Made by a program: the position numbers and the translations under genes | Shown: one piece after another, positions 1-64,000 of the stretch | Position numbering within the stretch: the stretch's first letter is position 1 | Layout of the letters: every line of letters starts with the position of its first letter | Assembly: GCA_963837215.1 (NCBI GenBank) | Contig: CAWIML010000009.1 | Coordinates: 222,739-286,738, forward strand | Direction: 5' to 3' | DNA length: 64,000 bases | DNA from: an uncultured Chloroflexia bacterium | GTDB lineage: Bacteria; Chloroflexota; Limnocylindria; Limnocylindrales; CSP1-4 | The notes under the pieces: generated by a model | Told to the model about the DNA's origin: nothing | The model's input: only the letters and a program-made list of their open reading frames with translations | The model's database searches: none

Positions 1-100
1 ACCAGCCGCATCTCCAGTACGCCTTCGGTCACCGCCGCCTCCTCGCGATCCCGTTCGCCAGCTCGCCTACGTGCAGGCTAGCGTCCCGCCATCCTGGAGA

Positions 101-1384
101 TCATGCGGGCTCGACGTCTTGGTGGACGGGGCCGATCCCGGAGCCGAATGCCCCGTCTGCGCGCAGGCGCTCGATGGAGTCATCGTCGTACCCGAGCTCA
201 GCAAGGATCCCCCCTCGATCTCCATCCAGCGGCGGTCCCGGCCGGTAGGTGGGCTCGTAGCCGCTCATCGCCAGGGGAAGCCCGACGCTGCGGACGGATC
301 CGAACTGCGGGTGGTCGTACTCCGCCGACATCCCTCGAGCGCGCAGCTCGCTGAGCTCCAGCGCTTCCTCCAGCGAGCGCACGGGCGCGATCGGGATCCG
401 CCCGCGCAGGGCCGTCAGCCAGTCCGCCGTCGAACGCTCCGCGAACCTTGCGGAAAGGATCGGCAGCAACGAGTCGCGATGCCGCCCCCGCGCCTCGAAG
501 TCGATGAATCGGCGGTCATCGACGAGCTCCGGGAGCCCCATGCCGTCGACCAACGCGCGAAAGAACTTCTCCTTCGGCGTGGCGATCGCGATGTGGCCAT
601 CCGCCGTCGCAAAGAACTGGAAGGGGACGACGGTCGGGTGCCCGGACATCGACTGGCGCTCCGTCCGGAAGCCGCTCGAGAGGAACCACGTTGCCGGGTA
701 GCTGAGCATGGCGAGCGCGGAGTCGTACAGGTTCGTGTCGACATCTCGGCCTATCCCGGTCCGTCGCGCGTCGAAGAGCGCGACCATCAGGCCAAGTGCT
801 GCGGTCAGCCCGGCGACGTAATCGGCGAGGGACAGGCCGCTCTTCGTCGGGGGACCATCAGGTGCGCCGGTGAGGGCTGCCCAGCCTGACTCCGCCTGGA
901 TGAGCGCGTCATAACCCGGCAGGCGTGCCGCGTCGCCGTGTCGACCGTAGCCCGAGATGGTCACGCAGACGATGGCCGGATTGATCGGGCCGAGCGCGGC
1001 GTACGTCAGCCCCAGCCGCTCCGGTTGATCACCGCGCAGGTTGCTGAAGACGGCGTCGGACGAACTCACCAATCGCTCGAGAACGGCGCGACCCGCCGAC
1101 GACTTGAGATCGAGCGCGATGCTGCGCTTGCCGCGGTTAAAGGCTTCGAAGAAGAGGCTATCGGTGCCGACTCGTCCAGGAGGGATGTAGCGCGAGACGT
1201 CGCCGCCGGTCCCTGGATCCTCGATCTTGATGATCTCGGCGCCCAGGTCGGCGAGGTAGAGAGTCCCGAAGGGTCCCGCACCATACTGCTCGATGGCGAC
1301 GACCCGGACGCCGGCGAGCGGGGCGGATCGGGCCGCGTGCGGTGGACGCGATGCCTCCGGGACGACGTCGGAATCGGGTGGCAT
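101..1384 (-). CDS. CoA-transferase family III (CaiB/BaiF-like) protein
   Basis: 427-aa ORF. N-terminal GVRVVAIEQYGAGPFGTLYLADLGAEIIKIEDP and RGKRSIALDLK blocks are typical of class III acyl-CoA transferases. GGAGG lies about 4 nt upstream of the ATG at 1384. Confidence 0.85.
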   Translation of the reverse strand: MPPDSDVVPEASRPPHAARSAPLAGVRVVAIEQYGAGPFGTLYLADLGAEIIKIEDPGTGGDVSRYIPPGRVGTDSLFFEAFNRGKRSIALDLKSSAGRAVLERLVSSSDAVFSNLRGDQPERLGLTYAALGPINPAIVCVTISGYGRHGDAARLPGYDALIQAESGWAALTGAPDGPPTKSGLSLADYVAGLTAALGLMVALFDARRTGIGRDVDTNLYDSALAMLSYPATWFLSSGFRTERQSMSGHPTVVPFQFFATADGHIAIATPKEKFFRALVDGMGLPELVDDRRFIDFEARGRHRDSLLPILSARFAERSTADWLTALRGRIPIAPVRSLEEALELSELRARGMSAEYDHPQFGSVRSVGLPLAMSGYEPTYRPGPPLDGDRGGILAELGYDDDSIERLRADGAFGSGIGPVHQDVEPA

Positions 1385-1419
1385 ACGCCTCCGTGTTGAC
1401 GGTCATGGGGTGCGGACCC

Positions 1420-1449
1420 TTGGCGAGCGGTACCGTTTCCAGTTACGAT
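1420..1449 (+). promoter_or_regulatory. Candidate promoter (TTGGCG-18 nt-TACGAT) with operator-like CGGTACCGTTTCCAGT (1428..1443) in the spacer
   Basis: In the divergent gap between the CoA-transferase (start 1384) and enolase (start 1522) genes. The operator core is identical to 13154..13169. Confidence 0.5.
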
Positions 1450-1521
1450 TGCCGCTCGAATGGTCGCACCCCCGTCGCGCGTCCGTCAACCGGCCATGCC
1501 TCCGCCCAGAGGTCCCATCGG

Positions 1522-2661
1522 ATGCCCTTGAAGATCGAGTCCATCGAGACGATCCCCATCCGCGTCCCGCTGCCGTTCACCTACAAGGGCAGCTATTACA
1601 AGATGCGTAACCGGTGCACGATCATCACCCGCATACGCACTTCCGAGGGGATCGTCGGTGAGGCATACAACGCCGACGAAGACGAGCCGCTCCAGTCGGA
1701 GATCCTGTCGATCCTGCACGAGGAGCTGGCTCCGCTGGTCATCGGACTCGACGCCTTCTCCACCGAGCGGGTCTGGGAGGCGATGCTGCCGGTCACGTTC
1801 GACCAGCTCCGACCGCGCTGGTACGCCATGCAGGCGATGGCGTGCATCGACACGGCCGTCTGGGACGCCGTCGGCAAGGCGCTCGGGCAGCCGCTCTGGC
1901 GACTGTGGGGCGGATACCGCGATCGGCTCCCGATGATCGGGATCGGCGGCTACTACATCCCCGACGACGAGAGCTCCAAGGGCCAGGAGATCGAGCGCGA
2001 GATCGACTTCTTCCAGTCAGAGCATGGCATGGTCGGCATGAAGTTCAAGATCGGCGCCGAACCACCGCCGGTGGACGCGGCCCGGATGGCGCGGGCCCGA
2101 CGTCATGCGGGCGACGACTTCCTGTTCGTCGTCGACGCCAACCAGGGCTATACGGTGAGCGAGGCCCTGGACTTCGTGGCGGCAGTCCGCGCTGAGGGGA
2201 TCGCCATCCGGTGGTTCGAGGAACCTACCCGCTGGCATGCCGACTTCCGTGGCCTGCGCGATGTCCGCATGCGCGGCAACGTGGATGTAGCCGCGGGCCA
2301 GAGCGAGATCAGCCGTGTGGGCATGCGCGAGATGATGGCAGCCGGCGCCATCGATGTCTGCAACTACGATGCGTCATGGGGTGGCGGTCCAACGGAGTGG
2401 CGACGGATCGCCGCCCTTGCCGCCTCGTTCGACGTGCAGCTCGGCCACCACGAGGAGGCCCAGGTGGCCTCCCACCTCCTCGCTTCGCAGCCCCATGGCA
2501 CCTACGTCGAGGCCTTCTCGCCGGCGCGTGATCCCATCTTCTGGACGATGATCGAAAACCGCCCCGCGCTCATCGATGGCCAGTTCCCGTTGTCCGATCG
2601 CCCCGGCCTGGGGTGGATCCTGGACGAGGCATTCATCGGGCGCCATCGCGTCGATCGTTAG
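1522..2661 (+). CDS. Enolase-superfamily (mandelate racemase/muconate lactonizing type) acid-sugar dehydratase-like protein
   Basis: Start taken at internal ATG 1522 (MPLKIESIETIPIRVPL); the track extension back to 1342 covers the divergent promoter/operator. Motifs seen: KFKIG, VVDANQGY, WFEEP, AAGQSE. Close paralog of 9937..11118. Confidence 0.85.
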   Translation: MPLKIESIETIPIRVPLPFTYKGSYYKMRNRCTIITRIRTSEGIVGEAYNADEDEPLQSEILSILHEELAPLVIGLDAFSTERVWEAMLPVTFDQLRPRWYAMQAMACIDTAVWDAVGKALGQPLWRLWGGYRDRLPMIGIGGYYIPDDESSKGQEIEREIDFFQSEHGMVGMKFKIGAEPPPVDAARMARARRHAGDDFLFVVDANQGYTVSEALDFVAAVRAEGIAIRWFEEPTRWHADFRGLRDVRMRGNVDVAAGQSEISRVGMREMMAAGAIDVCNYDASWGGGPTEWRRIAALAASFDVQLGHHEEAQVASHLLASQPHGTYVEAFSPARDPIFWTMIENRPALIDGQFPLSDRPGLGWILDEAFIGRHRVDR

Positions 2662-3740
2662 CCCAGCCTCGCGCGCTCTTGCAACGGGACCCATGGCGGA
2701 GGTCGGTCCCCGAGCCACGGTGCGACCGGCGGCAGGTCACCCGGACGGTGGACTCCGGGCGGTGCTGCGATGGCCCGCGGGAGTCCGTTGACGATCATGG
2801 CGGCCGTGGACAGCAACGCCCGGCAGCCGGGCTCGACGCGGACCTTGAGGCTGTGTCTGCCCTCGAGCTCGATCTCGTCGACCGGTGACAGGCCGGCCGC
2901 GGTCGGGTCGACGTGCAGGGTCATCGAGATGTCGAGCCATGGCCGACCTTCGAACCAGCCGATGGCGCGTTGCTCCGCGCCGGCCGTTCGTCCCGGCATC
3001 ACCACGGCGCCATCGGGCAGCGTCAGCGGTCGGAGGGCGAGGATCGGTTCAGAGACGACCTCGATGCGCTCGAGTTCGCGACCCATCGACGTGGCCAGGA
3101 TGCGTAGGCTCTCCGGAAAGCCGGCATGCCCGACGACAGTCCCGTCTGCGATCCCGACTCGGAACGCGTCGGGCGCGAGATCGATGCCCAGGGACGACCG
3201 GACACGGGGTCCGAATCCGCTGACATCCACCACACGCCTGGCGCGCAGGCCCTGGACGTCCCATGCCAGGCCGGACAGGGTGAGCGGCCAGACATCAAGC
3301 ACGAAACCGGGATTGGCCCCGGTCGCCACGATCGGGATGCTGTGGGTGGACGCCAGCTCGATGATGCGATCGGCCGCCTCGGAGTCGCCGCTCCGGATGA
3401 ATGCCAGATCCTCCGCCGTGCAGACGATCGGCGTCCCAGTCGACGCGACTGTGGCCAGCACCGGCAGGACATCGACGAGGTGGGTGGAGGTCGCGACGAC
3501 GGCCACGTCCGGGTAGGTCGTGCGCATCGTCCCGATCAGGTCCGTGGAGCAGCGCAGCTCTGCCGGTGCGCCGGCGACGCGCTTCGAGGCGGCCTCTCCG
3601 TCGCGCTCGGGTGAGCGCACCACGATCGCCACGACCTCCAGCCAAGGTCGCGTGAGGGCCAGCTCGAGGACGGCCTGATTGGTCTTACCGAAGCCGACCA
3701 GCACGGCCCGGACGAGTCGAGCCATCACCGTCTGAACCAA
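2658..3740 (-). CDS. NAD(P)-binding oxidoreductase, DapB / amine-dehydrogenase-like (function uncertain)
   Basis: 360-aa ORF with an N-terminal Rossmann-like VLVGFGKTNQAVLE segment. It is the last gene of the minus-strand ABC operon, 8 nt after the ATPase stop. Confidence 0.5.
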   Translation of the reverse strand: MVQTVMARLVRAVLVGFGKTNQAVLELALTRPWLEVVAIVVRSPERDGEAASKRVAGAPAELRCSTDLIGTMRTTYPDVAVVATSTHLVDVLPVLATVASTGTPIVCTAEDLAFIRSGDSEAADRIIELASTHSIPIVATGANPGFVLDVWPLTLSGLAWDVQGLRARRVVDVSGFGPRVRSSLGIDLAPDAFRVGIADGTVVGHAGFPESLRILATSMGRELERIEVVSEPILALRPLTLPDGAVVMPGRTAGAEQRAIGWFEGRPWLDISMTLHVDPTAAGLSPVDEIELEGRHSLKVRVEPGCRALLSTAAMIVNGLPRAIAAPPGVHRPGDLPPVAPWLGDRPPPWVPLQERARLG

Positions 3741-3747
3741 GACCAGG

Positions 3748-5289
3748 TCAAGTGGTTGCTGGCACGGCGCCGTGCCGTTCGAGGCGCGTCACGGCCCTCG
3801 CCAGCGCCTCGACGTCCGGATGCTCCATGACGATCAGGGGTTGGGACAGGCGGCCATCCGAGACGACGTAGACGAAGTCCGCGACCTCGAAGGCCTCCGG
3901 GACCTCCGTGCAATAGATGATCACGGCGTGGCCCTGGCTTGCGTACTCGCGCATGAGTCGGTAGATCTCGCGCTTCGAGCCGACGTCCACACCTCGCGTC
4001 GGCTCCTCCAGGACGAGCACCTCGGGACGCTTGACGATGGCGGCCGCGATCGCGACCTTCTGCTGGTTGCCGCCCGACAGTGAGCGGATCGGCAGGTGGA
4101 CCGATGTCGCTACGACCTGGAAACGGTCCTGCAGCGCGAGCGCGATCCTGAGCATGCGGCCGCGCCGCAGGGCGCCGCCGGCGGAGGTGATCTCACGACC
4201 AAGGCGACTGACCATGTTGTCGCCGATGGTGAGGTTGGCGAACAAGCTCGTCTGACGATCAGCGGGCACGAGGCCGGTGCCTGAGGCGCCCGCGGATCGG
4301 CCCGTCCGTCCGGCCACTTCGATGTGCCCCGACCCGCGGTCGAAGCCGGCGACGGAGCGGACGAGTTCGCGCGCTCCCGACCCTTCCACGCCCACGATGG
4401 CCACGATCTCGCCGACTCGGACGTGCAGGTCGATGCCACGGAACTCGTGCTCACCGTAGGTCCAGTCCGTGAGGCGGAGGGCCGTCGCCGCCCCCTCGCC
4501 CAGGTGGACGACGATCTGCTCGTCCGATTGTCGGGCGGCCTGGCCGGTGACCAGTCCGGCCGCGATGCCCTCCTGCGTCAACGCGTCCCCGTCGAGGAGC
4601 GTGGTGCACACGCCGTCCAAGATCAGCGCCACGCGGTCGGCGTGCTGGGCGAGCTCCGCGATCCGGTGTGAGACGAGCAGGACGACCTTGCCGGCGTCGG
4701 CCAGGAGGTGCATCCGCCGGAACAAGTCGACGGATTCCTCCTGGGTCAGTGCCGAGTTCGGCTCGTCGAACAAGAAGACGTGAGCATCGCGGGCCAGCGC
4801 GCGGCCGATCTCGACTCGCTGCTGGATGGAGAGTGGCACGCCCCCGAGCGGACGGTCTGCGTAGCCGAGGATCGCCAGGTCGTCCATCAGGGAGCGTTCC
4901 TGCGCGTCGAGCCTGCGGACCAAGGCGCGCGTCCCCTCGCGCCCGACCATGACGTTCTCGGCGACGGACAGGTTGGGGAACAGCTGCGGCTCCTGATGGA
5001 CGACCGCGACGCGATCGCGGTCGGTCGCCGTATCCCAGGCGCGCCCGCCGAGCTCGATCTCCCCGGAGTCGGCGGTTGCCTCGCCGGCCAGGATCTTGAT
5101 GAGCGTGCTCTTGCCGGCACCGTTCGGTCCAGCCACGCCGAGGATCTCGCCTGGCGCCGCATCCAGGTCCAGTCCATCCAGCGCCCGGGTATCGCCATAC
5201 CACTTGCGGAGGCCACGGATCCGCAGCCACAGATCCATCGTCGCACCGTCGGCGGCCTCGATGGTCACTGCTGATGCCGCTTCACTCAT
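3748..5289 (-). CDS. Sugar ABC transporter ATP-binding protein (two fused ATPase domains)
   Basis: Walker A GPNGAGKST plus a second P-loop GVEGSGAREL. Signature LSGGNQQKV. ATGA overlap with the permease stop. Confidence 0.9.
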   Translation of the reverse strand: MSEAASAVTIEAADGATMDLWLRIRGLRKWYGDTRALDGLDLDAAPGEILGVAGPNGAGKSTLIKILAGEATADSGEIELGGRAWDTATDRDRVAVVHQEPQLFPNLSVAENVMVGREGTRALVRRLDAQERSLMDDLAILGYADRPLGGVPLSIQQRVEIGRALARDAHVFLFDEPNSALTQEESVDLFRRMHLLADAGKVVLLVSHRIAELAQHADRVALILDGVCTTLLDGDALTQEGIAAGLVTGQAARQSDEQIVVHLGEGAATALRLTDWTYGEHEFRGIDLHVRVGEIVAIVGVEGSGARELVRSVAGFDRGSGHIEVAGRTGRSAGASGTGLVPADRQTSLFANLTIGDNMVSRLGREITSAGGALRRGRMLRIALALQDRFQVVATSVHLPIRSLSGGNQQKVAIAAAIVKRPEVLVLEEPTRGVDVGSKREIYRLMREYASQGHAVIIYCTEVPEAFEVADFVYVVSDGRLSQPLIVMEHPDVEALARAVTRLERHGAVPATT

Positions 5290-6353
5290 CGTCGGAACGT
5301 CTTCGTGTAGCGGTCAAGGACGACGGCTGCGATCGTCACAGCGCCCGACACGAAGTTGCTCAGATAGGAACCGGCGGACAGGAGTGCCAGGCCGTTGGCG
5401 ATGATCGCGATCAACAGCGCGCCGCTCAGCGTCCCGATCGCGGTTCCTCGCCCGCCCGACAGGCTCGCCCCGCCGATGATCACGGCCGCAAAGACAGGAA
5501 AGGTCAGGGACACGCCGGCATTCGGCTGGACCGAGCCGATGAACGAGAAATCCAGCATCGCCGCCAGCGCGGCCATCGACGCGCAGATGATGAACGCCGC
5601 GAACTTGTAGCGGGTGACGGGCAGTCGGGCGAGCTCGGCAGCGATCGCATTGCCACCGATGGCCTTGAGCCGGAAGCCGAAGAGCGATCGGCTGAGGATG
5701 AAGCCGATGATGATCGCCACGCCGATCATCCAGAGGGCTTGCATCGGCACACCGAATGGAAGGTCCTGATTGGAGAGTCCGAAAAACCACTCGATCTCGG
5801 GCCCGGGGACGACCTTGCCCGCCGGCGGGTACGCCGGATTCAGCGTGGCGGTGTTCGATACGAGCAGGGTCGTGCCAAAGACCAACTGACCGGTCCCGAG
5901 AGTCACGATGAACGATGGGATCTTGACCACCGTCACCAGGAAGGCATTGATGCAGCCGAGGGTGATGGCAGCACCCAGGGCGACCAGGATCGCCAGGTAG
6001 ATCGGCCAGCCCCATACGATCCAGGCCACGCCGATGAGGATGGAGGCCAGTCCGTACATATAGCCGAACGAGAGATCGATCTCGCCGACGACGATGACCA
6101 GGGTGAGCCCGAGCGCGACGATCGCGATCGTGCTCATCGATCGCGTCACGCCCAGGAAGTTCGTGATGGTCAGGAACGTGTTGGGCTTGCTGAGCAGGGT
6201 GAAGACGATGGCGACGATCACGATCGCGATGAGCAGGCCTCCGATCCGAAGGCCGATGGCAAGTGCTCGTCCCGACCACCGTTCGCCCGCTGACGCTGCG
6301 CCGCCGCCAGCACTCGGAGGTGTGGCTGGCAAACCCATGCCGTTGTCGGTCAT
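5286..6353 (-). CDS. Sugar ABC transporter permease (RbsC/AraH-type)
   Basis: 355-aa, highly hydrophobic multi-span protein with GGASLSGGRGT near the C-terminus, as in ribose/xylose-type permeases. Confidence 0.9.
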   Translation of the reverse strand: MTDNGMGLPATPPSAGGGAASAGERWSGRALAIGLRIGGLLIAIVIVAIVFTLLSKPNTFLTITNFLGVTRSMSTIAIVALGLTLVIVVGEIDLSFGYMYGLASILIGVAWIVWGWPIYLAILVALGAAITLGCINAFLVTVVKIPSFIVTLGTGQLVFGTTLLVSNTATLNPAYPPAGKVVPGPEIEWFFGLSNQDLPFGVPMQALWMIGVAIIIGFILSRSLFGFRLKAIGGNAIAAELARLPVTRYKFAAFIICASMAALAAMLDFSFIGSVQPNAGVSLTFPVFAAVIIGGASLSGGRGTAIGTLSGALLIAIIANGLALLSAGSYLSNFVSGAVTIAAVVLDRYTKTFRR

Positions 6354-6461
6354 CCCGTGCCCTGCTCCTCGATGTGTCGACGGGTGTGAGCGACGCGAAT
6401 GGGCCGGTCGTCGAGGTCGCCCTCGGCCGGCCGGCCCGCTCGGTTCAGCGTGGTCGGACGA

Positions 6462-7604
6462 TCAGCCCCCGGAGATCTTCATGAATTCCTCGCGGGCCGG
6501 GCCGACGTTCTCCTTGGTGACGGGCTTGAGGGTGTTCGTGTTCGGGAGGACGGTCCCGTTCTTGAGGAGCTCGGCGCAGCCGAGGGCTCCGAAACCTGCC
6601 TGGTCGCCCCACTGCTGGTCGAGAGCTACGATCTGCGTGCCCGCCTCCACGGCGTCGAGCTGACCGATGCTCACGTTCCAGCCGAGCGAATACATCTTGC
6701 CAGCATTGCCGGAGTCCGCGATGGCGCGGGCCGCGTGCTCACCGCCGATGTCGACGTTCTCGATGACCTGGACTTCCGGATTACCCTGGATGAACGCCTT
6801 GTAGGCGTCGTAGGTCCCCGCCGGATCGTACGAGGTCACCAACGCAGTCGTCGCATCATTCACGAAGACCGCGTCCGGAATGGCTGCCTTGATGCCGTCG
6901 ATGAAGCCCTGCATGCGGCCCTGCGCCCAGTTCTGGGTCGGGTCGCCGCCGGAGACGGCGAAGTTCTTGAAGTCGAGGTTGTTGGCCTTCATGTAGTCGA
7001 CCACGATGTCCGCGGCCTGGTGGCCTTCCTTGTCGGAGATCTGGGTGAAGTTCGTGAACTCGTTGCCGTTCGATTGGACGCCGACCGTGAACACGGGGAT
7101 GCCTGTGGCCATGATGTCGTTGACGATCTTCGTGAACGCGTCCGTTCCGGTCGACTGGACCGAGAGACAATCGATCTGGTCTGCCTTGAACAGCGCGTCG
7201 ATCTGGGCGATCTGCTCGTTGATGTCCTGGACAGCGGACGCCGGCGCGATGGCCTGTCCGTTCATCGGCAGGATCTTCTGCGCTTCTGGGAGCGTGCGAT
7301 CATAGCCGGCCTTGTACTGCGGCGAGAAGAGCGGGATCGCCGTCGACCCGTACGAGAACACATAGTTGATGGGCTCACCCTTGGCCAGCTTGTCAGCCAC
7401 ACGTGGGTTGAGCGTGAAGGTGGACCCGTCCTTGAGGGTAGCGGTGTACGGCAGCCCCGATGCGGCCGGGGATTCGGCGCTCGAGGCTGCTGGGGTAGCG
7501 GCGGCTCCGCTGGGCGTGGTCGAGGCTCCCGGGCTGGCGCAGGCCGCGATGAAGAGCGACCCCGCCGTCACCACCGCGAGTCCACTTCGTGATCCGAATC
7601 GCAT
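6462..7604 (-). CDS. Sugar ABC transporter substrate-binding lipoprotein
   Basis: Signal peptide with lipobox (LFIAAC) and an Ala/Ser/Pro linker, followed by a periplasmic-binding-protein type I-like sequence. First gene of the operon, behind the operator pair at 7666..7707. Confidence 0.85.
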   Translation of the reverse strand: MRFGSRSGLAVVTAGSLFIAACASPGASTTPSGAAATPAASSAESPAASGLPYTATLKDGSTFTLNPRVADKLAKGEPINYVFSYGSTAIPLFSPQYKAGYDRTLPEAQKILPMNGQAIAPASAVQDINEQIAQIDALFKADQIDCLSVQSTGTDAFTKIVNDIMATGIPVFTVGVQSNGNEFTNFTQISDKEGHQAADIVVDYMKANNLDFKNFAVSGGDPTQNWAQGRMQGFIDGIKAAIPDAVFVNDATTALVTSYDPAGTYDAYKAFIQGNPEVQVIENVDIGGEHAARAIADSGNAGKMYSLGWNVSIGQLDAVEAGTQIVALDQQWGDQAGFGALGCAELLKNGTVLPNTNTLKPVTKENVGPAREEFMKISGG

Positions 7605-7665
7605 CAGTCTGTCCTCCGTTTCGAGTAGTGGGTGAACGTCCCGCCCTCCTGCCAGACGTCCGGTT

Positions 7666-7707
7666 AGTATCGTTTCCAGCCCGGGTCGATGTCAACGTTA
7701 CTGGAAA
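7666..7707. promoter_or_regulatory. Two LacI-type operator-like sites (AGTATCGTTTCCAG and TCAACGTTACTGGAAA)
   Basis: Located in the 158-nt gap upstream of the SBP gene (start 7604). Both match the recurrent TGGWAACGWTWCCA-like motif with a central CG. Confidence 0.55.
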
Positions 7708-7762
7708 GGATTGCCGCTCAGGCACACCTGTCGAGCCTCTACCCGCCTGGGCCCGGCGATCA

Positions 7763-8506
7763 TCACCACATCACCAGGCCTCCACTGTAGTTGATGGCCT
7801 GCCCCGTCATGTAGCCGGCTTCGTCACTCAGCAGGAACCAGACGAGGCCCGCGCATTCGTCAGCCGAAGCCGACCGACCCAGGGGGACCGTCTTGTTCCT
7901 CGCCGTCGACAGTTCCGCCACCGTCATCCCGCGCTTGGCCGCTACGTCGGCCAGGACCCTGTCCTGCATCGGCGTATCGATGATCCCGGGACAGATGGCG
8001 TTGACGCGGACCGTGGCCGAGGCGAACGCGTATGCGAATGATCGGGTGATCGAGAGCACGGCCGTCTTGGACGACGCGTAGACGGCCGCTTCGGTCGTCG
8101 TCGCCAGCTTCGCCGACGACGAGGACAGGTTCACGATGGCGCCGCCGGGCGGCATCGTTCGCCCGATCCGCGACGTCAGGTCCCACGTGGCCTCGACGTT
8201 GATGGCGTAGATCTCACGGATGTCCTGGGTCGTGAATTCGAGGATCGGCTTGAGCCTGATGATCCCGGCGGCATTGACCAGGTAGTCGGCCCCGGCGCCC
8301 AGCGCCACGAGTCGATCGCGGTCAGATTCGGTGGCCAGGTCGCCCACCCATGGGGTCGCGCCGGCGTCGACGACCGGCGCCAGGCCGGCCTCGTTGATAT
8401 CGGCGCCGACGACCGACGCGCCCTCGCGCAGCAGACGGTGTGCGACGGCCTGACCGATCCCGCTCGCCGCACCCGTGACGATCGCCCGCTTGCCCGTGGC
8501 GCCCAT
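7763..8506 (-). CDS. SDR-family oxidoreductase
   Basis: Internal ATG at 8506 is preceded by GGAGG. TGAASGIGQA (TGxxxGxG) and YASSK (YxxxK) motifs are present. Confidence 0.85.
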   Translation of the reverse strand: MGATGKRAIVTGAASGIGQAVAHRLLREGASVVGADINEAGLAPVVDAGATPWVGDLATESDRDRLVALGAGADYLVNAAGIIRLKPILEFTTQDIREIYAINVEATWDLTSRIGRTMPPGGAIVNLSSSSAKLATTTEAAVYASSKTAVLSITRSFAYAFASATVRVNAICPGIIDTPMQDRVLADVAAKRGMTVAELSTARNKTVPLGRSASADECAGLVWFLLSDEAGYMTGQAINYSGGLVMW

Positions 8507-8528
8507 GACGACCTCCTCGTACCCTTCG

Positions 8529-9416
8529 TTACGGCCTGATGGCGATCGTTCCGCGGTAGAGCGGCATGCCCGCGACGCCGACGTCGACCCGCCACAACCG
8601 GCCATCCATCGGCGCCTGATCGGTCACTTCGGTGATGTCTCCGAAATCCGTGATGAGCAGGAAGCCCTGGTCGAAGACGCAGTTGAGTGGCACCCCGCCG
8701 GTCTCGAGGAAGTCCTTGGCGGTTCCGTCCGGGGCGAGGATGTCCACGCCACCCGCCATGAAAGCAGTCACCCACAGGTCGCCATCGGCGCCGATCTTGA
8801 GGCCGTCCGGCACGTGGCCCTCGGGCAGCTGGGCGATCTGTTCGGATGCGGCGCCGAGCCGCTTTCGGAAGACGCCTCGCTCATAGGACTCGACCCACAC
8901 GAGGGAGCCGTCCGGCTCTGCCACGATGCCATTCGGGTAGGCGTCAGGGATCTCCTCGAGGAGCTCGCCTGACCCGTCCGCGTTCAACGCGAAGAGCCGC
9001 CCGGGTCGGCGGTCGTTCGGCAGATAGTCGGCCGGGTCGGTGAAGTACAGGCGCCCATCCCGCCCGAACGTCAGGTCGTTGGGCGCCTGCAGGGGAACGC
9101 CGTCGACGGCGGCGGTCACCTCTTCGACTCGACCGTCCGGCCAGACCCTCTGGATGGAGGGCCGGCCCATGACCTCTGCCCGCCAGGCACCCACCGTGCC
9201 GCCGTTCTGGGTGACATAGAGGGCGCCATCGCTGCCGAGCATGCAAGCATTCGGCCCGCCCCCGCAATCGGCGTAGGTATGGAGCCCGCGCTCCGCCGAC
9301 CAGGCGATGATCTTGCTGGTGTATGTCTCGACCATCACGACGCGCCCATCGGGCAGGATGTCCGGTCCCTCGGGGTGTCCGAGTCCACTCGCGAGCGTCT
9401 CGATCGATCTCCGCAT
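8529..9416 (-). CDS. SMP-30/gluconolactonase/LRE-family lactonase-like protein
   Basis: 295-aa ORF with beta-propeller-like repeats (PEGP...DG, NDLTFGRDGRLYFTD, PNGIV..PDG). GGAGGA RBS. Confidence 0.8.
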   Translation of the reverse strand: MRRSIETLASGLGHPEGPDILPDGRVVMVETYTSKIIAWSAERGLHTYADCGGGPNACMLGSDGALYVTQNGGTVGAWRAEVMGRPSIQRVWPDGRVEEVTAAVDGVPLQAPNDLTFGRDGRLYFTDPADYLPNDRRPGRLFALNADGSGELLEEIPDAYPNGIVAEPDGSLVWVESYERGVFRKRLGAASEQIAQLPEGHVPDGLKIGADGDLWVTAFMAGGVDILAPDGTAKDFLETGGVPLNCVFDQGFLLITDFGDITEVTDQAPMDGRLWRVDVGVAGMPLYRGTIAIRP

Positions 9417-9467
9417 TGGGTCCTCCCACGAGCTGGCCTGGGGATCTGCTGATGGCTCCGCTGGCTG

Positions 9468-9923
9468 TCAGGCGCCCAGTCGCTTCTGGAACAGCTCCAC
9501 CGCGTAGCCGTCCGGGTCGATCATGTAACAGCTGCGCGCACCGAGATTGGGCCCTGCGGTGATCTCCACGATGTGCTCCGATCGGGCGACGAAGCCAAGC
9601 GCCGCCAGTCGGGCATGCATCGCCTGCACGTCGTCGACGTAGAGGCACAGGTGACCGGCGCCGTAGTCGCATGGTCGCGAGATGGCCGGCAGGCGCTCGA
9701 TGCCCACGAACTCGAGCAACTCGACGAAGCCACCACCGGGGATGCGCAGGTAGACCGCCCGGATATGGTCGAACTCGAGGCCCAGCACCGTCTTGAGGTA
9801 GGGCGCGTCCAGGATCCGGTCGAACTCCAGCTCGAGACCGAGCCCATCGCGGTAGAAGACGAGGCTTCGGCCCATCTCGTGAACGGTGATGCCACCGTGA
9901 AAGAAGCCCGTGACCGCGGCCAT
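9468..9923 (-). CDS. VOC (glyoxalase/bleomycin-resistance/dioxygenase) family protein
   Basis: 151 aa from ATG 9923, with GGAGGA 7 nt upstream. HGGITVHEM...GAGHLCLYVDD...IDPDGYAVEL is typical VOC. The longer track ORF (to 10544) is antisense to the enolase gene. Confidence 0.8.
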   Translation of the reverse strand: MAAVTGFFHGGITVHEMGRSLVFYRDGLGLELEFDRILDAPYLKTVLGLEFDHIRAVYLRIPGGGFVELLEFVGIERLPAISRPCDYGAGHLCLYVDDVQAMHARLAALGFVARSEHIVEITAGPNLGARSCYMIDPDGYAVELFQKRLGA

Positions 9924-9936
9924 CGGTCGATCCTCC

Positions 9937-11118
9937 TCAGCCATTCGTCGCGCGATCGGTGGACCGTGTCGCGACGGTATGCGCGCGAACGTAGTCCCAG
10001 TCCAGCTCGATCCCGAAACCGGGCCGTTCGGGCAGCGTGTACCGTCCGCCCGAGATACGGGTCGACATGTCCGACAGACGCCAGAAGAAGGGGTCACGCT
10101 CCTCGTCGAAGCACTCGACGAAGGTATGGTCGGGCACGCTGGCCAAGAGGTGCGCGGCGATCTGTGGCTCCTCATGGTGCCCAAGTTGGACACCGAAGGC
10201 GGCTGCCAGCCCGGCTGCCTTGCGCCAGATGGTCGGTCCGCCGGCCCACGAGGCGTCGAAGTTGGAGACGTCGATGGCGCCGCCCGCGATGAGGTTGCGG
10301 ATGCCAGACAAGGTCGTCTCGCTCTGACCCGCACAGACGGGGATCCCCGTCTGATAGCGGACGTCCCGCATCCAGCGCGCATCGTTCGTCCAGCGACAGG
10401 GCTCCTCGAACCAGCGGAGGTCGAGGTCCCAGGCGAGTCGGGCGAATTCGACCGCCTGCGCGCGATCGAAGCCTTGGTTGGCATCGACCATGAGGGCGAA
10501 GTCAGGACCTGCCGCGGCCCGTGCGACCCGGACGCGAGCGGCATCCTCAGACGGGGACTTTCCGCCGACCTTGAATTTCATGCCCGCGAATCCCGCCGCC
10601 ACGTACTGACGAATCAGCTCGCCGACCTCGTCGAGCGTGAGGTGGTAGTAGCCGCCGATGATGCTGATCGGGATGGCGTCACAGGTGCTGCCCCAGACGC
10701 GGTGCAGCGGGAGGCCGAGCGCCCGTCCGAAGACATCCCAGATCGCGGCGTCCAGGCAAGCGATCGCCTGCAGCGCCAGGCCGCGATCGCGCAGGATGTC
10801 GTTGGTCGACGGTTCCATCGCACGCCACGCTCCCTCCGGGTCGGTGGCGCTCCGGCCGAGGAGTCGCGGTGCCAGTTCGTCGTGGATGATGGCCACGATG
10901 ATCGATTGCTCGACATCCGTGTCGCCGGTGTAGACCTCGGAGACCAGCCCATCGCTGGTGTGCAGCCGGGTCACGATGGTGCACCGATTGTCCATGCTGT
11001 AGGCGCTGCCCGAGAAGCGCCGCCCGAGCGGGGCTCGGAGTGCGATCGTCTCGATCCGCTCGACGATCAGCGCCTGGCGATCGAAGGCCGGCGTCCGGGA
11101 CGGCGCGCCCGCGCCCAC
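9937..11118 (-). CDS. Enolase-superfamily (MR/MLE) dehydratase-like protein
   Basis: Motifs MKFKVGG, MVDANQGF, RWFEEP and QLGHHEEPQ. Paralog of 1522..2661. GTG start 1 nt after the E1-beta stop. Confidence 0.85.
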   Translation of the reverse strand: MGAGAPSRTPAFDRQALIVERIETIALRAPLGRRFSGSAYSMDNRCTIVTRLHTSDGLVSEVYTGDTDVEQSIIVAIIHDELAPRLLGRSATDPEGAWRAMEPSTNDILRDRGLALQAIACLDAAIWDVFGRALGLPLHRVWGSTCDAIPISIIGGYYHLTLDEVGELIRQYVAAGFAGMKFKVGGKSPSEDAARVRVARAAAGPDFALMVDANQGFDRAQAVEFARLAWDLDLRWFEEPCRWTNDARWMRDVRYQTGIPVCAGQSETTLSGIRNLIAGGAIDVSNFDASWAGGPTIWRKAAGLAAAFGVQLGHHEEPQIAAHLLASVPDHTFVECFDEERDPFFWRLSDMSTRISGGRYTLPERPGFGIELDWDYVRAHTVATRSTDRATNG

Positions 11119-11119
11119 G

Positions 11120-12139
11120 TCAGCGACCGACGCTCGCCGTGACGGACGCCACGATCCTATCGACGGAGGGCAGGACCTCGTCTTCCAGGGGAGGCGTGTA
11201 AGGGATGGGTAGGTCGTCTGGCAGGCTGAGCCGTCGAGGAGCGCTGGCCCATTCGATGCCGCCGATGGTCAGTTCACTGACGATCGTCGCACCCCAGCCC
11301 GCTGCGTGGACCTGCTCCTCCACGACGACCAGGCGACCGGTCTTTTCGACCGACGCCCGCACGGTCGGCAGATCCAGTGGACGCAGCCAGCGCACATCGA
11401 TGACCTCGGCATCGATGCCGTCCTGGGCGAGCCGCTCGGCCGCTGCCAGGGCACGCTCGACCATCAACAAGGTGGCGACGATGGTGACGTCGCGGCCCTG
11501 CCGGAGTACCGCCGCCTTGCCGACTTCGGCGACCTCGCCACGGGTCACTGACCCCTTGCGGCCATACAGCCCCTTGTGCTCGTAGAAGATCGTCGGGTTC
11601 GAGGCGGCGATCGCCGTCCGGAGCAGTGCGTACGCGCTGGCGGGCGAGCTGGCCGTCACGACACGGAGTCCCGGCAGGTGCATGAACCAGCTCTCGCCGG
11701 TCGCGCTGTGCTGGGTCCCGAAACGGCCGGTGGCGCCGCAGATGGCACGGACGGTGACCGGCACAGCGGTCTGACCGCCAGACATGTAACGGTACTTGGG
11801 CAGCTGGTTGACGATGGCGTCGCCGGCGGTCGGCAGGAAGTCGGCGAACATGATCTCGACCACGGGACGCATGCCGACCAGGCTCATGCCGAGGGCCACG
11901 CCGAGGAACCCGTTCTCACAGATGGGGGTGTTCCTGATCCGCTCGGGCCCGTACTTCTCGGTCAGACCGACATTCGTCTTGAAGACGCCTCCGTCCGCGC
12001 CGACGTCTTCGCCCATCAGCAGAACGGTGGGATCGGACGCCATGGCATCGTCGAGCGCGGCGTTGATCGCCTCGCGATAGGTCAACTCGGTCGTGCCGCT
12101 ACCTCCGCCGGCCGGCGCGGCCTCAGTCAGCGTAGACAT
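11120..12139 (-). CDS. 2-oxoacid (pyruvate/acetoin-type) dehydrogenase E1 component, beta subunit
   Basis: LLMGEDVGADGGVFKTNVGLTEKYGPERIRNTPICENGFLG is the classic E1-beta N-terminus. ATG at 12139 overlaps the E1-alpha stop by 17 nt. Confidence 0.9.
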   Translation of the reverse strand: MSTLTEAAPAGGGSGTTELTYREAINAALDDAMASDPTVLLMGEDVGADGGVFKTNVGLTEKYGPERIRNTPICENGFLGVALGMSLVGMRPVVEIMFADFLPTAGDAIVNQLPKYRYMSGGQTAVPVTVRAICGATGRFGTQHSATGESWFMHLPGLRVVTASSPASAYALLRTAIAASNPTIFYEHKGLYGRKGSVTRGEVAEVGKAAVLRQGRDVTIVATLLMVERALAAAERLAQDGIDAEVIDVRWLRPLDLPTVRASVEKTGRLVVVEEQVHAAGWGATIVSELTIGGIEWASAPRRLSLPDDLPIPYTPPLEDEVLPSVDRIVASVTASVGR

Positions 12140-13088
12140 ACGGACGAGTCTCCTCGAGGGTCGGGTATGGGGCGGCTGCCGCGCGTTCGGCGGCAGCATC
12201 GATGTCAGCCTGGGTCTCGGTCCGCACCTCGACGTGGTCGTTGGGGCCCATCAGGCCGTCCGCCACGAGCACCTTGGCGAGCAGCTCGATCGGGTCTCGG
12301 GCCATCCACCGATCCAACTCACCTGCCGGGCGGTACTTCGCCGGATCGCTTCGGCTGTGGCCGCGATAGCGGTACGTCTTCATCTCGAGGAGCGTCGGCC
12401 CGCCGCCGCCGCGGGCGCGCTCCACCGCGACCGTCGTCGCCTCGTGGACGGCACCGACGTCCTGGCCGTCGACGATGATGCCCGGGAAGCCATATGGGTC
12501 CGCCCGGCGTGCGAGGTCATCGAGCGGGGTCGTCGCCCGCAGTGCGCTGTACTCGCCGTACAGGTTGTTGGTGATGATGAAGACGACGGGCGCATTCCAG
12601 ATGGCGGCCATGTTCATGGCTTCGTGGAACGTCCCGATGTTGGTGGCGCCGTCGCCGAAGAACGTGAGGGCGACGTTCGGCTTGCGCTGCATCTGGAAGG
12701 CGACCGCCGCCCCGACGGCGATCGGCAGGCCCGCGCCGACGATCGCGTTGGCTCCGATGTTGCCCTTGCTGAAATCGATGAGGTGCATCGAGCCGCCAAC
12801 ACCGCCCGAGCCGCCGGTCCGGCGACCCATCAGCTCCGCAAAGGCGGTCTCGGGCTCCATCCCAAGCGCCAGGGCCTCGCCATGGCCGCGATAGGTGTTG
12901 GTCTGGACGTCGCCTGGCCGCATGGCAGCGATGGCTCCCACGGATACGGCCTCCTGGCCCTGGCAGAGGTGCGTGGTGCCCTGGATCTGCCCGGACATGA
13001 ACAGCTCCTGGACCTTCTCCTCGAAGATCCGGATGCGGACCATGGTGTGGTACCAACCGAGCCGATCGGGCGGTGCGCTGGCGGTCAT
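12123..13088 (-). CDS. 2-oxoacid dehydrogenase E1 component, alpha subunit (TPP-dependent)
   Basis: 321 aa from ATG 13088. TPP motif GDGATNIGTFHEAMNMAAIWNAPVVFIITNN (GDG..NN). The upstream 194 codons of the track ORF look non-coding. Confidence 0.9.
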   Translation of the reverse strand: MTASAPPDRLGWYHTMVRIRIFEEKVQELFMSGQIQGTTHLCQGQEAVSVGAIAAMRPGDVQTNTYRGHGEALALGMEPETAFAELMGRRTGGSGGVGGSMHLIDFSKGNIGANAIVGAGLPIAVGAAVAFQMQRKPNVALTFFGDGATNIGTFHEAMNMAAIWNAPVVFIITNNLYGEYSALRATTPLDDLARRADPYGFPGIIVDGQDVGAVHEATTVAVERARGGGGPTLLEMKTYRYRGHSRSDPAKYRPAGELDRWMARDPIELLAKVLVADGLMGPNDHVEVRTETQADIDAAAERAAAAPYPTLEETRPYVYAD

Positions 13089-13153
13089 GGATCGTCGAGC
13101 CTCCGGAGTCGAGCCGCGTGGGACGAGGTAAAGCGGCCGGTGTCGCAGCCGAG

Positions 13154-13169
13154 CGGTACCGTTTCCAGT
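13154..13169. promoter_or_regulatory. LacI-type operator-like site CGGTACCGTTTCCAGT
   Basis: Lies between divergent E1-alpha (start 13088) and the LacI gene. It sits inside a 27-nt block (13150..13176) that matches 1424..1450 with one mismatch. Confidence 0.55.
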
Positions 13170-13260
13170 TTCGATTACACATCGTTGCATCCGATCCACC
13201 GTATCGTCAACCGTGGGCCCCGATTCCGCCCGCAACGGAACGGCCGCGGATAGACCGTGT

Positions 13261-13290
13261 GCTATCGTTCCTGCAACCGTTACTGGAACG
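13261..13290. promoter_or_regulatory. Operator-like sites directly upstream of the LacI gene (candidate autoregulation)
   Basis: Sequence GCTATCGTTCCTGCAACCGTTACTGGAACG contains the inverted repeat CGTTCC-N13-GGAACG and a copy of the CGTTACTGGAA element also seen at 7696..7706. It lies 24-53 nt upstream of ATG 13314. Confidence 0.45.
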
Positions 13291-13313
13291 ACAGCTGGCA
13301 CACGGAGGTGCGC

Positions 13314-14357
13314 ATGACCGAGCCGAGGCGGCAGGAAGGCCGCCGCAAGCGGGCGAGCATGCGTGAGGTCGCCGATCTTGCGGACGTGGCTATCTCCTCG
13401 GTCTCGCGCGTGCTGTCGGGACATCCAGATGTGAGCGCCGGGATGCGCGATCGGGTCTCGGCTGCCGTCGAGGAGCTCGAGTATGAGCCGGACTTCCTGG
13501 CCCAGAGCCTGCGTCGGGGCGCGACCCTGTCGGTCGGCTATGTCGTCGGCGACATCTCCAACCCGCTGATCGCTACGATCACATCCGGGGCCGAGTCGGT
13601 CCTGCGATCCGCCGGCTACTCGATGCTGCTCATGAACTCGGAGGGAGATCCCGAGTTGGACGCGGCGCACATCCGCTTCTTCCAGGCTCGGCGGGTCGAC
13701 GGCATGATCCTGTCACTGGCGAGCGAGCGGCGGCAGGCCACCCTTGACGGGCTCGCCCAGGTCGATGTCCCGATCATCATGATCGACCGCGACGTTCCAG
13801 CCGACCTCCGCGCCAGCATCGTTCGCAACGATCATCGCGCGGGGATGCGCGAGGGCGTCGGCCACCTGCTCGACCTCGGCCACCGCCGTATCGCCCTGAT
13901 CACGGGTGCTCTCGATCTGTGGCCGGTTCGCGAACGCATCGCCGGCATGGCAGAAGCGGTCACCGCCCGGGGCCTGCCAGACGAGACGATCAGCCTCGTC
14001 GGCTCACTCTCGGCGGAGCACGGCGAGCGCAGCACGGAACAACTCCTCGCCATGCATCCGCGCCCGACGGCGATCGTGGCAGGCGGCAACCAGGTCCTGG
14101 CAGGTTGCGTGCGCGCGATCGTGCGCCATGGCGTGCGCGTGCCGGACGACATGTCTCTCATCACCTGCGACGAGGTCGACCTGTCCGAGCTCTATTCCCC
14201 GCCCATCGCCTCGATCGCGCGCGACACGCTGCTGCTTGGACGGACCGCGGCCGAACTGCTGCTCGAACGCCTCAACGACGGCGAGCCGCGCACGGTGCTG
14301 TTGCCCACGAGCTTCACGGCGCGACCGAGCTGTGGCCCGGTCCCTGCGGAGGGCTAG
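13314..14357 (+). CDS. LacI-family transcriptional regulator
   Basis: N-terminal HTH MREVADLADVAISSVSRVLSG followed by a periplasmic-binding-fold effector domain. GGAGG RBS 5 nt upstream of ATG 13314. It is the only regulator gene in the window. Confidence 0.9.
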   Translation: MTEPRRQEGRRKRASMREVADLADVAISSVSRVLSGHPDVSAGMRDRVSAAVEELEYEPDFLAQSLRRGATLSVGYVVGDISNPLIATITSGAESVLRSAGYSMLLMNSEGDPELDAAHIRFFQARRVDGMILSLASERRQATLDGLAQVDVPIIMIDRDVPADLRASIVRNDHRAGMREGVGHLLDLGHRRIALITGALDLWPVRERIAGMAEAVTARGLPDETISLVGSLSAEHGERSTEQLLAMHPRPTAIVAGGNQVLAGCVRAIVRHGVRVPDDMSLITCDEVDLSELYSPPIASIARDTLLLGRTAAELLLERLNDGEPRTVLLPTSFTARPSCGPVPAEG

Positions 14358-14474
14358 GAGGGCGCACGCGGTCAGTACGGGCTGACCGCCAGTCCGCCGG
14401 TGGCCGGTCAGCGTCCTTGAGGCTGGCCGCGATCCGCGTGAGGTGGTCGGGCAGCGTTCCCGGGCCTGCGCACG

Positions 14475-14501
14475 TGGTAACGTTTGCAGAACCGCTACCA
14501 G
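14475..14501. promoter_or_regulatory. Two overlapping LacI-type operator-like sites (TGGTAACGTTTGCAGA / GCAGAACCGCTACCAG)
   Basis: About 75-100 nt upstream of the corrinoid-activase gene. TGGTAACGTTTGCA is a near-palindrome with a central CG. It is nearly the reverse complement of the site at 36372..36388. Confidence 0.55.
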
Positions 14502-14574
14502 CGAGCGAGGGTCCGCCGGCCGATGCTGCGCGTCCCTTGACGACCGCTCGCGCGGCGCGACACAGGAGTCCCGC

Positions 14575-16185
14575 GTGCCAGACGTCATCCACGGGGTCGA
14601 CCGCCGTCCACTGATCGCCGGCCGGACGTTGTTCGACTACGCGGATGAGGTATCGGCCGCGGTGCCAGCCTCGTGTCGACGGACCGGGCGCTGCAGGGAA
14701 TGCGTCGTCGAGGTTCGCCAGGGCGGCGCCGGGCTGTCGCCGCGGACCGAACCCGAGGGGTACCTGCGAGGGCAGTTCCGGCTGGCCTGCCAGGCGCGCA
14801 TCGAGGACGCGGGCAGCGACGTGGAGTTCTCCATCATCCGTCGCCGGCTGCGGATCCTGGGCCCCGTGGACCGGCCCATCGGTCGCGTGGATCCGGTCGT
14901 CACGGCGGACGATCGAACGGTGTACTACGCCGGCCAGCCGATCGGCCTGCGTCGCCCGCGCGTGCTGGGATTGGCTATCGATGTCGGCACCACGACGGTG
15001 GTCTTCCAGGTCATCGACCTGTTGACAGGCGTTGCCATCGCTGGCGGCGCGCTGGAGAACCCGCAGCGCTTCGGCGGCAGCGATGTGATGACCCGGATCT
15101 CGTACGAGAAGGACTTCCCGGGCGCCATGCGACTGGCTCTTCGTCGAGCGCTCAATCACGAGCTTCGCGACCTCTACCAGGCGCAGGGCATCGATCGGCA
15201 CGAGGTCTATGAAGCGATGGTCGTCGCCAACAGCACCATGCGCGACCTGTTCTTCGGGATCGACATCTCGCCCATCGGCGAGTTCCCGTACAAGTCGCTG
15301 ACTGAGGTTGCCATGCTGGCCGGTGGGGCCTCCTCCACCTGGCTGCGACGGCGCGGGCACGAGGTCGGGCTGCTGATGAACCCGCATGGTCGGGTGGTCG
15401 GAGCGCCCTTGATCGCCAGTCACGTCGGCGCGGATACGGCCGCCGATCTGATCGCCGTCGACTTCGCCGCCGGCACGGGCGTGCGGATGCTCGTCGACAT
15501 CGGCACCAACACCGAAGTCGTCGTCACCGATGGAACGCGCTACCTTGCCGCGTCCTGTCCAGCCGGGCCCGCCTTCGAAGGCGGCCTCATCAGGTTCGGC
15601 ATGGCTGGTGCGGACGGGGCCATCGAGTCGGTCCGACTGGACCGCGACCGGTTCTCGTTCGGGACGATCGGCCACGTCGAGCCGGTCGGCATCTGTGGAT
15701 CCGGCCTCGTCGACATCCTCGCCGAGCTCCGCCGGGCGGGCTGGATGAACACCGAAGGGCGCTTCGCTGACGGGGTCGATGAATACCTCGTTGCGCCGGG
15801 CCAGGGGATCAGCTTTTCGCGATCGGATGCCAGCCTGCTCGCCCAGGCCAAGGCCGCGAACGCATGCGGACAGCGCATCCTGCTGCGACGTCTGGGAGTC
15901 ACGGCCGATCAGATCGATCGGGTCTACCTGGCCGGAGGATTCGCGAACGCGGTGAGCGTGGTGAATGCCATCGAGATCGGGCTCCTGGCGCCGGTCCAGG
16001 TGAACCGGGTCGATCGGGTCGGCAACGCCGCACTTCAGGGGGCGGTCGCGTTGCTCCTCTCAGCCAGCCGTCGCGACGAGCTCGAAGCGCTGGTCGGCCG
16101 GATCGAACATGTCGAGCTTGAGACCGAAGAGGACTTCTTCGAGCTGTTCGTCGACGGCTGTCGGTTCATCCCCATCGCCGCCTGA
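14575..16185 (+). CDS. Corrinoid reductive activase (RACo-like): N-terminal [2Fe-2S] ferredoxin domain fused to an ASKHA ATPase domain
   Basis: GTG 14575 with AGGAG 7 nt upstream. Plant-type ferredoxin Cys pattern CRRTGRCREC...LACQ. ASKHA blocks LAIDVGTTT, MLVDIGTNTE, GICGSG and YLAGGF. Confidence 0.8.
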   Translation: MPDVIHGVDRRPLIAGRTLFDYADEVSAAVPASCRRTGRCRECVVEVRQGGAGLSPRTEPEGYLRGQFRLACQARIEDAGSDVEFSIIRRRLRILGPVDRPIGRVDPVVTADDRTVYYAGQPIGLRRPRVLGLAIDVGTTTVVFQVIDLLTGVAIAGGALENPQRFGGSDVMTRISYEKDFPGAMRLALRRALNHELRDLYQAQGIDRHEVYEAMVVANSTMRDLFFGIDISPIGEFPYKSLTEVAMLAGGASSTWLRRRGHEVGLLMNPHGRVVGAPLIASHVGADTAADLIAVDFAAGTGVRMLVDIGTNTEVVVTDGTRYLAASCPAGPAFEGGLIRFGMAGADGAIESVRLDRDRFSFGTIGHVEPVGICGSGLVDILAELRRAGWMNTEGRFADGVDEYLVAPGQGISFSRSDASLLAQAKAANACGQRILLRRLGVTADQIDRVYLAGGFANAVSVVNAIEIGLLAPVQVNRVDRVGNAALQGAVALLLSASRRDELEALVGRIEHVELETEEDFFELFVDGCRFIPIAA

Positions 16186-16217
16186 GCGAGGGCTCCCACG
16201 CACGGAGGGATCAACCG

Positions 16218-17294
16218 TTGTCAGGGTCTGGAGTCGCACCGTCGTTCATCGTCATCGGCGAGAACATCCATACCAGCCGAGTCGTCCGACGCGATGGCCC
16301 ACGCATCGCTGCGTCCGCATCCGGGGCGCCGATGATCCGCGTGCCGATGGGCGCTGGCGACGCCTTGCTGCCTGTTCCGCCGGCCGTCCAGGCGACGCGC
16401 GAGTTCGCCGCCGGGCGAGTGAAGCACGTGATGGTGGCCGTCCTTGAAGGGATGTCCAACGGCCCGGATGCAGACATCGCGGCGACCTACGTCCGCTGGA
16501 TGGCGACCCGCCAGATCGCTGGCGGCGCCGCCTACCTGGATCTCAACGTGGACGAGATATCCCCGGACGTCGACGGGCGCCTGCGTGCCATGGCCTGGTT
16601 GGTCGGCGTCGTGGGCCCGGTCACGACGGTCCCGCTGTCGATCGACTCTTCGGACTCGGCGGTCATGACGCTCGGTCTCGACCTGCTCGACCCTGGCTGG
16701 GCGCTCGGCGCGCCACCGCTGCTGAATTCGGCGGCGGCTGATCGTGTCGACGTGCTCGGCATGGCCGCAGAGCGAGGCTGCCCGGTCGTCCTGTCGTCGA
16801 CTGGAGCGACCATGCCCAGCGGGACGGAAGAGCGCATGGTCCGGGCCATCGAGATGATCGAGATGGGGCTCGGCCACGGCTTGCCTCTTTCAGACATGCA
16901 CGTTGACCCGTTGGTCATCCCGATCGGCGTCGACGCCGAGGCGGGAACGGCGTACCTCGAGGCCGTGCGGCAGCTTCGGCATCGCTTCGGGCCCGAACTG
17001 CACATCACGGGCGGCGTCTCCAACATCTCCTTCGGGATGCCGGCCAGGCGCCTGATCAGCGACGTCTTCCTCGACCTCTGCGTACAGGCCGGCCAGGACA
17101 GCGGCATCGTCGACCCGGTCGCCGCGGATGTCGCCCGCGCGCTCGCGCCCGACCGTGCCTCCGAGACCTACCGCCTGGCAGCGGACCTGCTGACCGGCGT
17201 CGATGCCTTCGGGGTGGAGTACCTCGAGGCCTTCCGGTCCGGTCGCCTGTCGGGACCGGAACCGGGGGCGGCCCGCACGATGGCGTCGTCGTAG
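16218..17294 (+). CDS. Pterin-binding (MtrH/AcsE/MetH-like) methyltetrahydrofolate:corrinoid methyltransferase-like protein
   Basis: TTG start with GGAGGG 7 nt upstream. IVIGENIHTS, YLDLNVDE, PLSIDSS, LLNS and GGVSNISFG blocks match dihydropteroate-synthase-like pterin-binding barrels. Confidence 0.7.
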   Translation: MSGSGVAPSFIVIGENIHTSRVVRRDGPRIAASASGAPMIRVPMGAGDALLPVPPAVQATREFAAGRVKHVMVAVLEGMSNGPDADIAATYVRWMATRQIAGGAAYLDLNVDEISPDVDGRLRAMAWLVGVVGPVTTVPLSIDSSDSAVMTLGLDLLDPGWALGAPPLLNSAAADRVDVLGMAAERGCPVVLSSTGATMPSGTEERMVRAIEMIEMGLGHGLPLSDMHVDPLVIPIGVDAEAGTAYLEAVRQLRHRFGPELHITGGVSNISFGMPARRLISDVFLDLCVQAGQDSGIVDPVAADVARALAPDRASETYRLAADLLTGVDAFGVEYLEAFRSGRLSGPEPGAARTMASS

Positions 17295-18016
17295 CTCATC
17301 TCGAGCCGTTCGCCGGGGCGCAGGATCTGGAAGTCGTCGTCCCACTCGCCGAACAAGAGCTTCCGGACCAGTCTCAGGTCCGCGAGGGTCCGCTCGAACC
17401 GCCAGCCTCGACGTTCAGATTCCTCCCTGGCGCGCTGCTCGGCGGCCTCGGACGGCGCAAGCCCGGTGTCGATGAAGGCACCTCGCTCGTACCTGGCGCT
17501 CCACTCACCGAGGACCTCCATGAGGTACGCCGCGTTGTCCTCGCCGAAGCGTTCCGTGTACTCCGCCCGGGTCGACTGCACGTCCTCCGCACGAGCGGCA
17601 TCGCCCAGGAGCCAACCCTTCAGGTCGTTGCCCCTGTCCATCTGGTCCTGGACGTACCAGTAGGTGCCAGGCGTCGCCTCGTGCTCCTTCCGGTACCGGG
17701 CGCGATCTCCCAGGAAGATGGTCACGCAATCGTGGGCTCGGGCCAGGACGATGGGAGCCGACCGGGCGATCAGGCCAGCCGTGGCTCCGCCGCACAGGCC
17801 ATAGGCGAGGACCACCGCGTCGATCTCCGGACCGGCCTTGTCCACCTCGATCTGGATCCGTTCACGGAGCGTGGCGGGCTCGGCATGCAGCGCGGCGCTG
17901 AGCTGGACCACGTCCACCGCATGTGGCGAGCTGGCGGCGAAGAAGTGGACGGGGCGCAGCAGGATGTCGCAGGAGATCGCCAGCAGATGCAGACCTGACG
18001 CCTGGCTCGGGTCCAT
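17168..18016 (-). CDS. DUF1638-domain protein (commonly next to corrinoid methyltransferase genes)
   Basis: 282-aa ORF immediately downstream of the B12-binding protein gene. Assigned from memory of DUF1638-like sequence (AVVLAYGLCGG...). Its 3' end overlaps the convergent gene by 127 nt. Confidence 0.6.
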   Translation of the reverse strand: MDPSQASGLHLLAISCDILLRPVHFFAASSPHAVDVVQLSAALHAEPATLRERIQIEVDKAGPEIDAVVLAYGLCGGATAGLIARSAPIVLARAHDCVTIFLGDRARYRKEHEATPGTYWYVQDQMDRGNDLKGWLLGDAARAEDVQSTRAEYTERFGEDNAAYLMEVLGEWSARYERGAFIDTGLAPSEAAEQRAREESERRGWRFERTLADLRLVRKLLFGEWDDDFQILRPGERLEMSYDDAIVRAAPGSGPDRRPDRKASRYSTPKASTPVSRSAARR

Positions 18017-18029
18017 GACCAGCCTGCGG

Positions 18030-18710
18030 TCAGCTGGCAGCCGCGGCGCTGGCAGCGCCGGTCTTGCTCGCGGCGCGAGCCTCGGCGACCAGGCGCCGGG
18101 CGAGGATGACGGCGGATGCGGCGTCCGGCGCCCATCCGTCAGCGCCGATCTGCTCGGCGAACTCCTTGGTCACGGCCGCGCCACCGACCATGACCTTGAG
18201 GTCGGGCAGGTCATCTGCGGCGCGGACCGCCTCGATGACGACGCGCATGCCGCCCATCGTCGTCGTCAACAGCGCGCTGATCCCGATGATGTCCGCCTTG
18301 TGCTCGCGTGCAGCGGCCATGAACCGATCCACCGACACGTTCGTGCCAAGGTCGAAGATCTCGAAGTTGGCACCCTTCAGCATCATGCCGACCAGGTTCT
18401 TTCCGATGTCGTGCAGGTCGCCCTTGATCGTGCCCATGACGGCGATGCTGTCAGGTTTGTAGCCAGACCCGATCAGGAGCGGCTCGAGGAGCGCCACGGC
18501 GGCCTTCATGGCACGCGCGCTGATGAGCATCTCCGGGACGTAGATCTCGTTGTCCTGGAAGCGCTGTCCGACGACACCCATGGCATCGGTCATCGCATCC
18601 AGCACCGTCTTCGGGGGGATCTCCTCGTCGATCGCCTGCTGGGTGACCTCGACCGCGGTCTCGCGGTCGCCGACCTCGACGGCCGTCTGGAGTCGTTTGA
18701 GATCCGCCAT
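18030..18710 (-). CDS. Corrinoid (B12-binding) methyl-carrier protein (MtaC/MtbC/MttC-like)
   Basis: N-terminal B12-cap helix bundle, then DxHxxG (GDLHDIGKN), SxL (GISALLTTT) and GG (VMVGGAAV) cobalamin-binding motifs. Confidence 0.9.
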   Translation of the reverse strand: MADLKRLQTAVEVGDRETAVEVTQQAIDEEIPPKTVLDAMTDAMGVVGQRFQDNEIYVPEMLISARAMKAAVALLEPLLIGSGYKPDSIAVMGTIKGDLHDIGKNLVGMMLKGANFEIFDLGTNVSVDRFMAAAREHKADIIGISALLTTTMGGMRVVIEAVRAADDLPDLKVMVGGAAVTKEFAEQIGADGWAPDAASAVILARRLVAEARAASKTGAASAAAAS

Positions 18711-18743
18711 GCTCCGTTGGTCTCCTGTAGCTCGGGGGCGAGT

Positions 18744-19844
18744 TCAGCCGGGAAAGGTGCTCGTGGACGGGTCAGGTCGCACCACGAAGGCACCCTCGCC
18801 ACGGCGCAGCTTCGACCAATCGCGCGCTGCGGCAGCGATGGCCATCAGGGGCTCCTTCTTGGTGACCAGGGGCACGGATCCCTCCGGCGCCAGGCCGTCC
18901 ACACCCTGGTCCAGCAGGTCCCAGCAGGTTCGGTAGACGTCCTCGGCCGTGCCCTGGTACAGCAGGGTGGGGTTGTTGAGGTTGCCCATCAAGGCCATCC
19001 GCTCGCCGGCCGCCGCGCGAGCCTCGCGGGCGTCGACCTGGGACTCGAAGTGGAAGACATCCCAGCCAGCGGCCGCGAAGAGATGGACCCTGTCGATGGT
19101 CTTGCCGCAGCAGTGGAAGATGCCCGGCCCGCCCATCTCCTGGGTGACGCGCTGATGCATCTCGAGCAGGAAGTCCCGGTAGGTCTCGGCGCGACAGAGG
19201 TCCCCGGTCGTGTGATCGGCCCACATGATGGCGTCGGCGCCGGCCTCGAACTGGGCTCGAGCCGACGCGATGCATGGGACCACGAAGGCGTCCAGGTAGC
19301 GCTTGATCTTGTCAGGGTCGAGCATCACGTCCATCAGGAAGCTCTCGATGCCGACCATCTGATACCCGACCGACCATGGGCCATAGACCTTGCCCACGAT
19401 GGCGACGTCCGGATAGCGCTGACGCAACAGTCTGATCGCCCCCGTCACGGCGGCCATCGTCGGGCGCTCGACGAAGTCGTCCGGCATCTTGACCTGCTCC
19501 GGCTCCTCGATCGTGAACCGCGACGGCGACGGCCAGTTGTCCTTCTCGGCCCACTCCGTTTCGCCGCCCAGGGCGTCCGACTCGAGCTGCGAATGGAAGA
19601 CCGGCATGATGGTGTCCATGTCGAACACGTCGTGAGCTGTCGCAGCGAGTCGGGCCATGAGCTCGGCGTCGAGGTGCGCTTCGGGGAATGGCGCCCCGAC
19701 CAGGTCCATCATCTCGACCGTCACGACCGAACTCAGTGTGCAGGCCGGGACCCGGTCGACATGTCCACGATAGATCGCCGACAGGAAGCGCCGGCGAGGG
19801 GTCATCCACTCTCCCTTGAGTGGGTGCGTGACTTCAGCGATCAT
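18744..19844 (-). CDS. Uroporphyrinogen-decarboxylase (UroD/MtaA) family methyltransferase
   Basis: 366 aa from ATG 19844, with AAGGAG 9 nt upstream. UroD-family barrel with an FHCCG motif (the His-x-Cys position of MtaA-type enzymes). The track ORF extension to 20189 is antisense to the dehydrogenase gene. Confidence 0.75.
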   Translation of the reverse strand: MIAEVTHPLKGEWMTPRRRFLSAIYRGHVDRVPACTLSSVVTVEMMDLVGAPFPEAHLDAELMARLAATAHDVFDMDTIMPVFHSQLESDALGGETEWAEKDNWPSPSRFTIEEPEQVKMPDDFVERPTMAAVTGAIRLLRQRYPDVAIVGKVYGPWSVGYQMVGIESFLMDVMLDPDKIKRYLDAFVVPCIASARAQFEAGADAIMWADHTTGDLCRAETYRDFLLEMHQRVTQEMGGPGIFHCCGKTIDRVHLFAAAGWDVFHFESQVDAREARAAAGERMALMGNLNNPTLLYQGTAEDVYRTCWDLLDQGVDGLAPEGSVPLVTKKEPLMAIAAAARDWSKLRRGEGAFVVRPDPSTSTFPG

Positions 19845-19878
19845 CTGCGACGACTCCTTGGCATCGATCGTGTGGTCG

Positions 19879-20949
19879 TCAGGCCGGGGTCTTGACCCGC
19901 TCGGCCGCGCCGCTCGACGCGCTCCGGTAGGCAGCCTCAAGGATCTCGACCGTGCGTGCGCCGAGCTCCGCTGGCGAGTTGTTGTCGAATGGGCGGCCGG
20001 CGCCCGCGGCCACCAACGCGTCGATGGGACCGGTGCAGTCATAGAGTCCCGCGTCCGACTCGAGCGGCACCCGGACATCGTCGTCCGCTGAGCGATAGCG
20101 CCACAGGACGTTGTCGCGCAGGTCCAGGTGGAACATGCCCCTGGAACCGACGACGCGGACCTCGACGGCATGTCGATTGTTCGCGCCACCGAGGTGGCTG
20201 GAGGCGCCGCTCATGGTGCCGATGGCGCCATTCGTATAACGGATGGCGACCGCATCGTGGAGCTCCACCTTGGCGTCCATCGGGGCCGACATGAAGGCGA
20301 AGACATCCTGCCCCCGCAGGTCGGTGAGCCAGAGCGAGACGCCGAGGAGGTGCGTGAGCTGGGCCTGACCATAGCCGCCGCCGGAGGTCTCGGGCCGTGA
20401 CCAGGTGTCCGGCTGCGGGACGTATTCGGGTGCCGCGTCCGGATATGCCCCGGTCTCGGACAGGAGCTCACGCGTCACCGAGTCCATGTGCAGCGCGACA
20501 TGCTCGATCTCGCCGATCCCCCCATCCTCGTGCATCATCGAGTGGGCCTGGATGACCATCGGCCGATAGTTCCAGCCGTACGCCAGGATCAGGTTGTTGC
20601 CGGTTCGACGAGTCGTCGCGTCGAGGTCCCATGCGTGGGCCGGGTCGATCGTGAACGGCTTCTCGCACATCACCTGTGCACCGGCCTCCAGGGCGGCCTT
20701 GCTCTGTTCCCAGTGATAGCCCGGCGGGCTCCCGACGACCACGATGTCCGGCTTCTCGGCGATCACGTCGCGCCAGTCGGTCGAGGCCTTGGCGAATCCG
20801 AAGTCCCGCTGGATCTTCGTCAGCAGCTCCGGATTGCGTCGATTGATGATCGTGAACTCGACGTCGTCCCGGTGTTTGACGAGGTTCGGCAGGTGTGAGC
20901 TGACTGTCCACGAGCCCGCTCCGATGACGCCGAGGCGCAGCTTCGCCAC
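19879..20949 (-). CDS. Gfo/Idh/MocA-family NAD(P)-dependent sugar/cyclitol dehydrogenase
   Basis: LRLGVIGAGSW Rossmann N-terminus, EKPF motif and SGGGYGQAQLTH block. GTG start with AAGGAG. First gene of the operon that continues into the UroD-family MT. Confidence 0.85.
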   Translation of the reverse strand: MAKLRLGVIGAGSWTVSSHLPNLVKHRDDVEFTIINRRNPELLTKIQRDFGFAKASTDWRDVIAEKPDIVVVGSPPGYHWEQSKAALEAGAQVMCEKPFTIDPAHAWDLDATTRRTGNNLILAYGWNYRPMVIQAHSMMHEDGGIGEIEHVALHMDSVTRELLSETGAYPDAAPEYVPQPDTWSRPETSGGGYGQAQLTHLLGVSLWLTDLRGQDVFAFMSAPMDAKVELHDAVAIRYTNGAIGTMSGASSHLGGANNRHAVEVRVVGSRGMFHLDLRDNVLWRYRSADDDVRVPLESDAGLYDCTGPIDALVAAGAGRPFDNNSPAELGARTVEILEAAYRSASSGAAERVKTPA

Positions 20950-20993
20950 TGGATCGGGACTCCTTTCTCCGTGCTCCGTCGGCTGCCATCGTG

Positions 20994-21048
20994 TTGACGC
21001 GGTGGAACGACGACGACTACAGTTGCCACCGGGTGGAAACGACTCTGG
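20994..21048 (+). promoter_or_regulatory. Candidate sigma-70-type promoter (TTGACG-18 nt-TACAGT) followed by operator-like TGGAAACGACTCTGG
   Basis: -35 at 20994..20999, -10 at 21018..21023, operator-like site at 21034..21048. Located in the 259-nt divergent region between 19879..20949 (-) and 21209..22348 (+). Confidence 0.4.
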
Positions 21049-21208
21049 GAATGATATCAGACACGATCCAGGGCTGATTCACAAGACCTCCCGCGGAGGC
21101 TGGACGACGACCGATCGGGCGGTCATCTCCGAACCCGGTGTGCGCCAGCGAGGAGCCCTTCCAGAGACGCCGCGCATCGCCTCGGTCAACCGAAAGGAGC
21201 CACGACTC

Positions 21209-22348
21209 GTGAGCAAGGTCCAGACCGTCGAGGCGATCCCGGTCAGCTACCCGGAGCCCAACGACTACAACGCCCTCCGCCACCTGTGCCTGGTCAAGAT
21301 CACGACCGACGACGGTGTCGTCGGCTGGGGCGAGTCGATCACCCAGTTCCCGGAGGCGAATTTCGCGGTCAAGGCCATCATCCAAGGCATGGCTGAGCGG
21401 GTCATCGGCAAGGACCCGCTCGACAACATCGCCGTCTGGCATGCCCTGCGCGACCAGATGTGGTGGTACGGCTACAACGGCGGCATCGCAAGCTACGCCG
21501 TGGCGGCGATCGACATCGCCCTCTGGGATATCAAGGGCAAGCTATTGGGCGTCCCGGTCGTCCAGTTGCTGGGCGGGGCGGTCCACGAAAAGCTGCCGGC
21601 GGTCGCCTCGAGCCACGCCCACTACGAGGACATCGGCCGGATGGTGGAGGAGGCTCAGGAGTGGGTCGCGCCTGGGATGCACGGCCTCAAGGTCGGCCTC
21701 GGCAAGCGCGGCAACGCCCGGCTCGGCTATGAGCACGACCGCGATGTCGAATACATGCGCCGGATGCGCGAGGGGCTGCCCGGCAAGTGGATCATGCTGG
21801 ACTGCGGCTGGAACGTGAAATGGGACGTCATGACGGCCATCCGGCGGGTCCAGGCATTCGATGAATACGACCTGCACTGGATCGAGGAGCCGTTGGGCGC
21901 CTGGGATCCAGAGGGCTACGCGAACCTGCGCAGCAAGACCACCAGCCTCATGGCCTATGGCGAGAAGGAGTGGAACGTCGACGGGTTCGAGCGCGTGCTG
22001 TCGACCGGTACGGTCGACGTGGTCGGCATCGACCCTGGACGGGCCGAGGGCATCACCGGGTTCAAGCGCGCCGTCGAGCGCATCGAGTTCTACCGACGTC
22101 AGGCCAACGCGCACTGTTGGTCGTCGGCGATCGTGACCGCGGCCAGCCTGGCGATGAGCTTCAGCTCACCGGCCTTCAAGCTCATCGAAGTCAAGCCGCT
22201 CCGGAATCCGATGCAGCACGAGCTGGTACCGGAGCCGATCGAACACATCGACGGTTGGTTCTATCCGCCGACCAAGCCGGGCCTCGGGATCGAGGTCATC
22301 CAGGAGGTCGTCGACCGCTATCGCAGCGAGAAGGTACTGGGCGCCTGA
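21209..22348 (+). CDS. Enolase-superfamily dehydratase-like protein (second subtype)
   Basis: GTG 21209 with AAAGGAG upstream. VGWGES, ALWDIKGK, KVGLG, WIEEP and GEKEW blocks. Paralog of 37649..38776. Confidence 0.85.
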   Translation: MSKVQTVEAIPVSYPEPNDYNALRHLCLVKITTDDGVVGWGESITQFPEANFAVKAIIQGMAERVIGKDPLDNIAVWHALRDQMWWYGYNGGIASYAVAAIDIALWDIKGKLLGVPVVQLLGGAVHEKLPAVASSHAHYEDIGRMVEEAQEWVAPGMHGLKVGLGKRGNARLGYEHDRDVEYMRRMREGLPGKWIMLDCGWNVKWDVMTAIRRVQAFDEYDLHWIEEPLGAWDPEGYANLRSKTTSLMAYGEKEWNVDGFERVLSTGTVDVVGIDPGRAEGITGFKRAVERIEFYRRQANAHCWSSAIVTAASLAMSFSSPAFKLIEVKPLRNPMQHELVPEPIEHIDGWFYPPTKPGLGIEVIQEVVDRYRSEKVLGA

Positions 22349-22374
22349 GCCATCAGCGTCGGAGGAGGCACGAG

Positions 22375-23142
22375 ATGACATGGAGCGTCGGCGCCGGACT
22401 CGAGGGTCGCGGCGTCATCCTGACGGGGGCCACCGGGGGCATCGGCGTTGCCGTCGCACGCGGCTTCGCGGCGACCGGCGCGAGGATCATGGCCGTCGAC
22501 CTTGACCAGGCTCGCCTGGACGAGCTGGTCGGCTCGTTGGAAGGTTCGGGCCATGTCGGCGTCGTCGCCGATCTGCGCGACATGTCGACCCACACGCCAC
22601 TGGTCGCGCGAGCCATCGCGGAGCTCGGCGGCGTCTACGTCCTGGCGAACCTGGCCGCCGTGCTCAGGCGTCGTGGGTCGCTGAACGAGGTTTCGGAGGA
22701 CGACTGGGATTTCCAGCACGACATCAACCTGAAGTCCGCATTCTTTCTGTCGCGAGCAGCGGGCAACGCGATGATCGAGGCCGGCGATGGCGGGCGGATC
22801 GTCCTGTTCAGCTCGCAGGGCTGGTGGACCGGCGGTTTCGGCGGGTCCGTGGCGTATGCCTCGTCCAAGGGCGGCGTGACCACGCTCTGTCGTGGGCTCG
22901 CGCGGACCTTCGGCCCGTACCAGATCACGGTCAACTGCATCTCACCTGGACAGGTCAACACCCCGATGCTCATGACCGGCCTTGCGCCCGAGGTCTACGA
23001 AGCCATGAAGAAGCAGACACCGCTCGGGTATGTGGCCGAGCCCGAGGAGATGGCCGGGCCCGTCGTGTTCCTCGCCTCCGATCATGCGAAGTACATCACC
23101 GGCGCGACGATCAACGTGTCGGGCGGCTTCCTGATGTATTAG
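22375..23142 (+). CDS. SDR-family oxidoreductase
   Basis: ATG 22375 after GGAGGAGG. TGATGGIG and YASSK motifs. Confidence 0.85.
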   Translation: MTWSVGAGLEGRGVILTGATGGIGVAVARGFAATGARIMAVDLDQARLDELVGSLEGSGHVGVVADLRDMSTHTPLVARAIAELGGVYVLANLAAVLRRRGSLNEVSEDDWDFQHDINLKSAFFLSRAAGNAMIEAGDGGRIVLFSSQGWWTGGFGGSVAYASSKGGVTTLCRGLARTFGPYQITVNCISPGQVNTPMLMTGLAPEVYEAMKKQTPLGYVAEPEEMAGPVVFLASDHAKYITGATINVSGGFLMY

Positions 23143-24176
23143 TGACTGCGACGATGCGGGCCGTCGAGTTGCCCGGTGCCGGCCAGCCGCTGCGCCTCGC
23201 CGAGCGCCCGATCCCGCATCCGGGTCCGGGTGAGGTCCGTGTCCGGGTCGAGGCCTGCGGGGTCTGTGGCTCGGACGTCTTTCTCCAGAACGGCGGCTTT
23301 GGCGCGGCGGTCTCGTGGCCCGTCATCCCGGGCCACGAGGCGGCCGGCGTGGTGCACGCCATCGGCGACGGCGTGGCTGGGATCATGCCGGGTGCCCAGG
23401 TCGCGCTCTACTACATCACGACACCGCCGGACGATCCATGGACCGCGCGCGGCCGACCCAACATCAGCCCACAGGTCAAGCGGATGGGGGTGGACGTCGA
23501 TGGCGCATTCGCCGAGTACGTGATCCGGCCGGTGGCAGCCATCATCCAGCCGCCGGCGGTGATACCGCCGCCGGTGCTCGCCGTCCTGACGGACGCGGTC
23601 GCAACGCCGCTCCACGGACTCAAACGCGTGGCCAAGCTCCAGCCAGGCGAGACGCTGGTCGTCCTGGGCGTCGGGGGCCTGGGCTCCAACGCTGTCCAGA
23701 TCGGGAAGGCGATCGGCGCCCGGGTCATCGCCGTCACGCGCTCGCCCGCCAAGCTGCTCCTGGCCCGCCGGCTCGGGGCGGACGAAACGGTCGCGGCGGA
23801 CGATGGCGATCCAGTCGCCGCCGTCAAGGCCCTGACTGGTGGCTACGGGCCGGACGTGGTGATCCAGTGCGTCGGATCGGCTGTCGTCGATGAACAGGCC
23901 ATCGCCATGGGCGGACCGGGCGGTCGGGTCGTGCTGATCGGGTCGAGCCTTGACCAGTTCCGGGCCCGCGCCGTGGACATCTTCTGGCGCGAGCTCTCGG
24001 TCCTCGGGTCACGCGGTTTCGTGCCGGAGGACATCCGTGATGCCATCGACCTCTACCTTGCCGGCACGCTCACGGTCGATCATCTGGTCGAGTCGATCCG
24101 GCCGCTCGAGGAAGCGAACGAGGCGCTCGAGGACCTTCGCGCCGGGCGTGTTCTGCGGAGCGTGCTCGTGCCGTGA
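23142..24176 (+). CDS. Zinc-type alcohol dehydrogenase (MDR family)
   Basis: ACGVCGSD, PGHEAAG and GVGGLG motifs. GTG 23142 overlaps the upstream TAG; the ATG at 23154 is an alternative start. Confidence 0.85.
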   Translation: MTATMRAVELPGAGQPLRLAERPIPHPGPGEVRVRVEACGVCGSDVFLQNGGFGAAVSWPVIPGHEAAGVVHAIGDGVAGIMPGAQVALYYITTPPDDPWTARGRPNISPQVKRMGVDVDGAFAEYVIRPVAAIIQPPAVIPPPVLAVLTDAVATPLHGLKRVAKLQPGETLVVLGVGGLGSNAVQIGKAIGARVIAVTRSPAKLLLARRLGADETVAADDGDPVAAVKALTGGYGPDVVIQCVGSAVVDEQAIAMGGPGGRVVLIGSSLDQFRARAVDIFWRELSVLGSRGFVPEDIRDAIDLYLAGTLTVDHLVESIRPLEEANEALEDLRAGRVLRSVLVP

Positions 24177-24198
24177 GACATTCGCGCGCGGCGCGGAC

Positions 24199-25305
24199 TC
24201 ACGCCGATGAGGACGGCAGCACGCGCGTCAATCGCTCGGCGCTATCGCGGAGGTTCGCCAGGATCGAGGGCACGCGCGAGGGATCTTCGCGACCCCAGCC
24301 GCAGTAGGACGCGATCCCGAAATCGGACAAGTACTGGTTCGCGGCTCGGGCCCGCCGCTCGAAGGCATCGAGTCCGTCATCGAGGACGATCCCGAGATAC
24401 GGCCGAGTGCTTCCGATCGCGAGTGCCTGCATCGGTGCGAAGAAGGCATCATCGGCGTTCGGCATCACCGGCATGTGAACGTAGTCGACGCGACGTCCGG
24501 CTCGGATGACCGCCTCGTTCGCGAGACGAACGCAGACGGTCATGTCGGGCGCGTCCGACTTCGGCCAGCCGCCCCAGGTTCCGAAGCAGAAGTGGTAGCC
24601 GAGGACGACGTCCTCGGGGATGTCGCCTGAGAGCTGGTTCATGTCGCCGAGATGGCGTTGCCACTTCTCCTCGAGCGAGGTCTGTGGTGACCACGGCAGG
24701 AGGGGTTTGTCGCCCGCGAGGATGTCGCGAACCTCGCTCGCGATATCCCACTGGATGACGAGGTCCTCGTGTGGGATCGCGGCGACGATCTGCGACACCT
24801 CAGCCCGGATCGCACGCCGGTACGCGTCGTAGACGACCGGCCAGTCCTCCGGTCGCGCGAAGAAGCCCATGACCGCCGAGCCGGTGGCGGGCAGGCAGAC
24901 CTGGAACCTGGACCCGGCGGGGATGTCCCCGGCAGCGCGAAGGCGCCGAAAGATCTCGAACGATCGGGTCGCCTCTTCAGCGTAGTGAAGGCTGTCGAAG
25001 GTCAGCTGCGTGACGCCCGGCCGAAGCTTGAAGGTCCACCATGATTCATTCCACTCCTTCTGGCTGGCATCACGTGTAGGCTGTCGAACCTGCCCGTCAG
25101 CGGGCGCATTGACGGCTTCGAGATCCGGGTGCACCGAGTACGTTCGGGTGGGGAGGTAGAAGGTCCAATACTTGCGCTGGCCCACCTCGCCGTCCGGATA
25201 GGAGGAGACGAGCGAGCCGAGCCCGCCAGCGCAGACACGAAGCACGTCTTCGACGCTGTCGAGCGGAACACTGCCCACCAGGTGCACGACGCCCATTCGG
25301 CTCAC
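24199..25305 (-). CDS. Uncharacterised protein, possibly a MetE/UroD-like TIM barrel (HxC ... C pattern)
   Basis: 368-aa ORF. GYHFCFG and, 97 residues later, ASYCGWG resemble the Zn-ligand spacing of the cobalamin-independent methionine synthase C-terminal domain. This is a weak, memory-based call. Confidence 0.4.
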   Translation of the reverse strand: MSRMGVVHLVGSVPLDSVEDVLRVCAGGLGSLVSSYPDGEVGQRKYWTFYLPTRTYSVHPDLEAVNAPADGQVRQPTRDASQKEWNESWWTFKLRPGVTQLTFDSLHYAEEATRSFEIFRRLRAAGDIPAGSRFQVCLPATGSAVMGFFARPEDWPVVYDAYRRAIRAEVSQIVAAIPHEDLVIQWDIASEVRDILAGDKPLLPWSPQTSLEEKWQRHLGDMNQLSGDIPEDVVLGYHFCFGTWGGWPKSDAPDMTVCVRLANEAVIRAGRRVDYVHMPVMPNADDAFFAPMQALAIGSTRPYLGIVLDDGLDAFERRARAANQYLSDFGIASYCGWGREDPSRVPSILANLRDSAERLTRVLPSSSA

Positions 25306-25333
25306 TTCCTTTCAAGATCACGAAGGTGTTGCT

Positions 25334-25347
25334 GAGGAAAACGATCC
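25334..25347. promoter_or_regulatory. Weak operator-like site GAGGAAAACGATCC
   Basis: In the divergent gap between 24199..25305 (-) and the permease gene (+). It carries one extra A relative to the GGAAACG core. Confidence 0.3.
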
Positions 25348-25441
25348 GCTGGCACACTGGGCGCAGACGATCTCGAGATCGACCGGGTCTTCCGGTCCCC
25401 GTTCACCATCGTAGCCCGCAGTGCGTCGCTCAGGAGACCCG

Positions 25442-26479
25442 GTGACCGACGGACGATCCACGCGCGAGCCCTCCAGCGACTCTGCGTCGATCGGTAAGGC
25501 CGCGCGCCGCAAGCGACGGCTCCCGGACGAGACTGGCGTCGCCATCGCCCTCCTCATCCTCGTCGTGATCGTCGGTATCCTCCGTCCGAACTTCCTCCAG
25601 CCGCAGGTCCTCTTTCAACAGCTGTCCGGGGCCGCCTTCATCGGGATGCTGGCCCTGGGCATGGTCTTCGTGGTCGTCATCCGCGATATCGACCTGTCCG
25701 TCGGCTGGATGTTCAACTTCAGTGCCGTGATCGCCGCGACAGCGATGGTCGCGGGCATCGACCCGTGGATCGCTGCGGTCATCGGTATCCTGTTCGGCGG
25801 TCTTCTGGGACTCGTGAACGGCGTCCTCGCGGTCGGCCTCCGTATCCCGGTCATCATCGTTACCCTTGGCACCCTCTCGGCCTACCGCGGCTTGTCGCTG
25901 GTCGTCGATGAGTCACGTGCCGTGGTGCCGCCGGACAAGACCAGTTCGTTCTTCGCGCTCTTCGACATCAAGGTCTTCGGTCTCATCCCGAGCGTTGCCA
26001 TCGCGTTCATCGCGCTGGCCGTGGCGATGCACCTGCTGCTGCACCGGACCCGTTTCGGCTATCGGGTCCAGGCGATGGGCAGCAACCCGGAGGCGGCAAG
26101 GCTGGGCGGCATCCCGGTGGATCGCACGCGGATCCAGGTGCTTATCCTCATGGGCCTCATCGCCGGCCTGACGGGCGTGATGTTCCTTGGCTTCCGCGAA
26201 GCGATCGATCCGGTCACCGGCGGCGACTACATCCTGCCCGTCGTGGCGGCGGTGATCATCGGTGGGACCCCCCTTTCCGGCGGCAGAGGCACGATCATCG
26301 GGGCGGTCCTTGGCGCTCTCATCATCCAGGTCATCTTCACCGGGATCCTGTTCCTGGGGGTCGATGTCAAGTGGAGCACGTTCGTGACCGGAGCTGTGAT
26401 CATCCTCGCGGTCGCCGTGGATAAGCTGGTCCGGCACCAGCGTGAGCGGCGGACGAGCGACGCCATCGATCTCGGGTGA
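25442..26479 (+). CDS. Sugar ABC transporter permease
   Basis: Multi-span hydrophobic protein with GGTPLSGGRGT. Preferred start is GTG 25442, with AGGAGA 4 nt upstream; the track start is 25421. Confidence 0.85.
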   Translation: MTDGRSTREPSSDSASIGKAARRKRRLPDETGVAIALLILVVIVGILRPNFLQPQVLFQQLSGAAFIGMLALGMVFVVVIRDIDLSVGWMFNFSAVIAATAMVAGIDPWIAAVIGILFGGLLGLVNGVLAVGLRIPVIIVTLGTLSAYRGLSLVVDESRAVVPPDKTSSFFALFDIKVFGLIPSVAIAFIALAVAMHLLLHRTRFGYRVQAMGSNPEAARLGGIPVDRTRIQVLILMGLIAGLTGVMFLGFREAIDPVTGGDYILPVVAAVIIGGTPLSGGRGTIIGAVLGALIIQVIFTGILFLGVDVKWSTFVTGAVIILAVAVDKLVRHQRERRTSDAIDLG

Positions 26480-26592
26480 CACCCGTGGACGACCCAACGG
26501 GAGAGGAGGAACCGGACGAAACAACCCGCCCCCCTGACCGATGTCAGCCGCGCTCGCGTAACCAAGCACAAGACACCGAGGAGGAATCACCC

Positions 26593-27747
26593 GTGAAGAG
26601 AAACCGATGGCTCGCTTACTCGGCGACCCTGACGATCCTGCTGGCAGCCTGCGGCGGCGCAGGCACGAGCTCGGCGCCCGCCTCCGAGGCACCTGCTTCG
26701 GAAGCGCCGCCGGCCTCTGAGGCACCTGCTTCGGAATCGCCGCCTGCGTCCATCAAGATCGGGTTCGTCACGCACGTCCTTGGCAACCCGTTCATCCAGC
26801 AGATCATCGACGGCGCCAATGCGGCAGCCGAAGACCTGAACGTCGAACTCCAGGTGACCGGCCCCGAAGGTGGCGATGCAGACGCCCAGCTCAAGGCGGT
26901 CCAGGCCCTCGTCGACTCCGGCGTCCAGGGCATCGCGACATCGGTCCCCGGCGAGTCGATGGTGAGCGGCCTGAACGAGGTCGTCGACTCGGGCGTCCCG
27001 GTCGTCCAATTCAACCTTCTCGTGCCTGCCGTCAAGGCCCCGTATGTCGGCGAGAGATCGGTCGAGAGTGGGCGCATCCTGGGCGCCAAGGTCCTTGAGA
27101 AGATGGGCGGCGCCAGCGCGACTGGCAAGGTCATCATCGGCAACTGCTTCCCGGGCTTCCCGGTCCTCGAGAACCGCGCGAAGGGCGTGCAGGAGTCACT
27201 GAAGGCAGCAGCCGGGTTGGAGATCCTTGGTCCCTTCGACGTCAAGGTCGCTGCCAATGAGAACTACGCCGCCTGGGAGGCGCTCCTGGCTGCCAACCCC
27301 GACGCCAAGGCGCTCGTCGGCCTGTGCGCCCCGGACATCGCCAGCCTGGGCAAGCTGCAGGCGGCCAATCCTTCGACCGTGTTCGTCTCCGGCGGCTACG
27401 ACCTGACGGCTGAGAACCTGGCCGAGATCAAGGCGGGCAACGCCTACGTGAGCCTCGGTCAGACCCCGTTCATGCAGGGCTATCTGCCGGTCAAGATGCT
27501 GGCGGACAAGATCCGTGGGAACACGGACGTCGACCTATCCGCGGGCGGGTTCCTGGATGCGGGCACGGAGATCGTGACCGCCGACAGCGTCCAGGAACCG
27601 TTCGACCTGCCGCCGCTGACCTTCGCCCAACTCGAGGAGATGGCCGCATCGCCTGAGGTGGCCCGTGCGTACTATCAGCCTCTTGTCGATGCCCAGATCG
27701 CGAACTGGGCGCAGAACCTCGAGCCTATCGAAAACGAATCCAAGTAG
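26593..27747 (+). CDS. Sugar ABC transporter substrate-binding lipoprotein
   Basis: GTG 26593 after GGAGGA. Lipobox LLAAC. Repetitive SEAPASEAPP linker, then a type I periplasmic-binding fold. Confidence 0.85.
   Translation: MKRNRWLAYSATLTILLAACGGAGTSSAPASEAPASEAPPASEAPASESPPASIKIGFVTHVLGNPFIQQIIDGANAAAEDLNVELQVTGPEGGDADAQLKAVQALVDSGVQGIATSVPGESMVSGLNEVVDSGVPVVQFNLLVPAVKAPYVGERSVESGRILGAKVLEKMGGASATGKVIIGNCFPGFPVLENRAKGVQESLKAAAGLEILGPFDVKVAANENYAAWEALLAANPDAKALVGLCAPDIASLGKLQAANPSTVFVSGGYDLTAENLAEIKAGNAYVSLGQTPFMQGYLPVKMLADKIRGNTDVDLSAGGFLDAGTEIVTADSVQEPFDLPPLTFAQLEEMAASPEVARAYYQPLVDAQIANWAQNLEPIENESK
26680..26745 (+). repeat. 2 x 33-nt tandem repeat encoding ASEAPASEAPP / ASEAPASESPP in the lipoprotein linker
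   Basis: Units 26680..26712 and 26713..26745 differ at 3 positions. Confidence 0.8.
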
Positions 27748-27768
27748 CGCCGACCCCGCACCCACGTC

Positions 27769-29337
27769 ATGACAACAGGATCGGCCACGGCATCGCCACC
27801 AGCGATCGCCGTCGCCGACCTGCGCAAGGCCTATGGTGGGATCCAGGCCCTGATCGGCGTGGATCTCACCATCGACGCGGGCCACATCCATGCCGTCGTC
27901 GGCGAGAACGGCGCCGGCAAGTCCACCCTGATGAAGATCCTCGCTGGAGCCGTCCACCCGGACTCCGGCGAGGTCCGGATCGCCGGGGAGGCCGTTCAAC
28001 TGGCCTCCCCGGCAGATGCTCGCCGCCTCGGTGTCGGCATCGTCTACCAGGAGCTGAGTCTGTTCCCGGAGCGGTCGATCCTGGCCAACCTCTTCCCGGA
28101 CGACCAGCCGACGCGCTTTGGCATGGTCGATACCGACGAGATGCGCCGACGAGCTTCGCCGATCCTCGCGCGGATCGGCCTCGTCGCCGATCCCGACTCG
28201 CCGGTCGCGGACCTCGGTGTCGGCGACCGGCAACTCGTAGAGGTGAGCCGCCTGCTCATCGAGCGGCCCAGCGTCCTGATCCTCGACGAGCCAAATTCGG
28301 CGCTCAACGAGCGCGAGACGCAGCGGCTGTTCACGATCCTGCGTGAGCTGTCTGCCGACGGGGTGACCATCATCTACGTGTCGCATCGCCTCGAGGAGGT
28401 GTTCGACATCGCCGACCGGATCACGGTCATGCGAAACGGCGCCATCGTCACGACGGTCGACCGGCACGCGACGACGATCGGCCGGGTCGTGGAGGCGATG
28501 GTCGGCACGTCGCCGGCAGAGTTGTTCCCAGCGCGCCGGCCCGGATCGGCGTCTGGACCCGCCAGCGTCGTCGTCGATGGCATCTCCGTCGACGCCGAGC
28601 TGCGCGACATCTCGTTCGAGGCGCATCCGGGGCAGATCATCGGCCTGGCAGGCCTCGAGGGCTCCGGCGTAGCCACGCTGCTGGGTGCGCTCTTCGGGAC
28701 GCGGCATGCGACCGGCGGGTCGATCTCATATGCCGATGGCCGCGGCGCCCCGACGTCGCCGACGGCAGCCGCCCGACGGGGCATCAGCCTCGTGCCGGCC
28801 GACCGCAGGAGTCACGGGCTGATGCTGGAGGCGAGCGTCGAGACGAACATCGCCCAGGTCTCCGTCGGAGCGCTGGCCAGTCGTCGGCCGTGGCTTGACC
28901 GCCGCGCGATCAGGATGGCTGCGCAGCGCCACATCGACGGCCTGCGGATCAAGACGAGCGGCCCGGCGGCGATCGTTGGCCGACTGTCAGGCGGCAACCA
29001 GCAGAAGGTCGTCGTGGCGAAGTGGCTCGAGATCGCCCCGAAGGTCTACCTCCTGGACGACCCGACACGCGGCGTCGACGTGGGCGCAAAGCGCGAGATC
29101 TACCGCCTCATCCGGGAACTGGCCGACATGGGCAGGACGATCATCTTCCGTTCCACCGAGCTTCCCGAGGTGGTCGGGCTCGCCGATCGCATCCTCGTCC
29201 TCTATCGCGGCCGCCTCGCCGTCGACGTGGCCGGCGGCGACATCGATGACCACGGGCTGTTGCACGCGATCAACACCGGCCGACTGCCGGGATCCGAGCC
29301 GGCAGACATGCCGATAGAAGAGGAGGTGATCCGATGA
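27769..29337 (+). CDS. Sugar ABC transporter ATP-binding protein (two ATPase domains)
   Basis: GENGAGKST and LSGGNQQKV motifs, plus a second domain GLEGSGV. Confidence 0.9.
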   Translation: MTTGSATASPPAIAVADLRKAYGGIQALIGVDLTIDAGHIHAVVGENGAGKSTLMKILAGAVHPDSGEVRIAGEAVQLASPADARRLGVGIVYQELSLFPERSILANLFPDDQPTRFGMVDTDEMRRRASPILARIGLVADPDSPVADLGVGDRQLVEVSRLLIERPSVLILDEPNSALNERETQRLFTILRELSADGVTIIYVSHRLEEVFDIADRITVMRNGAIVTTVDRHATTIGRVVEAMVGTSPAELFPARRPGSASGPASVVVDGISVDAELRDISFEAHPGQIIGLAGLEGSGVATLLGALFGTRHATGGSISYADGRGAPTSPTAAARRGISLVPADRRSHGLMLEASVETNIAQVSVGALASRRPWLDRRAIRMAAQRHIDGLRIKTSGPAAIVGRLSGGNQQKVVVAKWLEIAPKVYLLDDPTRGVDVGAKREIYRLIRELADMGRTIIFRSTELPEVVGLADRILVLYRGRLAVDVAGGDIDDHGLLHAINTGRLPGSEPADMPIEEEVIR

Positions 29338-29654
29338 TCCGCCGCGCCTTCACGATGCGCCTGAAGCCAGGTGGGCTTGCGGAGTACAAGCGCCATCACG
29401 ATGACATCTGGGCGGATCTCGTGGACGAGATCGAGCGGCAGGGCATCGCCCAGATCTCCATCTTCGAGCGCGATCCTGTCCTGTTCCTGTTTTCGGAGAT
29501 CCGCGACGAGGCGGCATGGGACCGCCTGTGGCATACGGCTGTCCACGACCGGTGGGCCGAGATCATGAACCCGCTCATGGAGTTCAACGACGAGGGCATC
29601 GTCGACTCGAGCGAGCTCCGTGAGGTCTTTCACCTCGAAACGGGTGCCCACTGA
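29334..29654 (+). CDS. rhaM: L-rhamnose mutarotase family protein
   Basis: 106 aa. FTMRLKPG..AEYKRHHDDIW..L...I.....ISIF...L..F.E. and a C-terminal EVFHLE are characteristic of RhaM/YiiL. ATGA overlap with the ATPase gene. Confidence 0.75.
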   Translation: MIRRAFTMRLKPGGLAEYKRHHDDIWADLVDEIERQGIAQISIFERDPVLFLFSEIRDEAAWDRLWHTAVHDRWAEIMNPLMEFNDEGIVDSSELREVFHLETGAH

Positions 29655-29671
29655 CGGGAAGGAGCGATCCG

Positions 29672-30502
29672 ATGCAAGCGGCAGCCAATGACCGTGTCGC
29701 GGTCGTCACCGGAGCCGGCCGAGGGCTCGGTCGCGAGGCCGCCGTCGCTCTCGCGGCTCGCGGCCACCCAGTCGTCGGGGTGGCAAGGAGCGCGACGCAG
29801 CTGGCCGAGACCGCAGAGATCATCGGGTCGGCCGGTGGCCGGATGCTCGCGCGGCGCGCGGACGTCAGCGATCCTGGTGCCGTCGCGGCGATGGCGGCCT
29901 TCGTACGGCAGGAACTTGGCCCGCCCTCGATCCTCATCAATGCCGCCGGGATCTTCGGTCCGATCGCGTTGATCCGGGACAGCGATCCGGCGGCCTGGGT
30001 CGAGACATTGATGATCGACGCCGTGGCCGCGTACCTCACGACCCAGGCCTTCGTGGGCGACATGATCGACGCCGGCTGGGGACGCATCGTGAACATCACC
30101 TCGGCTGCCTCGCTGCATCCGCCCGGCGCCCTCAACAGCGCCTACGCGACCGCGAAAGTCGCGCTCAACCAGCTCACCCGGCACGTCGCCTTCGAGGTAG
30201 CCGGGACGGGCGTCACCGCGAACGTCATCCATCCGGGCGACGTGAAGACGGATATGTGGCAGGGGATCCGCGATCGTGTGGCGACGATGGGGCCGGAGGC
30301 GGAACCCTTCCGCCAGTGGGCGGCCTGGGTCGAAGCGACCGGTGGCGACCCGCCGGAGAAGGCAGTGGCCCTGATCCTGGAGCTCACGTCGGACTCCGGC
30401 GCTGGCCGCAACGGCGAGTTCTGTTGGGTCAAGGATCCGCTGCAAGCGCCGATCGACAGTTGGGAGAAGCCCACCGACGCGCGTCCCTGGATCAGCGACT
30501 GA
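29672..30502 (+). CDS. SDR-family oxidoreductase
   Basis: TGAGRGLG glycine motif and YATAK (YxxxK). Confidence 0.85.
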   Translation: MQAAANDRVAVVTGAGRGLGREAAVALAARGHPVVGVARSATQLAETAEIIGSAGGRMLARRADVSDPGAVAAMAAFVRQELGPPSILINAAGIFGPIALIRDSDPAAWVETLMIDAVAAYLTTQAFVGDMIDAGWGRIVNITSAASLHPPGALNSAYATAKVALNQLTRHVAFEVAGTGVTANVIHPGDVKTDMWQGIRDRVATMGPEAEPFRQWAAWVEATGGDPPEKAVALILELTSDSGAGRNGEFCWVKDPLQAPIDSWEKPTDARPWISD

Positions 30503-30542
30503 TGGCCGCTTCACGCGCGTATCGAGGCAGGATGGGCGGGGC

Positions 30543-31562
30543 ATGAACCCCACGCAGACTCGCACGCTGGGGGCGAGCAACGTGGTGGTCACGGAACTTG
30601 GATTCGGCGGTGCTTCGATCGGTGAGCTCTTCGTGCGAGTGTCGGAGCGGGACGCGCAGGCCACGCTCGTCGCCGCGTGGGACGCCGGCATCCGCTACTT
30701 CGACACGGCCCCCTGGTACGGCCGCGGGCTCTCTGAGCTGCGCACCGGCGCCGGCCTTCGCGACCATGGGCGGGCCGAGTACGCGCTGTCGACCAAGGTG
30801 GGTCGTTGGCTTCGACCCTCGACAGAGGAGGGTTTTGACGGCGCTCCGTGGCTCGGTGGGGCTCCCAACGAAGTCGTCTTCGACTATTCCTACGACGGCA
30901 TCATGCGTTCGGTGGAGCAAAGCCGGCTGCGGCTCGGCATCACCCGTTTCGACATCGCCTTCATCCATGATCTGGATCGCCTCTACTTCGACGAGGCCAC
31001 CTTCGATGGGCACTTCCGCGATCTCGCGTCGTCCGGGTGGCGCGCCCTCGATGAGCTGCGAGCGGCCGGCCAGATCGGGGCGATCGGCGCCGGGATCAAC
31101 GACCTCGGGTTGATGCCGAGGTTCCTGGACATCGCGGACATCGATGCCTTCCTGGTGGCGATGCCCTACACACTCCTTGACCAGGCCGTGCTGGACACGG
31201 AATTCCCTGCCTGCTCTGCGCGGGGGGTCGGGTTCGTCATCGGTTCGCCGTTCGCGTCGGGGATCCTGGCCAAGGGGCCGGTGCCAGGCGCCAGGTACGC
31301 CTACGCCGAGGCATCGCAGGCGATCAAGGACAAGACGGGGCGGATCGCAGCGGTATGCGACCGGCACGGCGTCCCGCTGGCCGCTGCCGCCCTGCAATTC
31401 CCGCTCGGGCACCCGGACGTGGCGTCCGTGATCCCCGGCGCCTCGTCACCGTCCCAGCAGCAGCGGAATGTGGAGATGTTCCGCCATCCGATCCCGGCCG
31501 ACCTGTGGGCGGACCTCAAACACGAGGGTGTGCTTCGCGCCGACGCACCGGTACCAGCGTGA
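30543..31562 (+). CDS. Aldo/keto reductase (D-threo-aldose / L-fucose 1-dehydrogenase-like)
   Basis: LGFGGASIG, FDTAPWYG and IHDLD blocks of the AKR fold. 339 aa. Confidence 0.8.
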   Translation: MNPTQTRTLGASNVVVTELGFGGASIGELFVRVSERDAQATLVAAWDAGIRYFDTAPWYGRGLSELRTGAGLRDHGRAEYALSTKVGRWLRPSTEEGFDGAPWLGGAPNEVVFDYSYDGIMRSVEQSRLRLGITRFDIAFIHDLDRLYFDEATFDGHFRDLASSGWRALDELRAAGQIGAIGAGINDLGLMPRFLDIADIDAFLVAMPYTLLDQAVLDTEFPACSARGVGFVIGSPFASGILAKGPVPGARYAYAEASQAIKDKTGRIAAVCDRHGVPLAAAALQFPLGHPDVASVIPGASSPSQQQRNVEMFRHPIPADLWADLKHEGVLRADAPVPA

Positions 31563-32020
31563 GCGACGGGTTGACGGCCGCTGACCTGGTAGGGACCTGG
31601 CGGCTGCGGGCCTGGACCTCGGAGGGGGCCGGAGGCATCGAGCACCCCATGGGCGAGTCGCCCGAGGGCCTCCTCGTGTACACCGCTGATGGCACGATGA
31701 TCACGACCATCGGCCGAGCCGGACGCCCACCGATCGACGGCGGCGACCTGCTGGCCGGACCGGTCGACCAGCGCCTCGAGGCGATGACGACATTCGTCGC
31801 CTATGCGGGCGCATTCCACGTCGACGGCGCCGACGTCGTCCACGACGTGACGATGAGCCTGTTCCCGAACTGGATCGCGACCTCCCAGCGCCGGCACGTG
31901 CAGCTCAGTCGCGACCGCCGCGAGCTCGAGCTGATCGGAGACGCGATCATGGTCCACGGTCGGCTGCGCACGCAGCGCTTGCGTTGGGAGCGGGTGCCCG
32001 AGGCACCGTCGAGCAGCTGA
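31559..32020 (+). CDS. Lipocalin-like domain protein (function unknown)
   Basis: GTG 31559 overlaps the upstream TGA. LVGTWRL...GLLVYTADGTM pattern typical of bacterial lipocalin-like domains. Confidence 0.5.
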   Translation: MSDGLTAADLVGTWRLRAWTSEGAGGIEHPMGESPEGLLVYTADGTMITTIGRAGRPPIDGGDLLAGPVDQRLEAMTTFVAYAGAFHVDGADVVHDVTMSLFPNWIATSQRRHVQLSRDRRELELIGDAIMVHGRLRTQRLRWERVPEAPSSS

Positions 32021-32028
32021 TCGACCGG

Positions 32029-33321
32029 TCAGGCCCCGCTGGTTTGCACAGAACCGGCCCACGCAGGACCCATCGCGATACGCGCTCCGACATCGGCCCC
32101 GCCCACGGGCTGGTGCACGAGCGCGATCGGGCGCCAGGCGCGGGACACGAACCCGACGAACGCCGGATCCCTGGCGCCCGGCGCCCGGGCCAGGTCAGGG
32201 ATCGCCCGCCACAAGCCACCGAGCGCCTCGGTCGCCTCCATCCGGGCGAGGTGCGCCCCGGCGCAATGTCGCGGCCCGACATTGAAGGCGAGATGCCCCC
32301 ACAGCCTGGGACGGTCTGGGTCGAACGCAGCTGGTCGGTCCCAGCGAGCGGGGTCGCGGTTGGCGGCCGCGTTGACGGCCAGGACCCGCTCGCCAGCCGC
32401 GATCCGAACGCCGCCCAGGTCGACGTCGGTCGTCGCCCGGCGCGCACGCATGTGCACGACGGTGGAATGGCGCAGCACCTCCTCCAGGAACCGGGCGAAC
32501 GCCGCCGGGTCGGCGAGCGTGGCGTCACGTGCTGCGGCCGCCATGTCCAGGAGCCGATGCATGGCCGTGCAGATCAGGAAGGCGGTCGTCTCAGAGCCGC
32601 CCTCGAAGATGAACTTCGCGTTGTCGAGGACGTCCTGCTCGCCCCAATCTGGCGCGGCCTCACGCCCGGCCGCCCAGAGCAGGCTGATGGCGTCGCCCTC
32701 CGGGCGATCGCGGCGGGCGCGGACGGTGTCGAGCAGCAGGGGCTCAAGCAGGCGGGTGGCCTCCTCGGCCGCGACCCTCGCCTCGGGGTCCTCGCCGTAT
32801 GAGTGGCGCCAGGCCAGAACGGCCTCCATCCAGCCCTTGGCCCGGTCCAGGGTCGCCACGTCGGCATCCGGCAGGCCGAGCACGCGGGTGATGACCGCGA
32901 TCGGCAGCAGGCGAGCGAAATCGGCGAACAGCTCGAAGGCACCATCCCGCGCCAGGGCAGCCAGTCGCTCCGCGACGAGCGGGCGGACGGCGGCGAGAGC
33001 CAGGGGCGCGATCGGATCGGGCCGCCAGGCATGCGAGACCGAGCGATGGAGTGCGTCGTGGGGCGCTCCGACGAGTGACCGGAAGTCGCGCCGCCCGACG
33101 ATCTGGGCGGCTCCCGGGAGCGTTCCCGTCGGCTCTTCGAAGAGGTCTTCCCGGCGCTCGACGAGGCTGCAGCCGTCGTGAGACAGCACCAGCCAGGCCG
33201 ACATCCCCTCGTCCCAGACCACCGATCCGACCGCGCGTATGCGCTCGTAGGCTGGGTACGGATCCACGTCGCGCAGGTCGCGCAATGAGATGGGCGACAT
33301 CGGCCGTACCGCGACCGTCAC
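32029..33321 (-). CDS. Cytochrome P450
   Basis: Heme-thiolate loop FNVGPRHCAG, I-helix-like FEGGSETT and an ExxR region. The GTG start overlaps the upstream isomerase stop by 4 nt. Confidence 0.9.
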   Translation of the reverse strand: MTVAVRPMSPISLRDLRDVDPYPAYERIRAVGSVVWDEGMSAWLVLSHDGCSLVERREDLFEEPTGTLPGAAQIVGRRDFRSLVGAPHDALHRSVSHAWRPDPIAPLALAAVRPLVAERLAALARDGAFELFADFARLLPIAVITRVLGLPDADVATLDRAKGWMEAVLAWRHSYGEDPEARVAAEEATRLLEPLLLDTVRARRDRPEGDAISLLWAAGREAAPDWGEQDVLDNAKFIFEGGSETTAFLICTAMHRLLDMAAAARDATLADPAAFARFLEEVLRHSTVVHMRARRATTDVDLGGVRIAAGERVLAVNAAANRDPARWDRPAAFDPDRPRLWGHLAFNVGPRHCAGAHLARMEATEALGGLWRAIPDLARAPGARDPAFVGFVSRAWRPIALVHQPVGGADVGARIAMGPAWAGSVQTSGA

Positions 33322-34756
33322 ACGACCACCGCCTCGACACCGAGATGCTTGGCCACCGCGACGACGTCGCCCGAGAGGTCGCCGGGCGTCGCCGAACTAT
33401 GGTGATTGACCCCGGCGCTGGCCCAGCGACTCCAGGCCGTCTCGACCGAGCCTTCGGCGAACCGGAAGGCGCCGTTGATCGTGCCCGTCTCTGGGAAGGT
33501 CCGGGCGGTCAGCTCGCCCCGTGCGACGACGAAGCGGAACCCGCCATGCGCCGCGGGGTGCGGTGTGAAGCCCACCAGCGTGGCCGGTCCGGGGGGCGGT
33601 TCGAAGACGGCGCACACCCCGCAGTGGACATCCTTGCCGCAGAACCAGCCATTGGGCCGCAGCCGCGGTCGCGCTCCGGGGGCCAGCCAGGCGAGGTCGT
33701 GTTCTCCGGAGTTCGCGATGACGACCTCGCCGGTCGCATAGTCGATGGCCTCGATCTCGTGGTAGACGGCTGCTCCGCCGAGCCGCTTGGTCGTGAGCAT
33801 GGCGACCGCGGTGACCACGTCGCCGGTGCAGGTGAATGGTCGGCCGCCGGACGTCAGGCGGCCCAGCGCCCAACACGGCGCGATGCCGATCGGCTCACCG
33901 AAGCGGAACTGCGGGACGTGGCAGTTGAAGGCGCCCCCATCCAGGTCGTGGGCGGCGACCACGGCCTCCAGCGCCAGCGCCGCGCGCAGCGATCGGTCCA
34001 AGGAATCGGCGGATGGAACGCCCTCGAACGTCCAGTCGCGGCGGACATCCGCCTCGAGCGCCCGGACGTCCGCGTCGGCGACCGCGAGGTATCGCTCGAC
34101 GACCTCGTCCGCGTCGACGCCGACGAGCTCGATCCCGGTCGCCGCCTGCAGGGCTGCGTCATCGACATCCACGTGGGCATACCCTTCCACTGGCCTGCCG
34201 ATCCGACCGAGTCGACTTCGCGATATCCCGCGCGCGATGCCGGCCAGACGCACAGCCATCTGCACGCGGGCGACGGTGTTCGGGTCGGATCGCCGACCCA
34301 GGACGAGGTCGAACGGACGGTCCGCCCTCGACAACAGGTTGGTGATCATCGGGGCCCCGACGGTCGCGCCCTGGGTCGTGATCGATCCGTGGTCGAACCG
34401 TCCGTCCACGAGACCGACCTCGTGCAACGCCCAGACCACGACAGGGATGCCGGGGAGGAGCGTCGATCGCGGCCATCGTCCAGGCGGCGGGCACCGCCAT
34501 CGTCTGGAGGACGAGGACCACGTCGACCGCGGCGTCGGCGAACTCGCGCCCGATGTTGACTCCGTCCTCGGCCGAGGCGATCTCGACGACCGCGACCGTG
34601 TCGACCGCTCCGATCGCGGCGAGCTCGTCGGCGACGGATCGCGCAAGGGCCATCCTGTCCGCCCGGAAGGTCGGGCTCGGCGGTGTGCTCCCAGAGCGTC
34701 CAGTATGGGTGGACGATCCCGACCCGCGGTCGGTGGTCGGCGGTGTTTGCGGGCAT
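33318..34756 (-). pseudogene. L-fucose/L-arabinose-isomerase-family sugar isomerase, interrupted by two +1 frameshifts
   Basis: The N-terminus MPANTADHRPRVGIVHPYW (frame of ORF 34346..34864) continues as MALARSVADEL..VVLVLQTMAV (ORF 34159..34653). It then continues as LLPGIPVVVWALHEVG... to the end (ORF 33318..34646). Shifts are at about 34655-34700 and about 34455-34465. Confidence 0.65.
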
Positions 34757-34757
34757 C

Positions 34758-35406
34758 TCAGTCCTGGTGGAAGACCTCGTCCGCGGTGATGAGGTTGCCG
34801 TCGGGATCGGTGATCGTGGTGATGATCCCCTCGAACGCAGCACCCCAGCGGGCATTGACCTCATACGTCGCCATCTTCCCGAAGACGCTGGTCAGATCCG
34901 GGTAGAACTCCCCGTAGTAGACGACGTGCCCGCCGCGCCGGAAACCGGTGTACTTGCGGAACCCGGACGTCTCGATGGCGGCCATCAAGTCAGGCCACGG
35001 GTTCGCATGGAGCGCCTCGTATTCGTCGGCGCGGTCGGGGTCGATGACCAGGCCGAACAGCGCCCGCTGGAACGGGCCATCCAGCGGCGGGCCATCCGCG
35101 TAGAAGACCTCGTCGTACCAGAGCAGTTCGCCGGCGTCGTCCGTGATCTGCGGCGATGACGTCCCGGAAGTAGTGGTTCCAGCGCTGGTTCGCCGGCTTG
35201 GGCCCGTGGACGCCGAAGGCTGTGGCCGCGTCCGGGTCGGCTTCGAGGAAGTACCAGACATCCGTTCCGCGTCGGAAGCCGGACATGTTGCGCAAGCCCG
35301 ACTCGCGGATCTCGGTCGTGAGCTCCGGCCAGATCTCCGCATGCCTGCGGTCGTACTCGGCCTCTGTCCCGGGGAAGATGCGGAGGTAGAAGCAGGCGCG
35401 TTCCAT
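34758..35406 (-). pseudogene. Tandem (two-domain) L-rhamnose-mutarotase-family protein, one +1 frameshift
   Basis: Domain 1 (MERACFYLRIFPGTEAEYDRRH..., ORF 34990..35406) joins at about 35150-35156 to ...ITDDAGELLWYDEVFYADG plus domain 2 (ALFGLVIDPDRADEYEALH...EVFHQD, ORF 34758..35441). Confidence 0.65.
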
Positions 35407-35426
35407 GAGCGGGCCCTCGAGCTGAC

Positions 35427-35440
35427 TGGCAACGGTTCCA
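35427..35440. promoter_or_regulatory. LacI-type operator-like near-palindrome TGGCAACGGTTCCA
   Basis: 21 nt upstream of the mutarotase/isomerase/P450 operon start (35406). One of the better matches to the recurrent motif. Confidence 0.55.
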
Positions 35441-35492
35441 ACCGAGATGCTACCGCCTCGCGGTGGCGCCCGTATCCGGTCGACGCTGGCTG

Positions 35493-36317
35493 CTAAGCGA
35501 AGAGGATGAGCGCCACGCCAACGGCCACGATCGTCGCAGCCACGACGGCGCGCGCCGCCGGCATCGTTCGGCGCCTGATCGACTCGAAGAGGAGGATCAT
35601 CAATGGCGTCGTCGCGACCATGGTCTGTACCACGACGGGGCTGCCGGTCTGAGCGCCGAGGATGACGAACACGAAGTAGGTGGTCACCACCACGGATCGA
35701 CCCAGCAGGCGCGGGATGTCGGCACGGGCGACATCGCGGGGCGGGAAGACGGCGATACAGATGATGGCCGCCAGTGACGTTCTCACGACGTACGTTTCCA
35801 CCACGCCTACACCCTGGTCACCGAGCAGGGTGCTCGCGACGGTCAGGAGGCCGGTACCGGTCGCCGCCCCGATGATGCGCCACGTGCGGCCCCAGTGACC
35901 CAGCCCGGCAAAGGCATCCGCCAGCGCGACGAGGACCCCGATCACGACCACGAACGCCGCCACCACCTGGATCGGATGGACGGCGCCAGGCAGGACGACC
36001 GCGGCGGCCAATGCGGTCGGGACCGGGCTCATGGCTGTCGCGGTCGTCGTCGCCGACGCCGACCCGTGATCGAACAGGTCCCAGACGCAGATGGCGGTCA
36101 CGACCATCAGGGCGACGGACACCAGGTGAAGTCCGACGATCGTGGGGCTCCAGACCCAAACCGCGAACGGCGCGAACGGCAGGAGAACGAGCGCATTGGC
36201 CAGGTACAGAACGCCGATCAGCTGGCGGGCGGGCGCGCGATAGGTGAGCTCCTTGCTGATCACGGCCTGACCGGCATTCGTCAGCGCGGCCAGGAACCCG
36301 AACACGACCGCGCTCAC
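35493..36317 (-). CDS. EamA/DMT-family membrane transporter-like protein
   Basis: About 274 aa from GTG 36317, about 9-10 hydrophobic segments, Ala/Val/Leu-rich. The upstream part of the track ORF (to 36881) is antisense to the next gene. Confidence 0.6.
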   Translation of the reverse strand: MSAVVFGFLAALTNAGQAVISKELTYRAPARQLIGVLYLANALVLLPFAPFAVWVWSPTIVGLHLVSVALMVVTAICVWDLFDHGSASATTTATAMSPVPTALAAAVVLPGAVHPIQVVAAFVVVIGVLVALADAFAGLGHWGRTWRIIGAATGTGLLTVASTLLGDQGVGVVETYVVRTSLAAIICIAVFPPRDVARADIPRLLGRSVVVTTYFVFVILGAQTGSPVVVQTMVATTPLMILLFESIRRRTMPAARAVVAATIVAVGVALILFA

Positions 36318-36350
36318 GAAACCCTCCGAGACATGCGAGCCGCTCGCGCG

Positions 36351-36399
36351 TGGTATCGTGCTCGCAACCAGTCTGCAAACGCTACCGGTATCGTCAAGC
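36351..36399. promoter_or_regulatory. Cluster of three operator-like sites (TGGTATCGTGCTCGCA, TCTGCAAACGCTACCGG, CGGTATCGTCAAGC)
   Basis: Fills much of the 111-nt divergent gap between the DMT gene and Cys-rich paralog 1. Confidence 0.5.
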
Positions 36400-36428
36400 A
36401 TGCTCGGTCGGGCGAGCGGGAGGCCAGG

Positions 36429-37545
36429 GTGAGCGAGACCGCCATCGCGTTCACGGATCTGCTGGGCAGGCGTGTCCGGATGGGTCCCTGGGAGGACCAG
36501 AAGGTTTCCACCTACCGAAAGATCATCGAAGCCCTCGAGGGCGGCCGGTGGGACGAGGCGGCGACTCTCGGTAGCTACTTCGTGGACGAAGCGAATGTCT
36601 GCTTCACGCTCTATCGGCAGTGGATCGGCGACCTGAACGGGTTCCTGCGCGACAAGGGTGTCGACGAGGACGTCATCCAGGCGCGCAACGACCAGGCGGT
36701 CGCGGTCGCGACCCTGCCGGACGGCACGCCGTGGCTTCCCCGGAAGCATTGGGACCGGTTCCTGTCCGAGGTCCAGGCCTTCACGGCCGCGACCTATCGC
36801 GAGCGGCCCGACGAGGCCCGCCGCCGGCTGGACACCATGAAGGAGACCTGGCGTCAGTGTCACGACCGCGACGTCGACCACACCTATGCGCTGATGTCGT
36901 TGATCAAGGAGCAGCTCGGCGAGGACGCCATCAGGGAGATGTTCGATCGCGTCCTGCTACCGCTGTTCGTGTGGCGTTATGAGAAGTTCGACATCGACAA
37001 GTACCCGTGGGACGAGTCCCTCGAGATCCTGATGCTCGTGGCCTGCGAGGCGATGCGCGGCCATCTCGTGGGGCCCGGAGCGGACCGGCGACATGGAGCT
37101 CGTCGAGCTCGAAGACCGCTTCGTCCTGCGCTTCGATCCGTGTGGCTCAGGCGGCCGGACGCTGCGCGGCGACTCGATCGAGGGCACGCCACCGCGGATG
37201 CAGCCCCCGTATGACTGGACCGTGACAGAGGAGCCCCACACCTGGAACCACAACACGCCAGGTGTCTGCCTCTACTGCACCCACTGCATCATCCTGATGG
37301 AGGAGATGCCCATCGATCGCTTCGGCTACCCCGTCCGGGTGGTCGACCCGCCGGTCTACGACGCAGCGCGAACCGCGGTCGGCGAAGCGCAGAAGTGCCA
37401 GTGGCAGATGTTCAAGGATCCGACCCAGGTCCCCGAGGAGTACTACACGCGAGTCGGGCGAACGAAGCCGACGACCTTCGGGTCCAAGGCGCATGGCGCC
37501 CGTCAGCTGCCGGTCATGAACGCCGGACTTCCTGGCGCCGGCTGA
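36429..37545 (+). pseudogene. Uncharacterised Cys-rich protein family, copy 1 (one +1 frameshift at about 37080-37083)
   Basis: GTG 36429 after GGGAGG. The frame of ORF 35895..37214 runs up to ...EAMRGHLVGPGA. ORF 37093..37545 then supplies ...MELVELEDRFVLRFDPCGSGGR...GVCLYCTHC...KCQW. It is collinear with 41151..42290 and 55659..56750. Confidence 0.7.
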
Positions 37546-37572
37546 TCACGACCTCCGATCCCACACTCCCAC

Positions 37573-37616
37573 GGGGCGCCGCCGAAGCCTCCTCCTCGGC
37601 GGCGCCCCATTTCTTC
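37573..37616. terminator. Intrinsic-terminator-like hairpin between convergent genes
   Basis: Perfect 13-bp GC-rich stem GGGGCGCCGCCGA (37573..37585) / TCGGCGGCGCCCC (37596..37608) with a 10-nt loop, followed by ATTTCTT. Confidence 0.6.
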
Positions 37617-37648
37617 GTCATCCGCCTGCTGCCGTCGGAGATGGCGGG

Positions 37649-38776
37649 TCAGTCGAAGCGGTAGCCGCGCACGACCGCCTCGTCGACGTCGACGCCCAGC
37701 CCGGGGCCGGCCGGCGGGATGACCCAGCCGTCGACCTGTTCGATCGGACGTCGGACGAGCTCGTGCTGCATCGGTGATGGCAGCGGCTTGAGTTCCATGA
37801 GCAGCACGTTGTCCGATGCGGCGGCCAGGTGGAGCGAGGCCGCGGTGTTGAGCGCGCTGCTCCACGAGTGGGCGTTCCACGCCCGCCCGGCCCGACTCGC
37901 TGCGCGGATGACGTTCCAGGTGCCGGTCACGCCCTCGGCCTTGCCCGGATCGACCATCACCACATCCACCCCGCCCGAGTCGATCAGTCGATCATAGTGA
38001 TCGATCGTCCAGCCCTTCTCACCGGTGCAGATGCGGGTGGTGGCTGCGGCATGAAGAGCCTGGTACCCGGCGATGTCGTTCTCCGGCAGCGGGTCCTCGA
38101 GCCAGAACAGACCGACCTCATCGTCGAGCCGATGGGCCATGTGGATGGCATGCTCTGGGGTCCAGCCCGCGAGGGCAACGACGTCGCAGATCATCTCGAT
38201 GTCGTCGCCGATCGCGCGCCGCACCGCGTGCGCGATCGCCATGTCGCGCGCCTCGTCGCGCCCGAAGGCCCTGGCGAGATCATGGCCCCAGCCACCTTTC
38301 ACGATGGTGTAGCCCTGATCCCGGAATGCGGAGAACTCCTCGGTGATGCGCTCCGTGTCGTCGCCGTGGAAGATCGCACTGGCACACGCGCGCAGCCGAT
38401 CGTGTCGCCGGCCGCCCAACATCTCCGACAGGGACCGGCCCTCGATGCGGCCCTTGAGGTCCCACAACGCCATGTCGAGGGCTGAGATCGCGAACGTCAC
38501 GATGCCGCCATTGCCATCCCAGTAGGTCGCGTCGCGCATGCGCGTCCACAGGTCGGTCACATCCAGGGCATCCTGCCCGATGAGGAGCGGTGCCAGGCGC
38601 CGCTCCGCGATCAACCGGACGGCAAGCGACGTCTCCTGCGTGCCGCTGACCGCTTCGCCCCAGCCCACCTGCCCGTCGTCGGCCTCCACCCGCGCCAGCG
38701 TCAGCGAGCGGATCTTGCCGTCGTTGTTCGGTTCCGGGTAGCGGACCGCGAAAGCCTCGACGCGGGCGATGCTCAC
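37649..38776 (-). CDS. Enolase-superfamily dehydratase-like protein (second subtype)
   Basis: VGWGEA, ALWDLKGR, WLEDP and GEKGW blocks. Paralog of 21209..22348. GTGA overlap with the upstream VOC gene. Confidence 0.85.
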   Translation of the reverse strand: MSIARVEAFAVRYPEPNNDGKIRSLTLARVEADDGQVGWGEAVSGTQETSLAVRLIAERRLAPLLIGQDALDVTDLWTRMRDATYWDGNGGIVTFAISALDMALWDLKGRIEGRSLSEMLGGRRHDRLRACASAIFHGDDTERITEEFSAFRDQGYTIVKGGWGHDLARAFGRDEARDMAIAHAVRRAIGDDIEMICDVVALAGWTPEHAIHMAHRLDDEVGLFWLEDPLPENDIAGYQALHAAATTRICTGEKGWTIDHYDRLIDSGGVDVVMVDPGKAEGVTGTWNVIRAASRAGRAWNAHSWSSALNTAASLHLAAASDNVLLMELKPLPSPMQHELVRRPIEQVDGWVIPPAGPGLGVDVDEAVVRGYRFD

Positions 38777-39252
38777 GCCGTCCAGTCCGGACCGCCGGGC
38801 GGCTCCTCGAGCAATTCGATCGAAATGCCGTCAGGGTCCCGGAGGTAGCAAGCGCGACCACCGCGGTATGGCCCCCATGGGATGTCCACCGGAGCGTCCG
38901 AGCGGAACGTGTCGAAGCCGGCAGCCTGCAGTCGGAGGTAGTCAGCCGACATGTCGTCCGTGACGAGGCAGAGGTGGGCATTCCCGGCGTTGTACGACTC
39001 CATGTCGACGACGCCGGCCGGCGGTGACTTGTACTCCAGCAGTTCGAGGATCACACCGTTCGGAAGCTGGAAGAAGGCGCCTTCGAGGACCAGGTCGGCG
39101 TAGCCGACGATCTCGCCCACGTACGGGACATCCCAGGTCTTGCGGGTGATCATCGGGACGCCGAGCAGCGCTTCGTAGAACGCGATCGAGCGATCCAGAT
39201 CGGCGACTGCGTACCCGACATGATCGAGCGCCCGAAACCGCGGACCAGTCAT
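38773..39252 (-). CDS. VOC (glyoxalase/dioxygenase) family protein
   Basis: LDHVGYAVADLDRSIAFY... and DPDGISIELLE. ATG 39252 preferred; the track start is 39288. Confidence 0.75.
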   Translation of the reverse strand: MTGPRFRALDHVGYAVADLDRSIAFYEALLGVPMITRKTWDVPYVGEIVGYADLVLEGAFFQLPNGVILELLEYKSPPAGVVDMESYNAGNAHLCLVTDDMSADYLRLQAAGFDTFRSDAPVDIPWGPYRGGRACYLRDPDGISIELLEEPPGGPDWTA

Positions 39253-39294
39253 CACTCCAACCGTAGTGGACGATGGTTGGTCGCGCAACAGCCG

Positions 39295-40035
39295 TCAGTG
39301 GAGGGCGAGGCCGCCGGTGATGTCGAACTCCGCCCCGGTCGCGTACGTGTTCTGGTCGCTCACGAGCCAGGCGACCATCCGGCCGATCTCGGCCGGATCT
39401 GCGATCCGGCGAAGCGGGATCATCTCCCGCTCCGCCTTGGCCACCAACTCCGGCGAGGTCTCGTTGAGGAGCATGCCCGTCCTCATCCCCCCGGGACAGA
39501 CGGTGTTGACCAGGACGCCGTGTTCGGCTCCATGGCGTGCGAGCATCTTGGTGAAGACGGCCACGGCGCCCTTGGATGCCTCGTAGATGGCCGAGGTCAT
39601 GGTGAAGCCGCCTTCATAGACCCCGGTCGAGGTCACGTTGACGATCCGCCCCCAGCCACGGGAGGCCATGTCCGGAATGGCCGCCCGGGCGAGGATGAAG
39701 GGGGCAAGGGCGTTGACGTGGAAGACGCGGTCGAAGTCCGCGGGGGTGACGTCGTCGAACGCGCGACGGTGCAGGATCGCCGCCGCGTTGACCAGGGCGT
39801 CGACGCGTCCGAACGCGGCGATCGTCCGAGGGACCACCGTTTCCGCCTCGTCCGCGAGGCCGAGGTCGACGACCTGCGTCATCGCGTCCGCCCCCAGTGC
39901 GCTGACCTCGGCACGCGTGCGTTCGACCGCATCGCCCTGGTTGTCGACGAGGCTTAGCCGGTAGTCGCCTGCCTCGGTCAGCAACCGCGCGACCGCCGAC
40001 CCGAGCCCTCCACCGGCTCCGGTGATGATGGCCAC
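39295..40035 (-). CDS. SDR-family oxidoreductase
   Basis: GTG 40035 with AAGGAG 6 nt upstream. TGAGGGLG and YEASK motifs. The rest of the 554-aa track ORF is antisense to 40074..41150. Confidence 0.8.
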   Translation of the reverse strand: MAIITGAGGGLGSAVARLLTEAGDYRLSLVDNQGDAVERTRAEVSALGADAMTQVVDLGLADEAETVVPRTIAAFGRVDALVNAAAILHRRAFDDVTPADFDRVFHVNALAPFILARAAIPDMASRGWGRIVNVTSTGVYEGGFTMTSAIYEASKGAVAVFTKMLARHGAEHGVLVNTVCPGGMRTGMLLNETSPELVAKAEREMIPLRRIADPAEIGRMVAWLVSDQNTYATGAEFDITGGLALH

Positions 40036-40073
40036 GCGCCGCTCCTTATTGCCGGCGGACGGTGAACCGCTCG

Positions 40074-41150
40074 TCACGATCTCGCTCCTTCCAGGCTCGT
40101 TGCCAACCCATCCTGCGCGGCGCTTCGGTACGCGGCGTGGAGGGTCTCGACGGTGAGCTGCCCGATCCAGGCCGGCGAACCATTGATGCCCGATCCGCTG
40201 GCGAGATCGATCAAGTTCCGCGCGGGGCTTGTCATCGGGTATCGATCTTGGGGTGGCAGGACTGGCTCCTCGATCGTGCCGTCCTGGCCGTAGAGCCGCA
40301 GCGACCCGTCCATGACTCCGAAATGCAGGTGCCCGACCGAACCGTGGATGATGTATTCGAGGGTATCGGTGTGCGTCACGGGCGCGACGGCGCCAGTACT
40401 GCCGACGACCCCGAGCGCCCCGCCTCGAAAACGGATGGCAAGGGCGTCCACGACATCGACCGCCGTCCCTTGGCGGTCCATGAACGCCGTCACCCGTTCT
40501 GGTTCCAGCCCGGTCAGGAAGATCAGCAGCGCGATGGAATGGGTGAGCTGCGTCTGGCCCTGGCCGCCGCCTGCCAGGTCGGGTTCCGAGTAGGTCGTCG
40601 CCAACGGCCCGTCGAACGCCTCGCCCGCGCCGTACGCATAGACGTCGAGCTCTGGCGCTCCACGGTACAGGTTGATCGGGCTCGAGCCGAAGAAGGACTG
40701 CACATAGTGGATGGATCCGATCCGCCCATCCTCGATCCAGGCGCGGGCTCGCAGGACCTGCTGGTTGTAGTGCCACGTGTAGCCGACCACGATCTCCACG
40801 CCGGCCGCGGCAGCTGCCGCGATCAGCGCTCGGCCGTCCGCCGGCTCGAGCACGAGCGGCTTCTCCACGAGGACGTGGACGCCGCGGCCGACGGCGTCGA
40901 GGGCGATCTCGTAGTGGTAGCGGTGCGGTGCCGCGACGATGAGGGCGTCGAGTTCGCACTCCGCCAGCATCGCCGCGGGGTCGTCGAAGCAGGCTTCGAC
41001 ACCGTAGCGACGCGCGGACCGCTCGAGGTTCGGGCGATCAGGGTCGGCCAGCGCGACGAGCTCGGCGTGCGGGTGGCTCGCGACGGCGGGAAGGTGCGCC
41101 GTCCTGGCCCAGTGGCCGACGCCGGCGACACCGATCCGCACGCGATGCAT
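40074..41150 (-). CDS. Gfo/Idh/MocA-family dehydrogenase
   Basis: VRIGVAGVGHW, EKPL and GGGQGQTQLTH. Its ATG directly abuts the stop codon of the Cys-rich gene (41151), with a 0-nt spacer. Confidence 0.85.
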   Translation of the reverse strand: MHRVRIGVAGVGHWARTAHLPAVASHPHAELVALADPDRPNLERSARRYGVEACFDDPAAMLAECELDALIVAAPHRYHYEIALDAVGRGVHVLVEKPLVLEPADGRALIAAAAAAGVEIVVGYTWHYNQQVLRARAWIEDGRIGSIHYVQSFFGSSPINLYRGAPELDVYAYGAGEAFDGPLATTYSEPDLAGGGQGQTQLTHSIALLIFLTGLEPERVTAFMDRQGTAVDVVDALAIRFRGGALGVVGSTGAVAPVTHTDTLEYIIHGSVGHLHFGVMDGSLRLYGQDGTIEEPVLPPQDRYPMTSPARNLIDLASGSGINGSPAWIGQLTVETLHAAYRSAAQDGLATSLEGARS

Positions 41151-42290
41151 CTAGGCCTGCTCCTCGCCCGGCTTGCCGACGTCCGTGGGCTTCGTGCGTC
41201 CGACATCGCGGTAGTAGCGCTCTGGCACGTCGGCCGGGTCCTTGTAGACATGCCACACGCACTTCGCCTCGCGCGTGTCGGGGTAGGTCGGCGGCTCCAC
41301 GACGCGAACCGGATACCCGAACGTATCGATCGGCATGAGCTGCATCACGACACAGCAGTTGACGCAGTAGTAGCACACGCCTTTCTTGTTCCAGGCGAAG
41401 TCGTAGGCTTCCTTCGTGACCCCGTAGCCGAACGGCGACTCCATCCTCGGCGGCGAGCCCTCGATGGCATCGCCGCGCATCGAGCGTCCGCCGCTGCCAC
41501 ACGGATCAAAACGCCACGTGAAGCGCTCGGCATCCTCGGTGAACTCCATGGTGCCGTCGCGCTCCGGCCCGACCAGGTGGCCCCGCATCGCCTCGAACGC
41601 GAGGTAGACATTCGTCCAGAGCGAGTCGGACCAAGGGTTCCGGGCAACGTCGAACTTTTCGTACCGGGCGGCGAACAGCGGCCCGATGATGGCATCCCAG
41701 AATTCGCCGACGACCGGTTCGCCCCAGCGCACCACCGCCTCGTTGAGCAGCCCATAGAGATGATCGACGTCACGGTCCTGGATCTGGCGCCAGGTCTCCT
41801 TGGACTGTGCCAGAAGCGTCGATGCGCCGGCGCCGTCCTGGGCTCCGCAGGCGAGGACGGTCGCCCGGATCTCGGCCTGGAACTCGGCCCATCGGGCACG
41901 CGCCACGAACGGCCGACCGTCGGGCAGGGGGATGAGCGCGAGGAGCCGCGTGTTCAGTTCCAGGAGTTCCGGTCGCGTGAACCCGCGCTGCTCCAGGAAC
42001 GAGATCGCATCCGGGATCAGGCCACGGAAGACACCGAAGATGACCGAGGCCTCATCGACGAAGAAGTCGACGTACGCTGCCGCGCGCGACCAGTCGCCAT
42101 CGTCGATCGCATCCAGCGCCTTCCTGAACGTCGAGACGGCGGCGTCCGACCACTCGGCGTCGGACCGGATGCGCCGGCCCAAGACCTCCGAGTAGCGCAG
42201 GACGTCCCCGTCGACCATCGGCGTGCCGACTGACGGCCCGGCCGCTTCCGTCAGCAACTCCTCGATCCAACCCCCGGCGTCACCGGCCAT
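41151..42290 (-). CDS. Uncharacterised Cys-rich protein family, copy 2 (intact)
   Basis: 379 aa, GGAGGG RBS. Conserved blocks EAMRGHLVGP, RFDPCGSGGR, GDAIEG, GVCYYCVNC, GYPVRVVEPP, KCVW and GRTKP are shared with the other two copies. I cannot place it in a named family. Confidence 0.8.
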   Translation of the reverse strand: MAGDAGGWIEELLTEAAGPSVGTPMVDGDVLRYSEVLGRRIRSDAEWSDAAVSTFRKALDAIDDGDWSRAAAYVDFFVDEASVIFGVFRGLIPDAISFLEQRGFTRPELLELNTRLLALIPLPDGRPFVARARWAEFQAEIRATVLACGAQDGAGASTLLAQSKETWRQIQDRDVDHLYGLLNEAVVRWGEPVVGEFWDAIIGPLFAARYEKFDVARNPWSDSLWTNVYLAFEAMRGHLVGPERDGTMEFTEDAERFTWRFDPCGSGGRSMRGDAIEGSPPRMESPFGYGVTKEAYDFAWNKKGVCYYCVNCCVVMQLMPIDTFGYPVRVVEPPTYPDTREAKCVWHVYKDPADVPERYYRDVGRTKPTDVGKPGEEQA

Positions 42291-42318
42291 CCGTCCCTCC
42301 GCGTCCTATCGCCGGGTG

Positions 42319-43092
42319 TCAGCCCGACAGATTCCCGCCGTCGATGTTGATCGATTCGCCGCTGATCCAGCCGGCACTCTCGGAGATCAGGAACATGATC
42401 GTATCGGCCACGTCCGCCACCGTGCCCAGTCGGCGCAACGGGTAGGCGGCGGCACCGTCCTCGAGGACGCGCGCCGCGGGCTTGTCGAAGAGCCGCACCT
42501 TCTGCTCCAGCACCTTCTGGCCCATGCCGGTGTCCGCGACGGTCGATGGACAGACGGCGTTGACGGTGATGCCGAGTGGCCCCAGCTCGGCCGCCAGCGA
42601 CTCGGTCAGCCCGACGACTCCGAATTTCGAAGCGACGTAGGCAGAGATGAGTGCGTAGCCCTTCTTGCCAGCGTCCGACGCGACATTGACGATGCGCCCG
42701 CGGCCACTGTCCCGAAGGTGGGGGAGGGCAGCCTGACAGGTCAGGAACACGCCCTTGAGATTGACGTCCAGGATCCAGTCCCACTCACGCTCCGAGATCT
42801 CGCCGAGGGCCCGGAACTCGAACACGCCTGCGCTATTGACGAGGGTGTCCAGGCCCCCCAGGGCCTCCGCGGCTGCGGCGGTCCCCACCTCGACGGATGT
42901 CCGATCCGCAACGTCGATGACGATCGCTGTGGCACCCGGCAAGCGTGCGGCCGCTCGCTCGACCGCGGCCGCATCGATGTCAGCGATCGCGACCGTCGCC
43001 CCGGCCTGCGTCAGCCGTTCGGCAACGCCGAAACCAAAGCCGGATGCGCCGCCCGTGATGAGCGCTCTGCGGCCCTCCGCGATCTCGAACAT
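42319..43092 (-). CDS. SDR-family oxidoreductase (FabG-like)
   Basis: TGGASGFG and YVASK motifs. First gene of the long minus-strand operon 43092..37649. Confidence 0.85.
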   Translation of the reverse strand: MFEIAEGRRALITGGASGFGFGVAERLTQAGATVAIADIDAAAVERAAARLPGATAIVIDVADRTSVEVGTAAAAEALGGLDTLVNSAGVFEFRALGEISEREWDWILDVNLKGVFLTCQAALPHLRDSGRGRIVNVASDAGKKGYALISAYVASKFGVVGLTESLAAELGPLGITVNAVCPSTVADTGMGQKVLEQKVRLFDKPAARVLEDGAAAYPLRRLGTVADVADTIMFLISESAGWISGESINIDGGNLSG

Positions 43093-43123
43093 GCCTGGAG
43101 CCTAGCAGACCGAATCGGCCGCG

Positions 43124-43139
43124 TGGTATCGTTTCCTGA
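43124..43139. promoter_or_regulatory. LacI-type operator-like site TGGTATCGTTTCCTGA
   Basis: In the 126-nt divergent gap between the SDR (start 43092) and the SBP (start 43219). Confidence 0.55.
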
Positions 43140-43218
43140 CGGTCGCCCGCGCACCGCCCGGCCTCACGGATCCACGACTTCCAGCGCGGCATGTCAGGTC
43201 CAGCAGGAGGATCGATCG

Positions 43219-44265
43219 ATGACTCCCCGCGCGTCCCTCGCCCGCCTGGCGGCCCTCACCGTCGTGGCGGCCCTCGCGGTCGGGGCATGCAGCCCGGCCG
43301 CGAGCCCCAGCGTCTCGGCGGACGCCTCCGCACCTGCCGCGTCGGTCACACCCGAGGCTTCGTCGGCCGCATCGCAGGAGCCCGTCAGGATCGGCTACAT
43401 CTCAGGCGGTGACAGCGATCCCTTCGTCCTTCTGGTCACGCAAGGCATTCGAGAGGAGGCCGCCAAAGCCGGCGTCGAGTTGTCGGAGTGCGACAGCAAC
43501 TTCGATGCCGCGACGGCCCTCGCCTGCGCCCGGACGCTTTCGTCGCAACAGCTGTCGTCGATGATCAACTGGCAGTTCTACCCCGATTCGGCGGAGGAGA
43601 TCTGCAACGCCTACGGCGACCTTCCGACCGTCGCGATCGACACGCCGGAGGAACCCTGCCAGCAAGTGTTCGTCGGAGCGAACAACCGGGAGGCCGGGCT
43701 GATCGCCGGCAAGGGGTTGGCTGACTTTGCGTCCTCCAAGTTCGGATGCGCATACGACGCCTACATCTCCCTGGACTTCCCGGTCATCGCGGAGGTCAAT
43801 GCGGCTCGGGCGGGCGGCAGCAAGGAAGGCTTCGAGAACGTGTGCGGGCCGATCCCGGCCGACAAGTACTTCTCCGTCGACACCTTCGCGGGCGGTCCCG
43901 ATCAGAATGAGAACTCGCGCCGCCAGGTGACAGACATCCTGACCACGCTGCCCGACGCCAAGACCATCCTGGTCATCTCGCCGAACTCGGACGGGGCCGC
44001 CCTCGCGGCCCTCGCGGCAGCCGACGTCGCTGGTCGCAAGGATCAGATGTGGGTCGTTTCGCACGGCGGCGACCCGAGCGTGCGCGACTCGATCCGCAAC
44101 GAGCCGCAATGGGTCGGATCGGTCGCCTACTTCCCCGAGTCGTACGGGAAATTGGTGATCCCGCTGGCCGTGTCGCTTGCCAAGGGAGAGTCGGTGCCGG
44201 AGCAATCGCTCGTCACGCACCTCTTCATCAACAAGGCCAACATCGACCAGTACTACCCGGAGTAG
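43219..44265 (+). CDS. Sugar ABC transporter substrate-binding lipoprotein
   Basis: ATG 43219 after AGGAGG. Lipobox AVGAC. About 40% similar in layout to 59380..60492 (shared ...C.S..D...ALAC...Q..S...NW... and VAYFPE.YGK..IP blocks). Confidence 0.8.
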   Translation: MTPRASLARLAALTVVAALAVGACSPAASPSVSADASAPAASVTPEASSAASQEPVRIGYISGGDSDPFVLLVTQGIREEAAKAGVELSECDSNFDAATALACARTLSSQQLSSMINWQFYPDSAEEICNAYGDLPTVAIDTPEEPCQQVFVGANNREAGLIAGKGLADFASSKFGCAYDAYISLDFPVIAEVNAARAGGSKEGFENVCGPIPADKYFSVDTFAGGPDQNENSRRQVTDILTTLPDAKTILVISPNSDGAALAALAAADVAGRKDQMWVVSHGGDPSVRDSIRNEPQWVGSVAYFPESYGKLVIPLAVSLAKGESVPEQSLVTHLFINKANIDQYYPE

Positions 44266-44319
44266 CGAGTCGGCTGCGAGTGACCGCCGGGTGGCGAACC
44301 GCACGCTCGAGGTCATTCG

Positions 44320-45360
44320 ATGAACGCAACAGGGAATGCCCCCATCGAGGGTGAGCCCGGCAGTCGCTCGCCCTCGATCGGGCGGAAGGGCTCGGCCATC
44401 CGGAATGTGGTCCTGACACCGACGACCGCCCGGATCGCGGCGCTCATCGCAGTCTGCGTCTTCTTCTCGATCGCGAGCCGCTTCTTCCTGACGTCGAGCA
44501 ACCTGCTGAACGTGATGCAGAACACGGTCGTGGTCGGCATCATCGCCGCGCCGTTGACCCTGCTGCTGGTCGCGCGGCAGGTCGACCTTTCGGTCGGGTC
44601 CGCGGTCGCGCTGGCAGCCACGACCCTGGCTGTGGTCAACGAGGCCGGCTACGGGCTCGGCCCGGCGATCCTGGCGGCCATGGCAGCCGCGATGCTGGTT
44701 GCCATCGTCAACGCGTTCGTGATCACGAAGCTTCGGGTCAATTCGATCATCGCGACGCTGGGGACGCTTGTCGCCTTCCGGGGTCTCGCAAAGCTGGAGG
44801 GCTCAGGTCGGAATATCCGGGTCGAGGACTTCGAGCTTCTCGGGAGCACCAGGTTGGACATCCTGGGTCTCGCCGTGCCGCTCGCCGTCCTCATCCTGCT
44901 CGCGGTGCTGGCCTTCTTCTCGGTCCTCATGAGCGAGACGCGGTACGGCAGGCACATGTACGGGATGGGAGCGAACCCGAAGGCGGCTCTGCTCGCGGGG
45001 ATCAGACTCGAACGTGGTGTCGTCGTCGGGTTCCTCTTGACGGGCCTCGTCGTAGGCATCGCCTCGCTGATCGCGGTTTCCGAGATCGGTGCCGTGGCGC
45101 CGACCACGGGCCAGGGTCTCGAACTGCTGGCGATCACGGGCATCATCCTCGGGGGTGCCAGCCTGAGTGGCGGTCGCGGGACGATCCTCGGCACGATCAT
45201 CGCGATCCTCATCCTCGCCGTGCTCGACAACGGCCTGACCCTCTCGCGGGTCACCTCCTTCTGGCAGGAGGTCGTGCGAGGGACGATCCTCATCGCGGCT
45301 GTCGCGCTCGATCAGGCGCGCATCGCCCGCGGGAAGCCAGACGTGCGGTTCGAGCTGTGA
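44320..45360 (+). CDS. Sugar ABC transporter permease
   Basis: Hydrophobic multi-span protein with GGASLSGGRGT. Confidence 0.85.
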   Translation: MNATGNAPIEGEPGSRSPSIGRKGSAIRNVVLTPTTARIAALIAVCVFFSIASRFFLTSSNLLNVMQNTVVVGIIAAPLTLLLVARQVDLSVGSAVALAATTLAVVNEAGYGLGPAILAAMAAAMLVAIVNAFVITKLRVNSIIATLGTLVAFRGLAKLEGSGRNIRVEDFELLGSTRLDILGLAVPLAVLILLAVLAFFSVLMSETRYGRHMYGMGANPKAALLAGIRLERGVVVGFLLTGLVVGIASLIAVSEIGAVAPTTGQGLELLAITGIILGGASLSGGRGTILGTIIAILILAVLDNGLTLSRVTSFWQEVVRGTILIAAVALDQARIARGKPDVRFEL

Positions 45361-46134
45361 TCGACCACCCTCTCCTCTCGGTCGAACACGTCAGCAAGAG
45401 TTACGGCCATGTCGAGGCGCTCAGAGACGTCAGCTTCGACCTGCGTCGGGGCGAGGTCGTCGGGCTGGTCGGCGATAACGGCGCCGGGAAATCGACGCTC
45501 ATCAAATGTATCGCCGGCGTCCTGCGTCCCGATAGCGGCGACATCCACGTGGAGGGCACGAGACATGAGTTCGCCGCACCGGCGGAGGCACGTGCCGCCG
45601 GCATCGAGACGGTCTACCAGGACCTTGCCCTCGTGGAGATGTTCGACCTGACCGCGAACCTGTTCCTGGGTCGGGAGCTGGTGCGGTCCGGCTGGATGGG
45701 GCGGCTCGGTTTCCTGCGCAAGGGCGACATGGAGAGGCAGGCGCGCGCCGCGATCAGCCAGCTTCCGGCCCGATTTCCGGACATGGACGCGCCCATCGAC
45801 ACCATGTCCGGCGGCCAGCGCCAGATCGTGGCCATCAGCAAAGCGGCGTTCTGGGGCCGGCGCCTGTTGCTGCTCGATGAGCCGACGGCGGCCCTCGGAG
45901 TGCAGGAATTCGGCGGCTGTCCTCGAGATGGTGAACCACGCTGCCGCAGGCGGGGACATGGCGATCCTCGTGATCGCCCACAACCTCGAGCATATCTTCT
46001 CGATCTGCACGCGGGTGCTGGTCATGCGCCGGGGATCACTGGTCGCCGACCTGCCGGTCGAGGGGGCGTCGGCTGAAAACGTGGTCGCCTACATCACTGG
46101 CGCGAAGTCGCAGAGCCCTGGCGCAGCGATCTAG
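45357..46134 (+). pseudogene. ABC transporter ATP-binding protein (single domain), one +1 frameshift at about 45909-45910
   Basis: GDNGAGKST, MSGGQRQ and LLLLDEPTAALGVQE run in the frame of ORF 45357..46076. The sequence then continues as SAAVLEMVNH...ILVIAHNLEH in ORF 45877..46134. The extra base lies in the TT of GAATTC. Confidence 0.75.
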
Positions 46135-47057
46135 GCCAGGAAGGCTCGCGGGTTGTCCACCAGCAGTCGCTGGATGCCCGACTCAGGCAGTCCGCGCTCC
46201 CGGAGCCTGGGCACGAAGTCGACCAGCACGTGGGCGTATCCACCACCACCGTTGCGCGCCAGTGCGGGGCGCTTGCAGACATCGGAGGAGAGGAGGATCC
46301 GGTCCAGGTGCCCGCGGGCGACGAGGCTCATGACGCGGTCCGCCCGCTGATCATCGGTCGTCTTGTCGAGCTGTCCGATGGTGTCGAATCCGAGCCACGC
46401 CCCGCGCTCCAGGACGGCAAGGTGGTAGGCGTCGTCGGGGCATGTATCGGCGTGTCCGATCAGGATCTTGCCTGGATCGGCGCCGGCAGCTTCCAGGATC
46501 CCGAGCTGGTCCAGCCCGATCGTCGTGAACAGGGCGTGGGTCGCGATCGGCGCGCCGGTCTGCCGCTGTGCGGCGGCGGCCGCGCGCAGGACGCGGGCCT
46601 CCGTCGCGTCGATCTCGCGATGCCCGGTCGCGATCTCGCCGATGATCCCCGCCCGGATCCGATCCGGACCCACGCCATCCTCCAACTCGGTCACGAATCG
46701 CCTGGTAAGGGCGTCCTCGGTCATCGATTCGACCCAGGCCGGGCGAAACCGTCGCCAGTAGACGCCGGTGCCGGCGACGATCCTGACTCCCGTCGCCAGC
46801 GAGATCCGGCGAAGGCCGTCCCAGTCAGGGTGGAGGCCGACAGTCGTCTGGTCCACGACCGTGACCCCACCAGCCGTTCGGAACAGCGTGAGTTCCTCTG
46901 TCGCCTCCGACTCGTCCAGCAGGACGGTCGCCGAGTTCAACGACACCTCGTACATGTCGATCAGCAGGTGCTCGTGGACGAGCGTCAAGCCCAAGTCCGC
47001 GGCGGAGATCGGGCCGGTCACCGTCTCGACGGATCCCATGCGAAGTCGATCGCTCAT
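46131..47057 (-). CDS. Phosphotriesterase-family (PTE/PLL-like) hydrolase, probable lactonase
   Basis: GLTLVHEHLLID N-terminal metal motif, GEIATG and IGHAD blocks. ATG 47057 lies 1 nt after the upstream stop. Confidence 0.8.
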   Translation of the reverse strand: MSDRLRMGSVETVTGPISAADLGLTLVHEHLLIDMYEVSLNSATVLLDESEATEELTLFRTAGGVTVVDQTTVGLHPDWDGLRRISLATGVRIVAGTGVYWRRFRPAWVESMTEDALTRRFVTELEDGVGPDRIRAGIIGEIATGHREIDATEARVLRAAAAAQRQTGAPIATHALFTTIGLDQLGILEAAGADPGKILIGHADTCPDDAYHLAVLERGAWLGFDTIGQLDKTTDDQRADRVMSLVARGHLDRILLSSDVCKRPALARNGGGGYAHVLVDFVPRLRERGLPESGIQRLLVDNPRAFLA

Positions 47058-47058
47058 C

Positions 47059-47940
47059 TCAGGCATCTTCAGGCGTCGGCAGATGGGCCCGCAACCAGGC
47101 CACGCTGCGCTCGACCATCGCCAGCTCGTCGACATCATCCGGTCCGAGGGATGCCAGCTCCACGCAGACCGGGCCGTCGAACCCCGCTCGGGCGAGGATG
47201 TCGATGAGTCCATCGAGGTCAGCGACGCCCTCGCCGAGCGCCGTGCATACCGGACCGCCTGGTACCGTCGGGTCGCCCGCGAGGTGGTCCTTGAGCTGGA
47301 CGAGCAGGGTGTACGGCGCGAGCGCCCGCGTGCCCTCCGCCATGTCGTCGCCGACCCGCGGCAGATTCACGTTGTCGAGGCAGACGCCCATGGTGTCGGG
47401 GCGGTCCACTCGCTCGAACAACTCGAGGATGTCACGCGCGCGCAGGTCGCCGTGGTTCTCCAGCGCGAGCCTGACCCCGTGCTCAGCAGCGATATCCGCA
47501 GCTCGCCGTGTGGGACCGACCAGACGCTCCACGAGGACCTCGGCCGGCTCGTCGCCTCTCGACGTCGGACTGCCCGCGGTGATCCGAAGCACGCCGTGGC
47601 CCAGACGAGCGGCCGCGTCGATCCAACGAGCCAGCTCCTGCTCGGCGCCGTACGAGCGGCCGCCGTCGAGGCCATGGAATCGGCCGGACGGCCACGGATG
47701 GCCCCAGGAGAAGCCGGCGCGGACGCTCTGGCCAGCGGCCGCGAGCATCGCCTCGTCGATCAGCTCGGGTTCAGGGAGGTAGCAGGTCTCGAGGAAGACG
47801 ACGTCAGCCCCGGCCGCTCGTGCGTGGCGCAGGACCGGTCCGGGCTCGGGGGCCCACGGCTCGTGCACCGAGGCGGCCTCTCCAGGCCGATGCTCGCCGT
47901 ACCGCCGATGGTAGGAATAGCTGTCGATCCCGACCTGCAT
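47059..47940 (-). CDS. Sugar phosphate isomerase/epimerase (xylose-isomerase-like TIM barrel)
   Basis: 293 aa. MQVGIDSYSY..., LALENH and VQLKD blocks. GAGGAG RBS. Confidence 0.75.
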   Translation of the reverse strand: MQVGIDSYSYHRRYGEHRPGEAASVHEPWAPEPGPVLRHARAAGADVVFLETCYLPEPELIDEAMLAAAGQSVRAGFSWGHPWPSGRFHGLDGGRSYGAEQELARWIDAAARLGHGVLRITAGSPTSRGDEPAEVLVERLVGPTRRAADIAAEHGVRLALENHGDLRARDILELFERVDRPDTMGVCLDNVNLPRVGDDMAEGTRALAPYTLLVQLKDHLAGDPTVPGGPVCTALGEGVADLDGLIDILARAGFDGPVCVELASLGPDDVDELAMVERSVAWLRAHLPTPEDA

Positions 47941-47971
47941 CTCGACTCCTCACCGGCTCGCCGTGATGGCC

Positions 47972-48003
47972 TATGCTACTTGCCTCGCTGGAAACGTCAC
48001 CAG
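47972..48003. promoter_or_regulatory. Possible -10 (TATGCT) plus operator-like GCTGGAAACGTCACCAG
   Basis: In the divergent gap 47941..48044. The same TATG[CA]TACTTGC..GCTGGAAACG arrangement recurs at 61036..61062. Confidence 0.5.
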
Positions 48004-48044
48004 CCAAGGCATGCAACCGGCTCGGCCGACGGAGGAGAACGCCG

Positions 48045-48755
48045 ATGATCCAGGTCGAAGGATTGAACGGCCGCGTCGCTGTCGTGACCGGGGCAGGCCG
48101 CGGCATCGGCCAGCGGATCGCCGAGGTGCTGGCGGGCAACGGCGCCAAGGTCGCAGCACTGGACCTCGCGGCACCGGCCCACGAGGGCATCCTGGGCATC
48201 GCCTGCGATGTCAGCGACGAGGTGGCGGTCGAGGCGGCGTTCGACCGTGTCGAGGCTGAACTCGGCCAGGTCTCCGTGCTGGTGCTCAACGCCGGCATCT
48301 TCCCCATCGTCCCGTTCGAGGAAACGACGCGCGAGCTGTGGGATCGGACCATGGCCATCAACCTCACCGGCGCCTTCCTGTGTGCGCGCCGAGCTCTGCC
48401 GACGATGCGCGAGGCGGGCTACGGCAGGATCGTGGGCATCGGCTCGAGCGCCGGAAAGGCCGGCGGCGCGCGGTCGGTCGCCGCGTATGCCGCCAGTAAG
48501 GCAGGGGTCATGACGCTCATGAAGTCCATCGCCAACGAGTACGCGAAATTCGGCATCACCGCCAATGCCCTGGCTCCGGCCCTCATCGATACACCGATGA
48601 TCGACAACACGCGCGATCTCGTGAGCCGCATCCCCGTCGGACGGTTCGGGACCGTGGACGAGGTCGCCTCGCTCGTCGCCTTCCTCGCCTCCGGGCACGC
48701 CGGCTACATCACCGGCGAGGTGACCGACATCAACGGTGGCTTCCTGATCGATTGA
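48045..48755 (+). CDS. SDR-family oxidoreductase (FabG-like)
   Basis: ATG 48045 after GGAGGAG. TGAGRGIG and YAASK motifs. Confidence 0.85.
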   Translation: MIQVEGLNGRVAVVTGAGRGIGQRIAEVLAGNGAKVAALDLAAPAHEGILGIACDVSDEVAVEAAFDRVEAELGQVSVLVLNAGIFPIVPFEETTRELWDRTMAINLTGAFLCARRALPTMREAGYGRIVGIGSSAGKAGGARSVAAYAASKAGVMTLMKSIANEYAKFGITANALAPALIDTPMIDNTRDLVSRIPVGRFGTVDEVASLVAFLASGHAGYITGEVTDINGGFLID

Positions 48756-48802
48756 CAGAGGAGTGCCAGTGGCCGAGCCGGAGCGGGACATCGGTCGATC
48801 CG

Positions 48803-49846
48803 ATGATGGCAGCCGGCGATGGCCGCGTTGTCCGCACGGTCCGTGGCCCGATCGACTCGACCGAGCTCGGGGTCACGCTCACCCACGAGCACCTCTGGAT
48901 GGACGCGACCCCACTGCTGGCGCTCCACGGCTACCCATCGGCGGACGGAGGCCCATGGGATGCTGCGGTCGCCGCCGAGGCGCGCTGGAACCCGGGCACC
49001 CACGCTGACAACTACCGGCTCACCGACGTCGCCGCGACCGTCGAGGAACTCGCCCCCTTCATCCGCGCCGGTGGGCGCTCGATCGTCGAGCTCACGCCGC
49101 GATCGCTTGGCGGGGACGCCATCCGACTCCGCGAGATCGCCGAGCGCGCCGGCATCCACGTCGTGCTCGGCGCCGGGCAGTATCTGGAGCCGATCCACGA
49201 GCCCTGGGTCGCGGCCGCGACCGAGGCCGAGATCACCGACCGGCTCCTGACCGAGGTGGACGAAGGGGTCGACGGCTCAGGCATCCGGCCCGGGATCCTC
49301 GGGGAGATCGGGACATCCGATCCGGTGCGGCCCGGAGAGGCGAAGGTCCTGCGCGCCGTGGCCGCCGCATCGACCGTGTCGGGCCTGCCGATCTCCGTGC
49401 ATCTCCACCCATGGGGGCACGAGGGCATGCCAGTCCTGGACACGCTGGTCTCGGGCGGTGCCGCGCCCGAGCGGGTGATCCTGGGGCACCTCAACACGGC
49501 CATCGACCAGCCGGACCAACTGCGCGCTCTCGCGGACCGCGGGACGACGCTCGGCTTCGACCTGTTCGGCTTCGACCACTCCCTGCTTGGTCCGGGCCGT
49601 TGGCCGCCCTCGGACCGGGACGTCGCGAGCACGATCGCTGCGCTCGTGGACGAAGGCCTTGGCGACCGGATCGTCCTGAGTCAGGACATCGGGGTGCGGA
49701 CGCGCCTTCGTCGATGGGGCGGCTGGGGGTACGCCCACCTCCTGGAGCATGTGGTCCCGCTGATGCGCGATCTCGGGATCGGGGATCCGGCGCTGCGCTC
49801 CATGCTCGTCGACACGCCGGCTCGGTTGCTGACGGTCTCCGCGTGA
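48803..49846 (+). CDS. Phosphotriesterase-family hydrolase, probable lactonase
   Basis: GVTLTHEHLWMD, GEIGTS, VHLHPW and LGHLN blocks. Start ATG 48803 chosen by length comparison with the paralog 46131..47057. Confidence 0.8.
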   Translation: MMAAGDGRVVRTVRGPIDSTELGVTLTHEHLWMDATPLLALHGYPSADGGPWDAAVAAEARWNPGTHADNYRLTDVAATVEELAPFIRAGGRSIVELTPRSLGGDAIRLREIAERAGIHVVLGAGQYLEPIHEPWVAAATEAEITDRLLTEVDEGVDGSGIRPGILGEIGTSDPVRPGEAKVLRAVAAASTVSGLPISVHLHPWGHEGMPVLDTLVSGGAAPERVILGHLNTAIDQPDQLRALADRGTTLGFDLFGFDHSLLGPGRWPPSDRDVASTIAALVDEGLGDRIVLSQDIGVRTRLRRWGGWGYAHLLEHVVPLMRDLGIGDPALRSMLVDTPARLLTVSA

Positions 49847-51725
49847 CGTTCGCGCGCCGCGGCGAAGACGAAACCCCCGCCGACGGGCGCGACCCGCGCC
49901 TGACCCGACTCTCGCCGTCGCTGTGGTGGTTCCGCGACACCTGCAACGTCTTTGTGTGGACCGCCGGCGAGCGGGGACTGCTCATCGACTTCGGGTCGGG
50001 CGGCGATCCTCGATGTGCTCGACCAGATCGGCGTTCGCGAGGTCGTGGCCATCGCCCACACGCATCACCATCGCGATCAGTGCGGCGGGGATGATCGCGC
50101 GGTCGAGCGCGGGATCCCGATCTGGGTGCCGGAGCGCGAACGTGCGTTGTTCGATCAGACGGAGGCGTTCTGGCGGGTCCGCCGCACCTACGACAGCTAC
50201 GACGCGTCCAGCCTGGGCTTCACGCGCGCATCGTCGGTCCCGGTCGCGCGGGCGCTTGCCGACGGCGAGCGAGTCCGATGGGCGGCCGGCAGCATGGAGA
50301 TCGTCCCGACACCCGGCCACACCAAGGGCTCCATCAGCCTGCTCGCGGAGATCGACGGGACGCCGGTCGCGTTCACGGGCGACCTCATCGCGGGCCACGG
50401 CCGGGTCCCGACCCTGCACGATCTCCAGTGGCAGTACGGGATGCCGGATGCGGTCGGGGCGGCGCTGCATTCCGTCACGGCGCTCGCGGGGCGGGGTCCT
50501 ATCGCATGTCCTCCCGTCGCACGGTGCCCCGATGGACAAGGGTCTGACGGCCCTGCGCGCGCTGGCGGGGAACCTGCGCACCCTCGCCCGACTCCTGGCG
50601 GAGATCCGTCGCAATCGACTCTGGACGACCTGGCCGAGCAGCGTCGACCAGCCGCTCGCGCACGTCCTGCCACACCTGTGGGTCAACAGCCACAGCGTCG
50701 CCAACACGTACGCGCTCGTCGACGATGCCGGGGACGCCATGATCCTGGACTACGGCTTTCCTTCCTGGGATCACTTCTTTGCGGACCAGCGCTTCGTGGC
50801 CCACACCATGGATACCTTCAGCGCGGAGGCTGGCGTGCGGCGGGTCGTCGCGGCCATCCCGAGCCACTATCACGACGACCACCTGGCAGGCGTGCCCTGG
50901 CTTCAACGGGAGCACGGCGCGCAGGCATGGATCCACGAGTCATTCGCCGCGATCGTGTCGGATCCGGCGCGTCACGACCTGCCCTGCCTCTGGCCGGAGC
51001 CGATCCGGGTCGACCGGGTGCTTGCCGATGGCGATGTCATCGAGCACGCCGGCGCGCGTTTCGAAACGTTCCACATGCCAGGGCACACGATGTTCGCCAT
51101 GGGTCTGGCCGGCAGTTTGGACGGCATACGGGTGGCGTACACGGGCGACAATCTGCTCGCTGGCGCGCTGAGTCCATTGCGGGCAGCCGCGCCCATCTAC
51201 CGCAATGTCATGCGGCACGACTCCATCCGCGTCGGGGTGGAGCGCCTCATGGCGTACGAACCGGAGCTGCTGCTGACGGGTCACACTGGAGCGCTGGAGG
51301 TGACCCGCGCCGACCTAGACGACTTCGTCGCCTGGGCCCGCGAGCTGGAGCTGGTCGTCGCTCGGTTGGCGCCCATGCCCGGGCTGGAGGACGAGGCGCT
51401 CGATCCGTACGTCGCGCGGTTCGACCCCTACCGCGCGACGGTCGTCGCAGGCACGCGTGCAGAGACGCGCCTCACCGTGCGCAACCACATCGCCGAGGCG
51501 CGAGACGTCCGCGTCCGGGTCCGAGCCCCGATAGGCTGGCTCGTCGAGCCGGTGGAGGCGAACGCGCTCGTGCCAGGCGGCGGCGAGACCGTCACCTTCT
51601 CGTTCAGCCTGGCCGTCCCTCCGGCCGCCGCCCCGGGTCGGGCCGTCGTCACCGCCGAGGTGGATCTCGGCGATCAGCCGCGAGGCGAGCTCGCAGAGAC
51701 CCTTCTGGAGGTCCTAGCCGCATGA
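49843..51725 (+). pseudogene. Double metallo-beta-lactamase-fold protein, two +1 frameshifts
   Basis: The GTG 49843 frame (LWWFRDTCNVFVWTAGERGLLIDFGSG) shifts at about 49995-50005 to AILDV..AHTHHHRDQ..TPGHTKG. It shifts again at about 50489-50498 to VLPSHGAP... and a second MBL domain (SHYHDDHLAG, MPGHT, TGHTG). Confidence 0.65.
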
Positions 51726-52894
51726 CGGACGACGGCCTGCGCATCATGGGCGGCACCGTCATCGACCCGGCGAGCGGGCAGCACGCTGCCGCCGATGTCG
51801 CCGTCGCCGGTGGACGGATCGCTGCGGTCGAAACGCGCCTCGCATCGTCGGACACGGGCGATGTGCTGGATGCCACGGACCTGCTCGTCGTACCCGGCCT
51901 GGTCGACCTCCACGTCCACGTCTACTGGGGCGTCGCCGACCTGTCCGTCGAGGCCGACCCGACCTGCCTCGGCCGCGGCGCCACGACGGTGGTGGACGCG
52001 GGGTCCGCCGGAGCCAACACCTTTCCTGGGTTCCGGCGCTACGTCGTCGACGCCAGCCGCGGTCGGGTGCTCGCGTACCTGAACATCAGCGCCACCGGCC
52101 AGATCGATCCGTTCCTGGGGGAACTGCACGACCTGCGCTTTGCCGATCCGGAGCGCGCGGCGGCGGTCGCGCTGGCGAACCCGGACGTCATCGTCGGCTT
52201 CAAGGTGCGCCTCTCGGAGATGCTCGCCGGGCCCAACGGCCTGGCCGGCCTGGATCTGGCGCTGGAGGCGGGCCGCGCAACGGGCCTGCCGGTCATGGTC
52301 CACATCGGCGGTACGCCGTTCGACATCGAAGCGGTGCTCGGCCGCCTCCGCAAGGGCGACATCGTGACCCATGCCTACACCGAGTGGCGGCCAGGCATCG
52401 TCGCCTCGGACGGGCGCGTCGTGGCCGCAGCCCACGAGGCGCGGGCGCGGGGCGTTCGGTTCGACGTCGGCCATGGGGCCGGCAGCTTCACCTGGGCCGT
52501 CGCAGAAGCGGCCCTTGCCGATGGATTCCGACCCGACACCATCAGCTCCGACCTGCACCGTTTCAACGTCGCCAGCCCGGTCCACGACCTCGCCACGACG
52601 CTCTCGAAGTTCCTCCTTCTGGGCCTACCCCTCGACGACGTCATCGCGATGGCCACGACGGCGCCGGCCGCAGCCCTCTCACGCGAGCGTGATCTGGCGA
52701 CGCTCGCGGTCGGCGCGGAGGCGGACATCGCGCTCCTCCGCCTGGAGGAAGGTCGCTTCGACCTGACCGACTCGGCAGGTACGACCCGTGAGGCGCCTCA
52801 GCGCCTTGTCCCAGTGGCCGTGATCCGCGCCGGACGGCAGGTGCCCATCGAGCCACTCGCCACGGAGCCACCGTCGGGCATCAGTCCTGGCTGA
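51722..52894 (+). CDS. Amidohydrolase-superfamily metallohydrolase (dihydroorotase/deacetylase-like)
   Basis: VPGLVDLHVHVY metal motif, VMVHIG and DVGHG blocks. ATGA overlap with the upstream gene. Confidence 0.75.
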   Translation: MTDDGLRIMGGTVIDPASGQHAAADVAVAGGRIAAVETRLASSDTGDVLDATDLLVVPGLVDLHVHVYWGVADLSVEADPTCLGRGATTVVDAGSAGANTFPGFRRYVVDASRGRVLAYLNISATGQIDPFLGELHDLRFADPERAAAVALANPDVIVGFKVRLSEMLAGPNGLAGLDLALEAGRATGLPVMVHIGGTPFDIEAVLGRLRKGDIVTHAYTEWRPGIVASDGRVVAAAHEARARGVRFDVGHGAGSFTWAVAEAALADGFRPDTISSDLHRFNVASPVHDLATTLSKFLLLGLPLDDVIAMATTAPAAALSRERDLATLAVGAEADIALLRLEEGRFDLTDSAGTTREAPQRLVPVAVIRAGRQVPIEPLATEPPSGISPG

Positions 52895-53984
52895 CCGCCT
52901 CGATCCGGCCGGAGGCCGCGCTCCGATACAGCCCGTCGAGCACCTCCACGACCCGAGCGCCCAGCTCGGCTGGCGATGGATTCTCCGTCGTGCGGCCGAG
53001 GACCAGGTCGACGATCCGGTCGATCACGCGATCGAACGACCATCGGACGTCCTCTTCGTCGAGGGTCACGGTCACCTCATCGGAGCCTGTGGACCGAACC
53101 ACGCGCGGTGCCGCCATGTCCAAGATGACCTGGCCGCGGCGGCCGGTCAGCCGAATCGTGAGCTGATGCTGGTTCCCGAACGTGCCCGGCGGCAACGAGG
53201 ACCCCCCGATCGAGCCGATCGCGCCACCCACGAAGCGAACTGCGAGGGCATCGTGGAGCTCCACGCGCGCGCCCGGGCCGCCCGTGAAGGCGGCCACCTC
53301 CTGGGCACGTAGGCCCGGCAACAGGTGCATCACGAGGCCAAGTGCGTGGGTCAGCTGGCCCTGTCCGTATCCTCCACCGGAAACGGCCGGGTCCGACCAA
53401 GTCTCGTGGCGCGGCAGGGGGACGTCTTCACCGCCCAGGTATGTCGCTCCGTCGGTCAAGAGGTCGCGGACGACGGTCGCCATCTCGACACCGACGTGCT
53501 CCAACTCGCCGATGCCGTCCGGTCCGTGGATGAGACGTCGTGCGTGCCCCACGATGCCCATCTCGTTCCAGGCGTAGCAGAGCACCACGTGGAGATCGCG
53601 CCGTCGGGCGAGGTGATCGATCGCCCAGGCGTCGGCTGGGTCGATCGTGAAAGGCTTCTCGGCCAGGACGTGGATGCCCGCCTCCAGCGCGGTGCGCGCC
53701 TGTACCGCCCGAAGGGCAACGGGGCCCGTGAGAGCCACGATATCCGGCTCGGCGTCGATGACCTCGTGCCAGTCTGTCGTCGCGTGCCTGAAGCCGAACC
53801 GGTCCCGCAGCATGGCGAGCTCCGCGGGGTCGCGCCGATTCACGATCCAGGGCGCGACCTCCGAATGTCGGAGGAAGCCGGGGATGTGCGCGAAGGCCGC
53901 CCATGCGCCCGCACCGATGACCCCCAGACGAAGCTGGTGCCCGCCGTCCAGTCCGGGCGCTACGTCTCGCGGCGGGTCCCTCAC
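52881..53984 (-). CDS. Gfo/Idh/MocA-family dehydrogenase
   Basis: LRLGVIGAGAW, EKPF and SGGGYGQGQLTH. Closest paralog of 19879..20949. GTGA overlap with the upstream SDR. Confidence 0.85.
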   Translation of the reverse strand: MRDPPRDVAPGLDGGHQLRLGVIGAGAWAAFAHIPGFLRHSEVAPWIVNRRDPAELAMLRDRFGFRHATTDWHEVIDAEPDIVALTGPVALRAVQARTALEAGIHVLAEKPFTIDPADAWAIDHLARRRDLHVVLCYAWNEMGIVGHARRLIHGPDGIGELEHVGVEMATVVRDLLTDGATYLGGEDVPLPRHETWSDPAVSGGGYGQGQLTHALGLVMHLLPGLRAQEVAAFTGGPGARVELHDALAVRFVGGAIGSIGGSSLPPGTFGNQHQLTIRLTGRRGQVILDMAAPRVVRSTGSDEVTVTLDEEDVRWSFDRVIDRIVDLVLGRTTENPSPAELGARVVEVLDGLYRSAASGRIEAVSQD

Positions 53985-54697
53985 GTCATGATCCAGCCGC
54001 CATTGACATCGATCGTCGCGCCGTTGATATAGCTTGCCGCATCGGAGGCCAGGAAGCCGACGACCTGGGCGATCTCGATGGGGGCGGCGAAGCGGCCCAG
54101 CGGTACGAGCGCGATGAAGTGCTCGCGCTCCTCCGCGGTGAGATGGTCGGTCATGAAACCTTCCACCGCTCCCGGCGCGACGGCGTTGGCCGTGATGCCA
54201 TGAGGGCCGTAGTTGCGGGCGAAGTTCTTCATCAGGCTGATGACGCCCGCCTTGGCGGCGTTGTAGACGGCGGAGTTGGAGACGCCACCAGTGCGGGCCC
54301 CGACGCTGGAGATGCCGATGATCCGGCCCCAGCGATTGGGACGCATCGCCTCCGCAGCCGCCTGCGAGAGGAAGAAGACAGCGCGCAGGTTCACCGAGGT
54401 CTGCAGGTCGTAGTCGTCGAGCGTGACGTCCCGAAGCGGATGGTCGTGGACGTAGACCGCGGCGTTGTGGACGAGGACGTCAAGGCGTCCTTCCGTGGCC
54501 ATGACGTCCGCCACGATCTGGCCCGGTACAGCTGGATCCAGCAGGTCGGCGGCGACTGTTCGTGCCAGACTCCCACGCGTCTGGTCCAGTCGGTCCAGGC
54601 CTACGACCCGGTGTCCCGACTCCGCCAACACGTCGCACATCGCGCGGCCCATCCCGCGCGCGCTACCGGTGACGAGCGCGACCCGGGACTCGGTCAT
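53981..54697 (-). CDS. SDR-family oxidoreductase
   Basis: TGSARGMG and YNAAK motifs. Confidence 0.85.
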   Translation of the reverse strand: MTESRVALVTGSARGMGRAMCDVLAESGHRVVGLDRLDQTRGSLARTVAADLLDPAVPGQIVADVMATEGRLDVLVHNAAVYVHDHPLRDVTLDDYDLQTSVNLRAVFFLSQAAAEAMRPNRWGRIIGISSVGARTGGVSNSAVYNAAKAGVISLMKNFARNYGPHGITANAVAPGAVEGFMTDHLTAEEREHFIALVPLGRFAAPIEIAQVVGFLASDAASYINGATIDVNGGWIMT

Positions 54698-54752
54698 GCA
54701 CCACCCCTCCTATCGCGAATCCCGGCCAGGCCGGACGCAAGGCCGCCTCGGA

Positions 54753-55646
54753 TCAGATCCGGTAGAGCCGCTCGGCGTTGCGGTAGAGCATCTGTTCCTG
54801 CTCCGCCCGACCGAAACCGGCCTCGGCGATGATCCGCCGATAGGCGTCTGTCTGCTCCAGGTAGGTCGCATACAGGATGTCCACCGGCCAGTTCGTGCCG
54901 AACATGATGCGCTCCGGTCCGAAGGCTTCGATGCAGTGCAGTACCCAGGGCCGTATCGAGTCGATCGTCCAGTGGTTGTCCGCCATGCCGAAGCCGGACA
55001 CCTTGCAGGCCACGTTCTCGGCCTCGGCGAGCGCGGTCATCTCCGACTGCCACTGGGCGAAGTATTCGGCGTCGCGCTGGACCGGGAACCCGGCGTGACC
55101 CAGGATGACCTGGATGTCCGGGTTGGCGACGGCCACCGCGCGTCCGGACAGGAGCTTGCCGGGCGAGGCATTGAGTTCGTAGGACAGGCCGCGCTCGCCC
55201 AGCGCCGCGTACCCGCTCTTGAATGTCGCCGTGTCCGGATCGTCGGGGTGGGCCCGGATCCGGACGCCCCGCACGCGATCCGAGGCCGCCAGATGCTGGT
55301 CCAGCTTGGCTTCCGCTCCAGCCGCCTCGATGTCGCAGAAGACCACCAGCGCGTGCGGGAAGCCGAACTCCCGGCCGACCTCCTCCAGCCAGACGGTCTC
55401 CTCGAGCGCATCCGGCCCGGCGTACGCGGCCTCCACGTGGACACTCTTGGTGACGTTCGCCCCGTAGAACTCCTTGAAGAATCGCCAGGGAGCGCCGATC
55501 GTCGAGCGGATCATCTTGTAGTCGCCGAGCAGGGCGTTGTGGCCCTCCCAGCCGGGCTCCGTCAGCCAGTCGTACTGGAATCGATCGAGCTCCCAGAGGT
55601 GGTGGTGAGTCTCGATGAATGGGATGCTGCGATCGGGCTCGGTCAC
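54753..55646 (-). CDS. Amidohydrolase_2-family hydrolase (L-fuconolactonase / sugar-lactonase-like)
   Basis: IETHHHLWE N-terminal motif, GHAGFP, and FGTNWP near the C-terminus. GTG start after GGAGGAGG. Confidence 0.8.
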   Translation of the reverse strand: MTEPDRSIPFIETHHHLWELDRFQYDWLTEPGWEGHNALLGDYKMIRSTIGAPWRFFKEFYGANVTKSVHVEAAYAGPDALEETVWLEEVGREFGFPHALVVFCDIEAAGAEAKLDQHLAASDRVRGVRIRAHPDDPDTATFKSGYAALGERGLSYELNASPGKLLSGRAVAVANPDIQVILGHAGFPVQRDAEYFAQWQSEMTALAEAENVACKVSGFGMADNHWTIDSIRPWVLHCIEAFGPERIMFGTNWPVDILYATYLEQTDAYRRIIAEAGFGRAEQEQMLYRNAERLYRI

Positions 55647-55658
55647 GTGGCCTCCTCC

Positions 55659-56750
55659 TCAGTCTGGCTGGATGACTGGCAATGCCGGCTTGGATCGGCC
55701 GATTCGCTCGTACTCACGCTCGGGGATGGCCTCGAGCGTCTTCCACACGGTCCACTTGCACTGCTTGCGAGTCAGCGGGTCATCCTCCCCGCGCCACAGC
55801 GGCGGGTCCACGGTGCGGATCGGGTGGCCCCAACGCTCGGCCGGCAACGTCGAGAGCGTCAGGTTGCAGTGCGCGCAGTAGTAGCAGACACCGACCTCAT
55901 TCCAGGCCCACGGATGTCGCTCCTGAGTGACCCCGAAGTCATATGGGGCGAGGACTCGGGATCCCGTGCCCTCGATCTCGTCGCCGCGGACCTGGCGCCC
56001 ACCGGAGCCGCACGGATCGAAGCGCAGCTCCCAGCGATCATCGAACTCCACGAGGTCGATGTCGCCACGTCGGCCGGGCCCGACCAGATGCGCCCGCATC
56101 GCCTCGAGGGAGATGTACAGGTTTCGGACGAGGGTCTCGGCATACGGCCGAAGCCGCGTGTCGAAGACCATGTAACGCTCCTGGATGTACGGCTCCAGGA
56201 CCGATCGGTAGCACGGTTCCAGGGCCGCCTCGCCGAACCGCCTGGCCACGAAGGCCAGGACCCCGGCCATGAGGTCGGCGTAGCGATCGTGCAGGCGTCG
56301 CCAATCTGCGACCAGCGTCTCGAGGGCGCTTTCTCCGTCAGCGACCGATAGTTCGTAGCTGCGGATGCCGTTGCCCAGGGCGCCGGCAGACTCGCCCAGG
56401 GCTGCCCAGCGCACGGCCGGGTCGAGCGGGGTGCCATCCGGCCAAGCCATCAGCGTGCGAAGCCGCGACAGCTCGGCCTCGAGGTCGTCCTCGCTGACGC
56501 CCTGCTCGCGCAGCCAGGCGAGGAAGCCTGCCGTCCAAACGTCGTAGATGACGTAGACGACCTTGGCTTCCTCCATGAAGTAGTCGACCAACTGCGCCGC
56601 GGTCTCGCGACGGCCTGCGCCTGGCCCGAACGTGTCTCCGGCCTCGCGCAATGCCTCCTGGATCTTCGTGACCGTCGATATGGCCTGATCCGCCCAGTCG
56701 CCGGTGCGGACGCGCTTGCCGATCTCCTCGGACCACGTCAGGTGAGTCAT
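55659..56750 (-). CDS. Uncharacterised Cys-rich protein family, copy 3 (intact)
   Basis: 363 aa. EAMRAHLVGP, RFDPCGSGGR, GDEIEG, GVCYYCAHC, GHPIRTVDPP, QCKW and GRSKP. Lies between the ABC permease (21-nt gap) and the lactonase (12-nt gap). Confidence 0.8.
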   Translation of the reverse strand: MTHLTWSEEIGKRVRTGDWADQAISTVTKIQEALREAGDTFGPGAGRRETAAQLVDYFMEEAKVVYVIYDVWTAGFLAWLREQGVSEDDLEAELSRLRTLMAWPDGTPLDPAVRWAALGESAGALGNGIRSYELSVADGESALETLVADWRRLHDRYADLMAGVLAFVARRFGEAALEPCYRSVLEPYIQERYMVFDTRLRPYAETLVRNLYISLEAMRAHLVGPGRRGDIDLVEFDDRWELRFDPCGSGGRQVRGDEIEGTGSRVLAPYDFGVTQERHPWAWNEVGVCYYCAHCNLTLSTLPAERWGHPIRTVDPPLWRGEDDPLTRKQCKWTVWKTLEAIPEREYERIGRSKPALPVIQPD

Positions 56751-56771
56751 CGATCGCCGCTCGAATCGACC

Positions 56772-57845
56772 TCAGCCGGTCGCAAGCGAATAGCGCACGC
56801 GCACCTGGTCAAAGCCAACGGCCACGAGCAGCAGCACGCCACCCGCGACATCGATCCAGAAGGACGGGACGCCCAACTGGATGAGGCCGTTACCCAGCAC
56901 CCCGACGATGAGCACGGCCAGCGTCGTGCCGACGATCGAGCCGCGCCCGCCTGACAGGCTGGCGCCACCCAGGACGACCGCCGTGACGACCGCCAGCTCG
57001 AGGCCGATGCCGGCGTTGGGCGAGGCGCTGCCGACCTGGGACACGAGGATCAACCCCGAGAGTCCGGCCAGAGCTGCCGACAGGATGAAGGCGATGAAGA
57101 TGGCTCGGTCCGTGCGGATGCCGGCCAGTCGAGCCGCGGTGGGGCTGGCGCCGATGGCGTACATCGAGCGCCCATACGTCGTGTATCGAAGCATGATGAA
57201 GAACACGACCACGACGGCGGCAAAGATGTAAACCGGGATCGGCAGGCCCACGATGCGGGTGATCCCAAGGCTCGCGAAGTCATCGAGGCGGACCGTCTGC
57301 CCATCGCTGGCGACCTTCGTGAGACCCCGAAATATCGCCAGGGTGGCCAACGTCGTGATCAGTGCATTGATGCGGAAGACCGTGACGCTGACCGCATTCA
57401 CGATCCCGACGACCAGCGCAGCACCCATGCCGAGCACCAACGCGACCCACAGGTCCAGGCCTGGCGTGATCGGGGCACCCGACGTTGCCGCGGCGATGGC
57501 GGCCACCATGGCCACGAAGGCGGAGATGGAGCCGACCGAGAGGTCGAACTGGCCGCTGATGAGCAGCAGCGTTGCCGGGCAGGCGACGATGCCGATCCGT
57601 GCGGTGTTCTGGAGGATGTTGATGAGGTTCGCGCTGTTCAGGAAGAACGCCGACGTGACCGAGAAGAAGACGATGAGGACCACAAGCACGGCGAAGAGGA
57701 CCGCGGTCTCCGGCAAGGACACGCGCGACCGGGCCTCGGCCGTCCGCATCGTCGCGGCGACCGACACCTCATCGGCGCCCGATCCCGTATCCAGTGGATC
57801 AGGGGCGGCCCGCTGGATGCCGCCGGACAGCTCGTCGTCAGCCAC
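56772..57845 (-). CDS. Sugar ABC transporter permease
   Basis: Hydrophobic multi-span protein with GGASLSGGRGS. Confidence 0.9.
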   Translation of the reverse strand: MADDELSGGIQRAAPDPLDTGSGADEVSVAATMRTAEARSRVSLPETAVLFAVLVVLIVFFSVTSAFFLNSANLINILQNTARIGIVACPATLLLISGQFDLSVGSISAFVAMVAAIAAATSGAPITPGLDLWVALVLGMGAALVVGIVNAVSVTVFRINALITTLATLAIFRGLTKVASDGQTVRLDDFASLGITRIVGLPIPVYIFAAVVVVFFIMLRYTTYGRSMYAIGASPTAARLAGIRTDRAIFIAFILSAALAGLSGLILVSQVGSASPNAGIGLELAVVTAVVLGGASLSGGRGSIVGTTLAVLIVGVLGNGLIQLGVPSFWIDVAGGVLLLVAVGFDQVRVRYSLATG

Positions 57846-57851
57846 GCCGCT

Positions 57852-59342
57852 CTACCCTCCCGCGGCCGCGAGCAGCCGCCCGGTGCTGATCTCGGGGCCC
57901 GTCAGCTCGGCCGCAACGCGGCCCTTGCTCATGACATACGCCCGATCGGCGACCTGGACCGCCTCCTCGTAGTCGGATGTCACGGCGAGCACCGCCACAC
58001 CCTGAGCGGCGAGATCGCGCAGCGAGCGATAGATGTCCGCACGGGCGCCCACGTCGACACCGCGCGTCGGTTCGATGAGCACCAGTGCCCGCGAGTTGCG
58101 CTCCAGCCAACGCGCCAGCAGCACTTTCTGCTGGTTCCCCCCCGACAGCGTGCCCATGGCCTGCTTGGCGTCGTTGCGCGAGCGGATCGACAGGCGTTCA
58201 CGCCACCGATGGAAGGCCGCTGCCTCGACCTTGTCACGGATCATCCCGAACCGGGCGAGGATCGGCCAGCTCGCGACGGCCACGTTCTCCGCGACAGACC
58301 GGACGGCGAACGCTCCGCCCGCCTTGCGGTCGGCCGGCAGGAAGCCGATGCCCGCCCCGATGGCGCCGGCAGGTCGATCGAACGTCGCCACCGTGCCCTG
58401 CACCTCCAGGGTGCCACGATCGAGGTGCCTGACACCGAAGGCTGACTCGCCCACCTCTGCCGCACCCGAGCCCAGCTTCCCGAAGAGGGCTACGACTTCG
58501 CCTGACTTGACCGAGACGTCGACATCGTTGAACGTCTCGCCCAGGCCGGCGCCTGTCCAGCGCAGGACTGGCGCGTCGCCGATGGCGTGGGTCGGTGCCT
58601 CCGGGCGTCCCACCTCTGCCATGCGACGCCCGATCATCGCTTCGATCATGCGCGGGCGATCGGTCGCCTTCACGGCCGTCAGCAGGGAGGTCGCGCCGTC
58701 GCGCAGCACCTGCACCTGGTCGGCGATCTGGGTCACCTCGTCCAGGCGGTGGGTGATGTAGATGATGGCCACGCCCTGGTCACGCAGTCGTCGGATGAAG
58801 CGGAACAGGGTCTCCGCCTCGTGGTGCGAGAGCGCCGCGGTCGGTTCATCGAGGATGAGCAGGCGTGCGGAACCCGAGAGCGAGCGGGCGATCTCGACCA
58901 TCTGGCGCTCGCCGACTCGCAACGTGCCCACCTGACGATCCACGTCAAGCTCCACGCCCAGCTGATCGAGGATGGTGCGGGCGCGCCGGCGCATCGCACG
59001 CCAGGACACGAATCCGTATCGGTTGGGGATGCGTCCGAGGGAGACGTTCTCGGCGACGGTCAGCGTAGACGCGTCCTGGAACTCCTGGAAGATGATCGCG
59101 ACGCCGAGTTCGCGCGCCTGGCGCGGGGTGAGCACACCGTAGCTCGCGCCATCGACCTGGATCTCGCCGGAGTCGGCCTGATAGTCGCCGGCGATGATCT
59201 TGACGAGCGTGGACTTTCCGGCGCCGTTCTCTCCCAGCAGGGCGAGGACAGAGCCGCCAGCGGCATCGAGGTCCACGCCATGGAGGACCTCGACGCCGCC
59301 GAAGGACTTGCGGATCTGGCGAGCGTGCAGTTCGAACGTCAT
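57852..59342 (-). CDS. Sugar ABC transporter ATP-binding protein (two ATPase domains)
   Basis: GENGAGKST, LILDEPTAAL and LSGGNQQKV motifs. Confidence 0.9.
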   Translation of the reverse strand: MTFELHARQIRKSFGGVEVLHGVDLDAAGGSVLALLGENGAGKSTLVKIIAGDYQADSGEIQVDGASYGVLTPRQARELGVAIIFQEFQDASTLTVAENVSLGRIPNRYGFVSWRAMRRRARTILDQLGVELDVDRQVGTLRVGERQMVEIARSLSGSARLLILDEPTAALSHHEAETLFRFIRRLRDQGVAIIYITHRLDEVTQIADQVQVLRDGATSLLTAVKATDRPRMIEAMIGRRMAEVGRPEAPTHAIGDAPVLRWTGAGLGETFNDVDVSVKSGEVVALFGKLGSGAAEVGESAFGVRHLDRGTLEVQGTVATFDRPAGAIGAGIGFLPADRKAGGAFAVRSVAENVAVASWPILARFGMIRDKVEAAAFHRWRERLSIRSRNDAKQAMGTLSGGNQQKVLLARWLERNSRALVLIEPTRGVDVGARADIYRSLRDLAAQGVAVLAVTSDYEEAVQVADRAYVMSKGRVAAELTGPEISTGRLLAAAGG

Positions 59343-59379
59343 GCCGTCGCCGACTCGCTTGGACTACCTATGGGGACGG

Positions 59380-60492
59380 TCAGCAGGCGGGTGTGTTCGG
59401 ATAGATCGTCCGGATGTTGTCCTTGTTCACGACCACGTGCTGGTTCAACAGCCTGTCGGGGACGGTCCCGCCAGCGCCGTCAGGCGTGACGGCCTTGCCG
59501 TCGAGGATGTCGATGATGGCCGGGATGAGCGTCTTACCGTAATTCTCGGGGAAGTACGCGACCGACCCGATGTAGTTGGGGTTACAGGCGATCTCCTTCC
59601 AGGCGAACTCGTCGGCGCCCTGGCCGCTGTAATAGACGTCGCCCGAACGGCCGAGGGTAGCAGCGGCGCCGATGGTGCCGACGATGCCGTCTTCGTTGAT
59701 GCCGACCACGACGATGCGGTCGCCCGGCAGCGCCGTGAGCACGTCAGACATCGTGCCGATGGCCTTGTCGGTGCGGTCGACGTCCGGCTGGATCTTCTCG
59801 TTGATGATCGGGCAGTACTCCTGGAAGCCGTCGCGATAGCCGCCCATGCGGGCGTCGCTGGCTGCCTTGGCGCCGGTCGACTCGAGCGAAACGTAGGCTG
59901 TGTAGTCGCAGTCCCACGTCTCCTTGGCGAACTTGCCGATGGCTGCACCGCCGAGGCGGCCGGCCTCGTGGTTATCGGCGCCCATGAAGGCGACCTGGCA
60001 CGGCGGCTGGATGATGTCGATGGCGATCGTCGGTACGTTGCCGTAGGCCTCGCAGATCTGGGGAGAGGCCTTCTCATCCACGTTGAAGTTCAGGACGCCC
60101 TGGACTTCCTGCACGGCGAATTGCTGAGCGCAGGCCAGAGCGGTCGGGGTATCGAGCTTGGAATCGCAGAACACAAGCTCCAGACCGGCGATCTCGGCCT
60201 GCTCCTTGATGCCGTTCGAGACGAGCACCGCGAAGGGCACCTGCTCGCCCAGCGAGATGTAGCCGATCTTCTTGCCGGCCCCGCTGCCGGGCACGGCGCC
60301 GGTCTCGACGTAGGGGTTGACTGGGGCGGCTGGGGCGGCTGCAGGCGAGCCCGAGGCCGGCGCGGCAGAGCCGGGTGCCTCTGTTGCCGGGGCCTCCGAC
60401 GTGGTCGGCGCCGACGGGCTGGTCGTCGCGCCGGTACACGCCGATGCCGCGAGTGTCGCAGCAACTGCCAATATGGCCAATCGCGCAAGCAT
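59380..60492 (-). CDS. Sugar ABC transporter substrate-binding lipoprotein
   Basis: ATG 60492 with AAGGAG 10 nt upstream. Lipobox LAASAC. Pro/Ala/Ser linker. Confidence 0.85.
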   Translation of the reverse strand: MLARLAILAVAATLAASACTGATTSPSAPTTSEAPATEAPGSAAPASGSPAAAPAAPVNPYVETGAVPGSGAGKKIGYISLGEQVPFAVLVSNGIKEQAEIAGLELVFCDSKLDTPTALACAQQFAVQEVQGVLNFNVDEKASPQICEAYGNVPTIAIDIIQPPCQVAFMGADNHEAGRLGGAAIGKFAKETWDCDYTAYVSLESTGAKAASDARMGGYRDGFQEYCPIINEKIQPDVDRTDKAIGTMSDVLTALPGDRIVVVGINEDGIVGTIGAAATLGRSGDVYYSGQGADEFAWKEIACNPNYIGSVAYFPENYGKTLIPAIIDILDGKAVTPDGAGGTVPDRLLNQHVVVNKDNIRTIYPNTPAC

Positions 60493-60612
60493 CGGTCGCC
60501 TGCTCCTTCGGGGATTGATCTGGTCCACGATTCCTCCTCCGATTCCAATGGTCAGCGACCGTGGCTGATGGATGGTCGACGGTGGCTGAGCTCCGCGGCG
60601 GCGAGAACGGTT

Positions 60613-60629
60613 TCTGGAAACGTCGTCAG
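60613..60629. promoter_or_regulatory. LacI-type operator-like site TCTGGAAACGTCGTCAG
   Basis: About 120 nt upstream of the SBP start (60492). Confidence 0.5.
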
Positions 60630-60682
60630 TGCCGCGCCCGCGGAGACTAGTGCCGGGCATTCCACGGTGTCAAGTCATGCCG

Positions 60683-60982
60683 TCACTGCCCGCCGGGTCG
60701 TTCCGGGTCGGTGGGATGCGCGGCGAGGGGGACGACCTCGACGTCAAGGTACGGAAAGAACGGCAGTGAGCGGATCGCGGCATGGAGGGCCGTGGCGTCC
60801 TCGGCCTCCCAGAGCCCCCAGTTGGCTCGACGACCAGGCACTCGCCACATCCGCCGGATCGTGCCCGCAGCACCGAGTTCGGCGCCACGGTCGCGCTCTG
60901 CCGCCGTCAGGCGGACGAGTTCGTCAGGGTCACCGTCGGCCGGCCACATGACCTCGATGTTGACCAGGAACTCCACCCTCAT
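60683..60982 (-). CDS. Muconolactone delta-isomerase (CatC) family protein
   Basis: MRVEFLVNIEV..., RRMWRVPGRRANWGLWEAEDATALHAAIRSLPFFPYLDVEVVPLAAHP aligns with the WR..G..AN...D.....LH.....LPLFPY.D.EV.PL..HP signature. The start could alternatively be 61015. Confidence 0.75.
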   Translation of the reverse strand: MRVEFLVNIEVMWPADGDPDELVRLTAAERDRGAELGAAGTIRRMWRVPGRRANWGLWEAEDATALHAAIRSLPFFPYLDVEVVPLAAHPTDPERPGGQ

Positions 60983-61035
60983 CGCCTCCACAACGAGCTC
61001 TTGGGCCTTGCCCATGATTCGAACATGAGTCCCGG

Positions 61036-61062
61036 TATGATACTTGCTGGAAACGCTTGCAC
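61036..61062. promoter_or_regulatory. Possible -10 (TATGAT) plus operator-like GCTGGAAACGCTTGCAC
   Basis: In the divergent gap between the CatC-family gene and the lipoyl-domain gene. TGGAAACGCTTGCA is a near-palindrome. Confidence 0.5.
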
Positions 61063-61109
61063 CGTCCGGCGCCAGGGTCGGGATCGGCGGCGTAGGAACG
61101 GAGGCATGG

Positions 61110-61355
61110 ATGGCGCGCATCCCGATCGAGATGCCCAAGCTCGGGTACGACATGGAGACCGGCCGCGTGGCTGGCTGGATGAAGCGGATCGGCGACCCCA
61201 TCGCCCGCGGCGAGGTCATCGCCGAGATCGAGACCGAGAAGTCGACGGTCGAGATGGAGGCCGCTGCCACCGGCACGCTGGTCGAGATCGTGCACGAGGC
61301 TGGTGCGGAGGTCGCGGTCGGCGAGCCGATCGCCTGGCTCGAGGATGGCGCGTAG
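61110..61355 (+). CDS. Stand-alone lipoyl-attachment domain protein (N-terminal part of a 2-oxoacid dehydrogenase E2)
   Basis: 81 aa. MPKLGYDMETG...IAEIETEKSTVEMEA (lipoyl-lysine context). GGAGG 5 nt upstream. Ends at TAG 61353..61355. Confidence 0.8.
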   Translation: MARIPIEMPKLGYDMETGRVAGWMKRIGDPIARGEVIAEIETEKSTVEMEAAATGTLVEIVHEAGAEVAVGEPIAWLEDGA

Positions 61356-62102
61356 GTGACCGGCTCGCGCGCGCTTCCAGCCCCTGACATCGAGGCAGGT
61401 GAGGCCGTCGGCCGTCACCCCGTCAAGCTGAGCCCGATGCGTCGCGCGATCGCGCGACGGATGGTCGACAGCAAGGCGTCCGCTCCCCACTTCTACCTCT
61501 CGACCGAGATCGAGATGGACGCCCTGCTGGCGATCGCGGAGCGTGCGAACGCGGGTCGCCCAAGGGACGACCGCATCACCGTCACGGCGTTCCTGCTGCG
61601 GGCGATCGCGCTGACCCTGGCCGAGCACCCGGCCTTCAATGCCGTCTGGAACGGCGATGTCGTGGAGCGCTGGGACGCCATCAATATCGGCGTCGCCATC
61701 GCGCTCGACGACGGGCTCATCGCGCCGGCCCTACTGGATTGTCGCGACCGTGGCGTCGCCGACCTGGCCAGCGGCCTCGGCGACCTGGTGGCGCGGGCGC
61801 GGGCGGGCAGGCTACGCGCGGCGGAGATCGGCGAGGGCACGTTCACGTTGTCCAACCTCGGGATGTTCGACGTGACGGCCTTCACCGCCATCATCACCCC
61901 GCCCCAAGTCGCCATCCTCGCCACCGCCCGGACCGTCGACCGGCCGGTCGTTCGCGACGGAGCGGTCGCGGTCCGCAAGGTCATGTCGGCCACGCTCTCG
62001 TCTGACCACCGGGTCGTGGACGGGGTCGGCGCGGCGGGGGTCCTGGGCACCCTGAAGCAGCTCATCGAGACGCCTGCGGATTGGGCTGTGATCCTGTCGT
62101 GA
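61356..62102 (+). CDS. 2-oxoacid dehydrogenase E2 acyltransferase catalytic domain
   Basis: GTG immediately after, and in frame with, the TAG. PMRRAIARRM, SNLGMF and the catalytic SSDHRVVDG motif. Confidence 0.8.
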   Translation: MTGSRALPAPDIEAGEAVGRHPVKLSPMRRAIARRMVDSKASAPHFYLSTEIEMDALLAIAERANAGRPRDDRITVTAFLLRAIALTLAEHPAFNAVWNGDVVERWDAINIGVAIALDDGLIAPALLDCRDRGVADLASGLGDLVARARAGRLRAAEIGEGTFTLSNLGMFDVTAFTAIITPPQVAILATARTVDRPVVRDGAVAVRKVMSATLSSDHRVVDGVGAAGVLGTLKQLIETPADWAVILS

Positions 62103-63559
62103 CACTCCTCGCCGGCGCGGCGGAGGCCGACATCACTCCGCCGTTCCCGGTCGACATCCTGGGCTACGTCCGGCGGCCTCTCGCTGCCCGCAGCGCCTAC
62201 GCGCCGCTCCTGGTGACAGCGTGCGTCGTGCGTGACGCTGACGACGGCACGACGGTCGTCATCATCGGTGCCGACGTGGTCGGCCTGACGACGCCGATGG
62301 CGGACCGGATCCGAGTCCGCGTCGCCGATGCTGTCGCCTGCGACCCTGCGTCCGTCCTGCTCAATTCAAGCCACTCGCACGCCGCCCCCTGGCCGGGCGC
62401 CACCATCAAGCTCGGCGGCGAGTTCGACGACTGGACCGAGACCGAGCTGCGCTACTGGGACTCCGTTCCCGACCGCTACGCTTCGGCGGCCCTGGAGGCC
62501 GTCGGTCGGCTGGCGCCGGCTCGGGTCGTCGGCGGCGTGGGTCAGGCACCCGGGCTGGCCGTGAACCGGCGTGAGCGAACGGCCGATGGGCGGACGATCC
62601 TCGGCTGGAACCGCGAGGGCGTCCGGGACAATTCGGTGGTCGCGATCCGGGTGGATGGGCTGGACGGCGCGCCCCTGGCGCCCGACGGCATCGCCACGCT
62701 CGTCTCGTTCGCTTGCCATCCGGTCGTCATCGGCCCGGACGTCCCAGGCGCTGGCCCGGATTTCGTCGGTCCCCTGCGATCGTCCCTGAGCGATCTGCTG
62801 CGGCCTGGCGCGGTGACCGTATTCCTGCAAGGTGCGGCCGGGGATGCCTTGCCCCTCGAAGCGTTCCGTGATGATGAAGCCGCCCTGCTGGCGGCCGAGG
62901 TGTTCGGCGATCGTCTGGCCCTCGAGGCTGCGCACGCCGTCGCTGACACGGCTCCGTGGGACGTGCAGATCGACCGATCCGACTGGGGATCGGTGACGCC
63001 GATATCGCGGTATCGCCGACGACTTGCGGAGGACCAGCCGACTCAGGTCCTGCGGACCGCTCGCCGGATCGTCTCCCTACCCTTGCTGGAGTTGCCGTCC
63101 GTCGACGACCTGGTGCGCGAGCTCGATGAGCGACGGGCCGACCTGGCGTTGCGCGCCGAGCGTGGCGAGACACGGGCCACGATGAATCCGGTCCGGTATC
63201 ACATCTCGTGGCTGGCGACGATGCTCGCCCAGGAGGCCAACGGCGGTCGTGCCACGGCCATCGATGGCGAGATCTGGGCCGCCCGCATCGGTGACTGCGC
63301 GATCGTGGCTGCCCCGGGCGAGATCTTCGGGGCCATCGGCACGGCCGTCCGTCACCAGTCGCCTGCTGCCGTGACCATCTTCGCCGGCTACAGTCAGGGC
63401 AGCCTGGGCTATGTGGCCACGCCCGACGAATACCCACACGGCGGCTACGAGCCATCCGTGTCGCACCGGGGATACGGGCAACCGGCACCGTTTTCGCCGG
63501 AGGTAGCCGGGATCATCGAGCGCGAGGCTGTCGGGCTGCTGCGCGAGGTATTCGCGTGA
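62099..63559 (+). CDS. Neutral/alkaline-ceramidase-like hydrolase family protein (function uncertain)
   Basis: About 486 aa from GTG 62099 (GTGA overlap). AEADITPP..., NSSHSHAAP and GAAGD blocks resemble the bacterial neutral-ceramidase-like family. Memory-based call. Confidence 0.45.
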   Translation: MTLLAGAAEADITPPFPVDILGYVRRPLAARSAYAPLLVTACVVRDADDGTTVVIIGADVVGLTTPMADRIRVRVADAVACDPASVLLNSSHSHAAPWPGATIKLGGEFDDWTETELRYWDSVPDRYASAALEAVGRLAPARVVGGVGQAPGLAVNRRERTADGRTILGWNREGVRDNSVVAIRVDGLDGAPLAPDGIATLVSFACHPVVIGPDVPGAGPDFVGPLRSSLSDLLRPGAVTVFLQGAAGDALPLEAFRDDEAALLAAEVFGDRLALEAAHAVADTAPWDVQIDRSDWGSVTPISRYRRRLAEDQPTQVLRTARRIVSLPLLELPSVDDLVRELDERRADLALRAERGETRATMNPVRYHISWLATMLAQEANGGRATAIDGEIWAARIGDCAIVAAPGEIFGAIGTAVRHQSPAAVTIFAGYSQGSLGYVATPDEYPHGGYEPSVSHRGYGQPAPFSPEVAGIIEREAVGLLREVFA

Positions 63560-64000
63560 CCGCGGAGCGCGCCGTGTCGACCGCGTCCATGCCGGATCTC
63601 GCGGCGATGATCGAATCGGCTGACCGCGACCGGCTGGCCGTGCGAGCCGCGCTCGCCGAGCGCCGGACGGATCTTCCGTTGCGATACTGGCGACAGCAGG
63701 CGCACATGACGACGCCGGCCGCAGACGCAGCCATGGCCCGCAAGGCGGTCGAGGGTGGCACGGCCGCCGTGCCGCGAATGCTCGAGCGACTGGGGCTCAC
63801 GGGCGCAGACCTCGCCGAGAGGCTGGAGCTCGATGTCGACCTCGTCGAGGCGCGACTCGCACATCCGACTCGAGCGCCGCTCGTGATGCTCGATGGCGAA
63901 GATGCCATCGCGCCCGGCGATGCGGCGGCGGCCGAGGCGATGAACGTCGCCGCAGGTCTGCTCGCCGAGGCGGATTGGGGCGACGGGGGCGCGGCCAGCC
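63556..64000 (+). CDS. Partial CDS (5' part), possibly HpcH/HpaI-aldolase / citrate-lyase-beta-like
   Basis: Open frame from GTG 63556 (GTGA overlap) to the window end, translated by hand. VMLDGEDAIAPGD resembles the DxEDA motif of CitE/HpcH-type enzymes. Weak call. Confidence 0.35.
   Translation, partial: MTAERAVSTASMPDLAAMIESADRDRLAVRAALAERRTDLPLRYWRQQAHMTTPAADAAMARKAVEGGTAAVPRMLERLGLTGADLAERLELDVDLVEARLAHPTRAPLVMLDGEDAIAPGDAAAAEAMNVAAGLLAEADWGDGGAAS

Follow-up and report, generated by a model that had tools for sequence, protein, structure and literature searches.

Few parts of bacterial metabolism have been mapped as well as the pathways of sugar oxidation. The locus described here raises the question of what is done amid their operons by a protein family (861 clusters, up to three copies per island) that is yet without a family, a fold relative or a name. 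The window, i.e., the whole stretch of DNA that was analysed, comprises 64,000 nucleotides from an uncultured Chloroflexia bacterium and has a G+C content of 68%; the unclassified paralog family is labelled F here. F is very probably a real, previously unclassified family, and its newness concerns the protein family and the predicted fold, not a demonstrated chemistry.

The window encodes three copies of F (Table 1) at the positions given by an earlier, sequence-only reading, which had left the strands out, and a tblastn search of the window found no fourth. The copy 2 protein is 100% identical to one in public data (P0001). Pairwise BLASTP gave 47% identity between copies 1 and 2 (E 1e-114), 39% between copies 1 and 3 (E 1e-88) and 36% between copies 2 and 3 (E 2e-76), values that point to old paralogs and not to a recent triplication. 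As that reading had noticed, conservation is concentrated in the C-terminal half (49-57% identity among the three copies, vs 33-41% in the divergent N-terminal half). It had also flagged a frameshift in copy 1, which indeed runs in one frame at 36429-37076 and in another at 37072-37542, owing to one extra base near 37072-37077, within GTGGGGCCCGGAG, as judged against an intact ortholog (L073, ...GGACCC-GAG...); with this base taken out, copy 1 reads through as one open frame of 371 aa. Since copy-1 orthologs with 87-92% identity have an intact frame, the break is either a homopolymer sequencing error or the mark of a very recent pseudogene.

Several lines of evidence support the claim that the protein belongs to no known family. 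First, the window copies had no significant match in Pfam-A or NCBIfam, and 26 diverse F cores gave isolated matches to these databases, at E 0.004 or weaker and each in 1 of the 26. Second, the precomputed Pfam column was empty for >350 homologs, with no precomputed domain on F itself. Third, phmmer and hmmsearch searches of PDB sequences returned designed helical repeats only, and no description of the family was found in the literature. Some candidate matches were rejected: that of copy 2 alone to PF07729 (FCD; E 0.0025) scored 18.6 bits, below the 24.3-bit threshold, and lay in a nonconserved N-terminal stretch, while those to ATC_hydrolase (E 0.11) and DUF2199 are noise that does not recur across members; nothing relevant to F was found in the literature on ATC_hydrolase.

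The fold gave the same answer. An AlphaFold2 model of the whole protein (29-sequence alignment; pLDDT 89.5, pTM 0.86) predicts, from the N terminus on, a short beta-hairpin, a bundle of six long helices that spans residues 66-236 and, at residues 248-360, a small alpha/beta domain with the cysteines, in which C264 follows a strand and C309 and C312 lie in the first turns of a helix. The best Foldseek match of the whole model in the PDB had an E value of 0.8 and was to unrelated helical proteins, although distant fold relatives may escape Foldseek. In case the helices had masked a match, the C-terminal domain was also modelled alone (pLDDT 81) and run separately, again with no match in the PDB (best E 3.2). 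The absence of a radical-SAM motif, likewise noted before, is confirmed: CxxxCxxC does not occur, no Pfam profile matched, and the predicted build combines a bundle of helices with a small alpha/beta domain, unlike the TIM barrel in which the radical-SAM motif lies.

The family is large and has gone unrecognized. Word-indexed searches found 590 relatives of copy 2, 819 of copy 3 and 112 of a divergent-subfamily profile, all of them named “hypothetical protein” at the source. A hidden Markov model (HMM) search of 1.84 billion cluster representatives gave 861 clusters (50% identity) at an E of ≤1e-3, with 537 at an E of ≤1e-10, and F was present in 260 species genomes (one genome scanned per species). 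By record title, the best 79 loci of the matches in these 260 species comprise ∼31 from Chloroflexota (Limnocylindria, “Chloroflexia”, and Anaerolineae), ∼41 from Actinomycetota (Acidimicrobiia, including sponge Spongiisociaceae, Thermoleophilia/Gaiellales/Solirubrobacterales, and a Rhodoglobus metagenome-assembled genome [MAG]), a few from Acidobacteriota and Eisenbacteria and one from a Burkholderiales MAG. A Capillimicrobium MAG is another carrier. F has been missed so far because its carriers are nearly all uncultured Chloroflexota (Limnocylindria and relatives), Acidimicrobiia and Thermoleophilia, and the fact that nearly all are MAGs would explain the lack of a curated model. Some members are shorter, at about 250 aa, and some proteins have two F cores in tandem; two apparent fusions of F with Gfo/Idh/MocA (P0158 and P0221) are frameshifted gene calls in error-prone assemblies, not true fusions.

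The sequence-only reading had described an invariant pattern of five cysteines, and the spacing C-x41-C-x2-C-x2-C-x31/35/36-C is exact in copies 1, 2 and 3. Of the six motifs that it quoted, five match literally; the last was a residue short for copies 1 and 2 and in its correct form is Y-[YE]-x-[DR]-[VI]-G-R-[TS]-K-P. Invariance of the five cysteines holds for the window copies and among close relatives, but not family-wide, where only three are universal. Among 494 distinct full-length members aligned to the family HMM (copy-2 numbering), H238 and C264 are kept in 99%, C309 and C312 in 98%, R236 in 97%, E233 and D172 in 96% and K350 in 95%. C344 follows at 89%, and C306 and D176 (75% each), H311 (74%), H171 (70%) and C313 (42%) are more variable. 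In 25% of members His or Pro takes the place of C306. One true subfamily, in which position 344 is Thr and position 306 is Pro or His, retains just C264, C309 and C312; in a few others C306, C309 or C312 is gone and C267 and C313 are gained instead. Such ligand migration is expected of, and points to, one metal or cluster site. The universal signature is therefore three cysteines in a C...CxxC layout together with Asp, Glu, His, Arg and Lys residues, some of them in the helical domain ([H]D-x3-D, GE, and E-x2-R-x-H) and others in the Cys domain.

The earlier suggestion of an Fe-S or Zn site is reasonable, and F probably binds a metal or cluster. Whereas a ferredoxin-type 4Fe-4S domain has the motif CxxCxxCxxxCP, the residue behind C-x2-C-x2-C in F is C, N, A or I and CP is absent, as is a Fer4 match; no profile match in F was obtained for PF03692, the putative Zn/Fe-chelating CxxCxxCC domain with eight conserved cysteines; within F, CxxCxxCC is restricted to the copy-2 clade. 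An Fe-S electron carrier, serving cytochrome P450, E1-type ThDP enzymes without E2/E3 or dehydrogenases with tightly bound nicotinamide, might be suspected from the four to six cysteines of most members, CxxCxxC included, from the P450 gene that adjoins F in three loci (L037, L051, and L060) and is also found in a divergent operon of the window, and from the E1 alpha/beta genes that follow F in several divergent subfamilies. We consider this role quite unlikely: P450 occurs in just seven loci and E1 in a minority, no ferredoxin family matched, one subfamily has just three cysteines, and F shows no flavin- or nicotinamide-binding signature through which hydride chemistry could be linked to one-electron steps. 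A protein of 330 to 380 aa with a large conserved helical domain is also far beyond the size that a carrier requires.

In the window, F is surrounded by nearly the whole repertoire of partner genes found near it elsewhere (Table 1). It had been claimed that every copy lies in an operon with SDR and Gfo/Idh/MocA genes, which is true of copies 2 and 3; copy 1 stands alone as a monocistronic gene, which points away from an EamA-mutarotase-isomerase-P450 operon on one side and towards MR_MLE, the last gene of the copy-2 operon, on the other.

Table 1. Copies of family F and neighbouring genes in the window
Feature	Position	Strand	Remarks
Copy 1 of F	36429..37545	plus	371 aa once repaired; GTG start at 36429 provisional
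Copy 2 of F (gene of the finding)	41151..42290	minus	379 aa + stop; intact ORF; GC3 0.87
Copy 3 of F	55659..56750	minus	363 aa + stop
Operon divergent from copy 1	32029..36404	minus	
Cytochrome P450	32029-33396	minus	
L-arabinose/sulfoquinovose-isomerase-like protein	33318-34646	minus	
Tandem rhamnose-mutarotase-domain protein	34758-35441	minus	
EamA-type transporter	about 35493-36404	minus	
Enolase-superfamily MR_MLE	37649-38776	minus	End of copy-2 operon
Glyoxalase/VOC	38773-39288	minus	Copy-2 operon
Second SDR	39295-40071	minus	Copy-2 operon
Gfo/Idh/MocA oxidoreductase	40074..41150	minus	PF01408 7e-26; ATG abuts copy-2 stop
SDR	42319..43092	minus	Directly upstream of copy 2; 28-nt gap; adh_short 2e-54
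Sugar ABC transporter	43369..46076	plus	Divergent from copy-2 operon; tblastn of neighbour-cluster representatives; BPD_transp_2
ABC binding protein, copy-2 locus		plus	
ABC permease, copy-2 locus	44320-45360	plus	
ABC ATPase, copy-2 locus	45357-46076	plus	
Copy-3 operon, downstream part	52881..55646	minus	
Gfo/Idh/MocA	52881-53984	minus	Copy-3 operon
SDR	53981-54697	minus	Copy-3 operon
Amidohydro_2 lactonase-like	54753-55646	minus	12 nt past copy 3; best PDB match 4dlf/4dnm
Copy-3 operon, upstream part	56772..60669	minus	
Permease	56772-57845	minus	Copy-3 operon
Double ABC ATPase	57852-59342	minus	Copy-3 operon
Binding protein	59380-60669	minus	Copy-3 operon

The reported 0-nt spacer between copy 2 and the Gfo/Idh/MocA gene reads GCC TAG ATG and recurs in five related loci (L001 to L005), in four of which (L001 to L004, copy-2 type) the order SDR-F-Gfo/Idh/MocA is kept. 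Other junctions are as tight: in Acidimicrobiia, F of the copy-1 type comes first in an F-ZnADH-PTE-SDR series with gaps of 0 to 4 nt, and in divergent subfamilies F overlaps an SDR gene by 16 nt next to an arabinose-isomerase-like gene, an Amidohydro_2 gene by 4 nt, or an aminotransferase gene by 4 nt, followed by E1 alpha/beta, several SDRs, acetoacetate decarboxylase and glyoxalase. The conserved 0-nt or overlapping junctions with Gfo/Idh/MocA, Zn-ADH and SDR genes suggest matched product amounts, and structural Zn sites built of cysteines are common, so F could be imagined as a noncatalytic accessory protein or scaffold that, with a structural Zn(Cys) site, assembles with or stabilises the neighbouring dehydrogenase. 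There is little probability in this explanation, however: the partner family differs by locus (Gfo/Idh/MocA, SDR, Zn-ADH, aminotransferase, or Amidohydro_2), many F copies are monocistronic, and the invariant Asp, Glu, His, Arg and Lys residues resemble an active site.

Genomic context was analysed by calling open reading frames in the 79 loci, clustering them by all-against-all BLASTP and annotating the cluster representatives; partners are counted as families within four genes of F, per 72 loci. Homologs in other genomes, too, lie among genes for dehydrogenases and sugar transport. SDR is the most widespread partner (47 of 72 loci); next comes a 476-aa distant relative of L-arabinose and sulfoquinovose isomerases (37 loci), which itself has no Pfam match but matches NCBIfam SftI (6e-22) and has relatives with Arabinose_Iso_C. 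The EamA transporter (25 loci), Zn-ADH (23), Amidohydro_2 (20), sugar ABC components (14 to 17), MR_MLE and a xylose-isomerase-like TIM barrel (14 each), tandem rhamnose mutarotase (13), a phosphotriesterase-family lactonase (12), Gfo/Idh/MocA (11) and a 2,4-diaminopentanoate-dehydrogenase-like protein (9) complete the main repertoire. The Gfo/Idh/MocA gene is a partner with a conserved 0-nt junction to F, but in just 11 of the 72 loci; its specific tie to F, like the invariance of five cysteines, had been overgeneralised from three paralogs. SDR genes make up ∼10% of all genes in these islands, and SDR adjacency is therefore weak evidence. Two copies of F lie within 21 kb of each other in 14 of the 72 loci. 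Genes of the copy-3 type come behind ABC transporter genes or beside another F.

Rarer partners are cytochrome P450, HpcH aldolase, LacI and a corrinoid methyltransferase set (URO-D-like, B12-binding, and RACo). A role for F as corrinoid activase was rejected, as a RACo-type activase is already encoded in the corrinoid loci, and a sulfonate (Hps-like) reading of the Acidimicrobiales loci found no support, the histidinol-dehydrogenase-like neighbour there scoring as ordinary HisD. Apart from MR_MLE, candidates for a dehydratase or cleavage enzyme are scarce: none of ILVD_EDD, DHDPS and FAH is among the 25 most frequent of 70 and 77 Pfam families from two scans of 229 otherwise unannotated neighbours, and, as far as the families listed go, the dehydratase or cleavage step is thus often unassigned. 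GntR, IclR and TetR-type regulators are equally missing from the 25 most frequent of these 70 and 77 families.

The commonest context of the family is that of copy 1: this type accounts for 59 of 86 F genes, mostly monocistronic and divergent from the EamA-mutarotase-isomerase operon, and such a layout would suit a sensor or regulator. F would then bind a metabolite or metal with its helical domain and use the Cys site to sense redox state or to hold a structural Zn, and it would control the adjoining catabolic operon through a new type of DNA-binding surface or through a LacI-type repressor. This is a minor possibility. Besides the layout, the reading draws on the presence of roughly one F per operon, on the scarcity of classical regulators near F (among the families listed, LacI in 13 loci), on several loci in which F and LacI adjoin with gaps of 0 to 7 nt, including a divergent subfamily with the order LacI-F-SDR-E1, on the division into a divergent N-terminal and a conserved C-terminal half, and on the weak, subthreshold FCD match, which nevertheless falls outside the conserved part of the protein. 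It is opposed by the lack of any match to a helix-turn-helix, winged-helix or other DNA-binding profile in Pfam and NCBIfam. F is a soluble cytoplasmic protein and is acidic (pI about 5), and its conserved C-terminal domain, with a mean net charge of −0.3, offers no basic surface; charge analysis lends no support to DNA binding. Further, the polar residues of the helical domain are invariant across differing contexts, which is unexpected for ligand-specific sensors, and F sits in midoperon between enzyme genes, with 0-nt or overlapping junctions.

We lean towards regarding F as an enzyme. Tight junctions with oxidoreductase and hydrolase genes, sugar-oxidation enzymes and transporters as neighbours, and old paralogs in distinct contexts are all in favour, and the earlier proposal of a recurring, undescribed enzymatic step is plausible. 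Because of the invariant polar residues, the operon position, the often unassigned dehydratase or cleavage step and the three-Cys layout, the reading that we favour, tentatively and at somewhat less than an even chance, is a metalloenzyme of new fold: three cysteines would form its Fe-S or Zn site, and oxidised sugar intermediates would be its substrates in a lyase, hydro-lyase or isomerase reaction. The reaction class taken by itself is a possibility that we hold with still more reserve, and the partners differ so much from locus to locus that F cannot be credited with any one missing reaction. In such an enzyme, C264, C309 and C312 would hold a site-differentiated [4Fe-4S] cluster or a Zn ion at a domain interface, and H238, E233, R236, D172 and K350 would supply acid/base groups and bind a carboxylate or carbonyl; we infer that the conserved residues of the helical domain lie near the Cys site. 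The substrate might be a keto-sugar or sugar-acid intermediate delivered by the adjoining SDR, Gfo/Idh/MocA or Zn-ADH enzyme, with one transporter-defined substrate per F paralog.

Several observations, besides the variety of partners, count against this metalloenzyme. The copy-2 operon already contains an MR_MLE dehydratase. Copy-1-type genes, for the most part monocistronic and divergent from a transporter operon, occupy a position typical of regulators. The five to six cysteines present in most members could fully ligate a cluster, which would suit an electron-transfer or structural role. The most far-reaching version is speculative and, taken whole, unlikely: F would found a new enzyme superfamily with an unseen fold and a three-Cys Fe-S (or Zn) centre at the interface of helical bundle and Cys domain, catalysing an as yet unassigned dehydration, elimination or isomerisation in the nonphosphorylative catabolism of deoxy- or O-methyl-sugars by uncultured Chloroflexota and Actinomycetota that abound in soil and sponge.

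The lineages that carry F are major ones in soil and sponge. If F is an enzyme, knowing which reaction it catalyses would fill a gap in models of carbon turnover by these groups and could provide a new metal-dependent catalyst for converting sugar acids or keto-sugars; as a sensor, it would represent a new kind of regulator.

Comparison with known systems places F beside several of them without joining it to any. The FCD domains of GntR regulators are all-helical and bind sugar acids with the assistance of a metal. F shares the helical character and, in copy 2, one weak match to PF07729, but unlike GntR/FCD regulators it has no winged-helix domain. With rubrerythrin it shares the order of parts, a helical domain in which carboxylate and His residues are conserved and then a small Cys domain; however, F lacks ExxH pairs and has no ferritin-like or rubredoxin match in Pfam or Foldseek, and its context is catabolic, whereas that of rubrerythrin is oxidative stress. 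MR_MLE sugar-acid dehydratases have an unrelated fold but occur in the same operons, at the same presumed pathway stage; as they are found together with F in 14 of 72 loci, the copy-2 operon included, F is not simply an MR_MLE substitute. Aconitase/AcnX, IlvD/EDD and L-serine dehydratase are Fe-S hydro-lyases whose [4Fe-4S] or [2Fe-2S] site is held by three cysteines, C...CxxC being the ligand pattern of the site-differentiated ones (aconitase and IlvD/EDD), and the IlvD/EDD sugar-acid dehydratases act in nonphosphorylative sugar oxidation. F has no sequence or fold similarity to these enzymes, and most of its members have extra cysteines. As a sequence pattern, though, F has the three conserved Cys ligands of this class, which is a functional class and not a homologous family: its three universal cysteines (C...CxxC), combined with conserved acid/base and cationic residues, resemble those of the Fe-S hydro-lyases, and its genomic setting, nonphosphorylative sugar oxidation, is that of IlvD/EDD.

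A second, poorly classified family travels with F, the uncharacterised Cys-bearing family of which the window holds three paralogs. This isomerase-like family comprises 50 genes across 43 of the 79 fetched loci (the best loci from the species-genome scan). It had no match in the Pfam scan, and among NCBIfam models sulfoquinovose isomerase SftI scored far under the cut-off (6e-22) and L-arabinose isomerase was likewise distant. Arabinose_Iso_C is present in relatives, and the family is presumably an aldose-ketose isomerase of unspecified substrate. The adjacent rhamnose-mutarotase (rhaM) gene encodes a two-domain tandem form that was seen again in 14 loci.

Several further unclassified proteins are present in F-bearing islands, including neighbor clusters c37, c38, and c65; the window region 51722-52882 is 83% identical to c37. 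In Limnocylindria loci, the set of lactonase paralogs, TIM barrel, SDR, and metallo-beta-lactamase-NPCBM protein is also found downstream of F. In several divergent F subfamilies (loci L082, L089, and L091), an E1 pair without E2/E3 immediately follows F.

Features of the window and of fetched F-bearing loci (L-numbers)
Feature	Position	Strand	Remarks
E1 alpha/beta, ThDP-dependent 2-oxoacid/acetoin-type dehydrogenase	window 11132-14348		adjoins LacI regulator
URO-D-like methyltransferase + B12-binding corrinoid protein	window 18081-19820	-
Cytochrome P450	window 32029-33396	-	last gene of EamA-mutarotase-isomerase operon
Isomerase-like protein	window 33318-34646	-	~450-476 aa family accompanying F
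Tandem rhaM protein	window 34758-35441	-	between EamA transporter and isomerase-like genes
ABC binding protein	window ~43369-44265	+	opposite shadow ORF
ABC ATPase	window 45357-46076	+	opposite shadow ORF
Two phosphotriesterase-family (lactonase-like) paralogs	window 46131-49846		either side of xylose-isomerase-like TIM-barrel gene + SDR
Metallo-beta-lactamase fused to NPCBM-associated domain	window 49923-51725		after lactonase-like set
E2 acyltransferase	window 61356-62102		separate from E1; within noted region 61041-62102
Isomerase-like protein	L029:6049-7479		further example
c38	L065:5503-6489		328 aa; no Pfam match
c37	L065:16710-17906		398 aa
c65	L012:13117-16440		~550 aa, tandem pair; no NCBIfam match

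Two long minus-strand ORFs (43402-44316 and 45312-46025), which lack family matches, were rejected as genes: they are shadow ORFs antisense to real plus-strand genes. F copy 1 is interrupted by a 1-base insertion within a G/C run (37072-37077), and several public F homologs (P0158 and P0221) have comparably garbled, frameshifted gene calls; together these suggest that long-read homopolymer errors are frequent in these MAG assemblies.

The cytochrome P450 and the URO-D-like/corrinoid pair are demethylase-type systems, and each is also found near F in other phyla. This hints that the substrates of the island, the catabolic region around F, may include O-methylated sugars.

Follow-up and report, generated by a model that had tools for sequence, protein, structure and literature searches.

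A conserved Cys-rich protein family of sugar-oxidation operons and its tentative placement after a partner SDR dehydrogenase

Gene Content and Layout of the Operon

In the 64-kb stretch of DNA analysed here (the window), ORF listing combined with Pfam and NCBIfam scans revealed a minus-strand operon encoding, in this order, a substrate-binding protein (SBP), an ATPase, a permease, a Cys-rich protein, an Amidohydro_2 protein, an SDR and a Gfo/Idh/MocA dehydrogenase. These genes and the one directly upstream of SBP are as follows.

60683 to ~61015, minus strand: muconolactone-isomerase-like small protein, 84% identical to an MIase-domain protein (L032:9555-9986)
59380-60492, minus strand: SBP, sugar-type substrate-binding lipoprotein, RbsB-like (Peripla_BP_4, Pfam 2.1e-17)
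57852-59342, minus strand: ABC ATPase, CUT2 monosaccharide type, two nucleotide-binding domains (ABC_tran twice, 1.5e-45)
56772-57845, minus strand: ABC permease, AraH/RbsC-like (BPD_transp_2, Pfam 1.4e-36)
55659-56750, minus strand: Cys-rich protein copy 3, 363 aa, without family match
54753-55646, minus strand: Amidohydro_2 protein, candidate sugar lactonase (Pfam 1e-34)
53981-54697, minus strand: classical SDR dehydrogenase, FabG-like (adh_short_C2, 1.1e-49)
52881-53984, minus strand: Gfo/Idh/MocA dehydrogenase (GFO_IDH_MocA, 1.7e-12)

From SBP to Gfo/Idh/MocA, the coordinates give spacers of 37, 6, 21, 12 and 55 nt and then a 4-nt overlap, where the GTG start of the Gfo/Idh/MocA gene and the stop codon of the SDR gene share the sequence GTGA. 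In the Pfam/NCBIfam scans, MR_MLE and ILVD_EDD had no match among the seven genes. An earlier, sequence-only reading of this DNA had given the same seven genes in the same order, the 21-nt and 12-nt spacers, the GTGA overlap and the lack of an enolase-superfamily or IlvD/Edd gene, all of which were borne out; its label "copy 3" was also right, as tblastn revealed two paralogues in the window. The arrangement is not due to chance: other MAGs contain 44 orthologous loci with the identical gene order. This confirms a real sugar-uptake and sugar-oxidation operon that includes a conserved Cys-rich protein.

The longest ORF of SBP reaches 60660; a lipoprotein-like signal, MLARLAILAVAATLAASAC, begins at the ATG at 60492, with the lipobox after the ATG, and GGAGGAGG lies upstream of it. 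In NCBIfam, SBP matched the RbsB model at 3e-9, far under the cut-off, the ATPase was AraG/YtfR/RbsA-like (1e-136 to 1e-115, every match under the equivalog cut-off) and the permease matched the AraH model at 2e-64, under the cut-off. The Amidohydro_2 protein scored 81.8 bits against the L-fucono-1,5-lactonase model (NCBIfam cut-off 400); its top PDB sequence match was 4DLF/4DO7 (E 7e-11), the L-fucono-1,5-lactonase entry 4DLF being its closest solved relative. PDB and NCBIfam matches of the SDR were generic only, and those of the Gfo/Idh/MocA protein in PDB were distant, namely levoglucosan, scyllo-inositol/L-glucose and L-arabinose 1-dehydrogenases.

The Cys-Rich Protein Family

No match to the 363-aa Cys-rich protein was found in Pfam, NCBIfam or PDB sequences, and a Foldseek search of its model against PDB gave no match below E=0.1. 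The AlphaFold (AF2) model is confident (pLDDT 92.6, pTM 0.90) and predicts an N-terminal beta-hairpin, a helical bundle (approximately residues 26-220) and a small alpha/beta domain, on which Cys247, Cys289, Cys292, Cys295 and Cys331 would all lie; they form a CxxCxxC motif and two remote Cys. The family comprises 783 clusters at 50% identity, with a long form (360-380 aa) in Chloroflexota and Actinomycetota, a short form (~250 aa) in Bacteroidota, tandem paralogues and double-length fused forms. It is thus a widespread, conserved family without description in Pfam, NCBIfam or PDB.

Family-wide, Cys247 (93%), Cys331 (98%), His221 (91%) and Tyr291 (96%) are conserved, as are Arg219, Glu216, Asp155, Arg192/Tyr193 and Arg312; together they have the look of a site for a metal or small molecule. 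Within the CxxCxxC motif, conservation of the leading Cys is just 71%, and Cys292 and Cys295 are lost as a pair in several members, where His221, Glu216 and Asp155 are retained.

Paralogues and Dehydratase Genes Elsewhere in the Window

Outside the copy-3 operon, the following features were located.

41151-42290, minus strand: Cys-rich paralogue copy 2 (tblastn 7.5e-70, 36% identical to copy 3)
37649-38776, minus strand: enolase-superfamily acid-sugar dehydratase (MR_MLE_C 4.6e-49, MR_MLE_N 2.7e-19)
36438-37545, plus strand: Cys-rich paralogue copy 1 (two tblastn segments in different frames)
21212-22348, plus strand: further enolase-superfamily dehydratase (tblastn)
7766-13112, minus strand: separate operon without a Cys-rich gene (BLAST against Pfam-verified references)

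The copy-2 operon runs on the minus strand from 43092 down to 37649 and consists of an SDR (42319-43092), copy 2, a Gfo/Idh/MocA gene (40074-41150), an SDR (39295-40041), a VOC gene (38773-39288) and, as its final gene with a 4-nt overlap with VOC, the MR_MLE dehydratase, which is galactonate-dehydratase-like, under the cut-off. A protein identical to copy 2 (P0121) is encoded on a 683-kb public contig. Reading of the sequence showed that a single additional G near 37070 disrupts the frame of copy 1; EamA (35496-36368), rhaM (34758-35441) and an isomerase-like gene (33318-34646) are oriented divergently from this gene, and intact orthologues with the same neighbours occur at L007, L011, L012, L026, L040 and L047.

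Four enolase-superfamily genes lie in the window. The one at 21212-22348 is 69% identical to that inside Acidimicrobiia SDR-MR_MLE-SDR-CYS operons (CYS, Cys-rich gene) and is followed by an SDR (~22400-23139). The operon at 7766-13112 encodes ThDP E1 alpha and beta, an enolase-superfamily protein (9979-11118), an SMP-30/SGL lactonase (8541-9416) and an SDR (7766-8491), and offers an alternative route for consuming 2-keto-3-deoxy acid. MR_MLE is paired there with ThDP E1 subunits, and a second SDR and a Cys-rich gene are absent, whereas both accompany it in the copy-2 operon, which suggests an "SDR + CYS" module acting downstream of the dehydratase.

Comparison of Related Loci

About 90 loci related to the Cys-rich operon were compared; transcription-unit counts refer to 82 homologous long-form units, each locus spanning up to 21 kb, with the copy-3 operon of the window left out. 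The family was found in oxidative (6-deoxy)sugar loci with an SDR nearly always adjoining, an adjacency seen across four lineages and often with translational coupling (4-nt overlaps or 14-23-nt gaps). The partner SDRs gave generic FabG-like matches only, and their assignment as KDR/KDF 4-dehydrogenases failed.

A canonical dehydratase was absent from 71 of the 82 units, including 42 of the 44 orthologous Chloroflexota units; MR_MLE was present within the unit in 11, and in 36 of 79 loci it lay within 8 kb of the Cys-rich gene. The order SDR-MR_MLE-SDR-CYS or SDR-VOC-MR_MLE-SDR-CYS was seen in nine Acidimicrobiia units, with the Amidohydro_2 gene transcribed divergently, and two orthologous Chloroflexota units (L029 and L034) contain the Cys-rich gene together with MR_MLE. 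FAH, ADC and UxaA-type genes occurred in none of the 82 long-form loci and nowhere in the window. No other family recurred in more than seven of 79 loci, and no ferredoxin, flavoprotein or quinone-linked partner was recurrent in the compared loci.

Five Bacteroidota short-form modules carry LRA1-like and LRA6-like genes, with a strong LRA6-like FAH in three of the five operons (432 bits to NF053535, cut-off 500). An enolase-type dehydratase (LRA3) was not found in these modules, and a known lactonase was absent from those carrying FAH. The rhamnose modules encode rhaM, RhaT, GH78/GH106 rhamnosidases, a Lra1-like SDR and the LRA6-like FAH, the short form and an ADC-like gene being the constant unknowns; at L089, a UxaA-type dehydratase lies near the short form. 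Homologues were also found in Rhodococcus plasmid clusters, which are not sugar-acid clusters, among genes for an esterase-type alpha/beta hydrolase, acetyl-CoA synthetase, an AMP-binding ligase and E1/E2/E3; an oxidoreductase annotated as NAD(P)/FAD-dependent is a probable Baeyer-Villiger monooxygenase. These contexts fit diketone cleavage into acid and ketone.

Candidate Role of the Cys-Rich Protein

The nearest known system is the non-phosphorylative L-fucose/L-rhamnose "diketo-hydrolase" pathway, comprising LRA1 (SDR), LRA2 (lactonase), LRA3 (enolase-superfamily dehydratase), LRA5 (SDR) and LRA6 (FAH hydrolase) (PMC11199699, PMC6336799). Like it, the Cys-rich loci have SDRs, Amidohydro_2, MR_MLE, rhaM-type mutarotases and sugar ABC transporters, to which the Bacteroidota loci add rhamnosidases, RhaT, Lra1-like SDR and LRA6-like FAH. 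Unlike it, the long-form loci never have FAH, usually lack an in-operon dehydratase and always encode the Cys-rich protein, and Gfo/Idh/MocA, VOC, xylose-isomerase-like TIM and ThDP E1/E2/E3 genes are often present.

We consider it possible, rather than probable, that the Cys-rich protein, as a metal-dependent enzyme, acts after its partner SDR, where metal, substrate and reaction are what we infer. The family would then be one of undescribed soluble metalloproteins dedicated, with a partner SDR, to oxidative non-phosphorylative (6-deoxy)aldose loci. After import of the sugar by the ABC system, the Gfo/Idh/MocA enzyme or an SDR would oxidise its C1, the lactone would be opened by the Amidohydro_2 protein, the aldonate would be dehydrated by an enolase-superfamily enzyme encoded in the window outside the copy-3 operon, and the partner SDR would oxidise the 2-keto-3-deoxy acid. 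This would yield a 2,4-diketo-3-deoxy acid, a beta-diketone, which the Cys-rich protein would process, most likely through metal-assisted C-C hydrolysis to pyruvate and a hydroxy acid, for which the counterpart in known pathways is the FAH-family enzyme LRA6.

Cleavage is favoured because the Acidimicrobiia order SDR-MR_MLE-SDR-CYS follows the pathway order LRA1-LRA3-LRA5-LRA6, with the Cys-rich gene of the nine units in the same post-second-SDR slot as LRA6 (2,4-didehydro-3-deoxy-L-rhamnonate/fuconate hydrolase), and because FAH, ADC and UxaA-type genes are missing from the long-form loci and the window. The SDR adjacency across lineages, the lack of another recurring family, the Rhodococcus contexts and the apparent small-molecule or metal site argue in the same direction. 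The reading is weakened by the three Bacteroidota modules pairing the short form with an LRA6-like FAH; there, with FAH present and dehydratase and lactonase absent, a dehydratase role fits better. Further points against cleavage are that the partner SDRs are not assignable to the KDR/KDF group and that 42 of the 44 orthologous units would need pathway genes from elsewhere. The Cys-rich protein has no homology to LRA6, and we know of no precedent among C-C hydrolases for its fold or Cys pattern.

According to the sequence-only reading, the Cys-rich protein might replace the missing acid-sugar dehydratase. A conserved unknown does lie in a sugar-oxidation operon without a canonical enzyme of this kind; the replacement role was partly supported, since homologous operons mostly lack a canonical dehydratase, but 11 units carry MR_MLE alongside. 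The pathway list behind the idea captured the dehydratase gap but left out the final diketo-acid hydrolase/aldolase step, and it is this C-C cleavage step that is missing more consistently. With four enolase-superfamily genes in the window, a dehydratase can come in trans, and the idea is further weakened by the MR_MLE dehydratase in the copy-2 operon and by the Rhodococcus homologues outside sugar-acid clusters. The analogy to IlvD/Edd Fe-S dehydratases proved weak: containing Cys and occurring in sugar-acid pathways is all that is shared, sequence (Pfam, NCBIfam, PDB) and fold matches are nil, and a helical bundle with a small Cys domain in 363 aa differs in size and architecture. Overall, late C-C cleavage fits slightly better than dehydratase replacement.

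A role of the protein as the pathway's hydro-lyase is rather doubtful. The protein would act either by direct aldonate dehydration or by beta-elimination from an SDR-made keto-aldonate ("oxidise, then eliminate"), SDR and CYS jointly taking the place of LRA3 and LRA5; an unstable keto intermediate would suit the tight SDR coupling, and a metal bound by Cys/His could polarise a carbonyl or hydroxyl. The units lacking MR_MLE, among them most copy-3 orthologues, and the Bacteroidota rhamnose modules with their two constant unknowns and no known dehydratase support this, but MR_MLE inside 11 units (copy 2 being one case) and near the Cys-rich gene in 36 loci, the UxaA-type gene at L089 and the lack of similarity to IlvD/Edd, UxaA or aconitase-type enzymes (Pfam, NCBIfam, PDB sequences, Foldseek) do not, and the joint loss of Cys292/Cys295 speaks against a CxxCxxC-based cluster being essential. 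An accessory enzyme for the SDR substrate or product, such as a ketol (acyloin) isomerase/epimerase, a keto-enol tautomerase or a ring-opening or lactone-isomerising activity, would stand in for no canonical step; every canonical enzyme (lactonase, MR_MLE, FAH, UxaA-type dehydratase) co-occurs somewhere, SDR adjacency is the sole universal feature, the next downstream gene varies (FAH, ADC-like, ThDP E1, VOC) among those acting on keto compounds, and the RHA1 context is reminiscent of a cluster for acetoin or diol cleavage. We regard it as unlikely, as known pathways lack such a step, no fold or residue pattern links the protein to known isomerases, and two canonical steps would still be missing from the Chloroflexota operons.

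Quite improbable is a non-enzymatic small-molecule binder (ligand carrier, SDR partner subunit or sensor) whose fold would be H-NOX/V4R-like and whose Cys-metal site would be structural. V4R sensory domains of the XylR/DmpR type bind zinc through Cys, tandem and fused forms suggest a dimer, and the only recurring Foldseek matches of both models, if weak, were H-NOX, the PoxR V4R sensory domain and TPC6 (TM 0.3-0.4), a group including TRAPP Bet3 that has in common with the models a helical subdomain packed against a small alpha/beta subdomain. None of these matches reaches significance (E 0.16-2.4, TM <=0.41), sequence similarity is absent and Cys spacing differs; moreover, an output or DNA-binding domain is absent, and the mid-operon catabolic position, translational coupling and many invariant polar residues look enzymatic. 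The CxxCxxC motif with two remote Cys would suit an Fe-S electron carrier for one of the dehydrogenases, a role made highly improbable by NAD(P)-dependent neighbours that need no protein carrier, by the lack of a recurrent redox partner gene and by a motif whose first Cys is conserved in just 71% and whose second and third Cys some members can do without.

As regards the MIase-like gene directly upstream of SBP, its relative at L032 matches Pfam MIase at 1.5e-28. The gene is syntenic in 15 of the 44 orthologous units and may form a transcript separate from the SBP operon; a mutarotase-like or isomerase function is possible.

Operon structure and gene assignments

The operon was found to consist of seven minus-strand open reading frames, whose coordinates and family assignments, proposed in a sequence-only reading, were upheld via ORF listing, Pfam and NCBIfam.

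Genes of the operon
59380-60492, minus strand: SBP (Peripla_BP_4)
57852-59342, minus strand: double-NBD ABC ATPase (Pfam/NCBIfam)
56772-57845, minus strand: BPD_transp_2 permease (Pfam/NCBIfam)
55659-56750, minus strand: Cys-rich protein copy 3, 363 aa (no family match)
54753-55646, minus strand: Amidohydro_2 (Pfam, 1e-34)
53981-54697, minus strand: SDR (Pfam/NCBIfam)
52881-53984, minus strand: Gfo/Idh/MocA (GFO; Pfam/NCBIfam)

The tight gene spacing described earlier was confirmed, the spacers in gene order being 37, 6, 21, 12 and 55 nt, with a 4-nt GTGA overlap at the last junction; a promoter and terminator scan of the high-GC operon region was uninformative. The SBP begins with a lipoprotein-type signal peptide at ATG 60492, and a muconolactone-isomerase-like gene (60683-~61015) is located just upstream. 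The combination of Peripla_BP_4, a fused double-NBD ATPase and BPD_transp_2 identifies the transporter as a CUT2-type monosaccharide ABC importer.

Candidates for the sugar 1-dehydrogenase are the Gfo/Idh/MocA protein and the SDR, with the matches to characterised sugar 1-dehydrogenases being distant. The Amidohydro_2 protein, the lactonase candidate, scored 81.8 bits against the L-fucono-1,5-lactonase model (cut-off 400), and its best PDB match was 4DLF (E 7e-11). As the sequence-only reading had stated, an aldonate dehydratase is missing, with none of the seven genes matching MR_MLE or ILVD_EDD in Pfam; four enolase-superfamily genes are found elsewhere in the window. As to its type, the operon represents a variation on the known non-phosphorylative breakdown of sugars.

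A hydrolase block at 46131-52894, which also includes an SDR, reaches the Gfo/Idh/MocA gene; the last gene of the block and Gfo/Idh/MocA are convergent. Orthologous operons, for example that of the homologous locus L001, have this block next to them as well.

Genes of the hydrolase block
46131-47213 and 48752-49846: phosphotriesterase-family genes
47059-47940: xylose-isomerase-like TIM gene
49923-51725: metallo-beta-lactamase with NPCBM_assoc domain
51722-52894: Amidohydro_1 gene

An E2 acyltransferase on the plus strand (61044-62102) appears as two abutting ORFs for the lipoyl domain (61044-61355) and the catalytic domain (61356-62102), the latter starting right after a stop codon. It is followed by a ceramidase-like gene (62081-63559) and by a final, unannotated ORF of the window (63556-63999), to which MaoC corresponds by synteny in related loci; the E2/ceramidase-like block is syntenic beside the operon in many Limnocylindria MAGs.

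Extent of the Cys-rich family and search for relatives

Copies 3 and 2 of the Cys-rich protein yielded >800 and >1000 matches, respectively, in a 90%-clustered database, every one of them labelled 'hypothetical' and lacking Pfam domains. The family comprises 783 clusters at 50% identity, and 358 stretches were confirmed among GTDB species representatives. The best homologues (88% identity) are from Candidatus Limnocylindrales and 'uncultured Chloroflexia' MAGs, which assigns the window to a Limnocylindria-like Chloroflexota genome, and all 80 fetched GTDB loci belong to Chloroflexota or Actinomycetota MAGs (Acidimicrobiia including sponge symbionts, Gaiella, Solirubrobacterales). Next to this long form of 360-380 aa, a short form of ~250 aa, devoid of ~100 residues of the long-form helical domain, is present in Bacteroidota, including one Reichenbachiella sp. 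assembly, and homologues at 30% identity are encoded on four Rhodococcus plasmids.

The long form had no match in Pfam and NCBIfam (E<=0.01), nor had the short and fused forms in Pfam, and PDB sequence searches with a single sequence and a profile (E<=10) returned only designed helical repeats. Confident AF2 models of the long form (pLDDT 92.6, pTM 0.90) and the short form (pLDDT 91.0, pTM 0.86) revealed a beta-hairpin at the N-terminus together with a helical bundle and a small alpha/beta domain. In Foldseek searches of both models against the PDB, nothing was found below E=0.1; the weak recurring matches to H-NOX, the PoxR V4R sensory domain, TPC6 and BcsD (TM 0.2-0.4) are a lead only, the best H-NOX/V4R-type ones being non-significant (3tf8, E 0.16, TM 0.21/0.32; 5frv, E 1.7, TM 0.33/0.40).

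ILVD_EDD (PF00920) with its Fe-S-binding Cys triad was not detected in the protein by Pfam, NCBIfam, PDB sequence or fold, and the modelled helical bundle with a small alpha/beta domain does not contain the MR_MLE_N capping domain and MR_MLE_C TIM barrel. FAA_hydrolase (PF01557) was not matched in Pfam; a likeness to LRA6, the FAH hydrolase of the known non-phosphorylative L-rhamnose/L-fucose pathway, is claimed as functional analogy only. Fusion proteins of 440-840 aa carry no informative added domain; a GFO fragment in one of them probably reflects a merged ORF. A full-text literature search found no paper characterising the family. The Cys-rich protein is without a described relative by sequence or fold.

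Conserved residues and oligomeric state

Conservation was determined on 150 cluster representatives.

Conserved residues of the Cys-rich family
Cys247 (in DPCGSGG): 93%
Cys289: 71%
Cys292: 90%
Cys295: 91%
Cys331: 98%
His221: 91%
Tyr291: 96%

Arg219, Glu216, Asp155, His154, Arg192/Tyr193 and Arg312 are strongly kept as well. In six representatives, Cys292 and Cys295 are jointly replaced while Cys247, Cys331, His221 and Glu216 stay, and Asp155 is kept where covered, save for one His substitution. The joint loss implies that CxxCxxC is not a universally essential cluster. Classical Fe-S motifs (ferredoxin CxxCxxCxxxCP; radical SAM CxxxCxxC) were not found, CxxCxxC being without the fourth Cys-Pro and its first Cys being conserved at 71%. 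The invariant core of the family looks like a Cys/His/carboxylate site.

The double-length fused proteins P0277 and P0362 are two tandem short-form copies, and a second paralogue is present in 18 of the 82 long-form loci, with directly adjacent pairs in L046 and L061. These fused forms and paralogue pairs suggest that the family may work as a homodimer or heterodimer.

Paralogues and further dehydratase genes in the window

A tblastn search revealed three Cys-rich paralogues in the window, copy 3 and the following two.

Additional Cys-rich copies
41151-42290, minus strand: copy 2, 36% identical to copy 3
36438-37545, plus strand: copy 1, with a single surplus G in GGGGCCCGGAGCGG near 37070 that disrupts the frame

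In other MAGs, orthologues of copy 1 that have the same EamA/rhaM/isomerase-like neighbours possess an intact frame; the break could be that of a (recent) pseudogene or a homopolymer assembly indel. Copy 2 is part of an operon with an MR_MLE gene.

Genes of the copy-2 operon
42319-43092: SDR
41151-42290: Cys-rich copy 2
40074-41150: GFO
39295-40041: SDR
38773-39288: VOC
37649-38776: MR_MLE

Further enolase-superfamily genes are located at 1528-2661, 9979-11118 and 21212-22348, the last being 69% identical to the MR_MLE of Acidimicrobiia operons. In a minus-strand operon at 7766-13112, ThDP E1 alpha/beta genes stand together with MR_MLE, an SGL lactonase and an SDR, which suggests that a 2-keto-3-deoxy sugar acid is oxidatively decarboxylated there by a complex of the 2-oxoacid-dehydrogenase type; a Cys-rich gene and a second SDR are absent from this operon. 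Around the Cys-rich gene, E1/E2/E3 genes are likewise found in Acidimicrobiia and Rhodococcus RHA1. The LRA6-like FAH of the Bacteroidota locus L088 showed no similarity anywhere in the window by BLAST.

Gene neighbourhoods of related loci

ORFs were called in 82 fetched long-form loci (<=21 kb), and neighbours were clustered and named by Pfam on representatives. Counts are loci with the family within about 9 kb of the Cys-rich gene.

Neighbour families of the Cys-rich gene
SDR, two types: 63 and 54 loci
Amidohydro_2: 49 loci
ABC transporter components: 46 loci
Gfo/Idh/MocA: 40 loci
MR_MLE: 36 of 79 loci
Xylose-isomerase-like TIM: 28 loci
2-Oxoacid dehydrogenase E2, E1 alpha, E1 beta: 25, 18 and 18 loci
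VOC: about 17 loci
MIase-like: 17 loci
rhaM: 12 loci

No other neighbour family was present in more than seven loci. MR_MLE shares a same-strand unit with the Cys-rich gene (CYS) in two of the 44 copy-3 orthologues (L029, L034) and in nine of the 38 more distant homologues, where the order is SDR-MR_MLE-SDR-CYS (seven units) or SDR-VOC-MR_MLE-SDR-CYS (two units). Copy-2-type loci follow SBP-permease-ATPase-CYS-(GFO)-SDR. Compared with the LRA1, LRA5 and KDFDH groups in NCBIfam and PDB, the partner SDRs gave generic FabG-like matches only. FAH and ADC, as terminal diketo-acid hydrolase or aldolase, were found neither in the window nor in the 82 loci, and the same holds for UxaA-type and 2-hydroxyacid-dehydrogenase genes; no DHDPS or HpcH aldolase turned up among the families that recur as neighbours.

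The Bacteroidota short-form modules share the core SDR-CYS-ADC-like-2-hydroxyacid dehydrogenase, with a carboxylesterase instead of the SDR directly before the Cys-rich gene in L089. In all five modules (L088, L089, L091, L092, L093), the ADC-family gene follows directly downstream with a 1-4 nt overlap or a gap of <=6 nt; a D-2-hydroxyacid dehydrogenase comes right after it in four modules, and in L091 rhaM and an SDR lie in between. Neighbours include rhaM, RhaT, GH78/GH106 rhamnosidases, FucU and an AKR. Among the SDRs, one comes nearest to Lra1, and an FAH gene, present in three of the five modules, scored 432 bits against the 2,4-didehydro-3-deoxy-L-rhamnonate hydrolase model (cut-off 500). 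Neither an enolase-type dehydratase nor a known lactonase was found in these modules; L089 has a UxaA-type dehydratase. Between two SDRs, L088 (7394-8194) and L093 (7391-8182) encode a ~265-aa protein without Pfam or NCBIfam match, which might supply the lactonase or dehydratase that the Bacteroidota rhamnose modules lack.

On cultured Rhodococcus plasmids (L085, NC_023144; L086, NZ_CP009112; L087, NC_008271), the Cys-rich gene clusters are not sugar-acid clusters. The SB3094 and 1CP plasmids have the order SDR-DUF1116-SDR-CYS; behind it lie two glutamine-synthetase-like genes and those for an alpha/beta hydrolase, an SDR and an NAD(P)/FAD oxidoreductase, and then acs. On pRHL3 of RHA1, the genes are acyl-CoA dehydrogenase, E1 alpha, E1 beta, E2, ADH, an IS3 element, the truncated Cys-rich gene, lpdA, SDR and AMP-binding ligase.

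Possible role of the Cys-rich protein

The SDR is the sole universal partner of the Cys-rich family. Since the family co-occurs somewhere with each canonical LRA-type enzyme, it is no simple 'replacement' for every lineage. In the long-form loci, the terminal step is the one always missing. This, together with the Acidimicrobiia gene order, which puts the Cys-rich protein after the second SDR, and the surplus of dehydratases without FAH in the window, leads us to favour, tentatively, a late post-SDR role, in which the protein would most likely hydrolyse a 2,4-diketo-3-deoxy acid; only the three FAH-carrying Bacteroidota modules conflict with terminal C-C hydrolysis. Ranked second and somewhat doubtful is the replacement of the acid-sugar dehydratase put forward in the sequence-only reading, possibly as an SDR-coupled beta-elimination: of all readings, it agrees best with the Bacteroidota modules and with the 42 Chloroflexota units that have no dehydratase, but conflicts with the 11 units shared with MR_MLE and the about 36 loci with MR_MLE nearby.

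An accessory isomerase or tautomerase is considered unlikely, and a non-catalytic V4R-like ligand binder improbable. A function as redox partner was rejected as very improbable. A lactonase function was likewise rejected, since up to 29 of the 82 units with the Cys-rich gene also include an Amidohydro_2 or SGL lactonase.

We see an even chance that the Cys-rich protein is the founder of a new metalloenzyme family, its fold absent from the PDB, and that this family performs, by either diketo-acid C-C cleavage or SDR-coupled dehydration, a core step of oxidative 6-deoxy-sugar/aldose catabolism in Chloroflexota, Actinomycetota and Bacteroidota that are largely uncultured, in place of a textbook enzyme to which it is not homologous. 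Non-phosphorylative sugar pathways serve the annotation of carbon use in MAGs and biotechnological sugar-acid routes. Such operons harbour this family in three phyla, and Pfam, NCBIfam and the PDB do not contain it. Knowing its reaction would fill a recurring hole in the reconstructed pathways of abundant bacteria from soil, freshwater and sponges (Limnocylindria, Acidimicrobiia) and bring a new combination of fold and metal site to enzymology. Cultured carriers practical for genetics include Rhodococcus jostii RHA1, whose copy is truncated next to an IS element, as well as R. opacus 1CP and R. pyridinivorans SB3094.

Further genes in the window

A corrinoid methyltransferase set is located at 14443-20189.

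Genes of the corrinoid set
14443-16185: RACo-type reductive activator with Fer2 domain
16218-17294: pterin-binding methyltransferase
17168-18710: two small unannotated genes
18744-20189: URO-D/MtaA-like gene

The set could be an O-demethylase system within a sugar island, possibly with methylated sugars as substrate. Two minus-strand genes encode proteins without Pfam match, one of 368 aa (24199-25305) and one of 442 aa (33318-34646), the latter matching the sulfoquinovose isomerase SftI weakly (66 bits, cut-off 700). A P450 gene is located at 32029-33321.
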